Assembly (NCBI GenBank): GCA_002694465.1
Contig: NZMG01000030.1
Coordinates: forward strand, 3,488 to 67,487
Origin: Flavobacteriaceae bacterium
Lineage (GTDB): Bacteria; Bacteroidota; Bacteroidia; Flavobacteriales; Flavobacteriaceae
Direction: 5' to 3'
DNA length: 64,000 nt
The notes beneath the pieces are model-generated. The model was not told where the DNA came from, searched no databases, and saw only the letters and a list, made by a program, of their open reading frames with translations. This document shows positions 1 to 64,000 of this stretch, piece after piece (within the stretch, counting starts at the first letter, position 1; every line of letters starts with the position of its first letter). The position numbers and the translations under genes are program-made.

Positions 1-581
1 GAAAGCGATGTTATTTCAAGATTTTCAGAAGAAATAAAAAGCGTGTTTGTTGTGGGGTTGGGGTTTAGGGTGATTTCACTAAATTTTAAGTCTTGATTTG
101 ATAGCAATTCGCTACTGTAGAAAGCACTATTCCCTTCGGTATTATTAATCTCTAGACTAAAAGTATCATCTGGGTTTTGAGTAATTGCATAAGTAAGTAA
201 CGAAGTTATTTCGAGATACATTTCGGAATGTCTTCCATAAATTATTCCACAAGGACTATTGAGCGGATCATCTTCACACAATACTTCCGCAAGGCAAATC
301 ATATTGTTTTGGTCTATAAAAAAGCCAGAAGGATTATTTTGAAAATCAATGATATTGCTTCCACAATGGATTTCAGTAGGTGTAGCAAAATCAATAAAAT
401 ATTCATTGGTATCATCTATCAAATCTAATGTTGGAAAATACCCGTAATCTTCAGGAACATAGTCTACATTATCAATAGTTACTTTGGTAAGTTGCCAAGT
501 TCTAAATAAATCAGGGTCTTGAGCATTCCCTTTAGGAATTACCAAAACTAATAAACAGGCAGCTAAAATTAACGTTTTCAT
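1..581 (-). CDS. Secreted protein with T9SS type A C-terminal sorting domain; partial, runs off the window start; absent from the ORF track
   Basis: Manual translation from ATG at 581-579: MKTLILAACLLVLVIPKGNAQDPDLFRTWQLTKVTIDNVDY...ITLNPNPTTNTLFISSENLEITSL, open to position 1. It has a signal peptide and a CTD 'xPNPT' motif. The ATG overlaps the TGA of the upstream gene (ATGA). Confidence 0.9.
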   Translation of the reverse strand, partial: MKTLILAACLLVLVIPKGNAQDPDLFRTWQLTKVTIDNVDYVPEDYGYFPTLDLIDDTNEYFIDFATPTEIHCGSNIIDFQNNPSGFFIDQNNMICLAEVLCEDDPLNSPCGIIYGRHSEMYLEITSLLTYAITQNPDDTFSLEINNTEGNSAFYSSELLSNQDLKFSEITLNPNPTTNTLFISSENLEITSL

Positions 582-1276
582 TTTTTTACAAACTTTTTTA
601 TGATTGTTCCTTCTTCTGAAGTAATTTCTAAAAAGTAGATGCCGCTTTGTAATGTTGAAACATCAATCTCGCTAGTAGCTTCTTTAATTTTTATCACTTT
701 TTGTCCAGAGAAGTTAAAAATGGAAAGCGATGTTATTTCAAGATTTTCAGAAGCGATAAAAAGCGTGTTTAAGGTTGGGTTGGGGTGTAGGGTGATTAAA
801 GGTATGTTATAGGAGTAAATATTTAAATTTCTATTAATATAAATGGCTTGGTCACCAAATTCATTAGTTATTGTTAATTGTTGGTCTCCATCAGAGTTAG
901 CTTCAACTAGATAGCCATATTCTTGGTCACTGTCATCTAAATAGAAATTGAAATGAAGGTTACTGAATACAGTATTTTCTTCAAAAGCACAATCCTCAAA
1001 ACTATATTCTAATTTATTTAGATAAATAGTATCTTCATCAAACCAAAAACCACCATAGGCATTAGACAATCTTCCACAATGATAATTGTCAAAAACATAA
1101 ATATCCCATTCCCAATATATAAATAAAATAAAACTATTAGTCTCTTCATTAATGGGCGCATCATATGTAATTCCATTAATTACTAATTGTTTAATGTGCC
1201 AATTATCTTCTATACTCTGACTATGAGATAAAATACCAAAGAATAGGATAAAAAATTGTAATATAATTTTTCTCAT
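578..1276 (-). CDS. Secreted protein with T9SS type A C-terminal sorting domain
   Basis: Signal peptide; C-terminus LHPNPTLNTLFI...IDVSTLQSGIYFLEITSEEGTIIKKFVKK is a typical type A CTD. Confidence 0.92.
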   Translation of the reverse strand: MRKIILQFFILFFGILSHSQSIEDNWHIKQLVINGITYDAPINEETNSFILFIYWEWDIYVFDNYHCGRLSNAYGGFWFDEDTIYLNKLEYSFEDCAFEENTVFSNLHFNFYLDDSDQEYGYLVEANSDGDQQLTITNEFGDQAIYINRNLNIYSYNIPLITLHPNPTLNTLFIASENLEITSLSIFNFSGQKVIKIKEATSEIDVSTLQSGIYFLEITSEEGTIIKKFVKK

Positions 1277-1342
1277 AACTCCCCAGTTATTGCTTAGGTG
1301 TAACTAAAGATAGTAATTATTTTAAGAAGGAAATATTAAAAT

Positions 1343-1903
1343 TTACCACCCATCATCTTCCTCGTCTTCGCTTGATTTTGCCAACCCTTTTTTAAATGCT
1401 TCGTTGAGTGTATTAAACAAATCGGAGATGTTTTGAGGCGTCTCTGTGTATTCTTTTTTTAAGTCGCCACCTCTGGTATAAAACGCATCGGGTGCTTTGT
1501 CTAATTCAAATGGAAACCATCCTTTTTTACCGGTATCGTTTATAGGGCCGTATTGCTCCAAGCCTACCACTTCAAATTTGTATTTACCTTCCTTAAAAGC
1601 TACTGCTATTTGATAACGTAAGGCGTTACACGACTTTTTGCCCATGACGGTAAAACACATGGCATTTTCTTTTTCTCCTTGAAAAACTACTTTTTCTCCT
1701 TCTTCTTGAGAAATAACGGTTCGGTTTCCAGTTTTAGACCAAGCAAGCGCCTTTTTGTAAAGTAAACTTTGGCTCATGCCTTCCATTTCTACCACTATAT
1801 AGTTGGGGTGTAGCCCCTCTATGTCGTAGGTAAAAGCTTCGGTTTGGGCAAATAATGTATTGCCAATTAATAAAAAAGCGAAAAGGATTTTGGGGATATT
1901 CAT
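1343..1903 (-). CDS. DUF4468-like secreted/periplasmic protein
   Basis: Signal peptide; 'SQSLLYKKALAWSK...VISQE' and 'YQIAVAFKEGKYKFEV' resemble DUF4468 proteins. Confidence 0.65.
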   Translation of the reverse strand: MNIPKILFAFLLIGNTLFAQTEAFTYDIEGLHPNYIVVEMEGMSQSLLYKKALAWSKTGNRTVISQEEGEKVVFQGEKENAMCFTVMGKKSCNALRYQIAVAFKEGKYKFEVVGLEQYGPINDTGKKGWFPFELDKAPDAFYTRGGDLKKEYTETPQNISDLFNTLNEAFKKGLAKSSEDEEDDGW

Positions 1904-1973
1904 AATAATCTGTCAATTTTAATAGGGGTAAGATATAAATTTTCTTTATTTTGACTAATTAAATAATAAAATC

Positions 1974-2552
1974 ATGTCCCAATTTTGGCTATACTTTCAA
2001 TTAGGTCTTGAGCATGTACTCGATTGGCAGGCCTATGATCATGTGCTGTTTATTGTTGCGCTTTGTGCAGCTTATACCTTGTCTTCTTGGAAAAGATTAT
2101 TGTTGCTTGTTTCGTTATTTACGCTAGGACATACACTTTCTCTTTTTCTAACCCATTATGACGTGGTAACAGTCTCTGCCAAGTGGATTGAGTTTTTAAT
2201 ACCCATCACCATCATTTTTACGGGCTTTTATAATCTTATTAACTTGAAAAGAGGGTTTAAAGAAAACAAAGCCATTGTTCTTTTTATAGTCACTTTGTTT
2301 TTTGGACTCATCCATGGTTTTGGATTTGGGCGTTATTTCAATCAAATAAACGACGATAAAGAAGTGATGCCTTTAATTGAATTTGCCTTAGGAATTGAAC
2401 TTTCGCAATTAATCATCGTTGTTTTTGTAATGGTGTTAGGCTATTTTATGCAAACATTTTTTAGATTTAAGCAACGAGATTGGATTATGATTGTTTCTTC
2501 TATTGTCATAGGAATGGCAATCCCTATGCTTATTGAAAATTGGCCATTTTAA
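1974..2552 (+). CDS. HupE/UreJ family membrane protein
   Basis: Motifs GLEHVLD..YDHVLF, FTLGHTLSL, FFGLIHGFGF, FALGIELSQ; multiple TM segments. Confidence 0.85.
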   Translation: MSQFWLYFQLGLEHVLDWQAYDHVLFIVALCAAYTLSSWKRLLLLVSLFTLGHTLSLFLTHYDVVTVSAKWIEFLIPITIIFTGFYNLINLKRGFKENKAIVLFIVTLFFGLIHGFGFGRYFNQINDDKEVMPLIEFALGIELSQLIIVVFVMVLGYFMQTFFRFKQRDWIMIVSSIVIGMAIPMLIENWPF

Positions 2553-2639
2553 GGTATCTTTATTTTTTTCGGAAACATTTAACACCCACTTTTTTTGTAG
2601 CGACGTAACTTCCAAGTAAATTCGCTGTCTATTAGTAGT

Positions 2640-3068
2640 ATGAAGAAAGAAAAACAATTAAAATACGACATTGCGTATTTACGTATGGCGCGCGAATGGA
2701 GTAAACTTTCCTATTGTAAGCGAAGACAGGTTGGGGCACTCATTGTAAAGGATAAAATGATCATTAGTGACGGGTATAATGGTACTCCCACAGGATTCGA
2801 AAATATTTGCGAAGACGACGATGGTTACACAAAATGGTATGTATTACATGCCGAAGCCAATGCCATATCGAAAGTGGCTTCATCCACACAATCTTGTAAA
2901 GGAGGGACATTATATATTACCATGTCGCCGTGCCAGCAATGTAGTAAGTTAATACATCAAACGGGGATATCTCGATTGGTGTATAACGAGGCTTATAAAG
3001 ATGACTCTGGGATAAAATTTTTACAGAAAGCTGGCGTTGAAATAACACATATTCCAGAGTTGGATTAA
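2640..3068 (+). CDS. dCMP deaminase family protein
   Basis: Zn-deaminase motifs HAEANAI and SPCQQC; N-terminal SYCKRRQVGALIV..GYNGTP. Confidence 0.9.
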   Translation: MKKEKQLKYDIAYLRMAREWSKLSYCKRRQVGALIVKDKMIISDGYNGTPTGFENICEDDDGYTKWYVLHAEANAISKVASSTQSCKGGTLYITMSPCQQCSKLIHQTGISRLVYNEAYKDDSGIKFLQKAGVEITHIPELD

Positions 3069-3069
3069 C

Positions 3070-4665
3070 ATGGGACATTCAAAAAAATACATACCTCTTT
3101 ATATAGGAATTGCCGTGGCGGTAGGAGTATTTATTGGGTCAAAGCTTAATTTTCAGGACAACAACGAAAAAATTTTCGCAACCAATTCAAAAAAAGACAA
3201 GCTCAATAGGCTTATTGATTATATTGATTACGAATACGTCGACAACGTAAATACCGATAGCATTGTAGATGTTACGGTCAATGGTATTCTCGAAAATCTC
3301 GATCCACATTCGGTGTATATCCCAGTATCTGCATACGAAGACAATGCCGATGATATGCGTGGTAATTTTGTGGGAATAGGAGTTAGCTTTTATGTGTACA
3401 AGGATTCTATTGCCGTTATTCGTGCCATTGAAGGAGGAAGCGCTGAAAAAGTTGGAATTAAAGGGGGAGATAGAATTTTATATGCCGATAATAGAAAATT
3501 GTTTGGAGAAAGTATCGATAGGGATAGTATTTCAAAATTTTTGAAAGGAGAAATTAATTCGAAAGTAGATTTAAAGGTTTATCGTAAGGGTGAGAAAAAG
3601 CTACTCGATTTTAAACTGAAACGAAGAAGAATTCCCATTATTAGTGTGGATGCTTCCTATATGCTAAATGAAAAGACAGGCTATATTAAAATCAATCGTT
3701 TCTCTGAAAGCACCTATGCCGAATTTAAAAATGCCTTAGACGATTTGCAGGACGAAGGAATGAAAACGTTGGTTCTAGATTTACGCGATAATCCAGGGGG
3801 GTATATTTCTTCAGCCGAAAGAGTTTTGGATGAATTTTTGGAAGATGATAAACTCATGTTAATTACCAAAAATAAAGCGGGTGATGAAGATAAAAGCTAT
3901 GCCACGCGCAAAGGTGATTTCGAAAAAGGAAAGCTGTATGTTTTAATTAATGAAAACTCTGCTTCGGCAAGTGAAATTGTAGCAGGAGCCCTTCAAGATA
4001 ATGACAAAGGAATTATTATTGGGCGTCGGTCTTTTGGAAAAGGACTGGTGCAACGTGAAATGGCATTGGGCGATGGAAGTGCTGTGCGATTGACGATTGC
4101 TCGCTATTATACCCCAACAGGAAGATCCATACAAAGACCCTATGGCGAAGGAAATGGCAATTATTACAGCGATTACGAAAACCGCTATAGAAATGGGGAG
4201 CTCATTCACGCAGATAGTATGAAGGTAGCAGATTCTTTAAAGTATGTAACCCCAAAAGGGAAAGTAGTTTATGGTGGCGGCGGAATTATCCCAGATGTTT
4301 TTATCCCAAAGGATACAAGCATTGAAAATGAAACACTCAATTATGTAAGCCGTAATGGGTTTATGAGTTACTTCATTTTTGAATATTTAGAAAACAACCG
4401 GTCTCAGTTTAACAAATTATCTTACGAAGACTTCAAAAAGAATTATAAAGTGTCTGATAAATTGGCCGAAGATTTTGTAGTGTATTCAAGGCTTCAGGAA
4501 GCACAAATAGATTTAAGTAACTACCAAGAAGAATTAAAAATGGCTTTAAAAGCCAATATTGCGCAGCAATTATACGGACCCAATGCGTATGAGTTTATTC
4601 TAAATGCAGACGATGCTATGCTAAAAAAAGTCTTGGAGCTAGAAAAAAAGGCAGCGGAGAAGTAA
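3070..4665 (+). CDS. S41 family carboxy-terminal processing protease
   Basis: LDPHS, PDZ-like region, DLRDNPGG, SASASEIVAGALQD, GRRSFGKGLVQ. Confidence 0.93.
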   Translation: MGHSKKYIPLYIGIAVAVGVFIGSKLNFQDNNEKIFATNSKKDKLNRLIDYIDYEYVDNVNTDSIVDVTVNGILENLDPHSVYIPVSAYEDNADDMRGNFVGIGVSFYVYKDSIAVIRAIEGGSAEKVGIKGGDRILYADNRKLFGESIDRDSISKFLKGEINSKVDLKVYRKGEKKLLDFKLKRRRIPIISVDASYMLNEKTGYIKINRFSESTYAEFKNALDDLQDEGMKTLVLDLRDNPGGYISSAERVLDEFLEDDKLMLITKNKAGDEDKSYATRKGDFEKGKLYVLINENSASASEIVAGALQDNDKGIIIGRRSFGKGLVQREMALGDGSAVRLTIARYYTPTGRSIQRPYGEGNGNYYSDYENRYRNGELIHADSMKVADSLKYVTPKGKVVYGGGGIIPDVFIPKDTSIENETLNYVSRNGFMSYFIFEYLENNRSQFNKLSYEDFKKNYKVSDKLAEDFVVYSRLQEAQIDLSNYQEELKMALKANIAQQLYGPNAYEFILNADDAMLKKVLELEKKAAEK

Positions 4666-4666
4666 T

Positions 4667-4864
4667 TTACACCTTTCTATTTCCTTTTATTCTATACGAA
4701 ATGTTTAGAATCACCATGAGTAAAATGGCACAAGCAGAGGCTAATATACAAATAACTGCAACTTTGCTGTCTCCTTCAAAAAGACTTTCGAAATTAAGCT
4801 TGGTAGCATTGTAAATTAGTAAGGCTAATGCTACTACAATAATAATATACCTAAAGATTTTCAT
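4667..4864 (-). CDS. Small two-TM hypothetical membrane protein
   Basis: 65 aa with two hydrophobic segments; fills the gap directly downstream of the MarC gene on the same strand. Confidence 0.7.
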   Translation of the reverse strand: MKIFRYIIIVVALALLIYNATKLNFESLFEGDSKVAVICILASACAILLMVILNISYRIKGNRKV

Positions 4865-4870
4865 TTCAAA

Positions 4871-5452
4871 TTAATTAAATAATTCTTGAATGTTTGAGGT
4901 AAATAATTTTACCGCAATGGCTAATAAAATTACTCCAAATATTTTCTGAATAACGGCTATTCCATTTTTACCTAAAACCCGTTGTAATTTTCCTGAGGTT
5001 TTCAAAACAATGTAAATAATAATAACGTTTACAATCACGGCAACAATTACATTTTCCAAGGCATATTCTGCCCTTAAAGAAAGCAGTGTTGTAAGAGTTC
5101 CTGGTCCCGCAAGCATAGGAAATGCTAAAGGAAAAACCGAAGCCATATCGGGGCTACTTCCATCGTCTTTAAAAAGGGTAATGCCGAGAATCATTTCCAA
5201 CGCAATAAAAAAGAGTATAAAGGCCCCAGCCACAGCAAACTCATTTACATTAATACCAATAAGCTTCAATATGCTCTCTCCTAAAAAAAGAAACATCGTC
5301 ATCACAACGGCTGCAATAATAGATGCTTTTTCGCTATGAATATGTCCAACACGCTTTCGTAAGGATATCACAATAGGGATGTTTCCTATGATATCGATAA
5401 CGGCAAACAAAATCATACTTGCGGTGGCAATTTGCTTAAAATTGAGTTCCAT
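4871..5452 (-). CDS. MarC family membrane protein
   Basis: FAVIDIIGNIP, FAVAGAFILF, PLAFPMLAGPGTLTT, IFGVILLAIAV. Start reassigned to MELNFKQ (5452). Confidence 0.9.
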   Translation of the reverse strand: MELNFKQIATASMILFAVIDIIGNIPIVISLRKRVGHIHSEKASIIAAVVMTMFLFLGESILKLIGINVNEFAVAGAFILFFIALEMILGITLFKDDGSSPDMASVFPLAFPMLAGPGTLTTLLSLRAEYALENVIVAVIVNVIIIYIVLKTSGKLQRVLGKNGIAVIQKIFGVILLAIAVKLFTSNIQELFN

Positions 5453-5550
5453 TAATGGTTGTTTAAAGTGCAAAATTAGTGGTTTTAAATGGATAATCTA
5501 TTTAGTATTACAATCTTCTCAATTCTGTTGTAAAGTAATATCTTTGCGAC

Positions 5551-6114
5551 ATGTTTCAACTAGGGAAAACCATAGTATCCGAAGATTTAATCGAAAAAGA
5601 ATTCGTCTGTAATTTGCATGCGTGCAAAGGCGCATGTTGTATCGAAGGCGAGGCGGGAGCACCTGTTACTAAAGAGGAAGTTGAAATTTTAAAGGAAATT
5701 TATCCCAAAGTGAAACCATTCCTTCGCTCCGAAGGAATTTCTGCCATTGAAAACCAAGGAACGCACATTGTAAACGAATTGGATGAGTTGGAAACCCCCT
5801 TGGTAGATGGTAAAGAATGTGCCTATGTAACATTTACCGATAAAGGAATTGCTAGTTGTGGTATTGAAGATGCATATAATGCGGGCGCAGTTGATTTTAG
5901 AAAACCGATTTCGTGTCATTTATACCCCGTGAGAGTACAGCAATACAGTGAGTTTGCGGCTGTAAACTATCATAAATGGCCTATTTGTGATGATGCATGT
6001 ACGCTTGGTAAAGAACTTAAAGTGCCGGTCTACAAATTTGTAAAAGACGCTTTAATAAGAAAGTTTGGGGAAGACTGGTATAAAGAGTTAGAGAAAGTTG
6101 CTTCAGATTATTAG
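5551..6114 (+). CDS. DUF3109 family Cys-rich protein
   Basis: FVCNLHACKGACCIEGEAGAP...KPISCHLYP...WPICDDAC pattern. Confidence 0.8.
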   Translation: MFQLGKTIVSEDLIEKEFVCNLHACKGACCIEGEAGAPVTKEEVEILKEIYPKVKPFLRSEGISAIENQGTHIVNELDELETPLVDGKECAYVTFTDKGIASCGIEDAYNAGAVDFRKPISCHLYPVRVQQYSEFAAVNYHKWPICDDACTLGKELKVPVYKFVKDALIRKFGEDWYKELEKVASDY

Positions 6115-6170
6115 TTGCTATTCACTTCATTTTCATTATTTTAGTAGTCTAACTACTAACTATTCCAATT

Positions 6171-6773
6171 ATGAAAAATTCACTCTTTTTAATTGTAGCC
6201 TTATTGTTTTTTGTTGGCTGTAAAGATAATCCAGTTTCAAAAAAAATTAAAGAGGCTAAACAAAATGTCAGCAATACCAATAGTGCAATTGAAGAACTCA
6301 ACGATATGCAAGAGGATATCGAAGAATTAAAAGAGATAACACCCCTTACTAATGATGAACTGAAAGCTTGGTTGCCAGATGAAATTAACGGTATGAAACG
6401 TACTTCTTTCAAAGCTGGGCAAACTAGCTTTATGAAAATTGCATCTATTGAAGCAAGTTATTCTAACGAAGACAAATCAAAAACATTTAAAATACAAGTC
6501 ATTGATGGTGCAGGCGAAATGGGAGCTGCAGCAACCGCAGGAATGCGCATGCTCTTTTCACAGGATTTTGAGGAAGAAACAGAAACACAAGTAAAAAGAT
6601 CTATAAAAAAGAAGGGTGTAAAAGCGATTGAAGAATATCGTAAAGATGGAAGCAATTGTACTATCCAATTTATGCAAGATGATCGTTTTTATATAAATGC
6701 TAGTGGTCGTAACATGGATTTAGATGAAACATGGAAAGCGATAGATGATTTAGATGTTCAAAATTTGGGATAA
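6171..6773 (+). CDS. Hypothetical lipoprotein
   Basis: Lipobox LLFFVG-C followed by a coiled-coil-like segment; own terminator downstream. Confidence 0.75.
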   Translation: MKNSLFLIVALLFFVGCKDNPVSKKIKEAKQNVSNTNSAIEELNDMQEDIEELKEITPLTNDELKAWLPDEINGMKRTSFKAGQTSFMKIASIEASYSNEDKSKTFKIQVIDGAGEMGAAATAGMRMLFSQDFEEETETQVKRSIKKKGVKAIEEYRKDGSNCTIQFMQDDRFYINASGRNMDLDETWKAIDDLDVQNLG

Positions 6774-6797
6774 TTTTATTCATTTTTAGTACTAATT

Positions 6798-6830
6798 AAA
6801 AGCAGAGTGAGTCTCTGGTTTTCTTTTTTT
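6798..6830 (+). terminator. Rho-independent terminator
   Basis: aaaagcagag-tgagt-ctctggtttt (one mismatch) followed by a T run. Confidence 0.65.
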
Positions 6831-6863
6831 CTTAAAAAAATGAAAAAAATGGTCAATCAAATT

Positions 6864-7075
6864 TGTTAAAAAATAAGCGCGTTAAAACAGTATAAAATTG
6901 TTTCTCACGCTTAGTAGAATGGGCAGCTTTTAGGGTTTTCAACTGCTAATTTTCAGATTGTTTATAAACTCATCAAAAATATTGTAATAAATTGATTTAC
7001 AATTATTTAAAACGATTTTTTAACAAAACAATAATAACAATACATTTACATACGTGTTGAAAACTTTGTTAAAAA
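6864..7075. promoter_or_regulatory. Cluster of six DnaA-box-like 9-mers upstream of nrdB
   Basis: TGTTAAAAA 6864, TTTTCAACT 6936, TGTTTATAA 6959, TTTTTAACA 7017, TGTTGAAAA 7055, TGTTAAAAA 7067. These approximate TT(A/T)TNAACA, one base off the canonical TT(A/T)TNCACA. Confidence 0.35.
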
Positions 7076-7176
7076 CCCAAAGCAACTTTCCCCCATTTCC
7101 GTTTTAATTTTTTTCATATTTGTTAGTCCCTAGTAACAAGAAAATTTCATTAATTTTTAAAAACGGAAAGGACAAC

Positions 7177-8154
7177 ATGAGTGCAGTAGAACCCATTTTA
7201 GCAGAAAACAAAGACAGATTTGTAATTTTCCCTATTCAACACCACGATATTTGGGAATGGTACAAAAAAAGTGAAGCCAGTTTTTGGACCGCAGAGGAGA
7301 TAGATCTTCATCAAGATTTAACCGACTGGACCAATAAATTGAGTGATGACGAGCGCTATTTTGTAAAGCACATTCTTGCTTTTTTTGCTGCTAGTGATGG
7401 CATTGTAAATGAGAATTTGGCAGAGAACTTCGTAAATGAAGTTCAGTACAGTGAAGCTAAATTTTTCTATGGATTTCAAATCATGATGGAGAACATTCAT
7501 AGTGAAACCTATTCGTTACTCATAGATACTTACGTAAAAGACGATAAGGAAAAGGACAAGCTTTTTAATGCTATTGAAAATTTCCCAGCGATAAAGAAAA
7601 AGGCAGATTGGGCGCTTAAATGGATCGATAGCCCAAGTTTTGCAGAACGACTTATAGCTTTTGCTGCTGTAGAAGGCATATTTTTCTCGGGAGCTTTTTG
7701 TTCTATCTTTTGGTTGAAAAAAAGAGGGCTCATGCCTGGACTTACTTTTTCTAATGAATTAATTTCTAGAGACGAAGGAGTACACTGTGATTTTGCCGTG
7801 CATCTTCACAATCACCACTTGGTAAACAAAGTGCCAAAAGAACGCATTCGTGAAATTATTGTTGATGCTCTTAATATTGAAAGAGAATTTATCACCGAAT
7901 CGCTTCCTGTAAGTTTAATAGGGATGAATGCGAAGCTAATGACACAATACTTGGAGTTTGTAACCGATAGATTATTGGTTGAACTTCAATGTGAAAAAGA
8001 ATATAACTCCAGCAATCCGTTTGACTTTATGGATATGATATCGTTACAAGGGAAGACCAACTTCTTCGAAAAGCGAGTTTCAGAATACCAAAAAGCTGGT
8101 GTAACAAACATGGATAAAGAGTCGAATAAAATAAGTTTCGACGCAGACTTTTAA
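7177..8154 (+). CDS. nrdB: Class Ia ribonucleotide reductase beta subunit
   Basis: ENIHSETYS (radical Tyr), [32 protein letters not shown]. Start reassigned to MSAVEPIL (7177). Confidence 0.96.
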
Positions 8155-8160
8155 ATAATT

Positions 8161-8190
8161 TCCGTCTGTTCCCCAAAGGGCGGATTTTTT
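8161..8190 (+). terminator. Possible terminator/attenuator between nrdB and nrdA
   Basis: tccgtc...ggcgga stem (one G-U pair) followed by a T run. Confidence 0.4.
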
Positions 8191-8266
8191 TAAAGCTTTG
8201 ATAATGCGCTTTTTAATGATTGCGTAAGAAATAATTTTTTCAAAAAACTAAAAAACCTCTAGCAAA

Positions 8267-10693
8267 ATGAATGTAGTAAAAAGAGATGGCAGGAAAGAAC
8301 CCGTAATGTTCGATAAGATTACGGCCCGAGTACGAAAACTGTGTTATGGACTCAACGAATTAGTCGATCCCGTAAAGGTAGCTATGCGTGTAATTGAAGG
8401 ATTATACGATGGTGTTACAACAAGTGAATTAGACAATCTTGCCGCAGAAATTGCAGCTACCATGACGGTTTCACACCCAGATTATGCAAAGTTAGCCGCA
8501 AGAATTTCAGTCTCTAACCTTCATAAAAATACCAAAAAGACTTTTTCTGAAGTCATGACAGATTTATATGAATATGTCAACCCAAGAACAGGAAAAAAAG
8601 CCCCTCTTTTAAGTGATGAAGTGTACGAAATCATTAAAAATAATGCAGATGAGCTAGACTCTGCCATTATTTACAATAGAGATTTCAACTACGATTATTT
8701 TGGTTTTAAAACGTTAGAGCGTTCGTATTTATTAAAATTAAACGGAAACATTGCAGAGCGTCCACAACATATGCTCATGCGTGTTTCGGTTGGGATACAT
8801 TTAAACGATTTAGCTGCTGTTAAGGAAACGTATGAGTTGATGTCGAAGAAATTCTTTACTCATGCAACACCAACTTTATTTAATAGTGGAACGCCAAAAC
8901 CACAAATGTCTTCTTGTTTCTTATTAACAATGAAAGAAGATAGTATTGACGGCATTTATGATACCTTAAAACAAACGGCAAAAATTTCACAATCTGCAGG
9001 AGGTATAGGACTGTCTATTCATAACATTAGAGCAACAGGATCTTACATTGGAGGAACCAACGGAACCTCAAACGGAATCGTCCCTATGTTGCGTGTCTAT
9101 AACGATACAGCGCGATACGTGGACCAAGGAGGAGGAAAGAGAAAAGGAAGTTTTGCCATGTATATTGAGCCATGGCATGCCGATATTTTCGACTTTTTAG
9201 ATTTAAAGAAGAACCACGGAAAAGAAGAAATGCGAGCTCGCGACCTTTTCTATGCTATGTGGATTCCAGATTTGTTTATGAAACGAGTGCAGGAAGATGC
9301 AGAGTGGACCTTAATGTGTCCTAATGAGTGTCCGGGATTATTTGATGTGCACAGTGAAGAATTTGAAGCATTGTACCTAAAATATGAAGCTGCAGATAAA
9401 GGAAGAAAAACGATAAAAGCGCGCGAACTTTGGGAGAAAATTCTCGAATCCCAAATTGAAACGGGAACACCGTATATGCTCTATAAAGATGCAGCAAACC
9501 GTAAGAGCAACCAAAAAAACTTAGGAACCATTCGTTCTTCAAATCTTTGTACAGAGATTTTAGAGTACACCTCTCCAGACGAAGTGGCTGTTTGTAACTT
9601 GGCATCTATTGCGCTACCTATGTTTGTAAAGAATGGTGAATTTGACCATAAAGAACTATTTAGAGTTACCAAACGAGTTACAAAGAATTTGAATCGTGTA
9701 ATTGACAGGAATTACTACCCCGTAATTGAAGCACAAAATTCGAATTTCCGTCATCGTCCAGTAGGCTTAGGAGTACAAGGATTGGCAGATACATTTATTA
9801 TGCTACGCATGCCATTTACAAGTGACGAGGCAAAACAATTGAATCAAGAAATATTTGAAACACTTTATTTTGCAGCAGTAACAGCTTCTATGGAAGAAGC
9901 TAAAGTAGATGGCCCTTATGAAAGTTATAAAGGTTCTCCTATTTCTGAAGGATTATTTCAACACAACCTTTGGAATATTAAAGATGAAGAATTAAGTGGT
10001 CGCTGGGATTGGGCAAAATTGAGAAAAGACATTAAAAAGCATGGGGTTCGTAATTCATTGTTAGTAGCTCCAATGCCTACCGCATCTACCTCTCAAATTT
10101 TAGGGAACAACGAAGCTTTTGAGCCTTATACCTCCAATATTTATACCCGTAGAGTACTCTCTGGAGAATTTATTGTAGTGAACAAACACCTGTTAGAAGA
10201 CTTGGTTGGATTAGGCCTATGGAATGATGATTTAAAAGAAGAAATCATGCGTGCCAATGGATCTATCCAGCATATTGAAGGCATCCCTCAAGAGTTAAAA
10301 GAATTATATAAGACGGTTTGGGAGTTGAGTATGAAAGATATTATTGATATGTCTCGTCATAGAGGATATTTTATAGATCAGTCGCAATCTCTAAACTTAT
10401 TTATGGAAAATGCGAATATGGCAAAACTAACATCCATGCATTTTTACGCGTGGAAGAGTGGCTTAAAAACAGGAATGTATTATTTAAGAACGAAGAGTGC
10501 TGTAGATGCTATTAAGTTCACCTTAAATAATGAAACCAAAAAAGAACCTGTGGAAGCGGTAGCCGAAGCAAAAGTTGAGGCTGTTTCTGCTGCTTCAGAA
10601 AAACCATTAACAGCAAAAGAACTAAAGGATTTATTGGCGCAGTCTAAAAACGCAGCCGAAAATGATGAAGATTGTTTAATGTGTGGTTCTTAA
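8267..10693 (+). CDS. nrdA: Class Ia ribonucleotide reductase alpha subunit with ATP-cone
   Basis: N-terminal [16 protein letters not shown]-cone, [22 protein letters not shown]-terminal CLMCGS. Confidence 0.97.
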
Positions 10694-10710
10694 TTTTTAA
10701 GTGTTATAAT

Positions 10711-10742
10711 AAAAAAGTGGCTCTGATTTAGAGCCACTTTTA
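10711..10742 (+). terminator. Bidirectional-type terminator after nrdA
   Basis: aaaagtggctct-gattt-agagccactttt perfect stem. Confidence 0.85.
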
Positions 10743-10790
10743 TTAAAAGATTGTTTAATAGTATAAAATTAATTGCTGAGATATAGAAAA

Positions 10791-10820
10791 TAAAAAAAGG
10801 GACGCCTGAGAACATCCCTT
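10791..10820 (-). terminator. Terminator of the candidate minus-strand sRNA
   Basis: Minus strand: aagggatg-ttctcagg-cgtccctt followed by a T run. The stem is fully paired only on the minus strand (G-U pair). Confidence 0.75.
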
Positions 10821-10897
10821 CTTGTTTTTAATGATTCGGTTTTTTCACGTCCGATTAGTTAACTAAAGTCAATGAGATAATCTCATCTCCTTTTGTT
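10792..10897 (-). ncRNA. Candidate ~105-nt small RNA
   Basis: Consensus promoter TTG-N20-TACATTTG upstream, own terminator, no ORF longer than 5 codons from an ATG, internal hairpin atgaga-tta-tctcat. Confidence 0.6.
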
Positions 10898-10901
10898 GCT
10901 T

Positions 10902-10932
10902 CAAATGTAACAATTCGATTTAAGGCTTGCAA
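10902..10932 (-). promoter_or_regulatory. Bacteroidota housekeeping-type promoter (-33 TTG / -7 TACATTTG)
   Basis: Exact TAnnTTTG at 10909-10902 and TTG at 10932-10930, with a 20-nt spacer. Confidence 0.7.
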
Positions 10933-11019
10933 GGTAAATGTTCTCTCAATTAAAAGTATTTATTAAAACCTGATGTTAATAAATAGATAATAGATGTTAA
11001 CACCACAAAACAGAGAAAC

Positions 11020-11697
11020 ATGAAAGAAATTAAAATTTCAGCTAATCAACTCGCCACATTCCCAGAAGGAACCGAGGCAAAAAAGAAAGCAATAATTCGA
11101 CAACAGAAAAATCCAAGTCCAATTATTGTTGCTCGATATGCAAAGGCAAGGTCGAAAATGAAAAGAACTTATTCAGATAAAGGTGATATAAAGCATATTG
11201 TTGATGGTATTGAAGAATTAAAAAGAATAATACCTGAGACAGATTGGAAGCGAAATGATAAAATGGTATCCATAGAAGCTTTAACTAGATTTTTAAGAAT
11301 GGGTTTGCCTGATTTTTTAGAAAAAGTCCCTTATGAAGTATTGAGCAAGCCTAAAATTAGTTACATAATAGTAAACGGTGTAAAAATTATAGTATCTCCA
11401 GATATTATTGTCAGAATCAATATAGATGGGCAGTTTTACTTGGGTGCAATCAAGATTAGAATAGCTAAAAGCAGTTTATTTACTCCCAAACAATCTAGAA
11501 GAATAGCTACTATGATTCATAAATATTTAGAAGATGTTGTTGCAAATGATGATGATATGGTTTCCAAAAAAATGTGTGTCGCTCTTGACGTATTTCACAA
11601 CTCGACTATTACAGCTCCTTCAAAAATGAAAAAAATTTTCAGCGAAATTGAAAGTAGTTGTAATGAGGTTAAGCTGCTTTGGAGTAGTATTGCGTAG
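11020..11697 (+). CDS. Hypothetical protein, possible degenerate PD-(D/E)XK-fold
   Basis: 225-aa ORF with own terminator; N-terminal ISANQLATF and SPDIIV...GAIKIR resemble RecB/Cas4-like nuclease motifs with the second acidic residue replaced by Ala. Confidence 0.7.
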   Translation: MKEIKISANQLATFPEGTEAKKKAIIRQQKNPSPIIVARYAKARSKMKRTYSDKGDIKHIVDGIEELKRIIPETDWKRNDKMVSIEALTRFLRMGLPDFLEKVPYEVLSKPKISYIIVNGVKIIVSPDIIVRINIDGQFYLGAIKIRIAKSSLFTPKQSRRIATMIHKYLEDVVANDDDMVSKKMCVALDVFHNSTITAPSKMKKIFSEIESSCNEVKLLWSSIA

Positions 11698-11725
11698 TAA
11701 CAATAATAAATATTCTAAATTTATA

Positions 11726-11752
11726 GGGAGCGCCAACGGCGCTCCTTTTTTA
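11726..11752 (+). terminator. Rho-independent terminator
   Basis: ggagcgcc-aac-ggcgctcc followed by a T run. Confidence 0.88.
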
Positions 11753-11866
11753 TTTTAAAAATGTTCAATTTAATCCCTAATTAGATTCACTTTTTTGAAA
11801 TCTGATTTTTATCAGTTCAAGAAAATTCAATTTTGCTATTTTTAAACCTGGCAAGAACAACGATTT

Positions 11867-13612
11867 ATGAATTACGGGTTTACCGACTTTCTACAATTAT
11901 TTGGGTCTCTGGGTCTCTTCCTCTTCGGAATGAAAGTAATGAGCGACGCCCTTCTTAATTTGGCTGGCGATCGCATGCGAAAGATATTGGCAACCATGAC
12001 TTCCAATAAGTACATGGGTATTTTTACGGGGTTTTTAATTACTTCTGTTATACAGTCTTCCTCTGCGACAACCTTGATGGTTGTTAGTTTTTCTAACGCT
12101 TCATTGTTAACGCTTACAGAAGCAATAAGTGTTATTATGGGGGCCAATATTGGTACTACAATTACAGCTTGGTTAATAACAATTTTAGGGTTTAAAGTTA
12201 GTATGAGTGCTATTGCATTACCCTTAGTGGGTTTTGGTTTTGCTTTTACTTTCTCAAAAAAGCCTTCATTAAAAAATTGGGGTGCCTTTATAATTGGGTT
12301 TTCCATTTTATTTATAGGATTACAATTCTTAAAAGATGCTGTACCAGATATTAAAAGCAATCCTGAGATTTTAGCTTTTTTAACGAGCTACACAGATTTA
12401 GGCTTTTGGTCTATATTAATCTTTTTACTTATAGGAACATTATTAACTGTAATAATTCAGTCATCCAGTGCTACTATGGCACTAACGTTAATTATGACTG
12501 CACAAGGATGGATTTCATTCGAGTTGGCTGCTGCTATGGTTTTAGGGGAAAATATAGGAACAACCATTACGGCCAATCTAGCTGCAATAGTAGCAAACTT
12601 CCAAGCAAAGCGAACGGCAAGAGCGCACTTTTTATTTAATATTATTGGGGTAATTTGGGTATTGATTTTATTTTACCCATTCCTAAAATTAGTTACTTGG
12701 GTTTCAGAAAAAGCAGGCTCGGATTCTCCTTATCTTACTGCTGCTGCTATTCCTGTTGCAATTTCTTTGTTTCACACTATTTTCAATATCTGTAATACAT
12801 TTTTATTGATGTGGTTCATCAAGCCTATAGCAAAAATTGTGGAACGATTAGTGCCAGAAAAAGAAATTGTTGAGAAAGAAATGGATGAGCCTAAATTTCT
12901 TATGAATAGCGTTCTGGAATTTCCAGAAACATTAATTCATTCATTAAAAAATGAATCGAAATATTTGTTTGAAAATTCAATTCTTGAAATAGTTTCAAAA
13001 GCAATGAATATTATTTCAACAGATTTAAAATCTGAAACTAAAATTAAAAAGGTAGTAAAGAAGAATAAACAAGACTTAAAAACGGATGTAGATAATTTGT
13101 ATTACACCAAAGTAAAAAATATTTATGGGAAGATTATTGAGTATGCAACAAAGGGGCAGAGTAGTTTAAAACTTACCCAAAAGCAAACCAAAGAAATTTC
13201 GGAAGTTAAATTAGCCAATAGAGTTATGGTAGAGATAGTTAAAAATTGTGTTGGGCTAAATAAGAATGTTACTAAGTACTTTAATTCTGAAAATGAATTT
13301 GTTAAAAAAGAATACTATAAATACCGAAAAAAAATCGCTAAAGTTATAAGAGTAATTTATCTATTCGCTGAGCAAGATGAGAAAGATAAATATTATTTAA
13401 AATTAAGAAAGCTAAAACAAGAAGCAGAACAGGAATACCATCATTCTAATGAATCTATTAATAGTTTAATACGTCAAAATCTCATTAGTGTTTCCATGGC
13501 TTCTTCTTTAATTAATGATAATGATACTGTTAATGATATTATTAAGAAACTCATCATCGTAGCAGAGTTGTTATTTACTACTAAAGATAGTTTATTAGAA
13601 AATGGAACATAA
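11867..13612 (+). CDS. Na/Pi cotransporter family protein (NptA-like) with PhoU-like C-terminal region
   Basis: Two QSSSAT repeats, GANIGTT and GENIGTT motifs, soluble helical C-terminus. Confidence 0.93.
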   Translation: MNYGFTDFLQLFGSLGLFLFGMKVMSDALLNLAGDRMRKILATMTSNKYMGIFTGFLITSVIQSSSATTLMVVSFSNASLLTLTEAISVIMGANIGTTITAWLITILGFKVSMSAIALPLVGFGFAFTFSKKPSLKNWGAFIIGFSILFIGLQFLKDAVPDIKSNPEILAFLTSYTDLGFWSILIFLLIGTLLTVIIQSSSATMALTLIMTAQGWISFELAAAMVLGENIGTTITANLAAIVANFQAKRTARAHFLFNIIGVIWVLILFYPFLKLVTWVSEKAGSDSPYLTAAAIPVAISLFHTIFNICNTFLLMWFIKPIAKIVERLVPEKEIVEKEMDEPKFLMNSVLEFPETLIHSLKNESKYLFENSILEIVSKAMNIISTDLKSETKIKKVVKKNKQDLKTDVDNLYYTKVKNIYGKIIEYATKGQSSLKLTQKQTKEISEVKLANRVMVEIVKNCVGLNKNVTKYFNSENEFVKKEYYKYRKKIAKVIRVIYLFAEQDEKDKYYLKLRKLKQEAEQEYHHSNESINSLIRQNLISVSMASSLINDNDTVNDIIKKLIIVAELLFTTKDSLLENGT

Positions 13613-13642
13613 AAAAACCCTCCAATAAAGGAGGTTTTTTTT
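13611..13642. terminator. Bidirectional terminator between the convergent phosphate transporters
   Basis: aaaaaaac-c-ctcc-aataaa-ggag-gttttttt, with an A run on the left and a T run on the right. Confidence 0.8.
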
Positions 13643-13657
13643 AAGAATTTAAACAAA

Positions 13658-15901
13658 TTAATTCTTTTTATAACTATTGTAATACTCTTCCATTAAGTGG
13701 ATAAGAGCTGTCACAAGATCTTTAGTTTCCATTAATAAATTGAAATAAAGTGTGGTATTCTTTGGACTAGACTCTTCCGTTCTAGTTCTTTGAATTTGCT
13801 TCTCAATTTTTGCTGAGATATCTGCATAAGCCTTTTCTTTTCGGTCTAAAATACCTTCAAGTCTTTCAAAATCCTTGGTATCAAAAATATTTACAATATC
13901 CATTAGTAGGTGCTCGAATGAAGCATTTATTTCTTGAAGATCTTTAATTTGATTAAATTTTAGGGCCTTGTGATTATTGTTAACATGCTTGTAACTCTTT
14001 TTTGTTATGTATTCTAAGGACTGAGCCACATCGGTTAAATATCCAAGTATAATGATATAGAAGTTACTACCTCTTACACTTGTATCATCAAGATTTTTAA
14101 TAAAATAGAATATGTTATTTCTTAAATCTTCAATTTCATTATCGAGTTTTTCAACCCCCTTCTTTGTCTTTTTAAGTTTCTTTTCATCTTGCTTTGCAAG
14201 ACCTTTAATTACCTCTGTATAAATCTTATTTGTTCTGGAAACAACATTTGAAATGTTATTTGCACTTTCAGAAATAATTCCTTGTACCGTTTTACTTTCA
14301 GACTTTTTTAAACCAGTTTTGTCTAGTTTTTCTATTCCTTTTCTTTTATGTGACAAATAATTTCTTATTAATAATGCTAATGCGACTAATAATAGGATAG
14401 CAATAGCAGGTCCTCTTCCTATATAAATGATATAGGTTAAGGTTCCCGCGGCTAAAAAAGCACTGAATGCTGTAAAAAACCAGCCTCCAATGACGTTTAG
14501 TACTCCTGCTACTCGATATACCGCACTTTCACGCCCCCAAGCTCTATCTGCCAATGAGGTACCCATAGCTACCATAAAAGTTACATAGGTAGTGGAAAGA
14601 GGTAACTTCATTGAAGTGGCAATGGCAATAAGAATACCAGCTACCGTTAGGTTTATAGAAGCACGAATCAAATCAAATGCAGGTATTTCGTGAGCTTTAC
14701 CAGCTGGAATTTTTACCTCTGGTTTTTCGAAACTTTTCGCAATTTTATCTTGTGTTGACTGAGGTATAGCACCCCCTAATAATGAAGCTAATTTTGTACT
14801 TCCTTTAACAACAGCACGAGATAAGATGTTAGGATTAAATTTTTCTGCCCCGTCACCTTGTCTAGAGAGTCCTATTTCTGTTTCGGTAACAGTTCTTGCT
14901 TTTTTGGAAAACCAAAGTGTTAATACCATTATAGCACCAGAGACAAATAGTAAAAGAGGTTCTGCAGGGACTTTTTCTTCAAGAACATTCATTGAAAATG
15001 CATTCGCCGCTTCTCCAGAGACAGACCAAGCTTCATAACTATGGTATGCAGCCATAGGAACACCAATAAAGTTAACTAAATCGTTTCCAGAAAACGCTAA
15101 TGCTAACCCAAATGTCCCAATTGCTATTACTACCAATAGGATGCTTTTTTTAAATATTTTAGTAAATAATATTGAAAAGGCAGTCCAAAAAAGAAACCCA
15201 ATTCCTATTACTATCCAAAAATTTGTAGCTAGAATTTCTTTAAAAGCACTATAATTTGGAGCTCCTTTAAGTCCTTTAAAAAAGATAAAATAGCTAATTG
15301 CGGTTAGGGTTAAACCCCCAAAAATGGCCCCAAAATTCTTCATTTTTTGTTCGTAATGAAACGAAAATACAAGCCTAGATAACCATTGAACCAGTGCTCC
15401 TAGGGTAAAAGCAATTACTACTGAAAGTAAAATACCTGTGATAATTTCTATTGCCTTTTCAGAATTTATATAATTTCCTATATCAGCCATCGTTTCCGAA
15501 GAGGACGCGCCAATTTTTATAAGCGCCATTACTACAGTAGCACCTAGTAAAGAAAAAACTATGGATACTGTAGTGGAAGTGGGCATTCCTAGTGTATTGA
15601 AGAAATCTAGTAATAAAATATCCGTAATCATTACGGCTAAAAATATTATCATAATTTCATCAAAATAGAATTCTCCAGGGATAAAAATCCCTTTACGAGC
15701 AACTTCCATCATCCCACTGGAATAAACGGCTCCAATAAAAATTCCTAAACTCGCAACAATCATAATGGTACGGTAAGGAATAGCTTTAGAACCAATTGCA
15801 GAATTTAGAAAGTTTACAGCATCATTACTAACACCAACAACTAAATCAACAATAGCTAAAACCGCTAAAGCTACAAGCATTAAAATGTAAATATTATCCA
15901 T
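13658..15901 (-). CDS. PiT/PHO4 family inorganic phosphate transporter with PhoU-like C-terminal domain
   Basis: GVSNDAVNFLNSAIGS, GMPTSTTVSIV, GNDLVNFIGVP, LPLSTTYV signature motifs. Confidence 0.93.
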   Translation of the reverse strand: MDNIYILMLVALAVLAIVDLVVGVSNDAVNFLNSAIGSKAIPYRTIMIVASLGIFIGAVYSSGMMEVARKGIFIPGEFYFDEIMIIFLAVMITDILLLDFFNTLGMPTSTTVSIVFSLLGATVVMALIKIGASSSETMADIGNYINSEKAIEIITGILLSVVIAFTLGALVQWLSRLVFSFHYEQKMKNFGAIFGGLTLTAISYFIFFKGLKGAPNYSAFKEILATNFWIVIGIGFLFWTAFSILFTKIFKKSILLVVIAIGTFGLALAFSGNDLVNFIGVPMAAYHSYEAWSVSGEAANAFSMNVLEEKVPAEPLLLFVSGAIMVLTLWFSKKARTVTETEIGLSRQGDGAEKFNPNILSRAVVKGSTKLASLLGGAIPQSTQDKIAKSFEKPEVKIPAGKAHEIPAFDLIRASINLTVAGILIAIATSMKLPLSTTYVTFMVAMGTSLADRAWGRESAVYRVAGVLNVIGGWFFTAFSAFLAAGTLTYIIYIGRGPAIAILLLVALALLIRNYLSHKRKGIEKLDKTGLKKSESKTVQGIISESANNISNVVSRTNKIYTEVIKGLAKQDEKKLKKTKKGVEKLDNEIEDLRNNIFYFIKNLDDTSVRGSNFYIIILGYLTDVAQSLEYITKKSYKHVNNNHKALKFNQIKDLQEINASFEHLLMDIVNIFDTKDFERLEGILDRKEKAYADISAKIEKQIQRTRTEESSPKNTTLYFNLLMETKDLVTALIHLMEEYYNSYKKN

Positions 15902-15921
15902 TTTTTAAAAATTATTTTCGG

Positions 15922-15966
15922 GCAAAATTCTTAATTAATTTATGATTACCTGTTATCAAATTGTTA
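15922..15966 (-). promoter_or_regulatory. PiT promoter with Pho-box-like TAACA direct repeats
   Basis: Plus-strand TGTTA at 15951 and 15962 (11-bp spacing), 29 and 40 nt from GCAAA (the -7 TTTGC) at 15922. Confidence 0.6.
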
Positions 15967-15973
15967 CGTTTTA

Positions 15974-17176
15974 TTAAAAATGCAGGTCAAAACCTATTCT
16001 AAATTCAATGCTATCTGCATCACCTTCTAACGTAGTATAACTAACATCAGATTGAACTTTAAGTTTGTGGCCTACAATATACTTAGAAACACCTAAAGTA
16101 TACTGTTCTTCACCTAGTCTACTAGTAATGTTATTATAATCTGTATTAGTAAACCTTCCTGCAATTTCATAATTATTTTTAAATAAATAACCAGCTTGTA
16201 AATTTAATGCATTACCTACTAATACAATATCTCCAGTTTCGGTTCCGTCTGCTTCGATGGCTACAGGGTTTTCGGCATCTCTATTAGCATATTCTCCCAT
16301 AAATGAAAAACCTTTGTATTTAAACATGGTATCAATAAACAAAGTGGTAATATCGGTTTCGTATAAAGAGCCATCTTCCAAAAACATATAGGAACCTAAA
16401 TTACTTCTTGTTTTTACAGCATCTTGATTTAAATCGTAAGTTACTCCTATCATTAATTTTGGTGAAGCCTCTCTAGCTAAATCTGCTTGAAAATAATCTC
16501 CATTGGATTTAAATAATCCAAATGGAAGGAACTCTAATCTACCGGTATATTGTAACCCACCTTCATTTCCTTCGGTGATATTTCTTCCTTCTCCCTGTGA
16601 AATAGCAACTTTTTCACGAATTATAAAATCTCCGCCCAAATTTGCGTGATGACGTAATTGCATTCCTATATCGCGGTCAATATTGAAGCGGCTGTTTAGT
16701 AAGGATCGGTCTATTAATTGCATATTTGCTGAAGAAACAACACGTTCTACGTTTCCTGGCAATTTTGTTTGCCCTACCCATAATTCGAAATTTTCATAAA
16801 AATTCCACATAATTACCGCATCCAATATATATCTAGGCGTATTTCGGTTAAATTCATTTGCTCCTGATATGTCTCTATTAGAAAGACCTAATTCAATTTT
16901 ATATTCAAGTTTAGGTGAGTATGCCCATCCATCAAATTTTAAACGAGCACGTCTTATTAAAAAATTATGCTCTGGGCTATTATAATTATTACCATTATAA
17001 TCCCAGTTCGTTTCAGAACGAAATTGAATCCTTGGAGCAAATTTGATACTAAAAGTACTATCTTTTGCAGTGTAATTAATGATTCCTTTTCCAAATGAAG
17101 TGTCACTAATTTCTTGAGCTTCAATAGTAAGTGTGGAAAATAAAATTGCCAAAATGGCAAACTTTAAAAGTTTCAT
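15974..17176 (-). CDS. Phosphate-selective porin (OprO/OprP family)
   Basis: Signal peptide, FLIRRARLKFDG, VGQTKLPGNVERVVSS, C-terminal DLHF; context among Pi transporters. Start reassigned to MKLLKF (17176). Confidence 0.85.
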   Translation of the reverse strand: MKLLKFAILAILFSTLTIEAQEISDTSFGKGIINYTAKDSTFSIKFAPRIQFRSETNWDYNGNNYNSPEHNFLIRRARLKFDGWAYSPKLEYKIELGLSNRDISGANEFNRNTPRYILDAVIMWNFYENFELWVGQTKLPGNVERVVSSANMQLIDRSLLNSRFNIDRDIGMQLRHHANLGGDFIIREKVAISQGEGRNITEGNEGGLQYTGRLEFLPFGLFKSNGDYFQADLAREASPKLMIGVTYDLNQDAVKTRSNLGSYMFLEDGSLYETDITTLFIDTMFKYKGFSFMGEYANRDAENPVAIEADGTETGDIVLVGNALNLQAGYLFKNNYEIAGRFTNTDYNNITSRLGEEQYTLGVSKYIVGHKLKVQSDVSYTTLEGDADSIEFRIGFDLHF

Positions 17177-17202
17177 GTAAATCGTTTTAAGTTTTTGTCG
17201 GT

Positions 17203-17247
17203 GCAAAGAACTTAAACCAATGTTAACTGAATGTTACCTATAAGTTA
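17203..17247 (-). promoter_or_regulatory. Porin promoter with four phased Pho-box-like half-sites
   Basis: Plus-strand ACTTA 17210, TGTTA 17221, TGTTA 17232, AGTTA 17243 (all 11 bp apart), at offsets 7/18/29/40 from GCAAA at 17203. Confidence 0.65.
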
Positions 17248-17265
17248 TTTTTAAAAATATTATAC

Positions 17266-17291
17266 AAAAAGGGTCGCCCATTGGGCGACCC
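17266..17291 (-). terminator. Terminator of the candidate phosphate-island sRNA
   Basis: Perfect 9-bp GC-rich stem gggtcgccc-att-gggcgaccc, with a T run only on the minus strand. Confidence 0.85.
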
Positions 17292-17355
17292 CACACATTG
17301 ATAAAATCTAGTCGACAAAAACTTAACGATTTATATGTGTATGTGTATTAAACAC
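17266..17355 (-). ncRNA. Candidate ~90-nt antisense sRNA of the phosphate island
   Basis: Own terminator, TTTATTTG -7-like element at 17368-17361, 5' hairpin GUGU-UUAAU-ACAC, and a 25-nt stretch complementary to the porin and Na/Pi symporter 5' UTRs. Confidence 0.7.
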
Positions 17356-17478
17356 AAAAACAAATAAAGGCCATCTGTATAGCTAAATCGTCATCTAAAT
17401 ATTAAATAAATATTAAGTTTTCTCTTTAATGCTGAAAAGGCATATATAGCACTGAAAATCAGTTTAATAATAATTCAA

Positions 17479-17533
17479 TGTTAATTTAATGTTATGCAAA
17501 CCTTTATTAATTGTTACCAATTTTGTAAATTTG
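17479..17533 (+). promoter_or_regulatory. Promoter of the 17.5-kb gene overlapped by TGTTA repeats
   Basis: Exact -7 TAAATTTG at 17526-17533; TGTTA at 17479, 17490 and 17512 (11 and 22 bp spacing). Confidence 0.55.
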
Positions 17534-17552
17534 AGCTATTAACCCTTAAAAT

Positions 17553-17921
17553 ATGTTTATCATGAGAAAATTATTAGTAGTATTTACTATTTCTCTTTTA
17601 GCAGGGTCGGCTTTTTCACAAGAAAAAGTACAAGATGAATTTGTTAAAGAAGGAAAAGTGATTAAAGCTACGCTTTACCATGAAAATGGAATGGTAGCTC
17701 AAACTGGTTTTTACACATTGGATAATAAACTAGAGGGTGAATGGATAAGTTATGATGCAGTAGGAAATAAAACTGCTGTAGCTCACTACAACAAGGGAAA
17801 CAAAGTTGGTACATGGTATTTTTACCAAGGTAATGAGATTAAGGAGGTAAATTACTCCAATTCTAAAGTTGCCAAAGTGACTTCTTTTAAGATTACAGAT
17901 GCTGTTGTGATATCCAACTAA
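17553..17921 (+). CDS. Secreted MORN-variant repeat protein (YwqK-like)
   Basis: Signal peptide (start may be 17562); repeats YHENGMVAQTGFY, LEGEWISYDAVGNK, KVGTWYFY. Confidence 0.75.
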   Translation: MFIMRKLLVVFTISLLAGSAFSQEKVQDEFVKEGKVIKATLYHENGMVAQTGFYTLDNKLEGEWISYDAVGNKTAVAHYNKGNKVGTWYFYQGNEIKEVNYSNSKVAKVTSFKITDAVVISN

Positions 17922-17940
17922 AGACAAAAACTTACAAATC

Positions 17941-17972
17941 AAAAAATGCCTCAATTTTGAGGCATTTTTTGT
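17941..17972 (+). terminator. Rho-independent terminator
   Basis: aaaaaatgcctca-attt-tgaggcatttttt perfect stem. Confidence 0.88.
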
Positions 17973-18044
17973 TTATGGGATATATTTAAAACTTTAACAA
18001 AGTAATAAGATTTGAAAATTTTTAAAATATATATTTTTGGGGTC

Positions 18045-18317
18045 ATGTTAAAATCGGTTGCACATAGCTTTTTTTCGCTTTTTTTCATCATAGCGTTGTT
18101 AGGACCTTCTGTTTTTCAGTTGTGTGCTAAAGATGTTGCTCCAATTGTTATAACTATTCAGGAGGAAGAGGCGAAAGAAAAAATATTTTCAATTACCGAT
18201 TACGTTTCTCATATTCATGTTTATGTTCCCAAAAAGGAATTAAATACTGCCTACGTTGAAAGGCGCTATATACACACTTCAGAAGTTTTTCTACCTCCCC
18301 CAGAACATATTAGTTAG
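18045..18317 (+). CDS. Small uORF ending in ...EVFLPPPEHIS upstream of SulP; probably leaderless
   Basis: 90 aa from ATG 18045 (the track uses TTG 18012); hydrophobic N-terminus, acidic middle, C-terminal PPP. Exact -7 TATTTTTG at 18032-18039 puts the TSS at about the ATG. Confidence 0.7.
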   Translation: MLKSVAHSFFSLFFIIALLGPSVFQLCAKDVAPIVITIQEEEAKEKIFSITDYVSHIHVYVPKKELNTAYVERRYIHTSEVFLPPPEHIS

Positions 18318-18391
18318 TTTTTCGATTTTTTAAAAAATTAATATAAAATCTGTTTGAAAAGTATTTTTTCAAACCACTAATCTATTATAAT

Positions 18392-19984
18392 ATGTTTAAA
18401 TCGTTACGAAATGACATACCAGCGAGTATTGTCGTATTTTTTGTAGCATTGCCGTTATGTTTAGGTATTGCCCTTGCCAGTGGAGCACCTTTATTTTCAG
18501 GTTTAATTGCTGGTATTGTAGGGGGGGTTATTGTTGGATCTTTAAGTGGGTCTAAAATTGGAGTTTCTGGTCCTGCGGCAGGATTAGCAGCCATTGTATT
18601 GACAGCCATAGGAACCTTAGGTGGGTTTCAAAATTTTTTGGTGGCTGTTGTATTGGCAGGTGTAATACAGCTTTTGTTTGGAATTTTAAAAGCTGGAATT
18701 ATTGCATATTACTTTCCTTCTTCTGTGATAAAGGGAATGCTAACAGGAATAGGAATTATTATTATATTAAAACAAATCCCCCATTTTTTTGGATATGATC
18801 CAAATCCAGAAGGAGATTTTGCTTTTTTTGAAGTTTCAGGAGATAATACTTTTTCAAGTCTTATTAAGACCATTAATAACATCATCCCCGGCTCTGCCTT
18901 AATTGGTATAGTTGGCTTAGGAATATTAATCCTGTGGGAAAAAGTGTTGTCTAAAAAAGGAAAGATATTTCAATTAGTTCAAGGACCCTTGGTAGCCGTG
19001 ATTGTGGGGATTGCGTTTTATGCACTTACAAAGTCTCATGATTCACTTTCCATTGCAGGATCACATTTGGTAAGTGTACCTGTTCCAGAGGATGCCGCCT
19101 CTTTTTTAGGACAATTTAGTTTTCCAAATTTTTCAGTCATTACCCAACAAGATATTTGGATTGTGGCATTTACTTTAGCTTTGGTAGCGAGTCTTGAAAC
19201 TCTGCTTTGTGTTGAAGCAACCGATAAACTTGACCCAAATAAAAACGTTACACCTACTAATAGGGAACTTTTCGCACAAGGGGCGGGAAATATTATTTCG
19301 GGATTAATTGGAGGGTTGCCTATTACACAAGTAATTGTGAGGAGTTCTGCTAACATCCAATCTGGAGGAAAGAGTAAAATGTCCACCATTATACATGGGT
19401 TTTTCCTATTAATTTCTATCATATTGATACCAAAATTGCTTAATATGATTCCCCTTTCTGTACTTGCAGCAATTTTACTTGTGGTTGGTTATAAATTGGC
19501 AAAACCGCAATTATTTAAAAAGATGTATGATTTAGGGTGGAAACAATTTGTACCTTTTACGGTAACAGTTTTGGGGATTATTTTTATTGATCTTTTATAT
19601 GGAATAGGATTAGGATTACTAGTAGGGATTGTTGTAATTCTTATTAAAAGTTATCAAAATTCCCATTTCCTGCATAAAGAGGATGTAAGTAATGGAGTCC
19701 AGAAATTGAAAATGACGTTAGCGGAGGAAGTGACCTTTTTTAACAAAGGAGCAATATTAAAGGAATTGGATAGAATCCCTAGTGATTCATATGTTGAGTT
19801 AGACGTAAGAAAAACTCGATATTTGGATAATGATATTATTGAAATATTAGATGATTTTGCGTATAAAGCTAAGGAAAGAAATATTACGATTAAGTTAATT
19901 TCTGAAAGAGGGACGGTTGTTAACCCTCCTAGTTATATTGAATTTTTTAAATTAAGACCAGTAACCGAACAATTTACAAACTAA
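18392..19984 (+). CDS. SulP family inorganic anion (probably bicarbonate) transporter
   Basis: ALPLCLGIALASGAP..SGLIAGIVGG, VSGPAAGL, NRELFAQGAGN, C-terminal STAS-like domain; directly upstream of a carbonic anhydrase. Confidence 0.93.
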   Translation: MFKSLRNDIPASIVVFFVALPLCLGIALASGAPLFSGLIAGIVGGVIVGSLSGSKIGVSGPAAGLAAIVLTAIGTLGGFQNFLVAVVLAGVIQLLFGILKAGIIAYYFPSSVIKGMLTGIGIIIILKQIPHFFGYDPNPEGDFAFFEVSGDNTFSSLIKTINNIIPGSALIGIVGLGILILWEKVLSKKGKIFQLVQGPLVAVIVGIAFYALTKSHDSLSIAGSHLVSVPVPEDAASFLGQFSFPNFSVITQQDIWIVAFTLALVASLETLLCVEATDKLDPNKNVTPTNRELFAQGAGNIISGLIGGLPITQVIVRSSANIQSGGKSKMSTIIHGFFLLISIILIPKLLNMIPLSVLAAILLVVGYKLAKPQLFKKMYDLGWKQFVPFTVTVLGIIFIDLLYGIGLGLLVGIVVILIKSYQNSHFLHKEDVSNGVQKLKMTLAEEVTFFNKGAILKELDRIPSDSYVELDVRKTRYLDNDIIEILDDFAYKAKERNITIKLISERGTVVNPPSYIEFFKLRPVTEQFTN

Positions 19985-19995
19985 AATAAAAGAGT

Positions 19996-20625
19996 ATGAA
20001 AGCACACACTAGAGAAACACAGGCTACAATGACGCCTCAAAAGTCATTACAATATTTAAAAGAAGGAAACGAACGATTTCAAAATAACTTAAAGGCAAAT
20101 AGAAACCTCTTAGAGCAAGTAAACGATACTAGCGATGGGCAATTTCCATTTGCAACCATTTTAAGCTGTATAGATTCTAGAGTTTCTGCAGAGTTAGTTT
20201 TTGACCAAGGATTAGGAGATATATTTAGCGTAAGGATTGCTGGAAATTTTGTGAATGAAGATATCTTAGGAAGCATGGAGTTTGCTTGCAAATTGGCTGG
20301 AACAAAGCTCATAGTTGTTTTAGGACATACCGCATGTGGCGCTGTAAAAGGGGCTTGCGACCATGCCGAAATGGGAAACCTTACAAAACTTATTCAGAAA
20401 ATAACGCCTGCAGTAAATGCTGTTACCGAGCCTAAAGATGAAAGTTTACGTAATTCGGCCAATGCTGAATTTGTGGATGCGGTTTCTGAAAAGAATGTTC
20501 AACTTACTATTGATCGAATACATGCAGAAAGTCCAATACTTTCCGAAATGGAGAAAAATGGTGAAATCATGATTATTGGAGCTATGTATGATATCAATAC
20601 TGGTGCAGTTACATTTTATGAATAA
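19996..20625 (+). CDS. Beta-class carbonic anhydrase
   Basis: GQFPFATILSCIDSRV, VRIAGN, VVLGHTACGAV Zn-ligand motifs. Confidence 0.95.
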   Translation: MKAHTRETQATMTPQKSLQYLKEGNERFQNNLKANRNLLEQVNDTSDGQFPFATILSCIDSRVSAELVFDQGLGDIFSVRIAGNFVNEDILGSMEFACKLAGTKLIVVLGHTACGAVKGACDHAEMGNLTKLIQKITPAVNAVTEPKDESLRNSANAEFVDAVSEKNVQLTIDRIHAESPILSEMEKNGEIMIIGAMYDINTGAVTFYE

Positions 20626-20642
20626 TTCTACCAAACTTGATT

Positions 20643-20673
20643 AAAAAAAAGGCTCCAAAGTGGAGCCTTTTTT
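20643..20673. terminator. Bidirectional terminator
   Basis: aaaaaaggctcca-aag-tggagcctttttt. Confidence 0.88.
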
Positions 20674-20692
20674 GTTGAGAACAAAATATAAA

Positions 20693-21892
20693 TTAGTTAC
20701 GAGTCCAACCCGCTTTCCAATTGTCATAATCTGCACCAGTTCCATTTCCATCACCAGAAATAAAATCTGCTTCAGTAAAGGTAAACTCAGTGTCATTTTT
20801 CATTTTAAGGATAACATCTGTAAAGGTGACGTTGGTAACACTTAAGTTGCCATTTAGAACACCCTGTCCAGTTGGATTATCTGCCATATCACCGTCAAGG
20901 TCAAAACCTTCTTCAAATCCTTGGATGACCATGTTAGTAAAAATACCTTGCGTACCAGCTCTTAGACGTACCGCTTCGTTTTCTGTGGCAGAACCTCTGC
21001 CAACTATTGTTACGTTGTTTACACTTGGTTTTGAAAAAAATAATGGGCTTGAGTTATTTCCGATATCGGTATTAAAACCATCGGCTTCAATTCCTTTGTC
21101 GTGAGAAACGCCGTGCTCAATATAAACATTAGTTAAAGTGCCAGTAAACCCTTCGGTCCAATCTACAGAATCATCTTGACATCCTATTACAGAAATATAA
21201 CTTGCATTTACAGTACCCCCGAAGAATTCTATACCATCATCTTTCCCTTCAAAAGCTTGGATATATTCTACAGTAGTTCCATTTCCAACTCCATAGAAAG
21301 AAAAACCGTTGTTTTCTGAAGACGCGTCAGCAGCACCACCAGAATACTCTACACGAACATATTTTATCACTCCTGAGTTATCACTTGCATCACTTCCTCC
21401 GTAAGGTAAACCTCCAATTTCTGAGGAAGAAGTAGCATCGCCACCTACGACAGAGTTAATGGGTGCTTTTCCCAGGATAATTAATCCTCCCCAATCACCA
21501 GCGTTTGGAGTAGCTTCGTTAGAAGTTAGCACAATGGGTTGAGACGAAGTACCTTCAGCCATAATTTTAGCACCTTGAGCAATAGCGATATATACGCCCG
21601 CTCCATTATTAGCTTTAATAATCGTTCCAGCTGGAATTGTTAGGGTAGTTCCGTTAGTCATGATTAATGCTTCTGTAAGCACATAATCTTTGTCTGCCTC
21701 CAAAGTAAAATCTTCAGTTTTTGTACCACCAATTTCTACTAGGTTACTAGTATCTGTACCACCAGAACCACCTTCGTTGTTTATGGTCGTGCTATTGTCT
21801 GTAATTACAATATCGGCAGTATCATCTGCTTGACAAGAAGCAAAAAGCAATGCGACAGTAGCAAGACTTAAAAAAAAATAATTAGTTTTCAT
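20693..21892 (-). CDS. Surface lipoprotein with predicted beta-helix-like repeats, co-transcribed with the TBDR
   Basis: Lipobox LLFAS-C, Gly/Ser linker, TLTIPAGTIIKA, GDWGGLIILG, YVRVEYSG, DDGIEFFGGT, DDSVDWTEG. Confidence 0.8.
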   Translation of the reverse strand: MKTNYFFLSLATVALLFASCQADDTADIVITDNSTTINNEGGSGGTDTSNLVEIGGTKTEDFTLEADKDYVLTEALIMTNGTTLTIPAGTIIKANNGAGVYIAIAQGAKIMAEGTSSQPIVLTSNEATPNAGDWGGLIILGKAPINSVVGGDATSSSEIGGLPYGGSDASDNSGVIKYVRVEYSGGAADASSENNGFSFYGVGNGTTVEYIQAFEGKDDGIEFFGGTVNASYISVIGCQDDSVDWTEGFTGTLTNVYIEHGVSHDKGIEADGFNTDIGNNSSPLFFSKPSVNNVTIVGRGSATENEAVRLRAGTQGIFTNMVIQGFEEGFDLDGDMADNPTGQGVLNGNLSVTNVTFTDVILKMKNDTEFTFTEADFISGDGNGTGADYDNWKAGWTRN

Positions 21893-21928
21893 TTGTTTAC
21901 GTATTAATTAAATTATTGTTTTCGGTTA

Positions 21929-24736
21929 TTAAAATTTGTATTTAAGTTGTAATGATAGATTTATTCCTTTCTTGTAAGAAGCAATTCCTTTTCCGTTTGG
22001 AGAGGTGACAAAAATGTCTCCTGTAGCGGTTTCTCTTATATATTCAATACTTGGGTCAAGTAAGTTAAATGCACTTGCGTTTACTTCTAAATTATCTCCT
22101 ATTTTGTTTTTGAAAACAAGATTTAGTGTGGGTACGCCTTTTTCAATAATATTTCCTAATTGTCCAGATCCTATTGCATCAATTCTATCACTGAAGTATG
22201 AAAATACTGCATTAAGAGTAGGTTTATAATTACCAAAAGTTGGACTATAGTTAATATCTGCATTTACAATTATGGGTGCTGCACCCTGAAGTTCTTCAGT
22301 TCTACCTTCTTCAAAAGTAGTGGTGAAAACTCCTTCTGAGCTTTTTAAATCTTGCTTGGTATATGTATAGGTAGCATTGAATCCAGCAGAGAGCTGCGCC
22401 TCTTGATTTTCATCTACTAAAATATTTTTTCTCACTTCAAGTTCAGCTCCAACCACCTCTGCCTTATCTCCTGTTCTAAAATAACGTTGTGTTCCAGTTG
22501 CGTCATTTGCAATCACTCGGTTAATAGGGTCATTAATTTGTTTTCCAAAAGCAGCAATTGAAAGCAATTCGCTTCTTCCAAAAAACCATTCGTATTTTAA
22601 ATCTACATTATAGATTTTTGAAAAAGAAGGGTCCGATAATAAGTCTTGGTTCCCTCCAACACGGTTAGAAACATCTTCATACACAAAGGGAGCTACTTCC
22701 TTAAACTCAGGGATAGAAACTGTTTGACTTGCAGAAAAACGTAAGTTTTGTTCATCGTTTAATGCATATCTTAAATTAAGACTTGGTAAGTAGAAATTTT
22801 CATACGATTTTCTAAAACCTGGATCGGTTTCGGTTAAGTTAATAACATCATATTTTATTGATTGGGTTAGAGACTCTGCTCTAAATCCAGGAACGATCAA
22901 AAATTTATCCCCTAAAGCAATTTCTGTATTAATATAGGCAGCGTGTACGTCTAGATTTCCAGTATAAGTGTTTTCGTTTAAACCTGGATAGTTAGTATTG
23001 TCGATTCCTCCTTCTGGGTAAATTGGGTTGAAAACAAAAGTGTTGTAAACAATCCCAAGGTTTTCTAAAGTAAATACATTATTGAAGTTGTTGACATCCA
23101 AAGCTGGAGTATTGGGCTCAATGATTTCGTAACCATAACGAATATTGTCGAAATAGCGCTCCTTGGTTCTTCCGTTGTATCCAAAGTTGAATTTTAGTTT
23201 TTCAGAAGCAGTATATTCTAAGTTAATACGACTATTTAATTCTTCATCTTCGATATTTTGAAAATAACGTTGATTATCGAAATTAATATTATTGAAAAAA
23301 GAAGGGTTTGTTGCTTCATCTGCGTCTAAGGCTAAATCATAGCGCTCAAGGGTAATACGTTTTCTGTCGGGTTGGCGAGCAAATACTTTATTGTAACCAA
23401 CACCCCAATCGACTTTAAATTTTTCATCGATTGAATGCGAACCAATAAGCTGGTTTACAAAAATCATATCTTGCTCAAATTGAACGTTCATTTGATAAAA
23501 CCCTTTATCGGTATCCAAAATAGCATCTCTGTTTCTTCCCCCACCATCAATACCAAAGTATCCAACTTCATCTGTGGCATCATTCACAAAAAGAGAGTTG
23601 AAACTTACCTTATGGTCACTATTGATTTTGTAAACCAAATTCATCATTCCGGTAGTGTTAGTACCATACTCATATTCCTGAGCCTTTGGAAAACTTTTCT
23701 TTTCCACAGTACTAAAATCTGTAGCTTCCCCTTCTCGATATTCAAAATTATTACTGAAAGACCCTGTAAAGAATAAGCTTAATCGAGAATCATTTTTAAA
23801 CTTAAAAGTAGTTCCTCCAGAAATAGCAGCACTTAAAGCAATAGGCTCATAGGCTGCTACTGGATCAACTCCGTGTGATAAAACAACTGCAAATGGGTTG
23901 TTGTCATAGCGGTTATAATATCCAAAAAAGCTTGTTCCTTCACTTTTTACAAAAGCTTTCCCAGAGGCTGTAGTGTTTATTCCTGAGCCTACCTGTACAT
24001 CGATATAAAACTTTCCAGCGTAATCTTTTGAAGTGATGTTTACGTTTCCTGCAGCAAAATCTCCATAAAATTGAGCGTCGTATGCTTTACTTACGGCAAC
24101 ATTTTGAATAATATCTGATGAGAATAGAGAAAGATTGATATTTTTTCTTTCAATATCATTTGATGGGAGAGATAAGTTGTTGTAAGTAGTATTTTGATAG
24201 CGATCTCCAAGACCCCTTACATACACATTTCCACCACCTTCTTGTTTTGAAACTCCAGAGATTTTAGCAACCGCTCCAGCGGCATCATTTACTCCTTTTC
24301 TAGATAATTCTTCTGCTCCAATACTTTGTTTAATGGTTGTAGCATTTTTTTGTTCAAGGAGTAAAGCAACTTCACTTTCTCTTTTGGTAGTTGTTTTAAT
24401 AACTACTTCATCTAATGTTGCAGCACTGGCCCCCATTGGGACATTTATGGTGGTTACCTTATTTGCTTCTATGACTACATTATTTATATCTACTGTTTCA
24501 TACCCTACAAAACTATAGGATACAGTATAAGTACCTACTTTCAAATTTTCCAATCTATATAAACCGTCAATGTCCGAGGTTGTTCCTGTTGTAGTGCCTT
24601 TAATGATTATATTTGCAAAAGGTAGCGGTTCGTTACTATATTCTTTGTCGGTTAATTTTCCAACCAAAGTACCTGTCTCTTGTGCAAAAGTTGAAGCTGT
24701 AAAAACTAAAACTAGAATTGTAAAAAGTTTCTTCAT
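21929..24736 (-). CDS. TonB-dependent receptor (N-terminal carboxypeptidase-regulatory-like domain, plug, barrel)
   Basis: EPLPFANIIIKGT, LDEVVI TonB-box-like segment, YVRGLGDRYQNT plug motif, C-terminal YKF. Start probably MKKLFT (24736). Confidence 0.92.
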   Translation of the reverse strand: MKKLFTILVLVFTASTFAQETGTLVGKLTDKEYSNEPLPFANIIIKGTTTGTTSDIDGLYRLENLKVGTYTVSYSFVGYETVDINNVVIEANKVTTINVPMGASAATLDEVVIKTTTKRESEVALLLEQKNATTIKQSIGAEELSRKGVNDAAGAVAKISGVSKQEGGGNVYVRGLGDRYQNTTYNNLSLPSNDIERKNINLSLFSSDIIQNVAVSKAYDAQFYGDFAAGNVNITSKDYAGKFYIDVQVGSGINTTASGKAFVKSEGTSFFGYYNRYDNNPFAVVLSHGVDPVAAYEPIALSAAISGGTTFKFKNDSRLSLFFTGSFSNNFEYREGEATDFSTVEKKSFPKAQEYEYGTNTTGMMNLVYKINSDHKVSFNSLFVNDATDEVGYFGIDGGGRNRDAILDTDKGFYQMNVQFEQDMIFVNQLIGSHSIDEKFKVDWGVGYNKVFARQPDRKRITLERYDLALDADEATNPSFFNNINFDNQRYFQNIEDEELNSRINLEYTASEKLKFNFGYNGRTKERYFDNIRYGYEIIEPNTPALDVNNFNNVFTLENLGIVYNTFVFNPIYPEGGIDNTNYPGLNENTYTGNLDVHAAYINTEIALGDKFLIVPGFRAESLTQSIKYDVINLTETDPGFRKSYENFYLPSLNLRYALNDEQNLRFSASQTVSIPEFKEVAPFVYEDVSNRVGGNQDLLSDPSFSKIYNVDLKYEWFFGRSELLSIAAFGKQINDPINRVIANDATGTQRYFRTGDKAEVVGAELEVRKNILVDENQEAQLSAGFNATYTYTKQDLKSSEGVFTTTFEEGRTEELQGAAPIIVNADINYSPTFGNYKPTLNAVFSYFSDRIDAIGSGQLGNIIEKGVPTLNLVFKNKIGDNLEVNASAFNLLDPSIEYIRETATGDIFVTSPNGKGIASYKKGINLSLQLKYKF

Positions 24737-24757
24737 TATCTTGATTAATTTCACGTG

Positions 24758-24835
24758 GCAAAGATGACCCTGTTATGTAAAGTTGATGTTAATCTAAAAT
24801 TATGATTAAGTCATTTCAAGGTTATCTAAATGTTA
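24758..24835 (-). promoter_or_regulatory. TBDR promoter with six 11-bp-phased half-sites
   Basis: Plus-strand TGTAA 24776, TGTTA 24787, AATTA 24798, AGTCA 24809, GGTTA 24820, TGTTA 24831, at offsets 18-73 from GCAAA at 24758. Confidence 0.6.
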
Positions 24836-24894
24836 AATAGTTAACCTTAAAAAAATGATTGAATTAAGTATCTTGCATCTTCAATATTTTAAGT

Positions 24895-26226
24895 ATGATG
24901 CAATGGGAAAAACTCCTTTCTTTAAAAAGACAAGGAGATACCAATAAACGATTACGAATAGAACAAGACGAAACTCGATTGGGTTTTGAAGTAGATTATG
25001 ACAGAATTATTTTTTCTTCAGCATTTAGAAGTCTCCAAGATAAAACACAAGTAATTCCCCTATCAAAAACTTCGTTTGTTCATACTCGTTTAACACATAG
25101 TTTAGAGGTTTCTGTAGTTGGGCGTTCTTTGGGAAGAGCTGTTGGAAAAGCGATTTTAGAAAAGCACCCATTTTTGGAAAAAACCCATGGGTATCGTTTT
25201 AATGATTTTGGAGCTATAGTAGCGGCAGCATCCTTGGCGCACGATATAGGAAACCCACCCTTTGGTCATTCTGGGGAAAAAGCAATTGGCAATTATTTTT
25301 TAAACGGAAATGGAAGCAGATTCAAAAAAGAATTAACAGATAAGCAATTTCAAGATTTAGTGGATTTTGAAGGGAATGCAAATGGCTTCAAAATTTTAAC
25401 TGAAACTAAAGATGGAGTTGAAGGTGGGTTACGCCTATCTTATGCAACTCTTGGTGCTTTTATGAAATACCCAAAAGAATCACTCCCCAAAAAACCAACC
25501 ACGCATATAGCCGATAAAAAGTATGGTGTTTTCCAGAGTGAAATTTCCTTTTTTAATGAAGTTGCCGATGAGTTAGGATTAATAAAAAAACTAGACAATA
25601 GATATAGTAGGCATCCCTTAACCTATCTGGTTGAAGCGGCAGATGATATTTGCTACACACTAATTGATTTTGAAGACGGAATAAATTTAGGATTAATTGA
25701 AGAAGAATTCGCTTTAGAATATCTAGTAAATCTTGTAAAAGATACAATTCAGAAAAAGAAATATACTAAGTTAACCCAGGCTTCAGATAGGCTTGCTTAT
25801 TTGCGATCATTAGCAATAAACACTTTAATTGAAGAAGCTGTTTCAGTATTTATTAATAATGAAGAAAAAATTTTAAATGGAGAATTTGGTAATTCTCTTT
25901 TAGACCACTGTAAATACACTCCACAAATAGAGGATATTATTAAAGTGAGCGTTGAAAAAGTTTATAAAAGTCAGGAAGTTATTGAAAAAGAGATTGCAGG
26001 GTATAAAATACTAACAACACTTTTGGATGGGTATACCCAAGCTATTGAAAGAAAACAAAATAACCAGCTTAGACATTACGATAAGCTACTACTCTCTGCT
26101 TCGCAACTAAATATGGACACTAAAGATAGTACTTATAATTATCTCATGACTTGTTGCAATTATATTTCAAAGCTTACAGATGGTAATGCATTATTACTTT
26201 TCCAAAAGATGAATGGAAAAATATAA
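24895..26226 (+). CDS. dgt: dGTP triphosphohydrolase (HD family)
   Basis: FRSLQDKTQV, HTRLTHSLEV, LAHDIGNPPFGHSGE, FEGNAN, EAADDICY. Confidence 0.93.
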   Translation: MMQWEKLLSLKRQGDTNKRLRIEQDETRLGFEVDYDRIIFSSAFRSLQDKTQVIPLSKTSFVHTRLTHSLEVSVVGRSLGRAVGKAILEKHPFLEKTHGYRFNDFGAIVAAASLAHDIGNPPFGHSGEKAIGNYFLNGNGSRFKKELTDKQFQDLVDFEGNANGFKILTETKDGVEGGLRLSYATLGAFMKYPKESLPKKPTTHIADKKYGVFQSEISFFNEVADELGLIKKLDNRYSRHPLTYLVEAADDICYTLIDFEDGINLGLIEEEFALEYLVNLVKDTIQKKKYTKLTQASDRLAYLRSLAINTLIEEAVSVFINNEEKILNGEFGNSLLDHCKYTPQIEDIIKVSVEKVYKSQEVIEKEIAGYKILTTLLDGYTQAIERKQNNQLRHYDKLLLSASQLNMDTKDSTYNYLMTCCNYISKLTDGNALLLFQKMNGKI

Positions 26227-26307
26227 ACTTCTAAAATATAAAGTAGTGAGTTTTCAGAAATTTCTATTATATTTAGCTTCCTTAATTTTTTAACTAAAAA
26301 CTAAACT

Positions 26308-28881
26308 ATGAAAAAATTACTCTACCTGCTTGCATTTCTTACGGTGAGCATTGCAGGAGCTCAGGATTATACACAGGTAATCCAATCGTACTTAAACAAT
26401 AATCGAGCACAGTTAGGCTTGACCGCTGGAGATGTGGAACAGGTAACTGTTTATTCTCAAAGTTTTTCAAAAAGCATGAACGTAAATAATGTTTATGCGG
26501 GTCAAACCATTAATGGAATTGACGTATTCAATTCTGTTTCTAGTTTTGCAATTAAAGCTGGATTAGTTGTAAACGCAAATGTTTCTTTTATTGATGATGC
26601 GTCATCAAAAGTGAACGCTTCAACTCCATCCATTACTGCCGAGGCAGCAATTACAAGAGCCGCGCAGAATTTGGGGATTAACTCTCCTTCACAGCTGGAG
26701 CTTATTGATAATAATGGATTAAATTATTTGTTCAATAACGGAAATATTTCTTTAAATGAAATTCCAGTAAAACTTGTCTATCAACCCATGCCAGACCAAA
26801 CATTGCGTTTATCTTGGGATTTAAGTATTTACCTTTTAGATGCAAGCCACTATTACAGTGTTAGAATTGATGCATTATCTGGTGAACTTATTGATACTAT
26901 AGACTGGGTTGTAAATTGTGACTTTGGTGCTGGTAGTCATGGGCACAAAGTTGAGCACAGCATTTTATTTAAAAATGAAAACGAATTTTCTATTGGTGGG
27001 GCTCAGTATAGAGTTTTCCCAATACCATTTAGTAATCCTTTAGATGGAGCAGATGTAATTGTAACTAGTCCAGAGGATGCTACTGCATCTCCATTTGGAT
27101 GGCACGATACAGATGGTGCTGGAGGAGCAGAATTTACTATTACAAGAGGAAACAACGTTTGGGCTATGGAAGACCAAAACGGGAATAATGGTACTGGAGC
27201 ATCTCCAGATGGAGGAGCAACATTAAATTTTGACTTTCCATTCGGGCTACCTCAACCTCCTGCCAATTATGTGGATGCTTCAACAGTAAATTTATTTTAT
27301 TGGAATAACATTATCCACGATGTTTTGTATCAATATGGTTTTGACGAAGAAAGTGGAAACTTTCAAGAAAATAATTATGGTAATCCAGGAAATGATGGTG
27401 ATGGGGTGTATGCAGATACACAAGATGGTTCTGGAACAAATAACGCAAACTTTTCAACCCCTCCAGATGGTAGTAACCCAAGAATGCAAATGTTTATTTG
27501 GGATGGCGGAGGCGCTGGACCTGTAGATATTCTTACCATAAATAATGGACCTTTAGCTGGAGTATACCAAGGTGTGCCAGCTGGTTTTGGAGGAGAAATT
27601 CCTTTCCCACCTCTCACAGAAGATTTAGTTGTTGTTGAAGATGATGACTCTGGAGTCTCAACAGACCCTAATGATGCTTGTGATCCTATTACTAATGGAG
27701 GAGCATTAAGTGGAAAAATTGCTGTAATTAGAAGAGGTGAATGTGAATTTGGGTTTAAGGGACTTGCTGCTCAAAATGAAGGTGCAGTGGCAGTTATTAT
27801 GGTTAATAATGTAGCTGGCCCTCCAATTGTTATGGGAGCAGGAGCTGTTGGAGCCTCTGTTACCATTCCAATGTTTATGGTTTCAGATGTTGACGGCGAA
27901 GCAATTATAGCTGAAGCACTTTTAAATACTGTAAACGGAACTATCTCAGGAGAAAATATTCCTCCAGACTTAGATAGCTCTCTTGACAATGAAATTGTTG
28001 TTCACGAATATGGTCATGGTGTTTCTAATCGTTTAACAGGTGGGCCTAACAATACCAGTTGTTTAAATAATCAAGAACAAATGGGTGAAGGATGGAGTGA
28101 TTATTTAGGATTAATGTTAACCATGCAAACAGGTGATCAAGCAGAAGATGTTAGAGGTTTAGCAGCATATGCTTCTAGTAATCCAAATGGAATAAGAGAG
28201 GCTCCCTATAGCACAGACTTTGGAGTAAATGATTATACCTATGCCGATGTAAATGGAAATGTATCCGTTCCACATGGTGTAGGATTTGTATGGGCAACAA
28301 TGCTATGGGAAATGACTTGGGATTTAATTGACCAATACGGTTTTGATGCTGATATTTATAATGGCACAGGAGGAAATAATATCGCTCTTCAATTAGTAAT
28401 GGATGGTATGAAATTACAAGCTTGTAACCCTGGATTTATAGATGGTAGAGATGCTATTTTACAAGCAGATGCTTTGGCAAATGCTGGAGCAAATTGCGAA
28501 ATTATCTGGGCAGCATTCGCTCGAAGAGGACTTGGTTTTAGTGCAAGCCAAGGATCATCAGGTTCAACAACAGATGGTGTAGAAGCTTTTGATTTACCAC
28601 CAGCTGGAACTTGTTTACTAGGTATCGCCGATGCTAATTTTGACAGTAACTTTAATGTGTACCCTAATCCATCAAGTGGACAGATAAACATTGCGTCAAA
28701 AATTAGTTTAGGTGAAACTACTGTAACTATTGTGGATATGAACGGTAGAACCGTTTATTCACAAAAAGTAAACTTAGGAACGCTAACAACGTTAGATGCT
28801 TCTAAATTAACTACTGGAATTTATCTAGTTAATATTGAAGGAGATACTTATACTCATACTTCAAAATTAATTATGAAATAA
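26308..28881 (+). CDS. M36 (fungalysin) metallopeptidase with PA domain and T9SS type A CTD
   Basis: HEYGH zincin motif, MGEGWSDY, PHGVGFVWA, PA domain GKIAVIRRGECEFG, C-terminal VYPNPS...KLIMK. Confidence 0.95.
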   Translation: MKKLLYLLAFLTVSIAGAQDYTQVIQSYLNNNRAQLGLTAGDVEQVTVYSQSFSKSMNVNNVYAGQTINGIDVFNSVSSFAIKAGLVVNANVSFIDDASSKVNASTPSITAEAAITRAAQNLGINSPSQLELIDNNGLNYLFNNGNISLNEIPVKLVYQPMPDQTLRLSWDLSIYLLDASHYYSVRIDALSGELIDTIDWVVNCDFGAGSHGHKVEHSILFKNENEFSIGGAQYRVFPIPFSNPLDGADVIVTSPEDATASPFGWHDTDGAGGAEFTITRGNNVWAMEDQNGNNGTGASPDGGATLNFDFPFGLPQPPANYVDASTVNLFYWNNIIHDVLYQYGFDEESGNFQENNYGNPGNDGDGVYADTQDGSGTNNANFSTPPDGSNPRMQMFIWDGGGAGPVDILTINNGPLAGVYQGVPAGFGGEIPFPPLTEDLVVVEDDDSGVSTDPNDACDPITNGGALSGKIAVIRRGECEFGFKGLAAQNEGAVAVIMVNNVAGPPIVMGAGAVGASVTIPMFMVSDVDGEAIIAEALLNTVNGTISGENIPPDLDSSLDNEIVVHEYGHGVSNRLTGGPNNTSCLNNQEQMGEGWSDYLGLMLTMQTGDQAEDVRGLAAYASSNPNGIREAPYSTDFGVNDYTYADVNGNVSVPHGVGFVWATMLWEMTWDLIDQYGFDADIYNGTGGNNIALQLVMDGMKLQACNPGFIDGRDAILQADALANAGANCEIIWAAFARRGLGFSASQGSSGSTTDGVEAFDLPPAGTCLLGIADANFDSNFNVYPNPSSGQINIASKISLGETTVTIVDMNGRTVYSQKVNLGTLTTLDASKLTTGIYLVNIEGDTYTHTSKLIMK

Positions 28882-28900
28882 TAATAGAATACTTATTTTT

Positions 28901-28940
28901 AAATGGGCTTTTCAATTTAATTGAAAAGCCCATTTTTTTT
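28901..28940. terminator. Bidirectional terminator
   Basis: aaatgggcttttcaa-tttaa-ttgaaaagcccattt, 15-bp perfect stem. Confidence 0.9.
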
Positions 28941-30711
28941 AAAGATATTTTTCGAGTGTGTTATTTATTTTTTCTGAAGAAATTCCTGCTAAATCTTGAA
29001 GTTGTTCTACCGTTCCGTGTTCTGGAAAAATATCAGGAATCCCTATAATCTCAATAGTAGATGTATAATTATTCTCTGATGCAAACTCTAAAACAGCACT
29101 TCCAAAACCTCCTTTTTTATTACCATCTTCAACTGTAATAATAGTTGTGTATTTTTTGAAAACACTATGTAATAATCCTTCATCTAATGGTTTTACAAAC
29201 CGCAAATCATAATGTGCAATCAGATTAGGATTGCTTGTATGTAAAATAGCTTCAGTGCAATTATTGGCTATCGTTCCAATAGATAGAACAGCAATTTTTG
29301 AACCCTCCTTTAGACAGACACCTTTGGCTATTTCAATTTTGGAAAAGGGTTTCTTCCAATCTATTATATTTCCTCTCCCACGTGGGTATCTGATGGCTAT
29401 TGGATTGTCTAAACCCAATTGAGCTGTATATAAAATATTTTGAAGTTCTTCTTCATTCCTTGGGGCAAATACAATTAAATTTGGAATACAGCGTAAATAC
29501 GCTAAATCAAAGATACCATGGTGTGTAGCACCATCTTCTCCAACAATCCCAGCTCTGTCTAAGCAAAATATGACTGGAAGCTTCTGCAAACAAACATCAT
29601 GAATTAACTGGTCAAATGCCCGTTGTAAAAAAGTAGAATATATATTGCAAAAGACAATCATTCCTTGAGTAGCAAGTCCTGCTGCTAATGTTACCGCATG
29701 TTGTTCTGCAATGCCTACATCAAATGCTCGTTTGGGATAGGTATCCATCATATATTTTAGGGAGCTTCCAGTTGGCATAGCGGGAGTTATGGCAACGATT
29801 CTTTCATTATCTGATGCCAACTCTACCAAGGTTTTTCCAAATACATCTTGAAATTTTGGAGGTTGCATTTCTTTACTTTTTGGAATCAAATCACCCGTAT
29901 CTGCATTAAATTTTCCTGGTGCATGATAGGTAACTTGATCTTCCTCCGCTTGACGAAGTCCTTTTCCTTTTGTCGTTATCACGTGCAAAATTTTTGGGCC
30001 AGGGACATTTTTTAATCTCTTTAATTCAGGAATTAACTTGTCTAAATCATGACCATCAATAGGACCAGAATAATTAAAATTTAATGCTTCAAAAATATTG
30101 TCACTTTCGGGAATGGTGTCTAAGGTAACCTTTGTTAAATACTCTTTTAATGCACCTACACTTGGATCAATTCCTATGGCATTATCATTTAAAATTACTA
30201 ATAAGTTAGTGTTGGTTACTCCGGCATGATTCAACGCTTCAAAGGCCATTCCGCTAGCAATTGAAGCATCACCAACTACGGCAATATGTTGTTTTTTAGA
30301 ATCTCCTTTCAGCTGAGCGGCGATTGCCATCCCCAATGTCGCTGAAATGGCTGTGCTACTATGACCCACCCCAAAAGGATCGTAAATGCTTTCGGTTCTT
30401 TTAGGAAAACCACTAATGCCGCCTAATTGTCTATTAGTGTGAAAAATATCTTTTCTGCCAGTTAATATCTTATGTCCGTAAGCTTGATGACCTACATCCC
30501 AAACTAAGACATCATTAGGGGTATCAAAAGTATAATGTAGTGCAATTGTTAGTTCTACAACACCCAAACTAGCACCAAGATGTCCTTCTTTGGTGGCTAC
30601 GATATTTATAATAAAATCACGTAATTCCTGTGCAAGATGAGGTAGTTGATCTGCAGAAAGCTTCCGAAGATCTTTAGGAAATTGAATTGTATCTAGTAAT
30701 TTTTTTTGCAC
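28939..30711 (-). CDS. dxs: 1-deoxy-D-xylulose-5-phosphate synthase
   Basis: GHLGASLGVVEL, WDVGHQAYGHK, GDASIASGMAFEALN, DVGIAEQHAV; GTG start. Confidence 0.97.
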   Translation of the reverse strand: MQKKLLDTIQFPKDLRKLSADQLPHLAQELRDFIINIVATKEGHLGASLGVVELTIALHYTFDTPNDVLVWDVGHQAYGHKILTGRKDIFHTNRQLGGISGFPKRTESIYDPFGVGHSSTAISATLGMAIAAQLKGDSKKQHIAVVGDASIASGMAFEALNHAGVTNTNLLVILNDNAIGIDPSVGALKEYLTKVTLDTIPESDNIFEALNFNYSGPIDGHDLDKLIPELKRLKNVPGPKILHVITTKGKGLRQAEEDQVTYHAPGKFNADTGDLIPKSKEMQPPKFQDVFGKTLVELASDNERIVAITPAMPTGSSLKYMMDTYPKRAFDVGIAEQHAVTLAAGLATQGMIVFCNIYSTFLQRAFDQLIHDVCLQKLPVIFCLDRAGIVGEDGATHHGIFDLAYLRCIPNLIVFAPRNEEELQNILYTAQLGLDNPIAIRYPRGRGNIIDWKKPFSKIEIAKGVCLKEGSKIAVLSIGTIANNCTEAILHTSNPNLIAHYDLRFVKPLDEGLLHSVFKKYTTIITVEDGNKKGGFGSAVLEFASENNYTSTIEIIGIPDIFPEHGTVEQLQDLAGISSEKINNTLEKYL

Positions 30712-30790
30712 GAAGCAAAGATACAGTTATTCCCACTTTTTAATCATCAAGACTTTTTGAATTTGTATTTTTGAATATCTATTTTAAATT

Positions 30791-31240
30791 ATGTTACAGC
30801 CATTCGACGATGCCTATTTTATGAAAAAAGCTTTGCATGAAGCTGAAGCTGCTTTTGAAAAGGGTGAAGTTCCCATAGGTGCTGTGGTGGTTTGTAAAAA
30901 TCAGATTATTGCTCGTGCCCATAATCTTACCGAAGCGCTAAACGATGTAACGGCACATGCCGAAATGCAAGCCATTACTGCAGCAGCAAATTTTTTAGGA
31001 GGAAAATATTTAAAAGATTGTACCCTTTACGTAACGCTTGAGCCTTGCCAAATGTGCGCTGGTGCTTTGTTTTGGAGTCAGATAACTAAAGTGGTTTTTG
31101 GTGCTCGTGATACTGAGAGAGGGTGTATTGCATTAAAGACGAAACTTCATCCAAAAACTGAAATGATAGGAGGTGTGATGAAAGAGGAGACCTCGCATTT
31201 ATTGAAACGTTTTTTTATTGAGAAAAGAAATTTAAATTAA
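30791..31240 (+). CDS. tadA: Nucleoside deaminase, tRNA adenosine deaminase-like
   Basis: GEVPIGAVVV, TAHAEMQAI, TLEPCQMCAGAL. Confidence 0.88.
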   Translation: MLQPFDDAYFMKKALHEAEAAFEKGEVPIGAVVVCKNQIIARAHNLTEALNDVTAHAEMQAITAAANFLGGKYLKDCTLYVTLEPCQMCAGALFWSQITKVVFGARDTERGCIALKTKLHPKTEMIGGVMKEETSHLLKRFFIEKRNLN

Positions 31241-31273
31241 AAAAACCCTCCGAAGCTATACTCGGGAGGGTTT
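31239..31273. terminator. Terminator between convergent tadA and csp
   Basis: aaaccctccga-agctatac-tcgggagggttt stem with an A run on the left. Confidence 0.75.
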
Positions 31274-31299
31274 CAAATTCGGTTAGTTACAAATATATC

Positions 31300-31497
31300 T
31301 TAGTCGTGGATAACGCGAACTTTTGCTGCTACCACTCCTTTTCTTCCTTCTTCTTCTTCATATTCTACTTTGTCTCCTTCGTTAAGGGCTTCGCCATTAA
31401 GTCCGGTTACATGTACGAAAATGTCTTTTCCGGTCTCATCGTTGGTGATGAATCCGTAACCTTTTGATTCGTTAAAAAACTTTACTGTTCCTTCCAT
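31300..31497 (-). CDS. Cold-shock protein (CspA family)
   Basis: GTVKFFNESKGYGFI and DIFVHVTGL RNP motifs. Confidence 0.95.
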   Translation of the reverse strand: MEGTVKFFNESKGYGFITNDETGKDIFVHVTGLNGEALNEGDKVEYEEEEGRKGVVAAKVRVIHD

Positions 31498-31594
31498 TGT
31501 AATAAAAAAATAAATTAATAATATCCCAAAGGTAGTATAATTATGGACTCGAAAATGAAGAAATTATCAAATTTTTTTTAAAATAATACCTGAT

Positions 31595-31840
31595 TTATAG
31601 CTTTTTGTCTTTACTATATGCTTGCATTTTCTCAATATTTTCCTTGGTAAGCATGTAGTCTTTTACATTTTTATTCTTCCAACGATGGTAGACAAACAAA
31701 GGCATAAGGACTAAAAATAATCCAGAAACAGAAAGCCCAATGAGTAAATTACCCGTTTTTGGATCATCTGGTTTAACATAGTAACCCGTAATTAAGGCAA
31801 CTACTATGGCAATAAATAATATGATTAAGAAGTATTTCAT
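31595..31840 (-). CDS. Small two-TM hypothetical membrane protein
   Basis: 81 aa with two hydrophobic helices; abuts the ClC stop codon. Confidence 0.75.
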   Translation of the reverse strand: MKYFLIILFIAIVVALITGYYVKPDDPKTGNLLIGLSVSGLFLVLMPLFVYHRWKNKNVKDYMLTKENIEKMQAYSKDKKL

Positions 31841-33634
31841 CTATTTTCCTGAAAAATCTATTAATTTTCTTCGGTAGGCAGTTAGAAGTTTTGATTTTGA
31901 TACAAATCCAAAATAACAATTTTGAGAAACAACTGGCAAATTCCATGCTCCCGAATCTTGAAATTTTTTCATAACATCAGTCATTTTATCCTTTTCTAAA
32001 TCAATAATTGCCAATGGGTTTTGCATAACATCTCTCGCAGTAACTTCAGCATATAAACTTTGATCAAACATAACAGGGCGTAGGTCATCTAGTAGTATTA
32101 TTCCTTCCAGAGTATTGGTTTCGGGATGGACCACAGGGAAAATGTTTCGGTTAGATTTTACTACTGCTTTATGTACAATATCTCCGAGAGTCATTTCTGG
32201 ATTAATAGAAATAAAATTTTGCTCCACGACAGATTGAATATCCATTAATGTGAGTACAGCATGGTCTTTATTGTGTGTAATAAGCTCCCCTTTTCGTCCT
32301 AACTCCATGGTATAAACCGAATGAGGATGGAAGTATTTTGTTATAGAAAAAGAGATGGCCGCCGTAATCATTAACGGAATAAAAAGTTCGTATCCACCGG
32401 TTACTTCGGCAATTAAGAAGATTGCGGTTAGGGGCGCGTGAAGTACTCCAGCCATTACACCTGTCATCCCGACTAGGGTGAAATTACTTTCAGAAATATT
32501 AAAAGATAACCCTAATTGGTTCAAAATTTTGGCAACCGTATAGCCCATAATGCTTCCCATAAATAGGGTAGGGGCAAAAATACCTCCAACACCTCCAGCA
32601 CCGAAGGTTAGGGAAGTTGCAATGACTTTAAAGAATACCAATCCACCCAGCAACCCAATCACCGTCCAACTGTTAGATAAATCTAAATCGAGAAAATTAT
32701 TTTGTAATGCGGCTTCTGGGTTTCCTTGTACCAGATTATTCATTATATCGAATCCTTCCCCATATAAAGGTGGGATAAAATAAATGAGTATTCCAATTCC
32801 TAATCCACCAATAATAAGACGCTTTATGGGAGAGGCAATTTTGTCGAAAAATTTCTGAATACGTTCATACATTTCAGTGAAGTAAATAGAGACAAAACCG
32901 GCAACAATACCTAGAATAATATAAAATGGAATATCCTTCAACTCAAAGGAATCTTCAATTGAAAAAGGAAGAAGAATATCATTTCCGAAGAAAAAATAAG
33001 AGGTAATGATAGCTGAAACAGAAGCTAACAGTAAAGGAATTAATGAGGCCAATGTTAAATCTAAACTAAATACTTCTACAGCAAAAATGATAGCTGCAAT
33101 AGGTGCTTTAAAAATAGAGGCCATAGCTCCGGCAGCAGCGCAACCTATAAGTAATGTGCGTGTTGACTGATTTAAATGAAGAAATCTTGAAAGGTTGGAG
33201 CTGAACGCTGCACCTGTGGCAACAGTGGGTCCTTCTAGTCCAACAGATCCTCCAAACCCTACCGTAATTGGAGCTGCGATAAGGCTTCCAAACATCTGAA
33301 ACCGTTTCATTATTCCTTTTTTCTTGGAAATGGCAAAAAGCGTAGATGGGATGCCGTGGTTTACTTTATTACGAAGAACATATTTAATATAAAGATAGAC
33401 GATAGTAAACCCAATAATTGGAAAAATAAAATAGAAGGCGGCATGATAATCTTTAACCAACTTTCCTTCCAATAAGGATTGAATAAAATGGGTTAAGTTT
33501 TTGATGATTACTGCACCAATCCCAGCCATAAAACCTACCAAAATGCTTACGATAAAAACAAACTGCTTATGGGATATGTGCTTTAAGCGCCATATCAAAA
33601 AACGAGTAAGCAATGTTTTTCTTTGTGTGGGCAT
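31841..33634 (-). CDS. ClC family chloride channel/antiporter with two CBS domains
   Basis: GGSVGLEGPTV (gating Glu), GGVGGIFAPTLF, HAPLTAIFLIAEVTG, C-terminal CBS pair. Confidence 0.93.
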   Translation of the reverse strand: MPTQRKTLLTRFLIWRLKHISHKQFVFIVSILVGFMAGIGAVIIKNLTHFIQSLLEGKLVKDYHAAFYFIFPIIGFTIVYLYIKYVLRNKVNHGIPSTLFAISKKKGIMKRFQMFGSLIAAPITVGFGGSVGLEGPTVATGAAFSSNLSRFLHLNQSTRTLLIGCAAAGAMASIFKAPIAAIIFAVEVFSLDLTLASLIPLLLASVSAIITSYFFFGNDILLPFSIEDSFELKDIPFYIILGIVAGFVSIYFTEMYERIQKFFDKIASPIKRLIIGGLGIGILIYFIPPLYGEGFDIMNNLVQGNPEAALQNNFLDLDLSNSWTVIGLLGGLVFFKVIATSLTFGAGGVGGIFAPTLFMGSIMGYTVAKILNQLGLSFNISESNFTLVGMTGVMAGVLHAPLTAIFLIAEVTGGYELFIPLMITAAISFSITKYFHPHSVYTMELGRKGELITHNKDHAVLTLMDIQSVVEQNFISINPEMTLGDIVHKAVVKSNRNIFPVVHPETNTLEGIILLDDLRPVMFDQSLYAEVTARDVMQNPLAIIDLEKDKMTDVMKKFQDSGAWNLPVVSQNCYFGFVSKSKLLTAYRRKLIDFSGK

Positions 33635-33668
33635 ACAAAAAAATCCTGCCGTAACAGGATTTAAAAAC

Positions 33669-35423
33669 TTAGGGTTTTAATACTACTTTTAAATTTAATT
33701 CATCTAATTGATCTTTATCTATAACCGCAGGTGCATCTATCATGACATCTCGACCTGCATTGTTTTTAGGAAATGCAATAAAATCGCGAATAGTTTCCTG
33801 TCCGCCTAAAATGGCAACCAATCTATCCAATCCAAACGCGATTCCACCGTGAGGAGGGGCACCATATTGAAAGGCATCCATTAAAAAACCAAATTGTGAT
33901 TTTGCTTCTTCAGGAGTAAAGCCTAAATAGTCAAACATTTTTGATTGGATTCCTTTATCGTGAATACGAATAGATCCTCCTCCAATTTCATTTCCGTTTA
34001 AAACTAAATCGTACGCATTTGCCTTTACATCCCCCGGATTGGTTTTTAATAACTCCATTTGCCCTGGCTTTGGAGAAGTAAAGGGATGGTGCATGGCATG
34101 GTAACGCTTTGTGTCTTCATCCCACTCTAACAATGGAAAGTCGACAACCCAAAGGGGAGCAAATTCTGTGTTTTTACGAAGCCCTAGTCGTTCTGCAAGG
34201 TGCATTCGTAAAGCACTTAGCTGAGTTCTTACTTTGTTTGTTTCACCGGAAAGGACACAAATGAGATCGCCAGGTTTTGCTCCTGTTGTTTCGGCCCATT
34301 TTGCTAAATCTTCTTCGGTATAAAATTTATCTACGGAAGATTTAAAAGTACCGTCATCATTATAACGACAATAGACCATTCCCATAGCGCCAATTTGTGG
34401 CCGTTTTATCCAGTCTATTAGGTTATCTATTTCTTTTCGAGTAAAAGAATTACCGCCCGGAACTGAGATTCCCACCACTAATTCGGCAGTATTAAAGACA
34501 TTAAAGTCTTTATGTTGAGTAACTGCATTTAATTCTCCAAACTCCATTCCAAAACGAATGTCTGGTTTGTCATTTCCATAGCGTTTCATGGCTTCATCAT
34601 ATGTCATTCTTGGAAAATCCCCAATGTTAACACCATTAATTTCTTTTAGTAAATGTCGTGTTAACCCTTCAAATGTATTCAGGATATCTTCTTGTTCCAC
34701 AAATGCCATTTCACAGTCTATTTGGGTAAATTCTGGCTGTCTATCGGCACGTAAATCTTCATCGCGGAAGCATTTAACAATTTGAAAATATTTATCCATT
34801 CCTCCCACCATTAATAATTGTTTAAAGGTTTGGGGAGATTGAGGTAGCGCATAAAATTGACCGGCGTTCATTCGGCTTGGAACGACAAAATCACGAGCCC
34901 CTTCAGGGGTTGATTTTATAAGGTAAGGAGTTTCAACTTCTACAAAATTCTTAGCAGAAAGATAATTTCTAACTGCCATAGTCACTTTATGACGAAAAAT
35001 TAAATTCTCGCGAACAGGTTTACGACGAATATCAAGATAGCGATATTTCATGCGTAAGTCTTCTCCACCATCGGTTTCATCTTCAATAGTAAAAGGAGGT
35101 GTTAGTGAATTATTTAAAATAGTAAGTTTGGAAACTAATATTTCAATATCTCCTGTAGGTATATTTGGATTTTTAGATTCGCGTTCTATCACCTTTCCAG
35201 TGACTTGAATTACAAATTCACGCCCAAGTTTGGAAGCAACTTCCATAACTTCTTTAGGAGTTCTTTCTTCATCAAAAATTAATTGGGTAATCCCATAACG
35301 ATCACGAAGATCGACCCAGATCATAAATCCTTTATTACGTAATTTTTGCACCCACCCAGATAGGGTAACGGTTTCGTTAATATTAATTTTTGTTATCTCC
35401 CCGTTGCTATGTGTTCTATACAT
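33669..35423 (-). CDS. aspS: Aspartate--tRNA ligase
   Basis: [59 protein letters not shown]. Start reassigned to MYRTH (35423). Confidence 0.97.
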
Positions 35424-35583
35424 GATTTTAAAAATAAAGTGCAAAGGTAATAAGAAGTTAAGATAGAGATTGCAATTTTTTAAGGTATCTCAATTGTTTG
35501 CATTTTATAAATATCGTATCGTAATCGATGAGGATTGATAAATCTTTAGTAACTTAGTTGGATAAAACTCAAAACCAAAAACT

Positions 35584-38559
35584 ATGAAACAAAACGACTT
35601 TAAATTCAGGATACTCCTGTTTTTATTAATTTCCCCTTTTTTGATGGTGGCACAGGTGTCACTCTCGGGGAAAGTAAACAGCGATAAAGGGGATACTGTT
35701 CCCTTTGTAAACGTTATTGAGAAAGGAACATCCAATGGTACAACTACTGATATGGATGGTAATTATCGCATTGAGGTTTCTAGTCTTCCAGCGACATTAG
35801 TGTTTTCTTCTCTTGGATATGAAACATTCGAACAGTCTGTATCAGCAGCTGGGGTAGTGAATGTGACCATAAAGGAATCTGCAGAATCTTTAGAAGAGGT
35901 TGTTATTACAGGATTGGCTACATCTGTTAAACGGAGTAATTCTGCTAATGCAGTAGCTTCCCTTTCTGCCGAAGACATAACAGGGATAACACCTCCACCT
36001 ACTTTAGATGGGGCGTTATATGGTAAATTTCCTGGTGCTATTGTTAGTGCCAATTCGGGAGCTCCTGGAGGAGGTTTATCTGTTAAACTTCGTGGAGCAA
36101 CGTCACTTCAAGGAAACATACAACCATTATATATTATTGATGGAGTGTATGTAGATAACTCTTCATTTGCAGCAGGGTTAAATGCAGTTTCTGCAGCGGC
36201 GGCCGGTGGGAGTGCTTCAAATCAAGATAACCCAACAAATCGTATAGCAGATATTAATCCAGACGATATTGCCAATATCGAAATTTTAAAAGGAGCATCT
36301 GCAGCTGCTATTTATGGATCTAGAGCGGCAGCTGGGGTGGTTATCATTACAACCAAAAGAGGAAAATCTGGAGAAACAAAATTTAGATTTTCTCAATCTG
36401 TTGGATGGACAGAAGCCATAAACTTATTAGGTGTAAGAGACTATACCTATGATAGAGTTTTAGACACTTTTGGTGAGAGTGCTGCTAACGATTTTCAAGC
36501 TGCTCAAAATAGTAATTCACTAGTGGATTATGAAAAAGAGATTTTTGGGAATAGTGGTCTTTTGTTAAGCACTAATTTTAATATGAGTGGAGGTAATGAA
36601 AAGTCTAAATTTTATGCAGGTGTTAGTCATAATAATGACAAAGGCATTGTGAAAAATTCTGGATATGAGAAAATTTCATTCCGTCTTAATTTAGATCATA
36701 AAGCCACAGATTGGTTAAAATTTGGGCTTAGTTCCAATTATATTTACTCGTCTTCAAATAGAGGATTCTTCAATAATGATAATTCTGGAACAACTATAGG
36801 GATTGCTTTAACAGCAACGAGACCTTGGGATAAATTATTTCCAAACGAAGATGGAGTTTTCCCAGACCATCCAAACAACTCTTCAAATCCACTACAGACT
36901 ATTGAGCGAGTGACTAATAATGAGAAAGTAAATCGTATCATAATGGGAGGTTCCATGAATATGGATATTTATAAGGCTGAAAGTTCGAACCTTGAATTAA
37001 TTTTAAGAGGGGGTCTTGACTTTTACGGTCAACAATCTAGAGCAATTTTTCCAAAAGATTTACAATTTATGAAGCCTAGCAATGGTGGATTAAATGGTGT
37101 TTCGGTTCAGGGAGATACACAAAACAAAAACTACAACTTATCTGCATTTTTAGTTCATAATTTTTTCACTAATAATGATATTAATTTTAGAACCCAAGCA
37201 GGTATTACCAATGAATTTTTTGATACAAACACACAATTAATTACTGCTAGTGGGTTAGTTGCTTCTGAAACAAATGTGGATCAAGCGGCAAACACAGGAG
37301 TTGTGCAGACTAGGTTGCAACAGGAGGATTCAGGATTCTTTGTTCAAGAGGAAATTAACTTTCAAGATATGTTTATTGTTACAGCAGGTCTTAGAGGAGA
37401 TAAATCTTCAAATAATGGAGATGCTAATAAATTATATTACTATCCAAAAGGATCATTGGCAATTAATTTAAATGAATTTGGTTTCTGGAGTGAATCTTCA
37501 AAATGGAATCAGTTTAAGTTAAGAGCGGCCTATGGAGAAGCTGGTAATTTCCCTCCGTTTGGGGCATTATTTACATCCTATACATCATTTACAACCGAAG
37601 GCTTACTTGGTATTAGTTTACGCGGGGTAAGAGGAGATGCTGCCATTAATCCAGAAAGACAAAAGGAACTAGAATTTGGTACAGATTTAGGCTTTTTTAA
37701 CGGAAGACTTTCATTATCTGGAACCTATTATATTAAAACAATCGATGACTTAATTTTAAATTCTTCTTTACCTCCATCTTCTGGATTTACAACAGAATTT
37801 GTTAACGCTGGAGAATTACAAAATAAAGGGATTGAATTAGGTTTAAATGCCACTCCTTTTGAAAGTGATAACTTTTCTTGGGATATAGGGGTTAACTGGT
37901 TTAAGAATAAATCTGAAATCACAAGATTGGATGTAGAGCCATTTAATGTAGGTGCTTTTGGGGCAACCTTAGGGACGTACAGAATTGAAGAAGGATTTAG
38001 CGCCACTCAAATTGTTGGAATTGGACCAAATCCAGGTCCCAACGGATTCCAAGTTTGGGGAGATTCTGAACCTGATTTCCAAATGGGTGTCAATAACTCA
38101 TTGCGATATAAAAATGTTGACTTATCGTTCTTGTTTCAGTGGAAAAAAGGAGGTGATAATATTAACTTAAGCGCCTTGTTAACAGATCTTAACGGAACCA
38201 GTCATGATTATGATACTATAGACCTAGATCCTAATGGGGAACTTGGTAATGGTCCATATAGAGTAAGCCAATTGGGGTCTTCTGCAGGAGTATTTGTAGA
38301 AGATGCTTCGTATTTGCGTTTGCGTGAATTGGGGATTTATTATACTGTACCAGGGAAGATGTTAGCAAATGTACTTAATGGAAGTATTGATTCTGTGAAA
38401 TTTGGATTCTCAGGAACTAATATAATTAACATATTTGATTATAATAGTTACGATCCAGAAGTTTCAAACTTTGGAGGAGGAACCATATTTACTGGAGTAG
38501 AGGTGACTCCTTTTCCTTCATCCAAAAGATTTTTGTTCCACATAGCGGTTAACTTTTAA
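35584..38559 (+). CDS. SusC/RagA family TonB-dependent transporter
   Basis: PLYIIDGV, IEILKGASAAAIYGSRAAAGVVIITTKRG, C-terminal VNF. Confidence 0.96.
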   Translation: MKQNDFKFRILLFLLISPFLMVAQVSLSGKVNSDKGDTVPFVNVIEKGTSNGTTTDMDGNYRIEVSSLPATLVFSSLGYETFEQSVSAAGVVNVTIKESAESLEEVVITGLATSVKRSNSANAVASLSAEDITGITPPPTLDGALYGKFPGAIVSANSGAPGGGLSVKLRGATSLQGNIQPLYIIDGVYVDNSSFAAGLNAVSAAAAGGSASNQDNPTNRIADINPDDIANIEILKGASAAAIYGSRAAAGVVIITTKRGKSGETKFRFSQSVGWTEAINLLGVRDYTYDRVLDTFGESAANDFQAAQNSNSLVDYEKEIFGNSGLLLSTNFNMSGGNEKSKFYAGVSHNNDKGIVKNSGYEKISFRLNLDHKATDWLKFGLSSNYIYSSSNRGFFNNDNSGTTIGIALTATRPWDKLFPNEDGVFPDHPNNSSNPLQTIERVTNNEKVNRIIMGGSMNMDIYKAESSNLELILRGGLDFYGQQSRAIFPKDLQFMKPSNGGLNGVSVQGDTQNKNYNLSAFLVHNFFTNNDINFRTQAGITNEFFDTNTQLITASGLVASETNVDQAANTGVVQTRLQQEDSGFFVQEEINFQDMFIVTAGLRGDKSSNNGDANKLYYYPKGSLAINLNEFGFWSESSKWNQFKLRAAYGEAGNFPPFGALFTSYTSFTTEGLLGISLRGVRGDAAINPERQKELEFGTDLGFFNGRLSLSGTYYIKTIDDLILNSSLPPSSGFTTEFVNAGELQNKGIELGLNATPFESDNFSWDIGVNWFKNKSEITRLDVEPFNVGAFGATLGTYRIEEGFSATQIVGIGPNPGPNGFQVWGDSEPDFQMGVNNSLRYKNVDLSFLFQWKKGGDNINLSALLTDLNGTSHDYDTIDLDPNGELGNGPYRVSQLGSSAGVFVEDASYLRLRELGIYYTVPGKMLANVLNGSIDSVKFGFSGTNIINIFDYNSYDPEVSNFGGGTIFTGVEVTPFPSSKRFLFHIAVNF

Positions 38560-38565
38560 AATAAA

Positions 38566-39912
38566 ATGATTATGAAAAAACATATATATAAATTTTTATT
38601 CTTACTCGCGATTACAGGAACGTTTTTCTCTTGTAACGTAGAAGAATTTTCAGACTTAAATAATCCTGAAGTAGATGCTTTTAGTGAAAGTCTTACTCGA
38701 GGGGATTTGCAAGATTTAGTATCTGGAGTATTATATAGCTCTAGAGTTGGTCTTGGTACTTATTTTGACGATTGTGGCGTTATAGGAAGAGAGTATTGGA
38801 GGTTTTCAAGTTCCGATCCTAGATTTACATCAGACCTATTAGGAGGAAGTAACGCCGTGTTAGATAACAACACATTTTACTTGACCATTCCTTGGGCAGC
38901 TCGATATAGAACAGTTAAAAATGCTAACTTGATTTTAGGCTTTTTAGATAGTCAAGATTTATCGGGTCAATTTACAACTCAGGAAATAAATGCAACAAGA
39001 GGTTTCTTGAAAACATTTATTGCTCACGAATTGTTGTTAAACCTTAACTTAACAGATGAAAACGGAATACGAATAGATGTTTCTGATGCCAACAATCTTG
39101 GAGCATTTGTTTCTAAAAGCGAAGCACTTTCTGCTATTAGAACTATGTTAACAGATGCCGCCTCAGACCTAAACAATGGGGGAGGGAGTTTTCCATTTTC
39201 CTTAACCTCTGGCTTTGGTGCTTTTAACACTCCATCGAGTTTTGCTCAAGTATCTCATGCGCTAGCAGCACGGGTTGCCGCGTATCAAGGAGACGCCTCT
39301 GCAGTATTATCACACCTAGGAAGTTCATTCTTTAATTTGGATGGATCCGATCTTTCCACAGGGCTGTATTATAATTTTTCAACAGACCAAACAGGATTAT
39401 TGAATCCAATGTTTTTCCCTGTTGAAGCTACCACAGCAGGTGCTAGGATTATGCATCCTTCCTTCTTAGCAGATGCTGAGGAAGGGGATAGTAGACTTAG
39501 TAAAGTAGCGCAACGTAGCGAAGCATTAACATTGGATAATTTAACAGGTGACTACTCTGTGTTTTTATATTCATCAAATTCTGATGCAATACCAATGATA
39601 CGTAATGAAGAGCTAATCCTTTTATATGCTGAAGCTAATATTACTGTAAATCCTGGTGAAGCAGTAAACGCGCTTAATGTAATAAGAGCAAGTGCTGGTT
39701 TAGACCCTTATACTGGAGCAACAGATACCGAATCTTTAATAGAAGAAATGCTTACTCAAAGAAGGTATTCTTTGTATGCAGAAGGACATCGTTGGATTGA
39801 TGTGAGACGATATAATCGATTGGATACCTTGCCTATTGATAGAGTAGATAGCGAAGGTAACCCCGACGATGTTTGGAGTTCATTCCCTATTCCATTAACA
39901 GAAAATCAATAA
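38566..39912 (+). CDS. SusD/RagB family nutrient-binding lipoprotein
   Basis: Lipobox FFS-C, IRNEELILLYAEA, RRYSLYAEGHRWIDVRR. Confidence 0.95.
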   Translation: MIMKKHIYKFLFLLAITGTFFSCNVEEFSDLNNPEVDAFSESLTRGDLQDLVSGVLYSSRVGLGTYFDDCGVIGREYWRFSSSDPRFTSDLLGGSNAVLDNNTFYLTIPWAARYRTVKNANLILGFLDSQDLSGQFTTQEINATRGFLKTFIAHELLLNLNLTDENGIRIDVSDANNLGAFVSKSEALSAIRTMLTDAASDLNNGGGSFPFSLTSGFGAFNTPSSFAQVSHALAARVAAYQGDASAVLSHLGSSFFNLDGSDLSTGLYYNFSTDQTGLLNPMFFPVEATTAGARIMHPSFLADAEEGDSRLSKVAQRSEALTLDNLTGDYSVFLYSSNSDAIPMIRNEELILLYAEANITVNPGEAVNALNVIRASAGLDPYTGATDTESLIEEMLTQRRYSLYAEGHRWIDVRRYNRLDTLPIDRVDSEGNPDDVWSSFPIPLTENQ

Positions 39913-39933
39913 GTATATTTAATTTTTAAAATG

Positions 39934-39967
39934 AAAAAAGCCCTTCAGAATTTTGAAGGGCTTTTTT
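39934..39967. terminator. Bidirectional terminator
   Basis: aaaaaagcccttca-gaattt-tgaagggctttttt. Confidence 0.9.
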
Positions 39968-39980
39968 ATAAAATTGGGAT

Positions 39981-42900
39981 TTAAGCTTCAGTTGTTATTT
40001 CATCAATTTCTTTGATCACTGGTCGTGTCTTTCTTCGTAACCATATTTTAAATTTAGTAATTAAAAAGAAAAGTACTGGGACAATAATCAGTGTCAAAAA
40101 TGTTGCAATAAATAATCCATAAATTACTGTCCAAGCCAAAGGCCCCCAGAACACAACATTATCCCCTCCCATATAAATGTTAGGGTCAAAATCTTTAAAT
40201 AATGTAAAAAAGTTAATATTAAATCCAATGGCAAGTGGTATTAAACCAAAGATGGTTGTAATGGCTGTTAAAAGCACTGGGCGTAAACGGGCCCTACCTG
40301 CTTGAACAATTGTGTTTAATAAATCATCTATGTCTAAATATTCATCCTCGTCCATGTCAAGCGCTACTTTTTTTCTGTCAATTAATAACTGAGCGTAATC
40401 CAGTAAAACAACTCCGTTGTTAACAACTACTCCAGCGAGCGAGATAATACCCACCATAGTCATCATAATTACGAAGGCACTACCCGTAATTACAATCCCG
40501 CCGAAAACGCCAATTAAGCTTAAGAAAATAGCCAACATTATAATAGTTGGTTTTGAAATGGAGTTAAATTGAAATATTAATATAAAGAAGATTAAACCTA
40601 ATCCAGTAAAAAAGGCACCCATTAAAAAGGCCATTTGTTTATTCTGTTCTTCAATTTGCCCCGTATAATCTACTTTTACACTATTCGGCATATTTTCAAA
40701 ACTTCGCATCTCATTTTGAATTTGTGTTACCACCGCGCCTGCATCTGTATATCCTGGTGCCAATGCCGAATATACTGTTACCACACGCTTTGTATCTTTA
40801 TGCTTAATAGCGCTAAACCCAGAAGAATTTTCATAATCGGCTACCGCAGAGACTGGGATTTCTTTAATTTGTCCCGAAGCCATGTCTCTAAATGTAATTT
40901 TTTGATTAAATAAAGCGCTTTTATCGTATCTATTCTCTTCATTGAAACGAACGTAAATGTCAAAGTCATCACCATCCTCTTTATAAATTCCTGCTTTACT
41001 ACCAAAAATAGAGTTTCGTAATTGTTGGCCAATTTGTGAAGCACTCACACCAAGCTCTCCAGCTTTTTCACGATCTACCACAACCCTAGTAATAGGTTTG
41101 TCTTTGTTTACATCAATTTTGAGTTCATCTATACCGGCAATATTTTTGGTATTTATATACTCACGCATTTGTTCTGCGATATTAATTAATTGGTCATAAT
41201 CATCGCCTTCAATTTCTATATTAATGGGTGCTCCTGCAGGAGGTCCAGCGGCATCTTTTTCAACAGAGATTAAAACCCCAGGATATATTCCTACCAATGC
41301 TTCTTGAACTTTTTGACGCAAAAGCTCACTGTTTTCTCCTCTTCGGTATTTAAACTCCCTCATGGAAGCAGTAATTTTTGCTTTATGAGGCATTTCGGCG
41401 GCGGAACCTCCGTCTGTTTGTGGGTTTCCAGCTCCTTCACCTACTTGAGATACTGCGTTTTCTACCAAGAAATTATACGAACCATCCTTGTACTGTTCAT
41501 TGTCTAAAACTTGATAGACTCGTTCTTCAATTTGTTTCGTAATGGCATTGGTTTTTTCAATGGCAGTACCTTCTGGGTATTCTATATATACAATAATTTG
41601 GTTAGGAATATTATCTGGGAAAAATTCTACTTTAGTGCGTTGGGTTCCTAAGGAAACTCCAAATGTGACAAAAGCAATAATTAATAATAAGAAGGTACCT
41701 ATACTCATTGCATAAGGGCGCCAACTTGTTAATGCCCAGCGAAGGGTTTTTTCATAAAAACGCTCAAGCTTTACGAGAGTAACCGTTTGGAAGCGATTGG
41801 CCAACTTACGTAAAAACAATCGATATATCCAAAGCATAATGGCTGTAAAAACCATTAAGGTTCCCAAGGCTCTGTACTCACCAGCAACAAAATATACAAT
41901 GAGCCCGAGTAAGGCCATGATACTGGTTAAAATAATAATTCTTTTAAGTGGCATGTCCTTATCTTCAATGCTCATGAATTGAGAGACTAACACCGAATTA
42001 AAGAAAATAGCTACAAAGAGTGATGATCCTAGAACAATAGATAGGGTTTGTGGTAAAATCATCATAAATTCTCCCATAATACCTGGCCATAATCCTAAAG
42101 GAATAAAAGCCGCTACCGTTGTGGCTGTTGAAATAATGATAGGAAAAGCAATTTCTCCAATACCCTTTTTGGCAGCCTGAATGCGAGACATGCCTTCTTC
42201 ATCCATTAAGCGATACACATTTTCAACCACTACAATACCATTATCCACAAGCATTCCTAGACCCATAATAAGTCCAAATAATACCATAGTGTTTAGGGTG
42301 ATGCCAAACATGTTTAAAATCATTAACGACATAAACATGGACATAGGGATAGCAAACCCCACAAATATGGCGTTTTTGAAACCAAGGAAAAACATCAATA
42401 CGGTTACAACTAGGATTACCCCAAAAATGATGTTATTTACTAGGTCGTCAACCTGGCCAATGGTGACCGAAGATTGATCGTTTGCAATGGTTACTTTTAA
42501 ATCTGGTGGAAATACATTTTCAATTGCATTTTTTACAATAATTTGAATCTGCTCGGCCGCCGCCACCATGTTTTTCCCAGCACGTTTTTTAACGTCTAGC
42601 ATAACAACTGGAGCGCCAAACTCCCTTGCAAAAGTCGTTTTATCTTCTTCTTTAAAAGTTACGGTAGCAACATCCTTTAAATAAATAGGGTTGTCATTCT
42701 CAGATTTAACTACAAAATTTTCTAATTGCGAGGGGGATTCAATCTCACCAAGAATGCGGATGGTTCTTCTTTGTCCACTGGCGATCATATTTCCAGCAGA
42801 CATAGTAACATTACCCGAGTTAATAGCACCAATAATGTCACTAAACGTTACTTGTGAAGCCATCATTTTATAGATATCCACAGCAACTTCTACTTCTTTT

Positions 42901-43487
42901 TCTTGGGCACCTCTAATGGCAACTTCCTTTATTTCAAGTAAGTCTTCAATTTCATCCTGAAGATACTCCCCATATTCTTTAAGTTTTTCAACTGGGTAAT
43001 CTCCCGAAATATTAATATTTAGAATTGGAATTTCTTCTGAAAGACTCAGCTCAAAAACATCTGGTTCTACCTTAGCTTCATTAAACGTAGGCCAATCTTC
43101 ACCTGCTGTTATAGATTCTACTTCATCCTTTACTTTTAATTTGGCTTCTTCTACGGTAATGTTTTCGTCGAATTCCACTATAATTATGGAATAATCTTCT
43201 GAAGAAGTGGAAGTAATTTCAACCACATTGCTTACCGTTTTTAACTCATCTTCTAACGGATCGGTGATGAGTTTTTCAATATCTTCTGCAGTGTTCCCTG
43301 GATATACTGTACTAACATAAATTTTAGTTTCATTTACCTCTGGGAAGTTTTCTCGAGGCATATCAAAAAAGGCACTTAACCCTAAGTAAAAGAAAACCAA
43401 AATAAGCACATATATTGTAGTCTTATTGTTAATAGCCCATGAGGAGAGTTTAAACTCTTTATCGACTTTTTTCTGTCTTTCGGTCAT
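39981..43487 (-). CDS. RND efflux permease (AcrB/AcrD/AcrF family)
   Basis: GMLVDNGIVVVENVYR, VVVNNGVVLLD, RARLRPVLLTAITT. Confidence 0.95.
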   Translation of the reverse strand: MTERQKKVDKEFKLSSWAINNKTTIYVLILVFFYLGLSAFFDMPRENFPEVNETKIYVSTVYPGNTAEDIEKLITDPLEDELKTVSNVVEITSTSSEDYSIIIVEFDENITVEEAKLKVKDEVESITAGEDWPTFNEAKVEPDVFELSLSEEIPILNINISGDYPVEKLKEYGEYLQDEIEDLLEIKEVAIRGAQEKEVEVAVDIYKMMASQVTFSDIIGAINSGNVTMSAGNMIASGQRRTIRILGEIESPSQLENFVVKSENDNPIYLKDVATVTFKEEDKTTFAREFGAPVVMLDVKKRAGKNMVAAAEQIQIIVKNAIENVFPPDLKVTIANDQSSVTIGQVDDLVNNIIFGVILVVTVLMFFLGFKNAIFVGFAIPMSMFMSLMILNMFGITLNTMVLFGLIMGLGMLVDNGIVVVENVYRLMDEEGMSRIQAAKKGIGEIAFPIIISTATTVAAFIPLGLWPGIMGEFMMILPQTLSIVLGSSLFVAIFFNSVLVSQFMSIEDKDMPLKRIIILTSIMALLGLIVYFVAGEYRALGTLMVFTAIMLWIYRLFLRKLANRFQTVTLVKLERFYEKTLRWALTSWRPYAMSIGTFLLLIIAFVTFGVSLGTQRTKVEFFPDNIPNQIIVYIEYPEGTAIEKTNAITKQIEERVYQVLDNEQYKDGSYNFLVENAVSQVGEGAGNPQTDGGSAAEMPHKAKITASMREFKYRRGENSELLRQKVQEALVGIYPGVLISVEKDAAGPPAGAPINIEIEGDDYDQLINIAEQMREYINTKNIAGIDELKIDVNKDKPITRVVVDREKAGELGVSASQIGQQLRNSIFGSKAGIYKEDGDDFDIYVRFNEENRYDKSALFNQKITFRDMASGQIKEIPVSAVADYENSSGFSAIKHKDTKRVVTVYSALAPGYTDAGAVVTQIQNEMRSFENMPNSVKVDYTGQIEEQNKQMAFLMGAFFTGLGLIFFILIFQFNSISKPTIIMLAIFLSLIGVFGGIVITGSAFVIMMTMVGIISLAGVVVNNGVVLLDYAQLLIDRKKVALDMDEDEYLDIDDLLNTIVQAGRARLRPVLLTAITTIFGLIPLAIGFNINFFTLFKDFDPNIYMGGDNVVFWGPLAWTVIYGLFIATFLTLIIVPVLFFLITKFKIWLRRKTRPVIKEIDEITTEA

Positions 43488-43509
43488 GTTTTAGTTTTTT
43501 GTTGGGTTG

Positions 43510-44697
43510 TTAGTTTTTTGAAGTTGACTCTTCGTATTCTATTACCTTAACAGGCTGGTTGTCTTTTACACTCCGTGCGCCTTCTTTAATAATTTCGGTG
43601 CCAGATTTTATGCCAGAAAGCACTTCAATAACATCTCCTTGTGTTTTTCCTGTGGTAATAATCACTTTTTTGGCAATTCCTTCATTTTCAGAATTCTTGT
43701 TGTCGACAACATATACATATTGTTCCCCTTGTGCATTTTCAGAAATAATACTTTGCGGAATTAAGATGGCTTTTTCATTGGTGTAATCATTAATCTTAAG
43801 TTTGGCTGTAAGATTTGGTTTTACCAAATGATCTTTGTTGGGAATACTCACTTCCACCTTAAATGTTCTATTGGCTGGATTAATAAAATCACCTGCTTGT
43901 CGCACTTGCGTTTCAAAGGTTTTTCCTAAAACTGGAAATTCTGCCATAACAGTTTTTCCTTTGGTTACATCACTTATATAACTTTCTGGAACTTCGGTTT
44001 CAATGTACATATTGTTTAAATTTACAATACGTAATAGTGGTGTTTGGCCAGCTGCTACAACGCTACCTTGCTCTGTAATTACATCGTCAATAGTTCCAGA
44101 AAACGGTGCTCTAACAATTGTTTTAGCTACTTGCTGTTGCAATTGACTAACAGCTCTAGATTGGGCTTCGTAATTAGATTTGGCTTGTAGGTATTGAATT
44201 TCACTTCCTATTTTTTGATCCCATAATCTTTTTTGACGCTCAAAAGTAGTTTTTGCTAATTCTGCTTGTATTTCTAGTTGTGCTAACTGCTGCCCTAAGC
44301 CGCCGTCATCAATTTTTGCTAAGGCTTGTCCGCGACTCACTTTTTGCCCTTCTTTTACATAGACATTAGTAAGAATACCATTATATTCTGGTGTTACCAC
44401 CAAAAGGTCTTTTGTAGTAACACTTCCTTGTACTTCAAAAAAGTGGTTAAATAATTCTTCTTTTGCTGTTATACTTGTAATTAAAGGTACGTGCTTTACA
44501 GTATCCAATTTACTAATGGCTTCATCTATCGTTTTTAGTTCTTCTTGAATTTCCGTTTGCTTAGTTACAATTTCTGCTCTTTTTGCTCGTATGGCTTCTA
44601 GATTTCCAGATTCAATAATAGCTTCAGTTGATTTTTTATCCCCTCCACAGGAAACCAATACTAAGGCTGTAAGAAATAGGATGGATATTTTTTTCAT
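43510..44697 (-). CDS. RND periplasmic adaptor (membrane fusion lipoprotein)
   Basis: Lipobox VLVS-C, VKEGQKVSRGQAL, VRAPFSGTI, ANRTFKVEV. Confidence 0.93.
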   Translation of the reverse strand: MKKISILFLTALVLVSCGGDKKSTEAIIESGNLEAIRAKRAEIVTKQTEIQEELKTIDEAISKLDTVKHVPLITSITAKEELFNHFFEVQGSVTTKDLLVVTPEYNGILTNVYVKEGQKVSRGQALAKIDDGGLGQQLAQLEIQAELAKTTFERQKRLWDQKIGSEIQYLQAKSNYEAQSRAVSQLQQQVAKTIVRAPFSGTIDDVITEQGSVVAAGQTPLLRIVNLNNMYIETEVPESYISDVTKGKTVMAEFPVLGKTFETQVRQAGDFINPANRTFKVEVSIPNKDHLVKPNLTAKLKINDYTNEKAILIPQSIISENAQGEQYVYVVDNKNSENEGIAKKVIITTGKTQGDVIEVLSGIKSGTEIIKEGARSVKDNQPVKVIEYEESTSKN

Positions 44698-44723
44698 GAG
44701 TGTGTTTTTATGTGGCTAATTTT

Positions 44724-46073
44724 TTAGTTGTTGAATTGTACAGTATTTAATACTGTTTCTAGTTGTGTTTTGGCATTGATTACATCAAGCATGGACTGAA
44801 AATACTGTTGCTGGGCAGAATAAAGTTGTATTTGCGCTTGACGTAAATCGAAACTTGTTGAAAGTCCTTCGGTAAATTTTATCTGATTTTTATTTTCGAT
44901 ACGTTCTGCTAGTGCTAGGTTTTTCTTGGCATTTTCGTACTTATCGATGCTAAATTGGTAATCACTTTTTGCGGAGTCAAACTGAAGCTTTACATTTTGA
45001 ATGGTCTCTTCCAATTGTGTTTTTGATTGGTCCAAAGCAATTCTGGCTTGCTGAGTTCTTGCGCCGCGCATGCCACTACTAAAAATGGGAATGTTCATAC
45101 TTACCCCAAGAATGGAGGATTGATACCAAATTTGATCATTGTCTAAAAAGGTAAAACTATCACTATTTGCCTGAGTGCCATAATTAACAAAGGCCGAAAG
45201 GCGAGGTAAGGCACGACTTTTTTCCAATTTCATTTCTAACGAACGTTGTTCGGTAAGGTTGTATGCAATTTTATAGTCGACATTATTCTCTATAGAAAGA
45301 TCTTCTGTTAAGGTAGTTAACTGAATATTTTCTTTAGTAAGCTCATCGAGATTTTGGGTTAAAATAACTTTGGCGTTAATATCAATCCCAAGTGATGCGT
45401 TAAACATTTGCTTGGCAATACCTTCCATTCGCTCTGCATTGTTGAGGTTGGTTTCAATATCCAAAAGCGTAACTTCTAGTTGTTCTACGTTTTCTTCTTC
45501 GGTGAGTCCGTTTTCATAAATTTTCTGAGTTTCGAAGAGATTTTTTTCAAGATTCTCTTTATTCTTTCTGAAAATGGCTACAAGTTCTTCGGCAAGTAAA
45601 ACACTTCCGTAGGCATTAATAACACCTTTTCGAACTTCCAACTGTGTTTTTTCGTTTGCATTTTCAGAATAATCTAGAAAAGCTTTTGCTGCTTGTAGCC
45701 CTACAAGATAGCTTCCGTCAAAAATAAGTTGTTCTAGTGTTGCTACTGCATTTGCACTTTGCTTAGTGCCAAAAACGACAGGTGAAAAAGTGCCAGGCTC
45801 GCCTCCAAAAAATTCTGAAGGAATTAAAGAAACAGGCTGTTTTAAATTGTTATTGTACGAGACGTTTCCGTTGATTTGCGGAAGTCCCGTGGCAGTTGTT
45901 TCCCATTTCTTTTTGATGGCCTTTGCAATGTCTCTTTTGGCGTTCAGAGCAGTGTAATTACTGTCTAGCGCAAAAGTAACTGCTTCTTCCAAAGAAAAAG
46001 AATAGGTTTTTTCTTGGGAAAAGGCAATGACTGAATAGAAAACAAAAATGATTAAGGTGAGTTTTTTAGTCAT
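44724..46073 (-). CDS. TolC family outer membrane efflux protein
   Basis: SLEEAVTFAL, LPQING, ALPRLSA, KFTEGLSTSFDL. Confidence 0.92.
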   Translation of the reverse strand: MTKKLTLIIFVFYSVIAFSQEKTYSFSLEEAVTFALDSNYTALNAKRDIAKAIKKKWETTATGLPQINGNVSYNNNLKQPVSLIPSEFFGGEPGTFSPVVFGTKQSANAVATLEQLIFDGSYLVGLQAAKAFLDYSENANEKTQLEVRKGVINAYGSVLLAEELVAIFRKNKENLEKNLFETQKIYENGLTEEENVEQLEVTLLDIETNLNNAERMEGIAKQMFNASLGIDINAKVILTQNLDELTKENIQLTTLTEDLSIENNVDYKIAYNLTEQRSLEMKLEKSRALPRLSAFVNYGTQANSDSFTFLDNDQIWYQSSILGVSMNIPIFSSGMRGARTQQARIALDQSKTQLEETIQNVKLQFDSAKSDYQFSIDKYENAKKNLALAERIENKNQIKFTEGLSTSFDLRQAQIQLYSAQQQYFQSMLDVINAKTQLETVLNTVQFNN

Positions 46074-46674
46074 TGGTTTTTGTATTGATGAATTGGTTTA
46101 GTATTTCTTTTCCTTTGTCTGTTACGATTCCTCTAAGGTGATATTCCAGATAATCTTCCATTATCATAATTTTAGGGAATTGGTGGGTAGGGAAAATAGT
46201 TTCATTGTTAATTTCGCTGAGTGCCAAAAAGTATATTCTTGAAATAAAGTCGATGTTAATGTTTTTACGGTAATAGCCACCTTCTACACCTCTCTTAAGG
46301 TTGTCCACCGTGCATTGGTTCATGTTTTCAAACTTCATCTCTCTTATCATAGCATATATCTCAGGATAATACTTTTGAAGTTGGTATTGCGGTGATGCTT
46401 TTTCGTTTTTAAGCTGTAGCATCGCAAATTTTTTAATCTCATATAACTCCTCAATTGGGTTTTTCTCTTGCGATATTATATGATCAATCCCGCACGTAAT
46501 AGTATGAAAAACAGAGAGCACAGTTTCTTTTATTAATTGCGTTTTATTTTCAAAATGAGAATAAATAGTTTTCTTTGAGATCCCCATTTCATTAGCAATA
46601 TCATCCATGGTCACACTTTTAAAACCAAGGTTTATAAACATCTCTGCTGCTTTTTGTATAATTTTTTCTTTCAT
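46066..46674 (-). CDS. TetR/AcrR family transcriptional regulator
   Basis: GFKSVTMDDIANEMGISKKTIYSHF helix-turn-helix. Start reassigned to MKEKII (46674). Confidence 0.93.
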   Translation of the reverse strand: MKEKIIQKAAEMFINLGFKSVTMDDIANEMGISKKTIYSHFENKTQLIKETVLSVFHTITCGIDHIISQEKNPIEELYEIKKFAMLQLKNEKASPQYQLQKYYPEIYAMIREMKFENMNQCTVDNLKRGVEGGYYRKNINIDFISRIYFLALSEINNETIFPTHQFPKIMIMEDYLEYHLRGIVTDKGKEILNQFINTKTND

Positions 46675-46697
46675 AATAGGGGGTAAAAGTAACATAA

Positions 46698-46725
46698 GGA
46701 AACTTTAAAAACAACAAAAGTTTCC
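46698..46725. promoter_or_regulatory. Putative TetR operator (9-10-9 inverted repeat)
   Basis: GGAAACTTT-aaaaacaaca-AAAGTTTCC just upstream of the tetR start and its TACTTTTA -7-like element. Confidence 0.6.
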
Positions 46726-46817
46726 AAAGTTTTACAATTATTTAACATTTGCTTATTTTCAGAACTATTTGTGAAGTCATTTAATTTCCAAACCTTATTT
46801 TAGCGACAAAATTTGTT

Positions 46818-47792
46818 ATGAAAGAACTGGACTTCTTTAAAGATGCATTGGAAAAATCACTTGGCTCTCGAAATGTAAATGTAGAACCAGAACAACTTTA
46901 TTCTCCCATTAATTACATTCTTTCTTTAGGTGGCAAGCGACTTAGACCTGTGCTAACATTAATGACTTGTGATTTTTTTGGAGGGGATTATAAGGAGGCA
47001 ATGCCAGCTGCTATGGCAGTCGAGTTGTTTCACAATTTTAGTTTGATTCATGATGATATTATGGATGAAGCTCCTTTGAGAAGAGGTAAAGAAACGGTTC
47101 ATAAAAAGTGGGATATTAATACAGGAATTTTATCGGGAGATGCTATGCTTATATTGGCATATCAGTATTTTGAATCTTATGAACCTGCTCTTTTTCAAGA
47201 ATTGGCAAAATTATTTAGTAAAACAGCTATTGAGGTTTGTGAAGGACAGCAATACGATGTGGATTTTGAAACTCGAAACGATGTTTCCATTCCAGAGTAT
47301 TTAAAAATGATAGAATATAAAACAGCTGTTTTAGTAGGTGCTGCGATGAAAATGGGAGCAATTGTTGCAAAAACATCTCAAAAAAACAAGAAGGATATTT
47401 ATGAATTCGGAAGAAATTTAGGAATCGCTTTCCAGTTGCAGGATGATTATCTCGATGCTTTTGGAGACCCAAAATCCTTTGGCAAACAAGTGGGGGGTGA
47501 TATTTTATCGAATAAAAAAACCTTTCTTTTCTTAACAGCCTTGCAAAGTGGGACAGAAAATGATGTGGCCGAATTAAGAACTTTTTTTAAAAGTAAATCT
47601 GAAAATAACGCTCAAAAAATAGAAAAAGTAAAAAGTATTTTTGAGACTTCTGGGGCAAGCAAAGCCACGCAATTAGAGATTGAAAAATATACAGATAAAG
47701 CTTTTGAAACACTTGAAAACCTTGATCTTTCAGAAGATAAAAAGGAAAAACTAAGAGTTTTTGCCAAAAACTTAATGAATAGACAGGTTTAA
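46818..47792 (+). CDS. Polyprenyl synthetase (FPP/GGPP synthase family)
   Basis: GGKRLRP, IHDDIMD..RRG, EGQQYD, FQLQDDYLD motifs. Confidence 0.94.
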   Translation: MKELDFFKDALEKSLGSRNVNVEPEQLYSPINYILSLGGKRLRPVLTLMTCDFFGGDYKEAMPAAMAVELFHNFSLIHDDIMDEAPLRRGKETVHKKWDINTGILSGDAMLILAYQYFESYEPALFQELAKLFSKTAIEVCEGQQYDVDFETRNDVSIPEYLKMIEYKTAVLVGAAMKMGAIVAKTSQKNKKDIYEFGRNLGIAFQLQDDYLDAFGDPKSFGKQVGGDILSNKKTFLFLTALQSGTENDVAELRTFFKSKSENNAQKIEKVKSIFETSGASKATQLEIEKYTDKAFETLENLDLSEDKKEKLRVFAKNLMNRQV

Positions 47793-48307
47793 AAATATAT
47801 TCTCACAAAGGGCATCCAGGCATTTGCATAAATACTTCTGTTAGAATCATAAAGAACATCATAGCGTATTCCCATTGTAAAATTTTGGTTTCGATACCCA
47901 GCTCCTAAAAATAAAGCTGGATACCAATAATTTTCATCTTCGATAGCAAAGGCAGTATCATATTTTCGGGAAACATTTAATTCTTCAAATTCTGCAGAAA
48001 ATTGTAGTTCTGGAATAACATTAAAAAGAGAAAGTATACTCCCACCAACGATAGTAGATTTATAAGTATTCTTTAAACTGTTATAGGTTCCATTAAGTCC
48101 AACACCCAAAGCAAATTGGTCGTTAAATTCGTAAATAGCACTTGGGGCAATAGTTCCACTAAAAAAACCATCTCCAAAACTTAATCCAAGCCCACCACCA
48201 AACCTTACATGATCCCAAAATTTAAACGATTCATCCTGGGCTTTAAGACCCCAAAATGACGATGTTAGAAAACAAAAAAGGACGATAAAAAGTATTCGAA
48301 ACTTCAT
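47789..48307 (-). CDS. Small outer-membrane beta-barrel-like protein
   Basis: Signal peptide, alternating beta-strand pattern, C-terminal VRIYF. Confidence 0.7.
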   Translation of the reverse strand: MKFRILFIVLFCFLTSSFWGLKAQDESFKFWDHVRFGGGLGLSFGDGFFSGTIAPSAIYEFNDQFALGVGLNGTYNSLKNTYKSTIVGGSILSLFNVIPELQFSAEFEELNVSRKYDTAFAIEDENYWYPALFLGAGYRNQNFTMGIRYDVLYDSNRSIYANAWMPFVRIYF

Positions 48308-48423
48308 AATACGTAACTAAAAGTTAATGCATTTATAAATATATAAAATCGCTCATAGTAATTATTGGATTTATTGTATTTTTGTACTCGCTTTATTCAA
48401 AAATTAGAGCCCGACATTTTACT

Positions 48424-51162
48424 ATGGATCGATTTTCTTTTCTAAATGCTGTGCATCCCGCTTATATTGCAGAGCTTTATGATAAATACCTTCAATTTCC
48501 AGACACTATTGAGCCAAGTTGGCGTGCTTTTTTTCAAGGATTTGATTTCGGAATTGAAAATGGGTCTTTAGAAGCACTAGGCATTGAAAGTGGCTCTGTT
48601 GTTCCTGAGGGAGTTTTAAAAGAATTTCAAGTCATAAAACTTATCGATGCCTATCGTAATAGGGGGCATCTTTTTACCAAAACAAATCCCGTACGTGAAC
48701 GAAGAAAGTATACACCCACTTTAGCATTAGGAAATTTTGGACTGGGTGAAGAAGATTTAGACCTTCAGTTCGAAGCAGGATCTATTATTGGCTTAGGTAA
48801 AACAACACTTCGAGATATAGTTAACCATTTAGAAGCTATTTACTGCGACTCGATTGGGATTGAGTATATGTATATTCGTAATCCTAATGAAATTCAGTGG
48901 ATTCAGGATTGGTTAAATGTAAATGATAATCATCCTAAATTTTCAGCCCAAGAAAAAAAGCATTTACTGAAAAAATTAAATGAAGCTATTTCATTTGAAT
49001 CGTTCCTTCATTCAAAATATGTTGGTCAAAAGCGTTTCTCAATTGAAGGTGTAGATTCTGTTATTCCAGGCTTGGATACTTTAATTGAAAAGGGTTCAGA
49101 AAAAGGCATTGAACATTTTGTGGTTGGGATGGCACATAGAGGCCGATTGAATGTATTGGCAAATATTTTCGGAAAATCGCCAGAAGCCATTTTTAGTGAA
49201 TTCGATAGTAAAGAATACGATGAGGAGGAATTGTTCGACGGCGATGTAAAATACCATATGGGATGGACTAGTTTCCGATCTACCGACAAAGGGAAAAAAG
49301 TTCGAATGGATTTAGCTCCCAATCCTTCTCACTTAGAGACCGTAAATGCGGTTGTTGAAGGTATTGCACGTGCCAAATTGGATAACCAATGGGGAGGTGA
49401 TGAGAAAAAAATATTACCTATTTTAATTCATGGAGATGCCGCTATTGCGGGTCAAGGTGTGGTCTACGAAGTGGTGCAAATGGCACAATTAGATGGCTAT
49501 AGAACAGGGGGAACCATTCATATAGTAGCAAATAACCAAGTTGGGTTTACTACAAATTATTTAGATGCACGTTCCTCAACCTATTGTACCGATGTTGGTA
49601 AAGTAACACTTTCGCCAGTACTGCACGTAAATGCAGATGATGTGGAAGCTGTTTGTCATGCGTTTTCGTTTGCATTAGATTTTAGAATGAAATTTGGAAG
49701 AGATGTCTTCCTAGATATTTTGGGATACAGAAAATATGGGCATAACGAAGGGGATGAACCTCGATTTACACAGCCAAAATTATACAAGGCAATTGCCAAA
49801 CATAAAAATCCTAGGGATATTTATGCCCAAAGATTGGCGAAGGAAGGGATTATTGATGCCCAATTTGTTTCACAATTAGAGGACACATATAAATTAGATT
49901 TAGAGGAAAATTTAGAAGCTTCTCGTAAGAAAGATAAAACCGTAATTACTGAAATTTTAGCAGATGACTGGAAATCTTACAAGCTTGGTAATCTTCAGGA
50001 TATTTTAACTAAAACAGATACCAAGTTCAGTTTAGAAACACTTGATAAGCTTGCTGAAGGTATTACCAAACTTCCTGAAAAAAAATCATTTATAAAAAAG
50101 ATTCAACGTATTGTTGATGATAGAAAACTACGTTATTTTGAAACCAACGAATTGGATTGGGCCATGGGAGAATTACTCTCCTACGCTACCCTTATGGAAG
50201 AAGGTTTTAACGTTCGTATTTCGGGTCAAGATGTAGAGCGAGGTACGTTTTCACACAGGCATGCCATTATTAAAACGGAAGACGATTCTGAAGAAATAAA
50301 CCTTCATAATAATTTAGGTGTAGAGGGCAAAATGTATATTTATAATTCACTGCTTTCAGAATACGGAGTTGTTGGATTTGATTATGGATATGCGATGGCC
50401 GCCCCAAAAACATTAACCATTTGGGAAGCACAATTTGGAGATTTTTCCAATGGTGCTCAAATTATGCTGGATCAATACATTTCAGCAGCAGAGTCTAAAT
50501 GGAAAGTACAAAACGGATTGGTCATGCTATTGCCTCATGGATATGAAGGACAAGGTTCTGAGCATTCTAGTGCACGTATGGAGCGATATCTTCAATTGTG
50601 CTCAAGGCATAATATGGTATTGGCAGATGTAACAACTCCAGCTAACTTTTTTCATTTATTGAGAAGGCATATGAAGTGGAATTTCAGAAAACCACTTATT
50701 GTATTTACACCAAAGAGTTTGTTGCGTCACCCAAAAGTTGTTTCGACTAAAGAAGAATTAGCACAGGGCGAATTTCAAGAAGTAATAGATGATACTACAG
50801 TAGATAAAAAGAAAGTTACTTCGTTGGTTTTCTGTACAGGGAAATTTTATTATGATTTATTAGAACGAAGAGAAGAGAATGGAAGAGATGATGTGGCACT
50901 TGTACGATTAGAGCAATTGTTCCCATTAGCCTTGGATAAAATTGAAGCTATTATTAAATCATATCCTAATGCAACAGATTATGTTTGGGCGCAAGAGGAG
51001 CCACGTAATATGGGTGCTTGGGGGTATTTACTAATGAATTTTAACCTCGTAAAACTACGTGTAGCTTCGCGAAACGTTTATAGTTCGCCAGCTGCCGGAA
51101 GTAGTACGCGATCTAAAGCCAGACATAAAAAAGTGATTGATAGTGTTTTTGAAACACTTTAA
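48424..51162 (+). CDS. sucA: 2-oxoglutarate dehydrogenase E1
   Basis: GMAHRGRLNVL, NPSHLE, HGDAAIAGQG, GHNEGDEP, PHGYEGQGSEHSSAR. Start reassigned to MDRFSF (48424). Confidence 0.97.
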   Translation: MDRFSFLNAVHPAYIAELYDKYLQFPDTIEPSWRAFFQGFDFGIENGSLEALGIESGSVVPEGVLKEFQVIKLIDAYRNRGHLFTKTNPVRERRKYTPTLALGNFGLGEEDLDLQFEAGSIIGLGKTTLRDIVNHLEAIYCDSIGIEYMYIRNPNEIQWIQDWLNVNDNHPKFSAQEKKHLLKKLNEAISFESFLHSKYVGQKRFSIEGVDSVIPGLDTLIEKGSEKGIEHFVVGMAHRGRLNVLANIFGKSPEAIFSEFDSKEYDEEELFDGDVKYHMGWTSFRSTDKGKKVRMDLAPNPSHLETVNAVVEGIARAKLDNQWGGDEKKILPILIHGDAAIAGQGVVYEVVQMAQLDGYRTGGTIHIVANNQVGFTTNYLDARSSTYCTDVGKVTLSPVLHVNADDVEAVCHAFSFALDFRMKFGRDVFLDILGYRKYGHNEGDEPRFTQPKLYKAIAKHKNPRDIYAQRLAKEGIIDAQFVSQLEDTYKLDLEENLEASRKKDKTVITEILADDWKSYKLGNLQDILTKTDTKFSLETLDKLAEGITKLPEKKSFIKKIQRIVDDRKLRYFETNELDWAMGELLSYATLMEEGFNVRISGQDVERGTFSHRHAIIKTEDDSEEINLHNNLGVEGKMYIYNSLLSEYGVVGFDYGYAMAAPKTLTIWEAQFGDFSNGAQIMLDQYISAAESKWKVQNGLVMLLPHGYEGQGSEHSSARMERYLQLCSRHNMVLADVTTPANFFHLLRRHMKWNFRKPLIVFTPKSLLRHPKVVSTKEELAQGEFQEVIDDTTVDKKKVTSLVFCTGKFYYDLLERREENGRDDVALVRLEQLFPLALDKIEAIIKSYPNATDYVWAQEEPRNMGAWGYLLMNFNLVKLRVASRNVYSSPAAGSSTRSKARHKKVIDSVFETL

Positions 51163-51193
51163 ATAAATTCCGATTAGGAAAAAATAATATACT

Positions 51194-52399
51194 ATGCTAG
51201 AGATGAAAGTTCCCTCGCCGGGAGAATCCATTACCGAAGTTGAAATAGCCCAATGGCTAGTAGAAGATGGTGATTACGTAGAAAAAGATCAAGCCATTGC
51301 AGAAGTAGATAGCGATAAAGCTACCTTAGAACTTCCTGCAGAAGCCAGTGGAATTATTACCCTTAAAGCCGAAGAAGGTGAAGCGGTAGCCGTTGGTCAA
51401 GTCGTTTGTTTAATCGATACTGATGCAGCAAAACCTGAAGGAAAATCGTCTGCAAAAGAGGAAACTAAAAAAGTAGAAGAGAAAAAGATTGTTGAGGATA
51501 GGGTTTCAACAAAAGAATCTTATGCAACGGGAACCCCATCACCCGCGGCAAAAAAGATACTCGATGAAAAGGGAATTTCAGAAAAGCAAGTATCTGGAAC
51601 TGGGCGAGATGGTAGAATTACCAAAGAAGATGCTGTAAATGCCGTGCCTTCTATGGGTTCACCAGGGGATGGCGATAGAGGTTCAGAAAGACAAAAACTT
51701 TCTATGCTTCGAAGAAAAGTAGCGGAGCGATTAGTATCGGCAAAGAATGAAACGGCCATGCTAACTACTTTTAATGAAGTAGATATGGGACCTATCTTCG
51801 AAATAAGAAAGCAATATAAAGAAGCATTTAAAGAAAAGCACGGAGTAGGATTGGGCTTTATGTCGTTCTTTACTTTGGCTGTTGTACGTGCTTTAGAGTT
51901 ATACCCAGATGTAAACTCGATGATTGATGGAGATTACAAAGTAACCTACAAGTATAAAGATATTTCAATTGCTGTTTCAGGACCCAAAGGACTTATGGTG
52001 CCTGTAATTCGTAATGCCGAAAATTTATCTTTTAGAGGAGTAGAAGATGAGGTAAAACGATTAGCTATTAGAGCAAGAGATGGTCAAATTACGGTAGATG
52101 AAATGACGGGCGGAACGTTTACAATTTCTAATGGAGGAGTTTTTGGAAGCATGCTTTCGACCCCTATAATTAACCCACCACAATCTGGTATTTTAGGAAT
52201 GCATAACATTGTAGAGCGTCCAGTGGTTAAAAATGGCGAAATTGTTGTTGCACCTGTGATGTTTGTGGCTTTGAGTTACGACCATAGAATCATTGATGGA
52301 AGAGAATCTGTAGGGTTTTTAGTAGCTGTGAAAGAGGCGTTAGAAAACCCAGAAGAATTATTAATGAATAATAATGTTAAAAAGGCATTAGAATTATAA
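51194..52399 (+). CDS. sucB: 2-oxoglutarate dehydrogenase E2 (dihydrolipoyl succinyltransferase)
   Basis: Lipoyl domain EVDSDKAT, GTGRDGRITKED, LSYDHRIIDGRE. Confidence 0.97.
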   Translation: MLEMKVPSPGESITEVEIAQWLVEDGDYVEKDQAIAEVDSDKATLELPAEASGIITLKAEEGEAVAVGQVVCLIDTDAAKPEGKSSAKEETKKVEEKKIVEDRVSTKESYATGTPSPAAKKILDEKGISEKQVSGTGRDGRITKEDAVNAVPSMGSPGDGDRGSERQKLSMLRRKVAERLVSAKNETAMLTTFNEVDMGPIFEIRKQYKEAFKEKHGVGLGFMSFFTLAVVRALELYPDVNSMIDGDYKVTYKYKDISIAVSGPKGLMVPVIRNAENLSFRGVEDEVKRLAIRARDGQITVDEMTGGTFTISNGGVFGSMLSTPIINPPQSGILGMHNIVERPVVKNGEIVVAPVMFVALSYDHRIIDGRESVGFLVAVKEALENPEELLMNNNVKKALEL

Positions 52400-52420
52400 C
52401 CAAACAATGCCTTAGATAGT

Positions 52421-52451
52421 AAAAAAGCCCAACATTTAGTTGGGCTTTTTT
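52421..52451. terminator. Bidirectional terminator
   Basis: aaaaaagcccaac-attta-gttgggctttttt. Confidence 0.9.
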
Positions 52452-52481
52452 GGTTAGTTAGTTGAAAATATATAAACCTAT

Positions 52482-52598
52482 CTATGATACTATGTAATTC
52501 ACGATATTCATTAATATGATCGCGACAATAAGAACGGAGATGATAAAAATGGCTAGCCTTTTTTTCCCTTCTTTCTTAACTTTTAAATCCAAATCCAT
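52482..52598 (-). CDS. Unannotated 38-aa single-pass membrane protein
   Basis: Manual translation MDLDLKVKKEGKKRLAIFIISVLIVAIILMNIVNYIVS*: basic patch followed by a TM helix; ends just before the bidirectional terminator. Confidence 0.65.
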   Translation of the reverse strand: MDLDLKVKKEGKKRLAIFIISVLIVAIILMNIVNYIVS

Positions 52599-52648
52599 AC
52601 GTTTAATTTGTACACTGTAAAATTGAAGATTTAAAGTCTAAAAGTAAA

Positions 52649-52664
52649 TACGTGGAAACACGTA
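52649..52664. promoter_or_regulatory. Inverted repeat TACGTG-GAAA-CACGTA, putative NarL-family operator
   Basis: Palindrome with 7-2-7-like geometry between the response-regulator stop codon and the small ORF. Confidence 0.5.
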
Positions 52665-52669
52665 ATTTT

Positions 52670-53302
52670 CTACTGAAGATTCTCTTGATGTTCTTTTGCC
52701 CATATAAGAAGGCTGTTTGTTTTATGCTCTAAATTGAGTTTGGAAATAATATTACTGCGATGTTTTTCTACCGTTCGGTAAGAGATAAAAAGTAACGATG
52801 CAATGTCCTTGTTGGTTTTGTCCATTGCAATGAGCTTTAGTATTTTCTTTTCTGAAGGAGTTAAAACATCCAAAACATTATTTTTTTTAGAGTTGCTCCC
52901 AAGGACATCGCTTATTTTTGGACTGAAAAATGGGTTGCCTTCAGCAACCGATTTTAAACAATTTTCAATTTCTTCTAGTGCAAATTCTTTTAAAATGTAG
53001 CCATAAATATTGAGGTCATTTGCCTCATTGTAGAGTTGTTTTTCCTTGTGAAACGTGATAAGGATAATTTTAGTTTCTATTCCATTATTATTACATTTTC
53101 TGGCAATTTCAAGACCCGACATAAAAGGCATTTGAATATCCAAAATGGCGATATCTGGTTTCAATTTATTGATAAGGTTAAAAGCTTCTCTGCCATTAGT
53201 TCCGCTACCAACAACATTATAGCCTTTTTCAAGCAAAAAATCACTTAATCCCTTTAATAAAAGCGGATGATCATCTGCTATTATAATAGATTCGTTTTTC
53301 AT
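52670..53302 (-). CDS. NarL/FixJ family response regulator (REC + LuxR HTH)
   Basis: IADDHPLL, AILDIQMP, LTPSEKKILKLIA..TNKDIASLLFISYRTVEKHRSNI. Confidence 0.95.
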   Translation of the reverse strand: MKNESIIIADDHPLLLKGLSDFLLEKGYNVVGSGTNGREAFNLINKLKPDIAILDIQMPFMSGLEIARKCNNNGIETKIILITFHKEKQLYNEANDLNIYGYILKEFALEEIENCLKSVAEGNPFFSPKISDVLGSNSKKNNVLDVLTPSEKKILKLIAMDKTNKDIASLLFISYRTVEKHRSNIISKLNLEHKTNSLLIWAKEHQENLQ

Positions 53303-55326
53303 GTTGTGGGGAAAATAAATTCTATGGTAGTTCCTTGATTTTTTTTAGATGTTACCTTCATTTGTCCATTAAGGAACTTGGTTCTTTCTAAAAGGGTTTT
53401 TAGTCCCATAGATTTAATGTTTTGATATTTTTCTGAAAAATCAAAACCAATGCCATTGTCTTTAATTTCCAAAAAAATAGAATTTAAATTTCGCTTTAAA
53501 GTTACTTTGCTGGCTTCTGCATTGGCATGCTTAATAATATTGCTCAGGGACTCTTGAACAATCCTGAAAATATTAATTTCTTGTCTTTTGTCGAAAATGT
53601 TATCTATGTTATCAATTTCAGAAGATATAAAGAGTGTTGTGTTCTCATCAATTTGACTAAGAGTCATCTCAATGGCTTTAGTGATGCCTAATTCCTGAAG
53701 TTGAAAGGGATGGAGGTCTCTAGAGATTCCTCGTACTTCTTCAATGGCAGTTTCAACAAGGTTTTTTGCTTCATCATCATTACTTCTAACAACTTTATTT
53801 TTAATTAATAATAATTGCTGGCCAAGACCATCATGTAGGTCTTTCGAAATTCTTTTACGCTCTTCTTCTTGAGATACAAGTAATTCTTGACTAAACTTTT
53901 CTTGAAGGATTTTTTTGTTTTTTAATTGCATTCTATTTCTATATAGAAATACAAGTCCAAAAAATAAAATAAGTGAAAATGTAATAAATATAAGTCGGCG
54001 TTGCGAGGCTTCATTGTCTTTTTCTAAAAGCTGTATACTTGCATTTTTTGCAATGAGTTCACTCTCTTTTTTTTCAGTTTCATAAAGTGTTTGGTAGTAG
54101 GCTAAAGAATTTGCTGTTGAATTGTTATATAAGGAATCTTTAAGTGTTTGGGAAGAATTTTTAAAGTTTAGAGCTTTTTTGTAATCACCCATACTTGCAT
54201 ATATCTCTGAAAGTAACTCCTCTGCATACATAATATCCTCCTCATAGCGCATCGTTTTTGCAGCCTCTAATTTTGTTTCGCCAAATTGTAAAGCGCTGTC
54301 ATTGTCACCAAGTGCCAAATTATATCTTGCCATGATTTCACTATAATGACTTTTGTAAAGCAAGTCTTTAATATTTGGGTCGTGATTTTTTTGGACTAAA
54401 TCAAAGTATTTTTTCGCTTCGGTTAGGTTTCCTTCTTCAATATAATATCCAATGAGTTTTGAGTATACATAGGTTCTATCTGCAAGAATAATATGGTTGT
54501 TAACGTCATTTTTTATATAATCATAGGCTTTTAGTAAAAACTCAATATGAAGATTTTTTTTGCCCATTTTTTTATAATCTAGTGCCTGATTATAATACAT
54601 AATGGGAATATTTTTTTCCAGCCCAAGTTCTTTGAGTTTTCGAATATTTTTCTCTCTTTCTTCTTTAGCTTTATCATAAAACCCATTCATACTATACATA
54701 GTGGTTATCCCTTGCTGGGCAAAAACCATGTATTCGTAGTCCTTAAGTGCTTCAAAATACTCAAAGGCTTTTCTATAATTTTCTCCGGCAGGGACAAACT
54801 TTCCTAAATTTGAGTAAGCTTGACCACTAAATAAATAGGCATCGGCTTTATAGAGGGAATCCTTTTCTGTGAAGGTTTCAATCGCTTTTTTGTAATCTTC
54901 AGTAGCTTCTTCGAGGTCAAGCCTATAGTTTGCCCCACCTCGTTTAAGGTAAAGACTTCCCAATAGGAAAGAATCATTTATTTTATATTTCCTAGCCAAC
55001 AACTCATCTATCATTCTTCTAGCTTTTTCTGGCTGATTTAAAATAGATGTAAGCGTATAACTAAGGCCAATCATTTTCTTGGTAGCGGCTTCAACACTAT
55101 CCAATTCTTTAGCGAACTCAATATATGCTTCACAGTTTTTAACAAACTGATCAATATCTTTCCTTCCTTCAATTGAAATGATAGAATCTAAGGCAAAGAG
55201 TTTTTCAGTTTTATTGGAAGTTGTTTCTACTATATTTTTGTAATACTCAATGTTTTGAGCAAATGAGGATGTGCCAAAAAAAATGACAACAGATAGAATA
55301 ATAAGAGAGCATGCGTTCGTTCTCAA
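53299..55326 (-). CDS. TPR-containing sensor histidine kinase (HisKA_3 type)
   Basis: Signal peptide, TPR-like helices, one TM, ERKRISKDLHDGLGQ, NIIKHA, DNGIGF, GLKTL. Confidence 0.94.
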   Translation of the reverse strand: MRTNACSLIILSVVIFFGTSSFAQNIEYYKNIVETTSNKTEKLFALDSIISIEGRKDIDQFVKNCEAYIEFAKELDSVEAATKKMIGLSYTLTSILNQPEKARRMIDELLARKYKINDSFLLGSLYLKRGGANYRLDLEEATEDYKKAIETFTEKDSLYKADAYLFSGQAYSNLGKFVPAGENYRKAFEYFEALKDYEYMVFAQQGITTMYSMNGFYDKAKEEREKNIRKLKELGLEKNIPIMYYNQALDYKKMGKKNLHIEFLLKAYDYIKNDVNNHIILADRTYVYSKLIGYYIEEGNLTEAKKYFDLVQKNHDPNIKDLLYKSHYSEIMARYNLALGDNDSALQFGETKLEAAKTMRYEEDIMYAEELLSEIYASMGDYKKALNFKNSSQTLKDSLYNNSTANSLAYYQTLYETEKKESELIAKNASIQLLEKDNEASQRRLIFITFSLILFFGLVFLYRNRMQLKNKKILQEKFSQELLVSQEEERKRISKDLHDGLGQQLLLIKNKVVRSNDDEAKNLVETAIEEVRGISRDLHPFQLQELGITKAIEMTLSQIDENTTLFISSEIDNIDNIFDKRQEINIFRIVQESLSNIIKHANAEASKVTLKRNLNSIFLEIKDNGIGFDFSEKYQNIKSMGLKTLLERTKFLNGQMKVTSKKNQGTTIEFIFPTT

Positions 55327-55376
55327 GCTTCATTTTTTTTGGGGAGTATATAAATTTAATAAAAAAAAAGGAGTTA

Positions 55377-55817
55377 TTATTTTTTTAAATACACGCAATT
55401 TCTTCCGTAATCTATTACTGCGTGAAGTTTTTTCAGAATATCCGCTCCTAAGATTCCGTGCACTGGAGTTTCCCCAACTTGCTCCAGTGCTTGGTTTACG
55501 TGAATTAAGTCGAAAAGGACAAATTCATAATTACTAAGACAAATGTTTCCAATTTCCAAGCTATTGCTTTTAGTGGCCAGCGTTTCCATATCAATGGCAC
55601 CAGCTCCAGCTGCCTTTATTTCGCTTTTCTCAGAAATTAAATTGAAATAAGTCGCTTCAAGAATCCCTATACAACTTGTTGAAGCACCTGTGTCCAAAAT
55701 AAAATAACCTAAAACAGAATTTACTCTTACGTTAAGTTTATAATGTCCTGTTTTCAATTTTTTTAATGGAATTCTCTCAAATCCGTTTTGCTCAAGAAGC
55801 TTTCTTAGTGTCGCCAA
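55377..55817 (-). CDS. Retropepsin-like aspartic protease
   Basis: FILDTGAS and GILGADIL motifs. The track start (55931) overlaps tatD; a TTG start at 55817 (MATLRKLL) is more plausible. Confidence 0.85.
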   Translation of the reverse strand: MATLRKLLEQNGFERIPLKKLKTGHYKLNVRVNSVLGYFILDTGASTSCIGILEATYFNLISEKSEIKAAGAGAIDMETLATKSNSLEIGNICLSNYEFVLFDLIHVNQALEQVGETPVHGILGADILKKLHAVIDYGRNCVYLKK

Positions 55818-55856
55818 AGGTTTTTTGGTAAATATAGACAACAAAATAGTAGTTTT

Positions 55857-56627
55857 GTGTATATGTTGACCGATACCCATACCCATTTGTATAGTGAAGC
55901 CTTTGATGACGATCGAAGTGAAATGATGCAACGTGCTTTTAATAAGGGAATTACGAGATTTTTTATTCCTGCAATCGATTCTGGCTATACAGAGGCGATG
56001 TACAAATTGGAAAGGGAATATCCTGAGAATATTTTTTTAATGATGGGACTGCACCCAACTTCGGTAAAAGAAAATTATGAAGAGGAATTAAAACTTGTTG
56101 AAGACGAGTTTAAAAAAAGAAGCTTTTGTGCTGTGGGGGAGATTGGGATAGATTTGTATTGGGATAATAGTACGTTGGAAATTCAGAAAATAGCTTTTAG
56201 GAGGCAAATTCAATTGGCCAAAAAGTACAAATTACCTATAGTGATACATTGCAGAGAGTCCTTCGATGAAATTTTTGAAGTGTTGGAAACTGAAAGAGAT
56301 GAAAAGCTCTTCGGAATTTTTCATTGTTTTACCGGAACCTATGAGCAGGCAAAACGAGCGATAGAGTTTAATATGAAATTAGGAATAGGAGGAGTGGTAA
56401 CTTTTAAAAATGGCAAGATAGATCAGTTTTTAAATCAAATTGACTTAAAGCATATTGTATTAGAAACCGACTCACCATACCTTTCCCCTGTTCCGTATCG
56501 CGGAAAAAGAAATGAAAGTAGTTATCTTAGCTTAGTTTGTAAAAAGGTGGCGGGGGTATACGGTATTGCTGAAGACGAAGTAGCCAAAATTACCACTCAA
56601 AATTCAAAAGAAATATTCGGCATATAA
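55857..56627 (+). CDS. TatD family hydrolase
   Basis: DTHTHL, GLHP, VGEIGID, IVIHCR, HCFTG, LETDSPYL. Confidence 0.94.
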   Translation: MYMLTDTHTHLYSEAFDDDRSEMMQRAFNKGITRFFIPAIDSGYTEAMYKLEREYPENIFLMMGLHPTSVKENYEEELKLVEDEFKKRSFCAVGEIGIDLYWDNSTLEIQKIAFRRQIQLAKKYKLPIVIHCRESFDEIFEVLETERDEKLFGIFHCFTGTYEQAKRAIEFNMKLGIGGVVTFKNGKIDQFLNQIDLKHIVLETDSPYLSPVPYRGKRNESSYLSLVCKKVAGVYGIAEDEVAKITTQNSKEIFGI

Positions 56628-57652
56628 TGAGCAAACCTAACATATTACTTATTTATACAGGGGGAACCATAGGGATGATTAAGGACTTTAAAACAGGTGC
56701 CTTAAAGAATTTCAATTTTGACGAATTATTAAAACACATCCCAGAACTTCACCTTTTGGATTGTCATATTAAAACAAAAAGTTTTGATAATCCTATAGAT
56801 AGTTCAAATATGAAACCTGAATATTGGGTTCGTTTAGCTGAAATGATTGAGGATAATTATTCAAAATTTGATGGCTTTGTTGTTTTACATGGAAGTGATA
56901 CCATGTCTTATACTGCTTCAGCATTAAGTTTTATGTTGGAGAATCTTTCAAAACCTGTAATTTTTACTGGATCGCAATTGCCTATTGGAGATTTACGAAC
57001 CGATGCCAAAGAAAATTTAATTACGTCCATTCAGATAGCTGCGGTACAGGAAAAGGGTAAACCTAAAATTCAGGAAGTCTGCCTTTATTTTGAATACAAG
57101 TTATATAGAGCCAATAGGACAACAAAAATAAATGCCGAACATTTTGAAGCTTTCGCTTCTTTAAATTATCCGCCTTTAGCCGAAAGTGGAGTGCATCTTG
57201 TTTTTAACGACCACGCTTTGTTGAAGTTAAAAAGTAATAAGGAGTTGAAAGTTCACAAAAAAATGGAAACACAGATTTTATTAATAAAAATGTTTCCAGG
57301 GTTAAATGAAGACACCTTAACTCACTTACTTTCATGGAAGGAGCTGAAAGGAGTAATATTAGAATCCTTTGGAAGTGGAAACGTAACCAATGAATCTTGG
57401 TTAACCAATGCATTGTCAAAAATTATTTTAAAAGGTATTCCTGTTGTAAATGTAACACAATGCTCCGGAGGAAGTGTGGCAATGGGGCTTTATGAAACAA
57501 GCACACATTTAAAAAAGATTGGGGTTATCTCTGGTAAGGACATCACAACCGAGGCGGCATTAGGGAAAATGATGTTGCTATTAGGAGAAAGTGTAAATCC
57601 TTCAGAATTTAAAAACTTATTTGAAAAGTCACTCTGTGGAGAAATGGATTAA
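56627..57652 (+). CDS. ansA: Type I (cytoplasmic) L-asparaginase
   Basis: YTGGTIGM, IDSSNM, LHGSDTMSYTASAL, TGSQLP. Confidence 0.93.
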   Translation: MSKPNILLIYTGGTIGMIKDFKTGALKNFNFDELLKHIPELHLLDCHIKTKSFDNPIDSSNMKPEYWVRLAEMIEDNYSKFDGFVVLHGSDTMSYTASALSFMLENLSKPVIFTGSQLPIGDLRTDAKENLITSIQIAAVQEKGKPKIQEVCLYFEYKLYRANRTTKINAEHFEAFASLNYPPLAESGVHLVFNDHALLKLKSNKELKVHKKMETQILLIKMFPGLNEDTLTHLLSWKELKGVILESFGSGNVTNESWLTNALSKIILKGIPVVNVTQCSGGSVAMGLYETSTHLKKIGVISGKDITTEAALGKMMLLLGESVNPSEFKNLFEKSLCGEMD

Positions 57653-57723
57653 ATAACCCATTAAAAAATTTCACTAAGTATTATTTTTTTTGTTATTTGC
57701 CCTCCCTTATAAAAGAGGAAATT

Positions 57724-57811
57724 AGAGAGGTGGCCGAGTGGTCGAAGGCGCACGCCTGGAAAGTGTGTATACGCCAAAAGCGTATCGAGGGTTCGAATCC
57801 CTTCCTCTCTG
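57724..57811 (+). tRNA. tRNA-Ser (anticodon GGA); CCA not encoded
   Basis: Acceptor stem AGAGAGG/CCTCTCT, anticodon arm CACGC-CTGGAAA-GTGTG, long variable arm, GGTTCGAATCC T-loop. Confidence 0.97.
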
Positions 57812-57966
57812 CAAAATTGTAATCTTGGGAATAAAAGTAAAAAATAGAGCAACCATTTTATAAAACAAGACTATAATTAAGACTGCGCAAATTAATTGTT
57901 GCAGATTAACTAAATAATTTTATATCTTTAAACCTTTAACTAAAAACAAACTTTAAGTCGATAGCA

Positions 57967-58770
57967 ATGAAAAAATTATTTTCTATTCTAGCAATTGCCG
58001 CAATGGTTTTTGCAGGCACTAGCAACGTAAACGCAACCGCTGTACAATCTTTACCAACAAGTGTACAATCTTTGTCTTCAGCGGCTACCGTAACTATTAT
58101 TCAAGAGGAAGAAGCCTCAACGGCAACAGAATCCAAAGGGTTTCATCAAGAGCTCAAGCAACGTTTCATTGAAGGAGGTCCTGGATTTATGGGGATTGTA
58201 CTTCTTTGTTTAATTCTTGGATTAGCTATTGCTATCGAAAGAATTATTTATTTAAATCTTTCTACAACGAACACTTCAAAACTTGCAAGCAGCGTTGAAG
58301 ACGCCCTTAATAGTGGTGGTGTTGAAGCAGCTAAGGAAGTTTGTAGAAATACAAAAGGCCCAGTAGCTTCCATCTACTATCAAGGTCTTGATCGTGCAGA
58401 TGAGAGTATCGATGCAGCCGAAAAAGCTGTGGTATCTTATGGAGGAGTACAAATGGGACAATTAGAAAAGAATGTATCTTGGATTTCATTATTTATTGCA
58501 TTAGCACCTATGCTTGGTTTCATGGGAACTGTAATTGGGATGATTCAAGCATTTGATAAAATTCAAGCAGCTGGAGATATGAACCCATCTTTAGTAGCTG
58601 GAGGTATTAAAGTAGCACTTTTAACTACAGTATTTGGTTTGATCGTGGCGATTATTCTTCAAATTTTCTACAACTATATTGTAGCCAAAATTGATAGTAT
58701 TGTAAATAACATGGAAGACGCATCTATTACTCTAATAGATATGCTTGTAGATTACAAAAACAAAAAATAA
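57967..58770 (+). CDS. exbB: MotA/TolQ/ExbB proton channel protein
   Basis: APMLGFMGTVIGMIQAF, GGIKVALLTTVFGL. Confidence 0.93.
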   Translation: MKKLFSILAIAAMVFAGTSNVNATAVQSLPTSVQSLSSAATVTIIQEEEASTATESKGFHQELKQRFIEGGPGFMGIVLLCLILGLAIAIERIIYLNLSTTNTSKLASSVEDALNSGGVEAAKEVCRNTKGPVASIYYQGLDRADESIDAAEKAVVSYGGVQMGQLEKNVSWISLFIALAPMLGFMGTVIGMIQAFDKIQAAGDMNPSLVAGGIKVALLTTVFGLIVAIILQIFYNYIVAKIDSIVNNMEDASITLIDMLVDYKNKK

Positions 58771-58788
58771 TTAAAATCGTACCATACC

Positions 58789-59232
58789 ATGGGATTACAT
58801 AAAATAATTAAAATTTTAGCACTTATCTTAAGCGTTGTTGGAATCATATTTTTCGTTATGATTCTTAGCGCTGGAGATGCAGCTATTGAAGCTGGAGAGA
58901 GTGCTGGATCTGTAAATGGAGCCTTATATACATCCTATATTATCTTAGGTTTAGTTCTAGCATTTGTGCTTGTATTTGTTCTTAAGGGGGTTTTTGCTGG
59001 AGATATCAAGAAAACACTTATCACAGTAGGTGCTTTTTTGGCCATAGCAATCATAGGATATGTTATGTCTAGTGGAAGTTTAGAAGGCTTACCGGAAGAT
59101 TTAATAATAACCGAAAATGTAACTGAAACAACCTCAAAATGGGTTGGAGCAGGATTAAATACGTTTTACATTTTAGGTGTTTTGGCTATTGGAGCCATGA
59201 TTTTAAGCGGACTTAAAAGAGTAACTAAATAA
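58789..59232 (+). CDS. Four-TM membrane protein within the ExbB/ExbD operon
   Basis: 147 aa with four hydrophobic helices; its stop overlaps the exbD start. Confidence 0.8.
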   Translation: MGLHKIIKILALILSVVGIIFFVMILSAGDAAIEAGESAGSVNGALYTSYIILGLVLAFVLVFVLKGVFAGDIKKTLITVGAFLAIAIIGYVMSSGSLEGLPEDLIITENVTETTSKWVGAGLNTFYILGVLAIGAMILSGLKRVTK

Positions 59233-59858
59233 TGGCAAGAAGAGCATCACCCGAAGTTAATGCAGGATCTATGGCAGACATAGCATTCCTACTACTTATT
59301 TTTTTCTTGGTTACTACAACCATTGAAAAAGATAAAGGGATTGCTAGACAATTGCCTCCAAAAATAGAGGATACTCCAGATGTAATTATAAAGCAGAAGA
59401 ATCTCTTTATAGTTAATGTGAATAAGCATGATCAACTTCTTGTAGAAGAAGAATTAATGGATTTAAAAGATTTGCGTCAAGCCGCGATCGAATTTATCGA
59501 TAATGGGGGCGCGCCCTCTGGATCACCAGAGTTTTGTAATTTTTGCAAAGGAAAGAGATCTCCAGAATCTTCAGATAATCCAGATAAAGCTGTTATATCT
59601 GTTCAGAATGATAGATTAACCTCCTATAAAATGTATATAGCAGTTCAAAATGAATTAGTGGCTGCCTATAATTTTTTAAGAGATAGAGAATCTGAGCGTT
59701 TATATGGTTGGAAGTATACTCAAATGAAAAAGGCGATTGATGAAGGGGATATTACAGATGAAAAGCGAGTGGAGTCGATTCAAGAAAAGCTTCAAACGGT
59801 TCAAGATTTAATTCCTCTAAAACTTTCAGAAGCAGAACCCAAAAAATCTGGATCTTAA
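59232..59858 (+). CDS. exbD: ExbD/TolR family protein (first copy)
   Basis: NAGSMADIAFLLLIFFLVTT with the conserved TM Asp. Confidence 0.9.
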   Translation: MARRASPEVNAGSMADIAFLLLIFFLVTTTIEKDKGIARQLPPKIEDTPDVIIKQKNLFIVNVNKHDQLLVEEELMDLKDLRQAAIEFIDNGGAPSGSPEFCNFCKGKRSPESSDNPDKAVISVQNDRLTSYKMYIAVQNELVAAYNFLRDRESERLYGWKYTQMKKAIDEGDITDEKRVESIQEKLQTVQDLIPLKLSEAEPKKSGS

Positions 59859-59869
59859 AATTGTAAGAA

Positions 59870-60340
59870 ATGTCAAAATTTAAAAAGAAAAAAAGCGGCG
59901 AAATCCCTGCAGTAAATACTGCATCATTGCCAGATATTGTGTTTATGTTACTGTTTTTCTTTATGGTTGTTACCGTATTAAGGGATAGCCAACTTTTGGT
60001 GCAACAAAAGCTTCCAAAGGGAGATCAAGTAGAAAAACTAAAGAAGGACAGATCTGTATTTATTTATGCAGGTAAACCTGGTGCTGGATATGAAAAGTTC
60101 GGGAAAGAGGCTAAAATTCAAATTGGAGATAAATTTACCGATGTTTCAAACATTAAATTTGCTTTAGAAGAATTAAGAAGAAAACTACGCCCAGAACTTC
60201 AAGATAAGGTAATGGTTGCGCTTAAAGTTGATGAAGAAACCAATACCGGTTTGGTTACGGACATTAAACAAGAACTTAGAGATTTAAATTTGTTAAAGTT
60301 AATTTACATAACTACTCCAGGAAATCAATTGGAAAATTAA
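59870..60340 (+). CDS. exbD: ExbD/TolR family protein (second copy)
   Basis: NTASLPDIVFMLLFFFMVVT with the conserved TM Asp. Confidence 0.9.
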   Translation: MSKFKKKKSGEIPAVNTASLPDIVFMLLFFFMVVTVLRDSQLLVQQKLPKGDQVEKLKKDRSVFIYAGKPGAGYEKFGKEAKIQIGDKFTDVSNIKFALEELRRKLRPELQDKVMVALKVDEETNTGLVTDIKQELRDLNLLKLIYITTPGNQLEN

Positions 60341-60358
60341 TAAATTAAATAATTTATT

Positions 60359-60397
60359 AAAACGCCTTACACTTTAATATAGAGTAAGGCGTTTTTT
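60359..60397 (+). terminator. Rho-independent terminator
   Basis: aaaacgccttac...gtaaggcgtttt followed by a T run. Confidence 0.85.
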
Positions 60398-60436
60398 TAT
60401 GACATTATTTGGAACGTAATTAATTATATTTACAAT

Positions 60437-61144
60437 ATGCAGGATAGTAAAACGATACTTCTTTATTTTCTCTTTGGGGTCCTTTCCTTCAGTTTATATT
60501 CACAGGATATTATAAAGGATAGTATCGTGGATTCTAAATACAGAGAAGATCAGTTTTATGCGGGTGTGACCTACAATATGGTTACAAAAACACCAAGTGG
60601 ATTTAATTTTAAGGGTGTCTCTGGTGGAATTCACTTTGGATTTTTAAGAGATATGCCTATTAACGAACAACGTAATGTTGCTATTGCAATAGGGATTGGT
60701 CTTAGTTTTGACCAATATGGGCAAAATCTTTTTATAGGAGAAGATTCATCCGAAAATACCCTTTTTAGTATTTTGGATGACTCTGTAGATTATACTTCAA
60801 ATGTTTTTAGGACGGCTTCCATAGAATTGCCTTTTGAAATTAGATGGAGAACCTCAACACCAACTGTTTATAAATTTTGGAGAGTATATGCAGGTGTAAA
60901 GCCGGGTTATACCTATTGGTATCGATCGCAGTTTAAACAAACTGATAATACGGTTTCGCAAACTAAGATTCCTGAATTTCAAAAATTAAGTTTGGGAGCG
61001 ACATTGGCTTTTGGTTATGGGACATTTAACTTCTATGCTAATTATAGTATTCTTCCTTTCTTTAAGAATGCTACTATAGAGGATACTAACGAAAGTATTT
61101 CTTTTAATCCACTTAAAATAGGAATCATCTTCTATATCCTATAA
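60437..61144 (+). CDS. Outer membrane beta-barrel (porin family) protein
   Basis: Signal peptide, KYREDQFYAGVTYN, ELPFEIRWR, aromatic C-terminus IFYIL. Confidence 0.8.
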   Translation: MQDSKTILLYFLFGVLSFSLYSQDIIKDSIVDSKYREDQFYAGVTYNMVTKTPSGFNFKGVSGGIHFGFLRDMPINEQRNVAIAIGIGLSFDQYGQNLFIGEDSSENTLFSILDDSVDYTSNVFRTASIELPFEIRWRTSTPTVYKFWRVYAGVKPGYTYWYRSQFKQTDNTVSQTKIPEFQKLSLGATLAFGYGTFNFYANYSILPFFKNATIEDTNESISFNPLKIGIIFYIL

Positions 61145-61744
61145 CCAAAAATTTAGCATAAGTAGTTGAGGTATTACACCTAAAAAAAAACCTAAAATAA
61201 GCTCTATTTTGGTATGTGAATTGGTGTGTAGTCTCGAGGATGCTACCCACCCATTGGCAAAGATTAATGCACCAATCCAAAATAGCATATTTATTTTAAA
61301 ATGAATACTCAATGCTATGACAAAAAAGGTGAGTCCAGCAATCCCCATTTGGTGTAAACTTGCTTTAATTTTAAAAACGACTAAGAATAATGCAGCAAAT
61401 GTTGAAAACAATACGCCTACAAAAAAGAAATAAAGTTCTGGTGTAATATAAGCGTCAAACACCATTTTTATTATTAAAAATATGAGGACGCATTGAAGCA
61501 TTAACGGGATTTTTCGTTCTCCAACTTCTTCGAGTTTTATCGACTTAACAAGTTTTAAGTTCCGAAGTAAAAAGTAGGTAACTATAGGTACAAATACGGT
61601 AATGATAGCAATAGCTAATAGTTTATTGCCTATAGTTTCTGTTTCTACGTACCTAGGTGTAATTATATAATAAATTGCTGCGCCTAAAAAAGGCATTAGC
61701 AATGGATGCAGCACATACGCTCCTAATCTAAGAAAATGGTTCAT
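61139..61744 (-). CDS. PAP2-like integral membrane protein
   Basis: Several TM helices; KASLHQMG and SRLHTNSHT motifs reminiscent of PAP2 phosphatases. Confidence 0.6.
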   Translation of the reverse strand: MNHFLRLGAYVLHPLLMPFLGAAIYYIITPRYVETETIGNKLLAIAIITVFVPIVTYFLLRNLKLVKSIKLEEVGERKIPLMLQCVLIFLIIKMVFDAYITPELYFFFVGVLFSTFAALFLVVFKIKASLHQMGIAGLTFFVIALSIHFKINMLFWIGALIFANGWVASSRLHTNSHTKIELILGFFLGVIPQLLMLNFWL

Positions 61745-63207
61745 TAAATTTCTTTTCGAAGTCTGGCCACTGGTAAATCCAGTTGTTCTCTATATTTTGC
61801 TATGGTTCTTCTTGCGATAGGATAGCCCTTCTCTTTTAGAATTTTTGCCAATTTATCGTCTGTTAGAGGCTTTCTCTTGTTTTCTTCGGCTATGGTCATT
61901 TCAAGAATTTTCTTGATTTCTTTTGTAGAAACATCTTCGCCTTGATCATTCTTCATCGATTCACTAAAAAAGTCTTTTATGAGCTTTGTTCCATAGGGAG
62001 TATCAACATATTTACTATTTGCCACACGAGAAACCGTAGAAACATCCATATTAATTTTATCGGCAATATCTTTTAAAATCATAGGTTTTAACCTGCGTTC
62101 ATCGCCTGATAAAAAATACTCCTTTTGATAATGCATAATGGCATTCATAGTAACGTAGAGTGTCTGTTGCCGTTGTTTTATTGCATCAATAAACCACTTT
62201 GCAGCGTCGAGTTTTTGCTTAATAAACATGACCGCATCCTTTTGAGATTTTGATTTCTCTTTGGATTCTTTATAGCCTTTTAACATGTCACTATAATCTC
62301 TAGAGACATGTAGTTCTGGCGCATTTCTACCATTTAAAGTAAGATCGAGTTCACCTTCAATTATTTTAATAGCAAAATCTGGAACAATATGTTCAATAAT
62401 TCTAGTGTTTCCCGAATAGGCACCCCCCGGTTTTGGATTGAGCCCTTCAATTTCATGGATGGCTTCGCGAAGTTGGTCTTCGGAAATGTCGAATTTTGAA
62501 ATTAATTTTTTGTAATGCTTTTTTGTGAATTGATCAAAAGCAGTTTCAATGATTTTTGTGGCAAGTTGAACCGAAGGTTCTTCTTCTTTCCTTTTTAACT
62601 GAATTAATAAACATTCTTGAAGATTTCTTGCGCCCACTCCTGCGGGATCCAATTCTTGGACAATACCTAACACTTTTTCAATGCGTTCTTTGGAGGTGTA
62701 AATATTTTGAGTAAAAGCTAAGTCATCTACAATATCTTCGATATCTCTTCTTATATAACCACTCTCATCAACGCTTCCAATTAAAAACTGCGCTATTTCA
62801 AATGCTTCGTCATCAAGCCTGTAGGTGTTTAATTGTTGTAAAAGATATTGATTAAATGAGGTACCCGAAGCAAACGGAGTTTCTTTTTCTTCATCATCTG
62901 CACTGTAGTTATTAGCTGAGAGTTTATAACTTGGAGTTTCGTCATCACTCAAATAATCATCTACATTTATGTCGGTTTCAATAACTTCGTTACCATCATC
63001 ATAATCGTCAAACTCATCATTGTCAAACTCGTCATTTTCTAAGGTATCTTTCTCATCTTTTCCTCCTTCTAAGGCAGGGTTTTCCTCCAATTCCTGTGAG
63101 ATGCGTTGTTCAAAGGCTTGTGTTGGCAATTGAATTAACTTCATCAACTGGATTTGTTGAGGAGATAACTTTTGTGATAACTTAAAATTAAGTTGTTGTT
63201 TTAACAT
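61744..63207 (-). CDS. rpoN: RNA polymerase sigma-54 factor
   Basis: Gln-rich region I LSQKLSPQQIQLMKL, DPAGVGARNL, RpoN box ARRTIAKYRE. Start reassigned to MLKQQL (63207). Confidence 0.96.
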   Translation of the reverse strand: MLKQQLNFKLSQKLSPQQIQLMKLIQLPTQAFEQRISQELEENPALEGGKDEKDTLENDEFDNDEFDDYDDGNEVIETDINVDDYLSDDETPSYKLSANNYSADDEEKETPFASGTSFNQYLLQQLNTYRLDDEAFEIAQFLIGSVDESGYIRRDIEDIVDDLAFTQNIYTSKERIEKVLGIVQELDPAGVGARNLQECLLIQLKRKEEEPSVQLATKIIETAFDQFTKKHYKKLISKFDISEDQLREAIHEIEGLNPKPGGAYSGNTRIIEHIVPDFAIKIIEGELDLTLNGRNAPELHVSRDYSDMLKGYKESKEKSKSQKDAVMFIKQKLDAAKWFIDAIKQRQQTLYVTMNAIMHYQKEYFLSGDERRLKPMILKDIADKINMDVSTVSRVANSKYVDTPYGTKLIKDFFSESMKNDQGEDVSTKEIKKILEMTIAEENKRKPLTDDKLAKILKEKGYPIARRTIAKYREQLDLPVARLRKEI

Positions 63208-63234
63208 AAAATAATTGACCTTTCTATAAAAATA

Positions 63235-63270
63235 AAAAAAATCCAGCAACGAAACTACGGAACTGGATTT
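63235..63270 (-). terminator. Terminator after asnS
   Basis: aaatccag...ctggattt stem with a T run on the minus strand. Confidence 0.65.
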
Positions 63271-63291
63271 AATATCTCTGGTTTTGTATAA

Positions 63292-64000
63292 TTAAAAGGA
63301 AGCATTACCTGGGGTTCTTGGATAAGGTATAACATCTCTAATATTTCCCATTCCCGTAACAAATAATACCAGCCTCTCAAATCCTAGTCCAAATCCACTG
63401 TGGACGCAGGTTCCAAATTTTCGTAAATCTAAATACCAATACAATTCTTCTTCTGGAATGCCCATCACTTCCATCTTCTTTTTCAACACGTCATACCGTT
63501 CTTCTCTCTGTGAACCCCCAACAATTTCACCGATTCCTGGAAACAAAACATCCATGGCTCTAACGGTTTCTCTCCCCTTTTCATCCGCATCATTTAAACG
63601 CATATAAAAGGCCTTTATTTTGGCAGGATAATCGAATAATATAACGGGGCATTTAAAGTGCTTTTCTACTAAAAAGCGTTCATGTTCACTTTGCAAATCA
63701 GCGCCCCATTCTTCAATAAGGTATTTGAATTTCTTCTTTTTGTTTTCTTTACTGTTTTTAAGAATATCAATAGCCTCAGTATATGTAATTCGAACAAAAT
63801 TATTCTCTAACACAAACCGAAGCTTATCGGTTAATTTCATTTCGCTTCTTTCGGCCTGAGGCTTATTTTTTTCTTCAGTAAGTAGTCGCTCTTCTAGAAA
63901 CTCCAAATCTTCTTGACAGTGATCCAATGCATATTGAATGACATACTTAATAAAATCTTCAGCAAGGTCCATATTGGCATCCAAATCGTTAAAAGCAACC
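63292..64000 (-). CDS. asnS: Asparagine--tRNA ligase; partial, 5' end lies beyond the window
   Basis: [41 protein letters not shown]-like [19 protein letters not shown]. Confidence 0.96.

What the first reader, a model, noticed from the sequence alone, without database searches (positions are those of the whole stretch)
17174..17337. 25-nt antisense match between the sRNA and the whole porin 5' UTR, including the AUG
Seen: plus-strand 17313-17337 (cgacaaaaacttaacgatttatatg) is an inverted copy of the porin leader at 17200-17174 (sense: cgacaaaaacttaaaacgatttacATG). 24 of 25 sRNA nucleotides pair, with one 2-nt bulge and one mismatch, including 14 contiguous bp and the start codon. From the position of the porin -7 element, the duplex would cover essentially the entire 5' UTR. 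Inference: the sRNA blocks porin translation in trans. Alternatively, read-through of the sRNA terminator gives a long leader that folds back on the AUG in cis, acting as an attenuator-like switch.
Basis: partly seen in the sequence, partly recalled or inferred. Interest (0 to 1): 0.85.

Follow-up and report, generated by a model that had tools for sequence, protein, structure and literature searches.

The report
Small RNA silencing phosphate porin
Just upstream of a phosphate-porin gene lies a roughly 93-nt terminated small RNA whose loop pairs with the porin mRNA's whole leader and start codon; it is conserved with compensatory changes in nearly half of sampled Flavobacteriaceae genomes and probably limits phosphate-uptake proteins.

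Summary
Window 17313-17337 is an inverted copy of the porin leader 17174-17200: 14 perfect bp, a 2-nt bulge, then 10 of 11.

It is part of a conserved module: a small RNA gene on the minus strand (about 17356 to 17264), then a Pho-box-like promoter, then a phosphate-porin/PiT-transporter operon. The RNA has a -7-type promoter box, a 5' hairpin, a second stem presenting the seed in its loop, and an intrinsic terminator.

A covariance model finds the RNA in about 179 of 401 Flavobacteriaceae genomes. A pattern search found the module in none of about 195 genomes from other families of the class. Rfam and the literature searches gave nothing.

Pairing is kept by compensatory and wobble changes: G.U 45 cells against A.C 6, and cognate duplexes are more stable than non-cognate ones (p = 5e-5). 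It stops at the predicted porin transcription start. The porin start region is the best predicted target of 7,209 in the genome.

A second target, a Na/Pi symporter 5.4 kb away on the other strand, shows the RNA acts in trans.

Verdict: a new, undescribed member of the class of small RNAs that block porin translation.

The parts
17263..17356 (-). Small RNA gene, about 93 nt, from the predicted TSS (~17356) to the end of the terminator U-tract (~17264)
   Evidence: The covariance model R1 hit covers window 17263-17365 at 68.8 bits and is the only strong copy in the genome. The fold has MFE -31.4 kcal/mol and z -4.7. There is no conserved ORF on either strand (sequence inspection).
17361..17368 (-). 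-7-type promoter box TTTATTTG of the sRNA; predicted TSS 5 nt after the G
   Evidence: A TTTG-ending box is conserved at this position in the related loci read by eye (GATATTTG, TTCTTTG, TTATTTG). The sigma-A box TAnnTTTG occupies -12 to -5 in flavobacteria (PMC9723704). Promoter function is inferred, not shown.
17398..17416 (-). Two 11-bp-phased direct repeats TTAATATT-N3-TTAATATT upstream of the sRNA promoter; a possible regulator site
   Evidence: The equivalent TTAATAATTACTTAATATT is conserved in other genera. Function unknown.
17343..17355 (-). SL1, a 5'-terminal hairpin GUGU-UUAAU-ACAC
   Evidence: The same position carries a different hairpin in other genera (GUCUUAAGAC, UUGCC..GGCAA, GUCCUCGGAC, GUGUACAAAAGCACAC), read by eye. 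This was not counted formally.
17293..17340 (-). SL2: 5' arm 17340-17328, apical core-seed loop 17327-17309 (GUUAAGUUUUUGUCGACUA), 3' arm 17308-17293
   Evidence: Fold. In 69 loci the cognate arms pair better than non-cognate arms: -7.7 against -4.4 kcal/mol, permutation p = 5e-5.
17313..17337 (-). Seed: the 25 nt complementary to the porin leader and AUG
   Evidence: Covariation.
17262..17292 (-). Intrinsic terminator: a 10-bp GC stem (17292-17270) plus a U-tract
   Evidence: All 144 unique loci have a 6-14 bp hairpin plus a T-run 52-69 nt after the core. All nine terminator-stem pairs show compensatory changes in 63 sequences.
17219..17237 (-). Pho-box-like direct repeat GTAACATT-CAG-TTAACATT in the -33 position of the porin promoter
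   Evidence: It is conserved in nearly all the related loci read. Only 4 perfect copies of AACATT-N4-TAACATT occur in the 3.24-Mb genome. Pho boxes are two 11-bp direct repeats (PMC9306846). PhoB binding is inferred.
17204..17210 (-). -7-type box (TTCTTTG) of the porin promoter; predicted TSS at about 17199
   Evidence: Conserved as TTCTTTGCAG or TTATTTGCAG. Box position -12 to -5 comes from PMC9723704.
17174..17200 (-). Porin mRNA target site: the whole 5' UTR (about 23 nt) plus AUG
   Evidence: It is the best of 7,209 candidate start regions in the genome: -26.4 kcal/mol against a mean of -8.7, sd 2.75.
15974..17176 (-). Phosphate-selective porin gene (Porin_O_P)
   Evidence: PF07396, E = 7e-11.
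13658..15901 (-). PiT/PHO4-family phosphate transporter, downstream of the porin on the same strand and probably in the same operon
   Evidence: PF01384. It follows the porin in all 20 genera inspected and is adjacent in 19. Its own start region is not complementary to the seed.
11849..11869 (+). Second target site: leader and AUG of the Na/Pi symporter gene (CDS 11867..13612)
   Evidence: Rank 7 of 7,209 start regions. 21 contiguous pairs, 4 of them G.U (3 in the core, 1 at the AUG), at -20.5 kcal/mol. PF02690 and NF037997. Orthologous leaders in G003, G017 (perfect GTCGACAAAAACT), G054 and G125 are complementary; G251 only partly.
17923..17934 (+). Third complementary site, GACAAAAACUUA, in the 3' UTR of the divergent small secreted-protein gene (17553..17921)
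   Evidence: 12 bp, -15.2 kcal/mol. It is conserved in 8 loci of the genus while its flanks vary. Role unknown.
17477..17495 (-). Second perfect Pho-box-like repeat, ATAACATT-AAA-TTAACATT, between the divergent gene and the sRNA
   Evidence: (D1); conserved across genera. Which promoter it serves is unresolved.

Best explanation
This is an independent, single-copy, roughly 93-nt small RNA gene on the minus strand, encoded in tandem just upstream of its main target. It is transcribed from its own sigma-A-type promoter, starts with a small protective hairpin, presents a U-rich core seed (UUAAGUUUUUGUCG) in the apical loop of a second stem, and ends at a strong intrinsic terminator. The porin-PiT operon starts about 65 nt further downstream, from a separate activator-type promoter whose -33 region is replaced by a Pho-box-like 11-bp direct repeat. 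The sRNA pairs in trans with the porin mRNA from its first transcribed nucleotides to the AUG. Pairing probably nucleates at the 14-15 bp core and then spreads into the 5' arm of SL2. Flavobacterial mRNAs have no Shine-Dalgarno sequence and need an open A-rich leader, so this duplex should stop 30S loading and shut off the porin; by polarity or decay it may also lower the PiT transporter. In this genome and several other genera the same seed also covers the leader and AUG of a Na/Pi symporter on the opposite strand. The RNA therefore looks like a post-transcriptional brake on phosphate entry across both membranes. The favoured logic, which is inferred, is a threshold: a basally made sRNA silences leaky transcripts until Pho-driven transcription outruns it. 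Shown computationally: the anatomy, conservation, covariation, target ranking and second target. Inferred: transcription, the direction of the effect (repression), the regulators, and independence from a chaperone.
For: Anatomy: terminator, three-hairpin fold with z -4.7, and verified coordinates.

It lies in a divergent intergenic region, so the terminator ends no protein gene.

Conservation: the strict sRNA-core/leader-core pattern occurs in 160 of 401 family genomes and 132 of 302 genera. Model R1 gives E <= 1e-8 in about 179 of 401 (hand count). The pattern is absent from about 195 genomes of other families in the class. Named hosts include Winogradskyella, Flagellimonas, Aequorivita, Algibacter, Arenibacter, Christiangramia, Polaribacter and Tenacibaculum.

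The terminator covaries and the SL2 arms covary.

Seed-leader co-evolution:
- Cognate duplexes average -24.1 against -20.4 kcal/mol for non-cognate, p = 5e-5.
- The extension beyond the core alone gives -5.5 against -3.8, p = 5e-5, with the AUG paired in 61 of 69 loci.
- Double changes keep the pair: A-U/U-A/C-G at k=4, U-A/A-U at k=2, GG/CC in L043 and L044, GUCA/UGAC in L018 and G319.
- Among non-Watson-Crick cells there are 45 G.U against 6 A.C. All four leader core changes seen in three loci that the strict pattern had missed (G101, G114, G253) are wobble-compatible.

The helix ends exactly at k=-10 (A opposite G in 91 of 144 loci), one nucleotide from the TSS predicted from the -7 box.

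The porin start region is the top-ranked target in the genome.

Where the sRNA is absent but the porin remains, the leader core has decayed in G070, G068 and G067.

Trans action: the Na/Pi symporter leader on the opposite strand is complementary here and in G003, G017, G054 and G125. Orphan sRNA copies with an intact seed exist without a downstream porin in G024, G202, G309, G138 and G185. The spacer between terminator and porin promoter varies from about 40 to more than 300 nt.
Against: Both promoters are inferred from motifs that deviate from TAnnTTTG.

The core positions k=-9..-1 were fixed by the search patterns, so their invariance is partly ascertainment. The permutation tests ignore phylogenetic relatedness.

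The 5' arm of SL2 that pairs with the AUG-proximal part of the leader is also paired inside the sRNA. UUUCAU/AUGAAA complementarity is easy to obtain because AUGAAA is a common gene start.

G046 keeps the conserved leader without any detectable sRNA.

In the orphan-sRNA genomes no target stood out above the reversed-pattern control.

The sign of the effect (repression) is assumed from position only.
Confidence: 0.72

Rival explanations
1. Cis fold-back. The relevant RNA is a long porin leader that starts at the 'sRNA' promoter (or at the upstream Pho box), reads through the terminator, and folds so that the upstream segment sequesters the leader and AUG. The terminator would then act as an attenuator-like switch rather than as the end of a diffusible sRNA.
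For: A 196-nt read-through RNA (17355 to 17160) folds with the seed-leader helix in its minimum-energy structure: -57 kcal/mol, z -6.8. Tandem same-strand linkage is kept in most genomes. A second Pho-box-like site lies upstream of the sRNA.
Against: A conserved activator-type promoter (Pho-box-like repeat plus -7 box) lies between the terminator and the leader, and complementarity stops at its predicted TSS. The terminator is strong and universally kept, with no conserved anti-terminator. The spacer is unconserved and varies from about 40 to more than 300 nt. The Na/Pi symporter target lies on the other strand, and orphan sRNAs exist without a downstream porin; neither can work in cis. Read-through could still add a minor layer.
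Confidence: 0.1
2. The pairing is real but has a different sign or role. The sRNA might stabilise or activate the porin mRNA, for example by protecting its 5' end from 5'-dependent RNases, or the porin leader might act as a sponge that titrates the sRNA away from other targets.
For: The duplex starts at the very 5' end of the mRNA, a position that can protect an mRNA from 5'-end-dependent decay. A further seed-complementary site sits in a 3' UTR, which is typical of sponges. Both promoters carry related 11-bp repeats, so the two RNAs could be co-induced.
Against: In 61 of 69 loci the predicted duplex includes the AUG, and it covers the whole 23-nt leader, which leaves no room for ribosome loading. 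All characterised Bacteroidota sRNAs that pair at translation-initiation regions repress (GibS and FopS; PMC11697453).
Confidence: 0.08
3. A DNA-level element. The two arms would be inverted binding sites for a DNA-binding protein (looping or repression), or the relic of an inverted duplication or MITE, with no RNA-RNA function.
For: Inverted repeats that flank a promoter are classic operator arrangements. The sRNA-side arm contains the palindrome GTCGAC.
Against: There is a single copy in the genome and no element-like repeats. Deviations from perfect complementarity are G.U-type 45 to 6 over A.C-type, an asymmetry that only RNA of minus-strand polarity explains. The arms sit inside a unit with promoter, hairpins and terminator that covary as RNA. 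The spacing between arms varies from 112 to more than 300 bp, which fits poorly with a fixed protein bridge. A neutral relic would not survive with compensatory changes across more than 130 genera.
Confidence: 0.04

Closest known systems
FopS / GibS sRNAs of Bacteroides thetaiotaomicron (PMC11697453; PMC7366714)
   Same: Same phylum, which lacks Hfq and ProQ. Both are intergenic sRNAs with a sigma-A-type promoter and an intrinsic terminator. [quoted passage not shown]
   Different: No sequence or Rfam similarity. This RNA is single-copy rather than a 14-member paralogous family. Its seed sits in the apical loop of an internal stem rather than in a single-stranded 5' end. Its targets are phosphate-uptake genes, not PULs. 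It is encoded in tandem directly upstream of its main target. It is restricted to Flavobacteriaceae. RbpB dependence is unknown.
Enterobacterial porin-controlling sRNAs (MicF/ompF, MicC/ompC, MicA/ompA, InvR/ompD); from my own knowledge
   Same: Short terminated RNAs that repress porin synthesis by pairing with the 5' UTR or start region. Some are encoded next to a porin gene, for example micF beside ompC.
   Different: Those act with Hfq on Shine-Dalgarno-containing leaders through shorter imperfect duplexes, and they are not encoded in tandem upstream of the gene they silence. There was no Rfam hit to any of them here. Here the duplex covers the complete SD-less leader from +1 to the AUG.
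Rfp18 and other Rfp sRNAs of Flavobacterium psychrophilum (PMC9723704)
   Same: Same family of bacteria. Both are a three-stem-loop sRNA with the pairing region in a loop, conserved beyond the species, with predicted targets that encode secreted or surface proteins.
   Different: Different targets (metalloproteases), and the effect reported there is positive on mRNA level. No homology is apparent. Four sampled genomes of one large genus of the family had no pattern match, although that genus is unnamed.
Terminated leader RNAs and attenuators, and riboswitch-derived trans-acting sRNAs such as Listeria SreA; from my own knowledge
   Same: A short terminated transcript directly upstream of, and on the same strand as, a regulated gene.
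   Different: Here the downstream gene has its own conserved promoter after the terminator. There is no alternative anti-terminator fold or ligand-type conserved core. The RNA also has a target on the other strand.

Membership tests
Trans-acting base-pairing sRNA (generic class) | Independent transcription unit: own promoter and own terminator, non-coding | tested here: inconclusive
   The terminator is present and covaries. A -7-type box and a 5' hairpin are conserved. There is no conserved ORF.
Trans-acting base-pairing sRNA (generic class) | [quoted passage not shown] | tested here: met
   The porin start region ranks first of 7,209.
Trans-acting base-pairing sRNA (generic class) | Acts on an mRNA transcribed from another locus or strand | tested here: met
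   This is met at the level of conserved complementarity only. The Na/Pi symporter leader lies on the opposite strand, 5.4 kb away, and is complementary in at least 5 genera. Orphan sRNA copies also exist.
FopS / GibS family and any other Rfam sRNA family | Match to the family covariance model | tested here: not met
   cmscan of 15500-19000 against Rfam 15 at E <= 10 gave no hit overlapping 17260-17360; the only nearby hit was a sub-threshold OxyS match at 17151-17251 (16.6 bits against a gathering score of 75), which is chance.
Transcription attenuator or riboswitch leader (cis) | No promoter between the terminator and the regulated ORF; mutually exclusive terminator and anti-terminator folds | tested here: not met
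   A conserved Pho-box-like repeat plus a -7 box lies between the terminator and the leader. The spacer length is very variable. No anti-terminator was found in the folds.
MITE or terminal-inverted-repeat mobile element | Multiple copies per genome; the inverted repeats are the element's ends | tested here: not met
   BLAST of the own genome finds only the locus itself. Model R1 finds one strong copy. The locus is syntenic across genera.
Pho regulon promoter (PhoB-activated) | Two 11-bp direct repeats (the Pho box) replacing the upstream promoter element, in front of a phosphate-acquisition gene | tested here: inconclusive
   The architecture is met for the porin promoter: TAACATT-N4-TAACATT lies 11 nt from the TTTG (definition from PMC9306846). 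The consensus for Flavobacteriaceae PhoB is not established, the other perfect copies in the genome do not precede obvious Pho genes, and binding was not tested.

The most novel reading that the evidence does not exclude
A family-wide post-transcriptional layer of the phosphate-starvation response in marine Flavobacteriaceae. One loop-seed sRNA, acting without Hfq, would set a threshold for phosphate entry across both membranes, covering the outer-membrane porin with the PiT operon and the inner-membrane Na/Pi symporter. It would be wired to the same or related 11-bp-repeat regulator sites as its targets. In this genus it would be buffered by a seed-complementary 'sponge' site in the 3' UTR of the divergently transcribed, Pho-box-flanked small secreted-protein gene.
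Probability: 0.3. Interest if true: 0.78.

Novelty: new member of a known kind. Interest (0 to 1): 0.62.

Why it matters
Very few small RNAs of Bacteroidota have a known target. Outside gut Bacteroides and one fish pathogen almost nothing is known.

This one offers a clear, conserved, testable sRNA-target pair in the marine Flavobacteriaceae that dominate the degradation of algal blooms, where phosphate supply limits growth. It also links RNA control to phosphate uptake in a group where many genomes may lack the classical Pst system (my recollection; not checked here).

It is a clean natural case for studying two things. The first is how an sRNA blocks initiation on Shine-Dalgarno-less mRNAs, because the duplex covers the leader from +1 to the AUG. 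The second is how such RNAs work without Hfq.

The covariance model built here could seed an Rfam family and improve annotation of several hundred genomes. The seed-leader pair could also serve as a portable repression module for flavobacterial genetics.

Tried and rejected
- Rfam: nothing at E <= 10 over the locus.
- Literature: six full-text searches and three papers read (PMC9723704, PMC9306846, PMC11697453) gave no description of this RNA.
- Earlier findings of the scan: nothing relevant.
- MITE or repeat element: rejected, single copy.
- A weak BLAST hit on contig C38 (L004) lies inside coding sequence and was rejected.
- A whole-genome RNAduplex scan first timed out. With a k-mer prefilter it was noisy because the GU-rich CACAUACACAU stretch pairs with many coding sites. 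It was replaced by a scan of candidate start regions.
- The MAFFT/RNAalifold alignment recovered only the terminator. SL1 and SL2 are misaligned because of indels, so SL2 was tested by cognate against non-cognate arm energies. SL1 covariation is by eye only.
- PiT start region: not complementary to the seed.
- Unlinked sRNA in G046, which keeps the conserved leader but has no adjacent sRNA: none found.
- Trans targets in genomes with orphan sRNAs: the 12-mer core complement was no more frequent than the reversed control. Two hits next to start codons (a nitroreductase-like ORF in G024 and a membrane protein in G309) are unsupported.
- Pho regulon check: the other two perfect Pho-like boxes precede a thioesterase-like ORF and an unknown secreted protein, so the PhoB assignment stays an inference.
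Full report
**1. The observation**

The minus-strand ORF 15974..17176 is a phosphate-selective porin (Porin_O_P, PF07396). It is followed on the same strand by a PHO4/PiT-family phosphate transporter, 13658..15901.

The 376-nt region upstream of the porin is a divergent intergenic region. The next gene, 17553..17921, is on the plus strand.

Arms 17187-17200/17313-17326 are 14 nt and perfect. Arms 17174-17186/17325-17337 match at 12 of 13 and are shifted by 2 nt. Read as RNA from the minus strand, 17337-17313 (CAUAUAAAUCGUUAAGUUUUUGUCG) pairs with the porin leader CGACAAAAACUUAAAACGAUUUACAUG at -26.4 kcal/mol.

A perfect 14-mer inverted repeat appears in 6 of 2000 dinucleotide shuffles of the region. 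The single window is therefore suggestive, not conclusive.

A strong minus-strand intrinsic terminator (17292-17270 plus a T-run) sits between the two arms. No protein gene lies upstream on that strand, so it must end either a non-coding RNA or a leader.

**2. Anatomy of the RNA**

The minus strand has these features in order:
- A -7-type box, TTTATTTG, at 17368-17361.
- A small hairpin, SL1, at 17355-17343.
- A second imperfect stem, SL2 (arms 17340-17328 and 17308-17293), which presents GUUAAGUUUUUGUCGACUA (17327-17309) in its loop.
- The terminator.

The fold has MFE -31.4 kcal/mol, z -4.7, and no shuffle folds as well.

In flavobacteria the sigma-A box TAnnTTTG occupies -12 to -5 (PMC9723704). 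That places the sRNA start at about 17356, immediately before SL1, and gives an RNA of about 93 nt.

Downstream of the terminator come:
- A direct repeat, GTAACATT-CAG-TTAACATT (17237-17219).
- Eleven nucleotides later, TTCTTTG (17210-17204).
- The leader.

The same rule puts the porin start at about 17199, which gives a 23-nt leader. The median 5' UTR in F. psychrophilum is 24 nt, and these bacteria lack Shine-Dalgarno sequences.

**3. It is not a repeat element or a known RNA**

The own genome holds no other copy, either by BLAST or by the covariance model built here: one hit at 68.8 bits, the next at 33 bits. Rfam 15 gives nothing over the locus at E <= 10. Six literature searches and three papers gave no description of it.

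**4. Conservation**

- The region is alignable through the genus and, in parts, in other genera.
- A strict pattern (TTTTTGTCR, 90-135 nt, YGACAAAAA) hits 160 of 401 genomes of the family, in 132 of 302 genera. With few exceptions the listed hits show the same layout: seed, GC hairpin with T-run, TAACATT repeat, TTTGCAG, CGACAAAAAC leader, and the ATG of a roughly 400-aa porin.
- Model R1 gives full-length hits at E <= 1e-8 in about 179 of 401 genomes (my count).
- About 195 genomes from other families of the class have no pattern match.
- A scan of named genomes places it in Flaviramulus, Winogradskyella, Flagellimonas/Muricauda, Aequorivita, Arenibacter, Algibacter, Christiangramia, Polaribacter, Tenacibaculum, Lutibacter, Galbibacter, Tamlana and others.
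- In 20 genera inspected over 20 kb, the order small secreted protein (divergent), sRNA, porin, PiT is nearly invariant.

**5. The RNA structure is under selection**

- All 144 distinct loci have a 6-14 bp hairpin plus a T-run 52-69 nt after the core.
- In 63 sequences, all nine terminator-stem pairs show compensatory double changes.
- The SL2 arms differ between lineages, for example ACACAUAUAAAUC/GAUUUUAUCAAUGUGU here, UUUCAUAUAAU/AUUAUCAUGA in the largest group, and GGAUUUC/GAAAUCC in another. Cognate arms pair better than non-cognate ones: -7.7 against -4.4 kcal/mol, p = 5e-5.
- SL1 is replaced by other hairpins at the same place in other genera. This is by eye only.

**6. Seed and leader co-evolve as RNA**

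- Across 38 loci, cognate sRNA-leader duplexes are more stable than non-cognate ones: -24.1 against -20.4 kcal/mol, p = 5e-5.
- The same holds for the part outside the conserved core: -5.5 against -3.8, p = 5e-5. The AUG is paired in 61 of 69 loci.
- Anchored counts over 144 loci show an ungapped helix of 15 pairs that stops abruptly. One position further, the bases are A opposite G in 91 loci and A opposite C in 25. That position is one nucleotide from the predicted porin start.
- Pair-preserving double changes occur at k=2 (U-A 126, A-U 11), at k=4 (A-U 87, U-A 24, C-G 3) and at k=1 (G-C in two loci where the leader reads AAAAACC).
- GUCA/UGAC replaces GUCG/CGAC in L018 and in G319.
- Among non-Watson-Crick cells, G.U outnumbers A.C by 45 to 6. 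In three loci that the strict pattern had missed (G101, G114 and G253), all four leader core changes are wobble-compatible. This asymmetry is expected only if both arms are read as minus-strand RNA. It argues against a DNA operator or a neutral duplication.
- Caveats: the nine core positions were fixed by the search patterns, cells are not independent events, and the permutation tests ignore phylogeny.

**7. Loss cases**

I checked eight close porin orthologues in pattern-negative genomes.
- Three still have the module, with a longer spacer.
- G070, G068 and G067 lack the sRNA, and their leaders have lost the core (CGATAAAACTAAATA, CGGAAACAAC, unrelated). G070 and G068 still keep the TAACATT repeat.
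- G046 lacks the sRNA but keeps the core.
- G043 could not be classified.

So leader conservation mostly, but not always, depends on the sRNA.

**8. Trans action and a second target**

I scanned 7,209 candidate start regions of the genome with the seed. The porin ranks first (-26.4 kcal/mol; mean -8.7, sd 2.75). Rank 7 is the gene 11867..13612 on the plus strand. That gene is a Na/Pi symporter (PF02690, NF037997, TIGR00704).

Its leader, UGGCAAGAACAACGAUUUAUG (11849-11869), pairs over 21 contiguous nucleotides, AUG included, at -20.5 kcal/mol. Four of the pairs are G.U, three of them in the core.

Orthologous leaders behave as follows:
- G003: CGACAAGAACAGCGAUUUAUG.
- G017: a perfect GUCGACAAAAACU.
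- G054: three blocks of 8, 5 and 6 complementary nucleotides.
- G125: GUAGUCGACAAAAC directly after its -7 box, -27 kcal/mol with its own sRNA.
- G251: a partly decayed version.
- G072 and G041: no complementarity.

This target is on the other strand, 5.4 kb away, so it can only be reached in trans.

A third complementary site, GACAAAAACUUA at 17923-17934, lies in the 3' UTR of the divergent gene. It is conserved through the genus while its flanks vary.

Several genomes keep an intact sRNA with no porin downstream: G024, G202 and G309. In G138 and G185 the PiT gene follows the sRNA directly. I could not identify targets there above control.

**9. Cis alternative**

A read-through RNA would fold back on the AUG: -57 kcal/mol, z -6.8. 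Four things make cis fold-back at most an accessory:
- The porin has its own conserved promoter after the terminator.
- The spacer is unconserved and varies from about 40 to more than 300 nt.
- No anti-terminator is evident.
- The Na/Pi target and the orphan sRNA copies cannot be explained in cis.

**10. Regulation (inferred)**

The porin promoter has two 11-bp direct repeats where a -33 element would be. This is the architecture of a Pho box (PMC9306846). Only four perfect copies exist in the genome, and two of them are in this intergenic region.

The sRNA promoter looks more like a complete sigma-A promoter, with phased TTAATATT repeats further upstream.

My favoured model is a threshold. 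A basally made sRNA silences leaky porin and symporter transcripts until Pho-driven transcription exceeds it. A feed-forward loop, with co-induction, is equally compatible with the sequence.

**11. Comparison and novelty**

The mechanism is that of known sRNAs that block translation initiation of outer-membrane transporters: FopS and GibS in Bacteroides (PMC11697453), and MicF, MicC and MicA in enterobacteria.

It is not a member of any described family, since the Rfam test was not met. It differs from them in several ways: a loop-presented long seed, a duplex covering an entire SD-less leader, tandem linkage to its main target, a phosphate-uptake regulon, and a distribution limited to Flavobacteriaceae.

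I class it as a new member of a known kind.

**12. Limits**

No expression or functional data could be obtained.

Noticed in passing
window 11849-11869 (+), CDS 11867..13612: The Na/Pi symporter leader and AUG are complementary to the sRNA seed over 21 contiguous pairs (4 G.U). The orthologous leaders in other genera keep the complementarity, so this is a likely second target, reached in trans.
   Followed up: yes
window 17923-17934 (+): A 12-nt perfect complement of the sRNA core lies in the 3' UTR of the divergent small-protein gene, between the stop codon and the terminator. It is conserved in the genus while its flanks vary. It may be a sponge or a third target.
   Followed up: partly
window 17477-17495 (-): A second perfect Pho-box-like repeat (ATAACATT-AAA-TTAACATT) is conserved across genera. 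It could drive a longer minus-strand transcript through the sRNA, or serve the divergent plus-strand gene, whose -7 box TAAATTTG lies at 17526-17533.
   Followed up: partly
window 17398-17416 (-): 11-bp-phased TTAATATT direct repeats lie upstream of the sRNA promoter (TTAATAATTACTTAATATT in most genera). They differ from the Pho-like box by one base per repeat and have no known binding protein.
   Followed up: partly
window 17553-17921 (+): A 122-aa secreted protein with no Pfam or NCBIfam match is divergently transcribed from the sRNA. It keeps this position in 18 of 20 genera inspected. Its function is unknown but is probably linked to the phosphate locus.
   Followed up: partly
L250 (G138), L251 (G185), L258 (G309), L261 (G202), L266 (G024): These genomes carry sRNA copies with an intact seed but no porin downstream. 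In two of them the PiT gene follows directly. The targets of these copies were not identified.
   Followed up: partly
window ~24818-24834 (-), upstream of the TonB-dependent receptor 21929..24754: A one-mismatch copy of the Pho-like repeat lies about 80 nt upstream of a TonB-dependent receptor gene. The receptor is followed by a 399-aa protein with no family match and faces an HD-domain protein gene.
   Followed up: no
window 18392-20625 (+): A SulP-family anion transporter is immediately followed by a beta-carbonic anhydrase. This is a common bicarbonate or sulfate transporter pairing and is unrelated to the finding.
   Followed up: no
window 26308-28881 (+): An M36 fungalysin-type metallopeptidase with a PA domain and a type-IX secretion C-terminal sorting domain.
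   Followed up: no
L175 (G046): The porin leader keeps the conserved core CGACAAAAACTAATAG although no sRNA is detectable next to it or elsewhere in that genome by the 13-mer. This is either a recent loss or a second constraint on the leader.
   Followed up: partly

What the first reader, a model, noticed from the sequence alone, without database searches (positions are those of the whole stretch)
17266..17368. Unannotated ~90-nt sRNA at the centre of a phosphate-uptake island; candidate post-transcriptional hub
Seen: the 346-bp gap between the porin ORF and the 17.5-kb gene holds a strong terminator (17266-17291) with a U-tail only on the minus strand, yet no annotated minus-strand gene ends there. 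About 70 nt upstream is a -7-like TTTATTTG (17368-17361). The enclosed sequence reads GUGUUUAAUACAC-AU-ACACAUAUAAAUC-GUUAAGUUUUUGUCGACUA-GAUUUUAUCAAUGUGUG-terminator. It folds into a 5' hairpin plus a longer stem whose loop exposes AAGUUUUUGUC. That segment is complementary to the translation-start regions of two Pi-uptake genes in the window. The promoter also carries in-phase half-sites (plus-strand CGTCA 17389, TATTA 17400, TATTA 17411) at offsets 29/40/51, the same geometry as the other island promoters. Inference: a phosphate-status-regulated antisense sRNA that coordinates Pi transporters. I do not know of such a circuit described in Flavobacteriaceae.
Basis: partly seen in the sequence, partly recalled or inferred. 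Interest (0 to 1): 0.92.

Follow-up and report, generated by a model that had tools for sequence, protein, structure and literature searches.

The report
Conserved antisense sRNA upstream of phosphate porin
A ~91-nt non-coding RNA gene sits just upstream of a phosphate-porin operon in about half of Flavobacteriaceae genera, and its conserved loop and stem arm co-evolve with the porin mRNA's whole 5' leader and start codon, so it most likely silences porin translation; no RNA data were available to confirm that it is transcribed.

Summary
Window 17356-17265 (minus strand) contains a -7-like promoter box, a 5' hairpin and a long hairpin whose arm and apex (17337-17313) are antisense to the porin 5'UTR and AUG (17200-17174). 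A strong intrinsic terminator follows, and no gene ends there.

Rfam 15 has no match, and five literature searches found no description. A covariance model finds one copy in 201 of 401 Flavobacteriaceae genomes (166 of 302 genera) and none outside the family. In 48 of 49 loci examined it lies directly upstream of a direct-repeat (Pho-box-like) promoter and an OprO/P porin orthologue.

- **Pairing:** the sRNA:mRNA duplex starts at the predicted porin transcription start and covers the AUG in every species.
- **Co-evolution:** the duplex shows compensatory changes, many G·U wobbles but almost no A·C, and one lineage (G028) in which both partners were rewritten.
- **Second target:** a Na/Pi-cotransporter start region 5 kb away is also complementary in three genera.

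My best reading (0.68) is a base-pairing sRNA that represses the porin–PiT operon. I class it as a new sRNA family of a known kind.

The parts
17387..17416 (-). Three 11-bp-phased A/T-rich direct repeats upstream of the sRNA promoter: TTAATATT-tat-TTAATATT-tag-ATGACGAT. In other genera they read TTAATAAT-n3-TTAATATT-n3-ATTACATT. They are a candidate response-regulator site.
   Evidence: Sequence. The repeats are conserved in position, ending 22 nt before TTTG, in the genus and in other genera. The best matrix hits recur at offsets 15, 26 and 37. Binding and the identity of the regulator are inferred.
17361..17368 (-). -7-like promoter box TTTATTTG. The family consensus here is nAnnTTTG or TTnnTTTG.
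   Evidence: A TTTG (19 of 22) or TTTA (3 of 22) sits at the same place, 4-6 nt before hairpin 1, in all 22 first-set sequences. The placement of TAnnTTTG at -12 to -5 is taken from PMC9723704.
17265..17356 (-). Predicted sRNA of about 91 nt, from an inferred transcription start at 17356/17355 to the end of the U-tail at about 17265.
   Evidence: The covariance-model hit spans 17357-17263 at 80.8 bits. The fold z-score is -4.85. The segment is nearly invariant in six congeners while its flanks vary. The ends are inferred and were not mapped.
17343..17355 (-). Hairpin 1 (GUGU-UUAAU-ACAC).
   Evidence: The stem sequence differs between lineages while the pairing is kept: GUGC/GCAC, GUCG/CGAC, GUCU/AGAC, GUUUC/GAAAC. 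Two of its 3 pairs show both-sided changes.
17293..17340 (-). Hairpin 2, a long interrupted stem with the apical stem AGUU/GACU and the loop UUUGUC.
   Evidence: It is the minimum-free-energy fold in 38 of 49 family members. Its lower stem (helix 2) is 92% paired and its apical stem (helix 3) 99.4% paired in alignment A5.
17313..17337 (-). Antisense (seed) segment CAUAUAAAUCGUUAAGUUUUUGUCG, formed by the 5' arm and apex of hairpin 2.
   Evidence: It is an inverted repeat with 17174-17200. The core GUUUUUGUC is invariant in 22 of 22 sequences. Covariation with the porin leader is shown.
17265..17292 (-). Rho-independent terminator: GGGGUCGCCC-AAU-GGGCGACCC(U) followed by a U-tail.
   Evidence: A G+C-rich hairpin with a T-run is present in 22 of 22 homologues, with different stem sequences. 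Eight of 13 consensus pairs have compensatory changes, as do 6 of 11 in A5.
17219..17240 (-). Porin promoter direct-repeat box (Pho-box-like): TAGGTAACATTCAGTTAACATT. It ends 11 nt before TTTG.
   Evidence: The consensus from 49 loci is TAGGAAACATTAAGTTAACATT, and this site is the top hit in the whole genome at 32 bits. It is conserved across genera. Calling it a Pho box is an inference from the 11-bp direct-repeat form and the genes it precedes.
17174..17200 (-). Target: the porin mRNA 5' end (predicted start G17199), its 23-nt 5'UTR and the AUG (17176-17174).
   Evidence: The duplex energy is -26.4 kcal/mol, the best of 8798 start regions in the genome. All three AUG bases are paired in 19 of 22 species and two in the other three.
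13658..17176 (-). The regulated operon: an OprO/P-type phosphate porin (17176-15974) followed by a PHO4/PiT phosphate transporter (15901-13658).
   Evidence: Pfam PF07396 (7.3e-11) and PF01384 (8.8e-29). The 72-nt gap between the genes has no obvious terminator. That they form one operon is inferred.
11849..11869 (+). Candidate second target: the Na/Pi-cotransporter start region UGGCAAGAACAACGAUUUAUG.
   Evidence: Pfam PF02690. The duplex energy is -20.5 kcal/mol, rank 10 of 8798, z = -4.4 against shuffles. Matching complementarity occurs in G003 (-22.9), G017 (-24.9) and G259 (-15.1), but not in G207, G080 or G025.

Best explanation
This is a gene for a ~91-nt regulatory RNA, made from its own promoter and ended by a strong intrinsic terminator. 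It lies in tandem just upstream of the separately promoted phosphate porin–PiT operon.

The RNA folds into a 5' hairpin, a long hairpin and the terminator. The 5' arm and apical loop of the long hairpin (25 nt) pair with the porin mRNA from its first nucleotide through the start codon.

Bacteroidetes mRNAs have no Shine-Dalgarno sequence and rely on an open, A-rich leader. Covering the whole 23-nt leader and the AUG should therefore block ribosome loading, and probably speed up decay. The sRNA would then lower production of the porin and, by polarity, of PiT. In some lineages the same seed also fits the start region of the Na/Pi cotransporter, which implies action in trans.

**Shown here**
- The sequence anatomy.
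- The family-wide conservation and synteny.
- The intramolecular and intermolecular covariation.

**Inferred**
- That the RNA is transcribed as a discrete species.
- That the effect is repression.
- That its promoter responds to phosphate.
For: 1. **Orphan terminator.** It lies on the correct strand with no gene to terminate. A hairpin with a T-tail of unrelated sequence is kept in 22 of 22 homologues and shows compensatory changes.
2. **Local conservation.** The ~95 nt between the -7-like box and the terminator are nearly invariant in six congeners whose flanks diverge.
3. **Distribution.** The covariance model gives one hit per genome in 201 of 401 Flavobacteriaceae (166 of 302 genera). Outside the family it finds only terminator-only noise. 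An exact 29-mer of the seed region occurs in 76 marine metagenome contigs.
4. **Synteny.** In 48 of 49 loci the element is followed, on the same strand, by a conserved direct-repeat promoter and a porin orthologue.
5. **Extent of pairing.** The duplex runs from about -24 to +2...+11 of the porin mRNA in all 22 species, and the AUG is paired. Helix 1 is 15 contiguous pairs that start at the predicted transcription start. Complementarity stops there and does not run into the promoter.
6. **Covariation.**
   - Helix-1 position 11 is U-A in 35 sequences and A-U in 8. Position 13 is A-U in 24, U-A in 11 and C-G in 1.
   - Lineage-specific double changes occur: AUUUUU/AAAAAU in L089, UGGUUUUU/AAAAACCA in L109 and CUUUA/UAAAG in L025.
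   - In G028 both partners were rewritten (UUUUAUCUUUUAGUUUU with AAAACUAAAAGAUAAAA).
   - Duplexes of an sRNA with its own mRNA average -24.6 kcal/mol, against -21.3 +/- 0.37 when partners are permuted (0 of 5000 permutations as good).
7. **Strand-specific RNA signature.** Helix 1 has 30 G·U/U·G pairs against 5 A·C cells, 4 of which look like 1-nt indel artefacts, in 60 metagenome pairs. The genome set shows 16 G·U/U·G against 2 A·C.
8. **Genomes without the sRNA.** In G027 and G032, which have a porin orthologue but no sRNA, the CGACAAAAAC leader is gone.
9. **Trans-type complementarity.** The Na/Pi cotransporter, 5 kb away on the other strand, fits the seed in three genera.
10. **No coding potential.** No ORF is conserved on either strand.
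Against:
- The promoter box is off-consensus, matching 5 of 6 positions.
- The near-absolute tandem linkage to the target would also suit a purely cis-acting leader on read-through transcripts. The full 198-nt read-through RNA folds at -58 kcal/mol with the start region sequestered.
- G030 keeps the CGACAAAAAC leader without an adjacent sRNA. The leader motif may therefore have a constraint of its own.
- The second target is not universal: it fits in 4 of 7 genomes.
- The own-versus-permuted energy test does not correct for phylogeny.
- The direction of regulation and the dependence on phosphate are untested.
Confidence: 0.68

Rival explanations
1. The element is a cis-acting leader only. Transcripts that start at the upstream promoter either stop at the terminator (attenuation) or read through. 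Read-through transcripts carry an anti-start-region arm that folds back onto the porin leader and keeps them untranslated. Only transcripts from the Pho-box-like promoter are translated. The short terminated RNA is a by-product with no function in trans.
For: - The tandem, same-strand arrangement is kept in 48 of 49 loci.
- The read-through RNA folds with the start region fully sequestered, at -58 kcal/mol and z = -6.9.
- Intramolecular pairing would produce the same covariation and the same G·U signature.
Against: - A conserved, regulated-looking promoter with three phased repeats would exist only to make a silent transcript.
- The terminators are strong (8-11 bp G+C-rich stems with 5-9 U) and universally kept, so little read-through is expected.
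- Complementarity ends exactly at the predicted start of the promoter-proximal mRNA, which a fold-back in cis does not require.
- The unlinked Na/Pi-cotransporter start region matches the seed in three genera.
- An orphan copy persists in G024 without an adjacent porin.
Confidence: 0.17
2. The feature is a DNA-level inverted repeat. The arms 17174-17200 and 17313-17337 would flank an invertible (phase-variable) promoter segment, or be a relic of an inverted duplication of the porin 5' end. No RNA function would be involved.
For: - A 25/27-nt inverted repeat brackets a 112-bp segment that holds the porin promoter and the terminator.
- Invertible promoters flanked by inverted repeats are common in Bacteroidetes (general knowledge).
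- Gene conversion between the arms could mimic covariation.
Against: - All 66 genome copies and the metagenome copies checked (66 of 71 untruncated) have the same orientation, with full-length model hits that include the terminator.
- G·U pairs greatly outnumber A·C, which is strand-specific and therefore an RNA-level signature.
- The repeat has a 2-nt bulge and register shifts between lineages.
- One arm contains the start codon.
- None of the ten neighbouring gene products I scanned matched a recombinase family.
- The sequence beyond the repeat (GACUA) is conserved because it closes the apical stem.
Confidence: 0.03
3. It is a real sRNA, but the porin leader is not its main or repressed target. 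It might act mainly on other mRNAs. It might protect the porin mRNA's 5' end. Or the porin mRNA might titrate it as a sponge.
For: - The orphan copy in G024 persists.
- The seed also matches the Na/Pi cotransporter and a PIG-L-like exported protein.
- In the 'ATTAG' clade an internal mimic of the target can sequester the seed (11 of 49 minimum-free-energy folds). That hints at more complex control.
Against: - The porin is the only target conserved across the family, and it co-varies with the seed.
- The AUG is always inside the duplex, which is hard to square with activation.
Confidence: 0.08
4. The similarity is chance, or the region is a small-protein gene (for example the plus-strand MCMCIKHKNK, or a minus-strand ORF running through the terminator).
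For: Short ORFs can be drawn on both strands.
Against: - The frame and length are not conserved. G001 has a 2-nt deletion that gives MCVF*. The other clade would give MKY*.
- Conservation follows base-pairing, not codons.
- The family-wide covariance-model hits exclude chance.
Confidence: 0.02

Closest known systems
Enterobacterial porin-repressing sRNAs (MicF/ompF, MicC/ompC, MicA/ompA, InvR and SdsR/ompD)
   Same: All are short RNAs with a Rho-independent terminator, and a conserved single-stranded seed pairs with the translation-initiation region of an outer-membrane porin mRNA. Several are encoded next to a porin gene (micF by ompC, micC by ompN). See PMC3333887 and PMC5745476, seen, plus general knowledge.
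   Different: - There is no sequence or structural homology: the Rfam scan of this region returns none of these families.
- The host phylum lacks Hfq (general knowledge; RbpB is the proposed substitute, PMC11697453).
- The pairing is much longer, about 25 bp covering the whole leader.
- The gene sits in tandem directly upstream of the target's own promoter.
- The target is a phosphate-selective porin.
Bacteroides sRNAs: the cis-encoded PUL antisense RNAs (DonS type), and GibS, MasB and the FopS family of B. thetaiotaomicron
   Same: They belong to the same phylum and are Hfq-independent base-pairing RNAs. Some are encoded beside the outer-membrane uptake locus they repress, and their seeds sit in hairpin loops and target start regions (PMC7366714, PMC11697453; the details are from memory).
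   Different: - DonS-type RNAs are true antisense transcripts that overlap the target gene. This one does not overlap its target and depends on a separate, co-evolving complementary segment.
- The order is different (Flavobacteriales).
- No homology was detected.
Phosphate-stress sRNAs next to Pho-regulon genes, such as cyanobacterial PsiR1 upstream of psip1
   Same: An sRNA gene lies immediately upstream of, and on the same strand as, a phosphate-acquisition gene in a marine bacterium, with a Pho-box-like promoter.
   Different: As far as I recall, PsiR1 is not known to pair with the downstream gene's start region. The phylum differs and there is no homology.
Rfp18 and the other Rfp sRNAs of Flavobacterium psychrophilum
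   Same: They are the only experimentally studied sRNAs in Flavobacteriaceae, with a conserved seed in a stem-loop and predicted multiple targets (PMC9723704).
   Different: Rfp18 acts on metalloprotease mRNAs and is confined to the genus Flavobacterium. The present RNA is missing from the large genus g194, which is probably Flavobacterium. That paper reports no phosphate or porin link.

Membership tests
Any Rfam 15 family (including MicF, MicC, MicA and the Bacteroidetes motifs) | A covariance-model score at or above the family's gathering threshold. | tested here: not met
   The scan of the whole window at gathering thresholds returned only a tRNA. The permissive scan of 16000-19000 (E up to 10) found nothing over 17265-17356 on the minus strand. 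The only hit touching its 3' tail is a plus-strand OxyS match at 17151-17251, scoring 16.6 bits against a threshold of 75.
Base-pairing regulatory sRNA with its own transcription unit | Own promoter and a Rho-independent terminator, with no conserved ORF. | tested here: met
   A -7-like box is conserved in position in 22 of 22 sequences. The terminator is present in 22 of 22, with covariation. No ORF is conserved. Promoter activity itself was not shown.
Base-pairing regulatory sRNA with its own transcription unit | A discrete transcript of the predicted size is detected. | not testable with these tools
All 76 metagenome contigs are 1 kb or longer and are not transcript-sized.
Base-pairing regulatory sRNA with its own transcription unit | A conserved seed whose complementarity to the target start region is kept by compensatory change. 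| tested here: met
Base-pairing regulatory sRNA with its own transcription unit | It acts in trans on at least one target that is not co-transcribed with it. | tested here: inconclusive
   The Na/Pi-cotransporter start region is complementary in 4 of 7 genomes, and an orphan copy exists in G024. No functional test was possible.
Transcription-attenuation leader or riboswitch | The terminator lies between the only promoter and the regulated ORF. | tested here: not met
   A conserved direct-repeat box and -7-like element lie between the terminator and the porin ATG in all loci.
Transcription-attenuation leader or riboswitch | A conserved alternative (antiterminator) structure or a ligand-binding fold. 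| tested here: not met
   In the family folds and in the consensus structure the terminator stem pairs only with itself, and no competing helix is conserved. I did not search specifically for weak alternative helices.
Invertible promoter (inverton) | Inverted repeats flank a promoter-bearing segment. | tested here: met
   The arms 17174-17200 and 17313-17337 flank the porin promoter and the terminator.
Invertible promoter (inverton) | Both orientations are seen among genomes or reads, and a site-specific recombinase is nearby. | tested here: not met
   Only one orientation occurs in 66 genome copies and in the 66 of 71 untruncated metagenome copies checked. None of the ten neighbouring gene products scanned matched a recombinase family. 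Read-level heterogeneity could not be tested.
Pho regulon (PhoB/PhoR-controlled promoters) | A direct-repeat Pho box at the -35/-33 position, with induction on phosphate limitation. | tested here: inconclusive
   The porin promoter has a strongly conserved 2 x 8-nt direct repeat with 11-bp phasing that overlaps the -33 region. The sRNA promoter has three weaker repeats one helical turn further upstream. The regulator and the induction were not tested, and no phoBR genes were found among the window genes scanned.

The most novel reading that the evidence does not exclude
This would be a family-wide, chaperone-independent sRNA that the same phosphate-responsive regulator drives together with its target. 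That arrangement is a feed-forward loop. The sRNA would gate how much phosphate-selective porin, PiT and, in some lineages, NptA marine Flavobacteriaceae put into their envelope. It would be the first post-transcriptional layer described for phosphorus uptake in this ecologically dominant group. It would also be an unusual tandem arrangement, with the regulator directly upstream of its target's promoter, in which the sRNA covers the entire leader from nucleotide +1.
Probability: 0.35. Interest if true: 0.75.

Novelty: new member of a known kind. Interest (0 to 1): 0.62.

Why it matters
Flavobacteriaceae are major recyclers of organic matter in the ocean, and phosphorus often limits them. Their phosphate-uptake control has been described only at the transcriptional level (PMC8115612). 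Very few sRNAs are characterised in the family (PMC9723704).

This element gives a ready-made and unusually clean test case:
- one gene in one copy;
- one obvious target;
- natural compensatory mutations across about 170 genera;
- a phylum without Hfq.

It can show how long-seed antisense control works on leader sequences that lack a Shine-Dalgarno motif. It also supplies a new RNA family for annotation: Rfam has no model, and the covariance model built here finds it in half of the family and widely in TARA and estuarine metagenomes.

Tried and rejected
- **Rfam.** Both the gathering and the permissive scans gave no family.
- **Literature.** Five full-text searches, one of them for the seed sequence itself, found no description. 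The sequence hits were unrelated cloning primers.
- **Earlier scan notes.** Nothing by place, words or sequence.
- **Phage collection.** The blastn search found no match, so nothing points to a phage-borne element.
- **First alignment.** Three loci were in the wrong orientation and the alignment was redone.
- **RNAalifold on the MAFFT alignment.** It recovered only the apical stem and the terminator, because the two clades differ in register for hairpin 2. I therefore assessed hairpins 1 and 2 within one clade and by per-sequence folds.
- **Porin-box matrix scan of the genome.** It did not reveal a wider regulon. Only the porin box and the box of the divergent gene scored high, so calling it a 'Pho box' stays an inference.
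- **Hits outside the family.** They were terminator-only false positives.
- **Second strong copies.** Those in G224 and G413 are a recent duplication and a contig-end artefact, and say nothing about trans action.
- **Small-ORF readings.** Rejected for lack of frame conservation.
Full report
**1. What is in the sequence**

The 346-bp gap lies between two genes.
- On the minus strand is an OprO/P-type porin (ATG 17176-17174; Pfam PF07396). A PHO4/PiT transporter (PF01384) follows it.
- On the plus strand is a 122-aa ORF with a signal peptide (17553-17921).

Read on the minus strand, the gap contains these features in order:

| Feature | Coordinates | Sequence or note |
|---|---|---|
| Three 11-bp-phased A/T-rich repeats | 17416-17387 | candidate regulator site |
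| -7-like box | 17368-17361 | TTTATTTG |
| Hairpin 1 | 17355-17343 | short 5' stem-loop |
| Hairpin 2 | 17340-17293 | long interrupted stem |
| Terminator | 17292-17265 | GGGGUCGCCC-AAU-GGGCGACCCU + UUUUUGU |
| Direct-repeat box | 17240-17219 | TAGGTAACATTCAGTTAACATT |
| Second TTTG | 17207-17204 | porin -7-like element |
| Porin leader and start codon | 17200-17174 | CGACAAAAACTTAAAACGATTTAC + ATG |

- No minus-strand gene ends at the terminator.
- The 101-nt stretch folds far better than shuffles (-32.1 against -18.3 +/- 2.8 kcal/mol, z = -4.85).
- The segment 17337-17313 (CAUAUAAAUCGUUAAGUUUUUGUCG) is the reverse complement of the porin leader and AUG. Fourteen nt are perfect, and 25 of 27 pair with a 2-nt bulge and one mismatch.
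- Rfam 15 has no family here.

**2. Conservation**

*Within the genus.* One congener is Halomarinibacterium sedimenti CAU 1614, which is 97% identical here. In five congeners the stretch from the -7-like box to the U-tail is almost invariant while both flanks diverge. One species carries a compensatory U-A to C-G change in the terminator stem.

*In other genera.* The sequence changes but the architecture stays the same:
- nAnnTTTG, then a small 5' hairpin of differing sequence 4-6 nt later;
- ...UUUCAU...AUC-n-AUUAGUUUUUGUCGACUA...;
- a G+C-rich hairpin of unrelated sequence with a U-tail;
- a direct-repeat box (consensus TAGGAAACATTAAGTTAACATT);
- TTCTTTGCAGCGACAAAAACTAATA-n-ATG of the porin.

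*Family-wide.* A covariance model built from 22 sequences gave these results.
- It finds the element in 201 of 401 sampled Flavobacteriaceae genomes (166 of 302 genera), almost always once per genome.
- Outside the family only weak hits appear, and inspection shows that they are terminators without a seed.
- A large genus (g194, probably Flavobacterium) lacks it.
- The seed-region 29-mer occurs in 76 marine and estuarine metagenome contigs.
- In 48 of 49 loci examined the next gene on the same strand is a porin orthologue or, in two cases, another exported porin-like protein.
- The one exception (G024) is an orphan copy.

**3. Structure**

- Per-sequence folds give the same three-hairpin plan. 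The seed sits at the apex of hairpin 2 (apical stem AGUU/GACU, loop UUUGUC) in 38 of 49 minimum-free-energy structures.
- That apical stem explains why GACU, which lies beyond the region complementary to the mRNA, is also conserved.
- On a 32-sequence alignment of the 'ATTAG' clade, the hand-mapped structure is 94.8% paired. Slid controls give 30-50%.
- Both-sided changes occur at 10 pairs, mostly in the terminator (6) and in hairpin 1 (2). Hairpin 2 varies little within the clade, so its support comes mainly from compatibility and from the different but equally pairing sequence in the other clade.

**4. The intermolecular duplex**

- In all 22 first-set species, RNAduplex pairs the 5' arm and apex of hairpin 2 with the porin mRNA from about -24 to +2...+11. 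All three AUG bases are paired in 19 species and two in the other three.
- With TAnnTTTG placed at -12 to -5 (PMC9723704), the porin transcription start is predicted at G17199.
- Complementarity begins at C17200/G17199 and does not extend into the promoter. So the sRNA matches exactly the transcribed leader.
- Helix 1 is 15 contiguous pairs.
  - Positions 1-8 never vary.
  - Position 11 is U-A (35) or A-U (8).
  - Position 13 is A-U (24), U-A (11) or C-G (1).
  - Position 0 is G-C (40) or G·U (7).
- Individual lineages show double changes even in the otherwise invariant core:
  - AUUUUUGUCG with CGACAAAAAU in L089;
  - UGGUUUUU with AAAAACCA in L109;
  - UAAAG with CUUUA in L025.
- G028, which the model misses, has a rewritten pair (sRNA UUUUAUCUUUUAGUUUU, mRNA AAAACUAAAAGAUAAAAUG) in the same architecture.
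- Own-pair duplex energies average -24.6 kcal/mol, against -21.3 +/- 0.37 for permuted partners (0 of 5000). This test is not corrected for phylogeny.
- In 60 distinct metagenome pairs, helix 1 holds 30 G·U/U·G pairs against 5 A·C cells, 4 of which I attribute to the 1-nt GACAAAAAAC indel variant. The asymmetry is strand-specific. It points to selection on an RNA duplex formed by minus-strand transcripts and not on a DNA palindrome.
- Of three genomes with a porin orthologue but no detectable sRNA, two have lost the CGACAAAAAC leader (G027, G032) and one keeps it (G030).

**5. Other targets**

- A scan of 8798 candidate start regions of the window's genome ranks the porin first (-26.4 kcal/mol; background -9.3 +/- 2.7).
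- The Na/Pi cotransporter of the same island (ATG 11867, plus strand) ranks tenth (-20.5; a 21-bp duplex that includes the AUG).
- The cotransporter is present in 13 of 28 carrier genomes tested.
- Among the seven close orthologues, its start region fits the cognate sRNA in G000/G006, G003 (-22.9), G017 (-24.9, with a perfect UAGUCGACAAAAACU) and G259 (-15.1). It does not fit in G207, G080 or G025.
- This is the only evidence for trans action, and it is lineage-specific.
- An exported PIG-L-like protein (genome contig C10:1554) has a porin-like leader of unknown meaning.

**6. Regulation**

- The porin box is two 8-nt direct repeats 11 bp apart, ending 11 nt before TTTG. It therefore overlaps the -33 region, the geometry of an activator of the OmpR/PhoB class. 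It is the best match to its own matrix in the whole genome.
- The sRNA promoter carries three weaker repeats (TTAAyATT-like) in the same phase but one helical turn further upstream, ending 22 nt before TTTG. Their position is conserved across genera.
- The divergent small secreted protein has a third box (17495-17475).
- Whether one regulator binds all three boxes, and whether it turns the sRNA on or off, cannot be decided from sequence.

**7. Interpretation**

The simplest account of all the observations is a discrete, terminator-ended sRNA. It base-pairs with the complete short leader and start codon of the porin–PiT mRNA and blocks translation initiation. It has additional lineage-specific reach to the Na/Pi cotransporter.

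- *Cis-leader rival (0.17).* It explains the linkage and the covariation. It does not explain the conserved promoter between the terminator and the ORF, the strong terminators, the end of complementarity at the mRNA's +1, or the unlinked second match.
- *DNA-level inverted repeat or inverton (0.03).* A single orientation in 66 genome copies and 66 of 71 metagenome copies checked argues against it, as do the G·U bias and the absence of a recombinase among the ten neighbouring proteins scanned.
- *Coding readings.* They fail on frame conservation.

**8. Comparison and novelty**

In function it resembles the enterobacterial Mic-type porin repressors and, within the phylum, the Bacteroides sRNAs encoded beside uptake loci. 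It is a member of none of them, since there is no Rfam hit and no homology.

It differs in three ways:
- it lies in tandem directly upstream of its target's promoter;
- it covers the whole leader from +1;
- it acts in an Hfq-less family on a phosphate-selective porin.

I found no description in Rfam 15 or in five full-text searches. I rate it a new sRNA family of a known mechanistic kind.

**9. Limits**

- The transcript ends, the sign of regulation and the phosphate dependence are inferences.
- E-values from the shortened model calibration are rough. However, the bit scores (50-98) and the manual inspection of 66 loci are not in doubt.

Noticed in passing
window 17475-17495 and 17553-17921 (+): The divergent 122-aa ORF has a signal peptide and no Pfam or NCBIfam hit. 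It is syntenic with the sRNA and porin in other genera. It has its own copy of the direct-repeat box, the second-best genome-wide match at 19.6 bits, so it may belong to the same regulon.
   Followed up: partly
window 17938-17972: A perfect bidirectional terminator (AAAAAATGCCTCAAnnTTGAGGCATTTTTT) follows the 122-aa ORF. It produced spurious weak Phe_leader and rimP hits in the permissive Rfam scan.
   Followed up: no
L125 (genome G028), upstream of its porin: A diverged version of the sRNA that the covariance model misses. The seed and the porin leader have both been rewritten and remain 17 nt complementary, with the terminator and box in the usual places.
   Followed up: partly
L087 (genome G024): An orphan copy of the sRNA (56.6 bits) with no porin downstream. 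The genome has only a 39%-identical porin paralogue, and that gene's start region is not complementary to the seed.
   Followed up: partly
L104 and L110 (genome G224): A recent segmental duplication of the sRNA together with the porin promoter and 5' end. One copy is followed by a truncated porin fragment. The other has lost the sRNA's own upstream promoter region.
   Followed up: partly
sRNA 5' part in the 'ATTAG' clade (for example L013, L018): The segment GACAAACAAUUAGUA mimics the porin leader and can pair with the seed. This alternative, seed-sequestered fold is the minimum-free-energy structure in 11 of 49 sequences. It may be a built-in switch or may have no meaning.
   Followed up: no
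genome contig C10:1554-4055 (+), outside the window: An 833-aa exported protein with a PIG-L-like AHPDDE motif (recognised by eye, not by a family search). Its start region (GACUAAAACUUAAAGGAUUUUUAUAUG) resembles the porin leader, and the predicted duplex is -20.1 kcal/mol.
   Followed up: partly
window 18392-20625 (+): A SulP-family permease is followed immediately by a beta-class carbonic anhydrase, next to the phosphate genes. This pairing is typical of bicarbonate or sulfate transport.
   Followed up: no
L137-L212 (metagenome contigs): The exact 29-mer of the seed region occurs in 76 TARA, estuarine and other marine metagenome contigs, so the RNA family is common in the environment.
   Followed up: partly

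What the first reader, a model, noticed from the sequence alone, without database searches (positions are those of the whole stretch)
17923..17934. Seed-complementary 12-mer in the 3' UTR of the divergent gene: possible RNA sponge
Seen: GACAAAAACTTA occurs a third time, at 17923-17934, in the short 3' UTR between the stop of the MORN-variant gene and its terminator. The same 12-mer thus appears three times within ~750 bp: the sRNA itself, the porin leader and this UTR. It is exactly complementary to the exposed loop of the sRNA. Established: 3'-UTR-derived sponge RNAs that titrate sRNAs are known in enterobacteria. Inference: this mRNA, or a processed 3' fragment, titrates the sRNA.
Basis: partly seen in the sequence, partly recalled or inferred. 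Interest (0 to 1): 0.7.

Follow-up and report, generated by a model that had tools for sequence, protein, structure and literature searches.

The report
Conserved sRNA-pairing site in 3' UTR
A 12-base stretch just after the stop codon of a small lipoprotein-like gene is frozen across a clade of marine flavobacteria and perfectly matches the seed of a neighbouring, undescribed small RNA that also pairs with the start of a phosphate-porin mRNA, so it is a good but untested candidate for an RNA decoy ("sponge").

Summary
GACAAAAACTTA occurs exactly three times in the 3.24 Mb genome, all within 750 bp: the 5' end of a phosphate-porin (Porin_O_P) mRNA, a candidate sRNA gene (which carries the complement), and the 3' UTR of the divergent MORN-like gene.

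The sRNA looks real by comparison, though no expression data were available.
- It is about 91 nt, on the minus strand, at about 17355..17265.
- It has a conserved -7 promoter box, an invariant seed and a terminator with compensatory changes.
- The sRNA/leader pair occurs in 107 of 401 genomes of the family. It has no Rfam match.
- It co-evolves with the porin 5' UTR and start codon.

The UTR copy is restricted to the Halomarinibacterium clade, where it is invariant in all 14 lineages examined (MORN-like protein 64-99% identical).
- Only 13% of third codon positions are invariant, and no run in the coding sequence exceeds 9 nt.
- The copy is unpaired and sits 8-14 nt before a variable terminator.
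- It stays matched to the sRNA in two lineages where the porin leader drifted.

It is therefore almost certainly a selected site, most likely an sRNA-pairing site. The 12-bp duplex is also much weaker than the leader duplex.

The parts
17923..17934 (+). The finding: GACAAAAACTTA in the 3' UTR of the MORN-like gene, 1 nt after the stop. It is the candidate sRNA-pairing (decoy or target) site.
   Evidence: Invariant in all 14 lineages of the clade, this genome included. Unpaired in the MFE fold, opening energy 0.1 kcal/mol.
17940..17975 (+). Intrinsic terminator of the MORN-like gene: A-tract, 14-bp hairpin, U-tract. It is also terminator-like on the other strand.
   Evidence: z -4.2. The stem sequence differs between orthologues while pairing is kept.
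17562..17921 (+). 119-aa secreted or lipoprotein-like protein with a weak MORN_2 repeat match. It is divergent from the porin and syntenic across the family.
   Evidence: (MORN_2 E 0.0023, below the cut-off).
17526..17533 (+). TAAATTTG, a -7 promoter box of Bacteroidota type for the MORN-like gene.
   Evidence: Conserved in the clade. The consensus TAnnTTTG is given in PMC9723704.
17477..17495 (+). Box (b): direct repeat AATGTTAA-TTT-AATGTTAT with 11-bp period, Pho-box-like, 30 nt upstream of the MORN -7 box.
   Evidence: Its function is inferred.
17398..17417 (-). Box (c): TTAATAT-TTAT-TTAATAT direct repeat, 29 nt upstream of the sRNA -7 box.
   Evidence: Its function is inferred.
17361..17368 (-). 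TTTATTTG, the likely -7 box of the sRNA promoter.
   Evidence: It sits at the same spacing from box (c) as GATATTTG-type boxes in other genera. It is one mismatch from TAnnTTTG.
17265..17355 (-). Candidate trans-acting sRNA of about 91 nt: 5' hairpin, central hairpin presenting UAAGUUUUUGUC, and an intrinsic terminator at 17292-17270 followed by UUUUUG. The 5' end is inferred.
   Evidence: No Rfam match.
17314..17325 (-). sRNA seed UAAGUUUUUGUC, the complement of the 12-mer.
   Evidence: CTAGTCGACAAAAACTTAA is invariant in 11 lineages.
17219..17237 (-). Box (a): GTAACAT-TCAG-TTAACAT direct repeat overlapping the -35 region of the porin promoter, followed by the -7 box TTCTTTG at 17210-17204.
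   Evidence: The same layout is seen at the mapped F. psychrophilum oprP promoter (PMC9723704 supplement).
17188..17199 (-). GACAAAAACTTA at the predicted 5' end of the porin mRNA. The sRNA pairing continues with AACGAUUU and reaches nearly to the AUG at 17176.
   Evidence: duplex -19 to -27 kcal/mol; co-evolution.
15974..17176 (-). Phosphate-selective porin (Porin_O_P), followed by a PHO4-family phosphate transporter at 13658-15901.

Best explanation
The 12-mer is a selected base-pairing site for the adjacent sRNA, carried on the 3' end of the MORN-like mRNA.

The module, as I read it:
- A roughly 91-nt sRNA is transcribed towards the porin gene and ends at its own terminator.
- Its invariant seed pairs with the first 12 nt of the porin mRNA, and a second block pairs with the leader just before the start codon. 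This should block translation initiation of the phosphate porin.
- In the Halomarinibacterium clade, the short 3' UTR of the divergently transcribed MORN-like gene has acquired a perfect copy of those first 12 nt. The copy is displayed single-stranded just 5' of a strong terminator.
- I favour a decoy role. When the MORN-like gene is transcribed, its 3' end (on the mRNA or on a 3' fragment) competes with the porin leader for the sRNA seed. This would buffer or relieve porin repression.
- The MORN-like promoter carries the same Pho-box-like repeat as the porin promoter, so this would probably happen under phosphate limitation.

Shown: sequence, uniqueness, conservation, accessibility, complementarity, and sRNA/leader co-evolution.

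Inferred: transcription of the sRNA, its 5' end, repression of the porin, Pho control, and any titration.
For: - Uniqueness and clustering of the 12-mer.
- sRNA support: terminator with 8 compensatory pairs and an invariant core in 17 sequences; a conserved -7 box at fixed spacing.
- The leader/sRNA pair is present in 107 of 401 family genomes and 91 of 302 genera, against 1 for the control pattern.
- Copy 2 mimics the porin leader through the ATG, but no ORF follows it.
- Cognate sRNA:leader duplexes average -21.7 kcal/mol against -17.3 for non-cognate pairs; 0 of 5000 permutations reach the observed value.
- The UTR site is invariant in all 14 lineages of the clade (64-99% protein identity). 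Third codon positions are invariant at 15 of 119, four-fold sites at 2 of 25, and the longest invariant run in the CDS is 9 nt.
- The spacer and terminator stem around the site vary.
- In L054 and L055 the porin leader lost the TTA, but the sRNA and the UTR kept it.
- Lineages whose sRNA seed reads CTAA lack the UTR copy.
- The site is unpaired in all six orthologues folded.
- The F. psychrophilum oprP TSS map supports a 5' UTR of about 21 nt, hence the 12-mer at the mRNA 5' end.
Against:
- Neither partner varies within the clade, so there is conservation but no covariation for the sRNA:UTR pair.
- Pairing is only 12 AU-rich bp: -12.2 kcal/mol for the duplex and cofold ddG -6.6, against -16.5 for the leader. 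A decoy would need to be abundant.
- Pairing is not extended in any lineage.
- 12-nt complements to the sRNA are common genome-wide.
- No internal promoter motif is present in the 3' part of the gene.
- The sRNA/porin pair works without any UTR copy in most of the family.
- No sponge RNA is described for Bacteroidota in the library searched.
Confidence: 0.42

Rival explanations
1. Regulatory target rather than sponge. The sRNA pairs with the 3' UTR site to change the fate of the MORN-like mRNA, for example its 3' end stability, decay coupled to the sRNA, or interference with terminating ribosomes, since the site starts 0-5 nt after the stop. The porin and its syntenic partner would then be co-regulated by one sRNA.
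For: The conservation, complementarity and accessibility evidence is the same as for the decoy model. The MORN-like gene is syntenic with the porin and sRNA in at least 19 loci of many genera, which suggests a functional link. The site always lies within 5 nt of the stop codon.
Against: Pairing in a 3' UTR cannot block initiation. Known cases of 3' UTR targeting are few (own knowledge). UTR length is about the same (24-27 nt to the stem) in relatives without the site, so closeness to the stop may be incidental. No RNA data.
Confidence: 0.25
2. DNA-level element. The three copies are operators for one DNA-binding protein, for example a repressor at the porin +1 with auxiliary sites 125 bp and 735 bp away that allow looping. 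Alternatively they are recombination sites.
For: Double-stranded DNA carries the motif at all three places. Copy 1 sits at the predicted porin TSS, a classic repressor position. The core GACAAAAAC is invariant across genera even where RNA pairing alone would tolerate compensated change.
Against: - The motif is not palindromic or repeated internally.
- Copy 2 lies in the middle of a unit with its own promoter box and a covarying terminator.
- The copy 1 / copy 2 resemblance extends through the start codon and co-evolves lineage by lineage, which an operator does not require.
- Every locus read has the same orientation and order, so no inversion or deletion variant was seen.
- No recombinase is evident among the six flanking ORFs; Pfam was run on five of them.
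Confidence: 0.1
3. RNA motif recognised by a protein or the ribosome. The A-rich GACAAAAACUUA is bound in the porin 5' end and in the MORN 3' UTR by the same RNA-binding factor, independently of the sRNA.
For: Bacteroidota lack Shine-Dalgarno-led initiation and use A-rich unstructured leaders (own knowledge). The same 12 nt occur at an mRNA 5' end and in a 3' UTR.
Against: In L054 and L055 the leader copy drifted while the UTR copy stayed identical to the sRNA gene copy. The presence of the UTR copy follows the sRNA seed variant (CTTA or CTAA). No candidate protein is known.
Confidence: 0.08
4. Cis-only reading of the upstream element. The 'sRNA' is just an attenuated leader of the porin operon, and the UTR copy is a relic with no partner in trans.
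For: The sRNA unit lies on the same strand directly upstream of the porin, so read-through transcripts would fold the anti-leader onto the leader.
Against: A separate porin promoter (a Pho-box-like repeat plus a -7 box) lies between the terminator and the leader, as at the mapped F. psychrophilum oprP TSS. A relic would not stay invariant in 14 lineages at near-saturated neutral divergence.
Confidence: 0.05

Closest known systems
ChiX (MicM) sRNA, chiP porin mRNA and the chbBC decoy of Salmonella and E. coli (own knowledge: Figueroa-Bossi et al. 2009; Overgaard et al. 2009)
   Same: An sRNA pairs with the 5' UTR of a substrate-specific porin mRNA. A second, co-inducible mRNA carries a short site for the same seed that can relieve porin silencing. 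This is a three-part logic of sRNA, target and decoy.
   Different: - The known decoy lies between cistrons, not in a 3' UTR before a terminator.
- The known system depends on Hfq, which Bacteroidota lack.
- Here all three parts sit within 800 bp.
- Nothing here has been tested experimentally, and there is no sequence relationship.
3'-derived sponge RNAs of enterobacteria: SroC against GcvB, and 3'ETS-leuZ against RyhB and RybB (own knowledge: Miyakoshi et al. 2015; Lalaouna et al. 2015)
   Same: A single-stranded site complementary to an sRNA seed, on an RNA piece that ends in a stable terminator or processed 3' end.
   Different: Those are shown to be processed by RNase E, to be abundant and to lower sRNA level or activity. 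Here no fragment, processing site or internal promoter has been demonstrated, and pairing is only 12 bp.
Bacteroides thetaiotaomicron base-pairing sRNAs such as GibS and MasB, and the RbpB-associated sRNAs (PMC7366714 and PMC11697453, listed; not read in detail)
   Same: The same phylum. These are Hfq-independent sRNAs with an intrinsic terminator and a single-stranded seed that pair around 5' UTRs and start codons.
   Different: Unrelated sequences and targets. No sponge or decoy has been reported. The present sRNA is confined to Flavobacteriaceae and tied to a Pho-type porin.
Rfp sRNAs of Flavobacterium psychrophilum (PMC9723704)
   Same: The same family of bacteria. These are independent short transcripts with TAnnTTTG promoters, some conserved beyond the species.
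   Different: That paper's oprP has a different leader (gcttaaaacaaga) and sits next to pstS. No counterpart of this sRNA was identified in what I read.

Membership tests
sRNA sponge / decoy RNA | Carries a site complementary to the same seed the sRNA uses on its targets | tested here: met
   12 of 12 complementary to UAAGUUUUUGUC, the stretch that pairs with the porin mRNA 5' end.
sRNA sponge / decoy RNA | The site is accessible and under selection | tested here: met
   Opening energy 0.1-1.2 kcal/mol in six orthologues. Invariant in 14 lineages against 13% invariant third codon positions.
sRNA sponge / decoy RNA | Expressed at levels that can titrate the sRNA; altering it changes sRNA level or activity | not testable with these tools
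This needs Northern blots, RNA-seq and genetics.
3' UTR-derived small RNA | Lies between a stop codon and an intrinsic terminator | tested here: met
   Stop at 17919-17921, site at 17923-17934, hairpin at 17940-17971.
3' UTR-derived small RNA | Made by an internal promoter or by processing | tested here: inconclusive
   No TAnnTTTG box on the + strand between 17534 and 18031. Processing cannot be assessed without RNA ends.
Trans-acting base-pairing sRNA (the minus-strand unit 17355-17265) | An independent non-coding unit with its own promoter and terminator | tested here: met
   Conserved -7 box at fixed spacing. Terminator with 8 compensated pairs. Only a 3-7 codon ORF is possible on the opposite strand in other genera. 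Transcription itself has not been shown.
Trans-acting base-pairing sRNA (the minus-strand unit 17355-17265) | Complementarity to the target is maintained by co-evolution | tested here: met
   Cognate duplexes -21.7 against non-cognate -17.3 kcal/mol over 27 lineages; 0 of 5000 permutations reach the observed value.
Any Rfam 15 family | Covariance-model match | tested here: not met
   Only chance-level hits at E 0.04 or above, all far below the gathering scores, over 15500-19500.
Invertible promoter / inverton | Inverted repeats flank a segment found in both orientations, with a recombinase | tested here: not met
   The inverted repeats exist. Every relative's locus read has the same orientation, and the many family genomes listed show the same layout. 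No recombinase is evident among the six flanking ORFs, five of which were scanned with Pfam. Read-level heterogeneity could not be checked.

The most novel reading that the evidence does not exclude
This would be the first RNA decoy (sponge) in Bacteroidota. A PhoB-type regulator would drive three adjacent promoters: the porin, an anti-porin sRNA and the MORN-like gene. The 3' end of the MORN-like mRNA would mimic the first 12 nt of the porin mRNA to soak up the sRNA. The result would be a self-contained 800-bp threshold circuit for phosphate-porin expression, working without Hfq. It would be built on an undescribed sRNA family present in roughly a quarter or more of Flavobacteriaceae genomes.
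Probability: 0.3. Interest if true: 0.75.

Novelty: new member of a known kind. Interest (0 to 1): 0.6.

Why it matters
RNA regulation in Bacteroidota is poorly charted. The phylum lacks Hfq and ProQ, and I found no sponge or decoy RNA described for it.

This locus offers a compact, comparatively well-supported test bed: an undescribed sRNA family tied to a phosphate porin across at least 91 genera of Flavobacteriaceae. In one marine clade it also has a third, perfectly frozen partner site.

If the site works as a decoy, it would show that the sRNA / target / mimic logic known from enterobacterial chitoporin control arose independently in a phylum with different RNA chaperones. It would also link that logic to phosphate acquisition in abundant marine heterotrophs.

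Even if the site is 'only' a 3' UTR target, it is a rare, clean case of a strongly selected 3' UTR pairing site.

Tried and rejected
- Chance. Rejected: only 3 copies in the genome, all within 750 bp, and extreme conservation.
- A known RNA family. No credible Rfam hit.
- Ranking the UTR site as an outstanding predicted target by hybridisation energy or match length. This failed: many genomic windows give -22 kcal/mol or better with duplexfold, and 34 sites have 12 nt or more of contiguous complement, within the range of shuffled controls. The first full-genome duplex scan timed out.
- A coding role for copy 2. Rejected: in other genera its ATG is followed by only a 3-7 codon ORF (MKY* in several).
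- Inverton or deletion by the repeats. No orientation variant was found in any relative.
- A third copy elsewhere in other genera. None within the 3-kb loci. Genome-wide counts of GACAAAAACTWA are at control level.
- RNA-seq evidence.
- Genome-wide support for the 'Pho box'. The TTAACAT-N4-TTAACAT scan gave few clean hits. The best one outside this locus lies upstream of a TonB-dependent-receptor-like gene. Pho control therefore remains an inference from the gene content (Porin_O_P and PHO4) and from the similar mapped oprP promoter of F. psychrophilum.
- A literature search for a flavobacterial Pho box found nothing useful.
- Earlier scan notes: none relevant.

Full report
**The observation**

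The 12-mer GACAAAAACTTA is exact at 17188-17199 (minus strand), 17314-17325 (plus) and 17923-17934 (plus). A search of the whole 3.24 Mb assembly finds only these three copies. The reversed control pattern occurs once. Three copies within 750 bp cannot be chance. The third copy starts one base after the TAA stop (17919-17921) of a 119-aa ORF. It ends 5 nt before an extended terminator hairpin at 17940-17971 followed by a U-run.

**The surroundings**

- The minus-strand gene starting at 17176 is a phosphate-selective porin (Pfam Porin_O_P, E 7e-11). It is followed by a PHO4-family phosphate transporter.
- The plus-strand 119-aa protein has a signal-peptide-like N-terminus and only a weak MORN_2 match.
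- The nearest named relative is Halomarinibacterium sedimenti CAU 1614, family Flavobacteriaceae. Its protein is 99% identical and its locus 98% identical.
- The 376-bp divergent intergenic region contains a strong minus-strand intrinsic terminator at 17292-17270 plus UUUUUG.
- It also contains three direct repeats of ATGTTAA/ATATTAA type with an 11-bp period, at 17219-17237, 17398-17417 and 17477-17495.
- The first repeat overlaps the -35 region of a porin promoter whose -7 box is TTCTTTG (17210-17204).
- The experimentally mapped oprP promoter of Flavobacterium psychrophilum has the same layout (TTAACAAtttaATAACAT ... TCTTTGTG) and a 21-nt 5' UTR (supplement of PMC9723704).
- By analogy, the porin mRNA here starts at about 17197-17199. 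The 12-mer would then be its first 12 nucleotides. This step is an inference.

**The sRNA**

Copies 1 and 2 belong to a longer imperfect inverted repeat, AAATCGTT[TT]AAGTTTTTGTCG. In other genera the plus-strand copy reads GTAGTCGACAAAAACTAATAGATTATATGAAAT. It therefore mimics the porin leader through the ATG, yet only a 3-7 codon ORF follows it (MKY* in several genera). The sensible reading is a minus-strand RNA antisense to the porin 5' UTR and start codon.

Comparative evidence for such a unit is good.
- A -7 box (TTTATTTG here, 17368-17361; GATATTTG-like elsewhere) sits 29 nt downstream of the ATATTAA-type repeat in all genera examined.
- In a 17-sequence alignment the core AGTTTTTGTC is invariant. 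The terminator stem has 8 pairs with compensatory double changes.
- The strict pattern AGTTTTTGTC-N98-128-GACAAAAACT occurs in 107 of 401 sampled family genomes and 91 of 302 genera. The reversed control occurs in one.
- The predicted RNA (about 17355..17265, 91 nt) folds into a 5' hairpin, a central hairpin whose apical part carries UAAGUUUUUGUC, and the terminator. For a 117-nt version starting further upstream (17378..17262) the z-score is -4.7. The opening cost of the seed is 2.1 kcal/mol.
- There is no Rfam match.
- Across 27 lineages, each sRNA pairs better with its own porin leader than with leaders of other lineages: mean -21.7 against -17.3 kcal/mol, with 0 of 5000 permutations as good. 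Neutral drift from a common ancestor would not produce this, so the two co-evolve.

A separate porin promoter lies between the terminator and the leader. The element is therefore best read as a trans-acting sRNA rather than only an attenuated leader. Transcription itself was not verified.

**The third copy**

- In the six species of the genus, the UTR reads TAA, then 1-4 A, then GACAAAAACTTA, then an A-rich spacer, then a terminator whose stem differs between species.
- Three metagenomic relatives (85, 78 and 64% protein identity) carry the perfect 12-mer, 0-5 nt after the stop. So do five further GTDB species, three of which the sampled set places in other genera (78 to 64% identity).
- Over 11 lineages, only 15 of 119 third codon positions and 2 of 25 four-fold sites are invariant. 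The longest invariant run in the whole coding sequence is 9 nt.
- The only comparably frozen stretch in the locus is the sRNA seed, CTAGTCGACAAAAACTTAA.
- The site is unpaired in all six orthologues folded.

Two observations tie it to the sRNA rather than to the porin leader.
- In L054 and L055 the leader has drifted (CTAA and CAAC), while the sRNA gene and the UTR both keep CTTA.
- Lineages whose sRNA seed is of the CTAA type lack any UTR copy. These are G012 at 60% identity, Ulvibacter, Patiriisocius and the other genera examined. Their UTRs are nevertheless of similar length.

The site thus arose in place, in a UTR of about 25 nt, at the base of the Halomarinibacterium clade.

**Limits**

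- Neither partner varies, so there is no covariation for the sRNA:UTR pair.
- The duplex is 12 AU-rich base pairs (-12.2 kcal/mol). Cofolding gives a gain of 6.6 kcal/mol, against 16.5 for the porin leader.
- Pairing is never extended in any lineage.
- A 12-nt complement to the sRNA centre is common in the genome (34 sites, within shuffled controls).
- No promoter box lies inside the 3' part of the gene, so any 3' fragment would have to come from processing.

**Mechanism**

I consider it very likely (about 0.7) that the 12-mer is an sRNA-pairing site on the 3' end of the MORN-like mRNA.

Within that, I favour a decoy role (0.42 overall). The site is an exact mimic of the porin mRNA 5' end, presented single-stranded before a stabilising terminator. 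It sits on a transcript whose promoter carries the same repeat as the porin promoter. The closest precedent for the logic is ChiX / chiP / chbBC in enterobacteria.

The main rival (0.25) is that the sRNA uses the site to control the MORN-like mRNA. A DNA operator reading (0.1) is weakened by three points.
- The sRNA unit has its own promoter and a covarying terminator.
- The leader and the sRNA co-evolve.
- No orientation variants were found.

A protein-binding RNA motif (0.08) does not explain why the UTR copy follows the sRNA seed variant.

**Novelty and verdict**

The kinds of thing are known: sRNA control of a porin, and mRNA-borne decoys. The sRNA family is undescribed in Rfam and in the literature I could search. 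A decoy would be new for the phylum. I rate it a new member of a known kind, with interest 0.6.

Noticed in passing
window 17265-17355 (- strand); related loci L005-L024, L034-L064: An undescribed sRNA family, antisense mimic of the 5' UTR and start codon of a Porin_O_P gene. The strict leader/sRNA pattern occurs in 107 of 401 sampled Flavobacteriaceae genomes (91 of 302 genera). It has no Rfam match. One genome (G224) has two copies of the module.
   Followed up: yes
window 17219-17237, 17398-17417, 17477-17495: Three conserved direct repeats with an 11-bp period (ATGTTAA-N4-ATGTTA, and an ATATTAA variant), placed at the porin, sRNA and MORN-like promoters. They look like binding sites of an OmpR/PhoB-type regulator, i.e. 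a candidate flavobacterial Pho box.
   Followed up: partly
window about 24775-24840 (genome C30:28262-28323, - strand): Two tandem TTAACAT-type repeats about 56 nt upstream of a gene for a protein of more than 800 aa that resembles a TonB-dependent receptor. It may be another member of the same regulon.
   Followed up: no
window 17940-17975: The terminator of the MORN-like gene has an A-tract before and a T-tract after the hairpin, so it looks bidirectional. No convergent gene is present.
   Followed up: no
window 18046-18317 (+): A small ORF of about 89 aa with no Pfam match, between the MORN-like gene and a SulP-family transporter. Its status as a gene is unknown.
   Followed up: no
L010 (G012) 3' UTR after the MORN-like stop: The sister genus has AGATAATTAAAGTTAAC where the clade has AGACAAAAACTTAA. 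This may be a decayed or precursor form of the site, or only A-rich resemblance. Its sRNA seed has CTAA instead of CTTA.
   Followed up: partly
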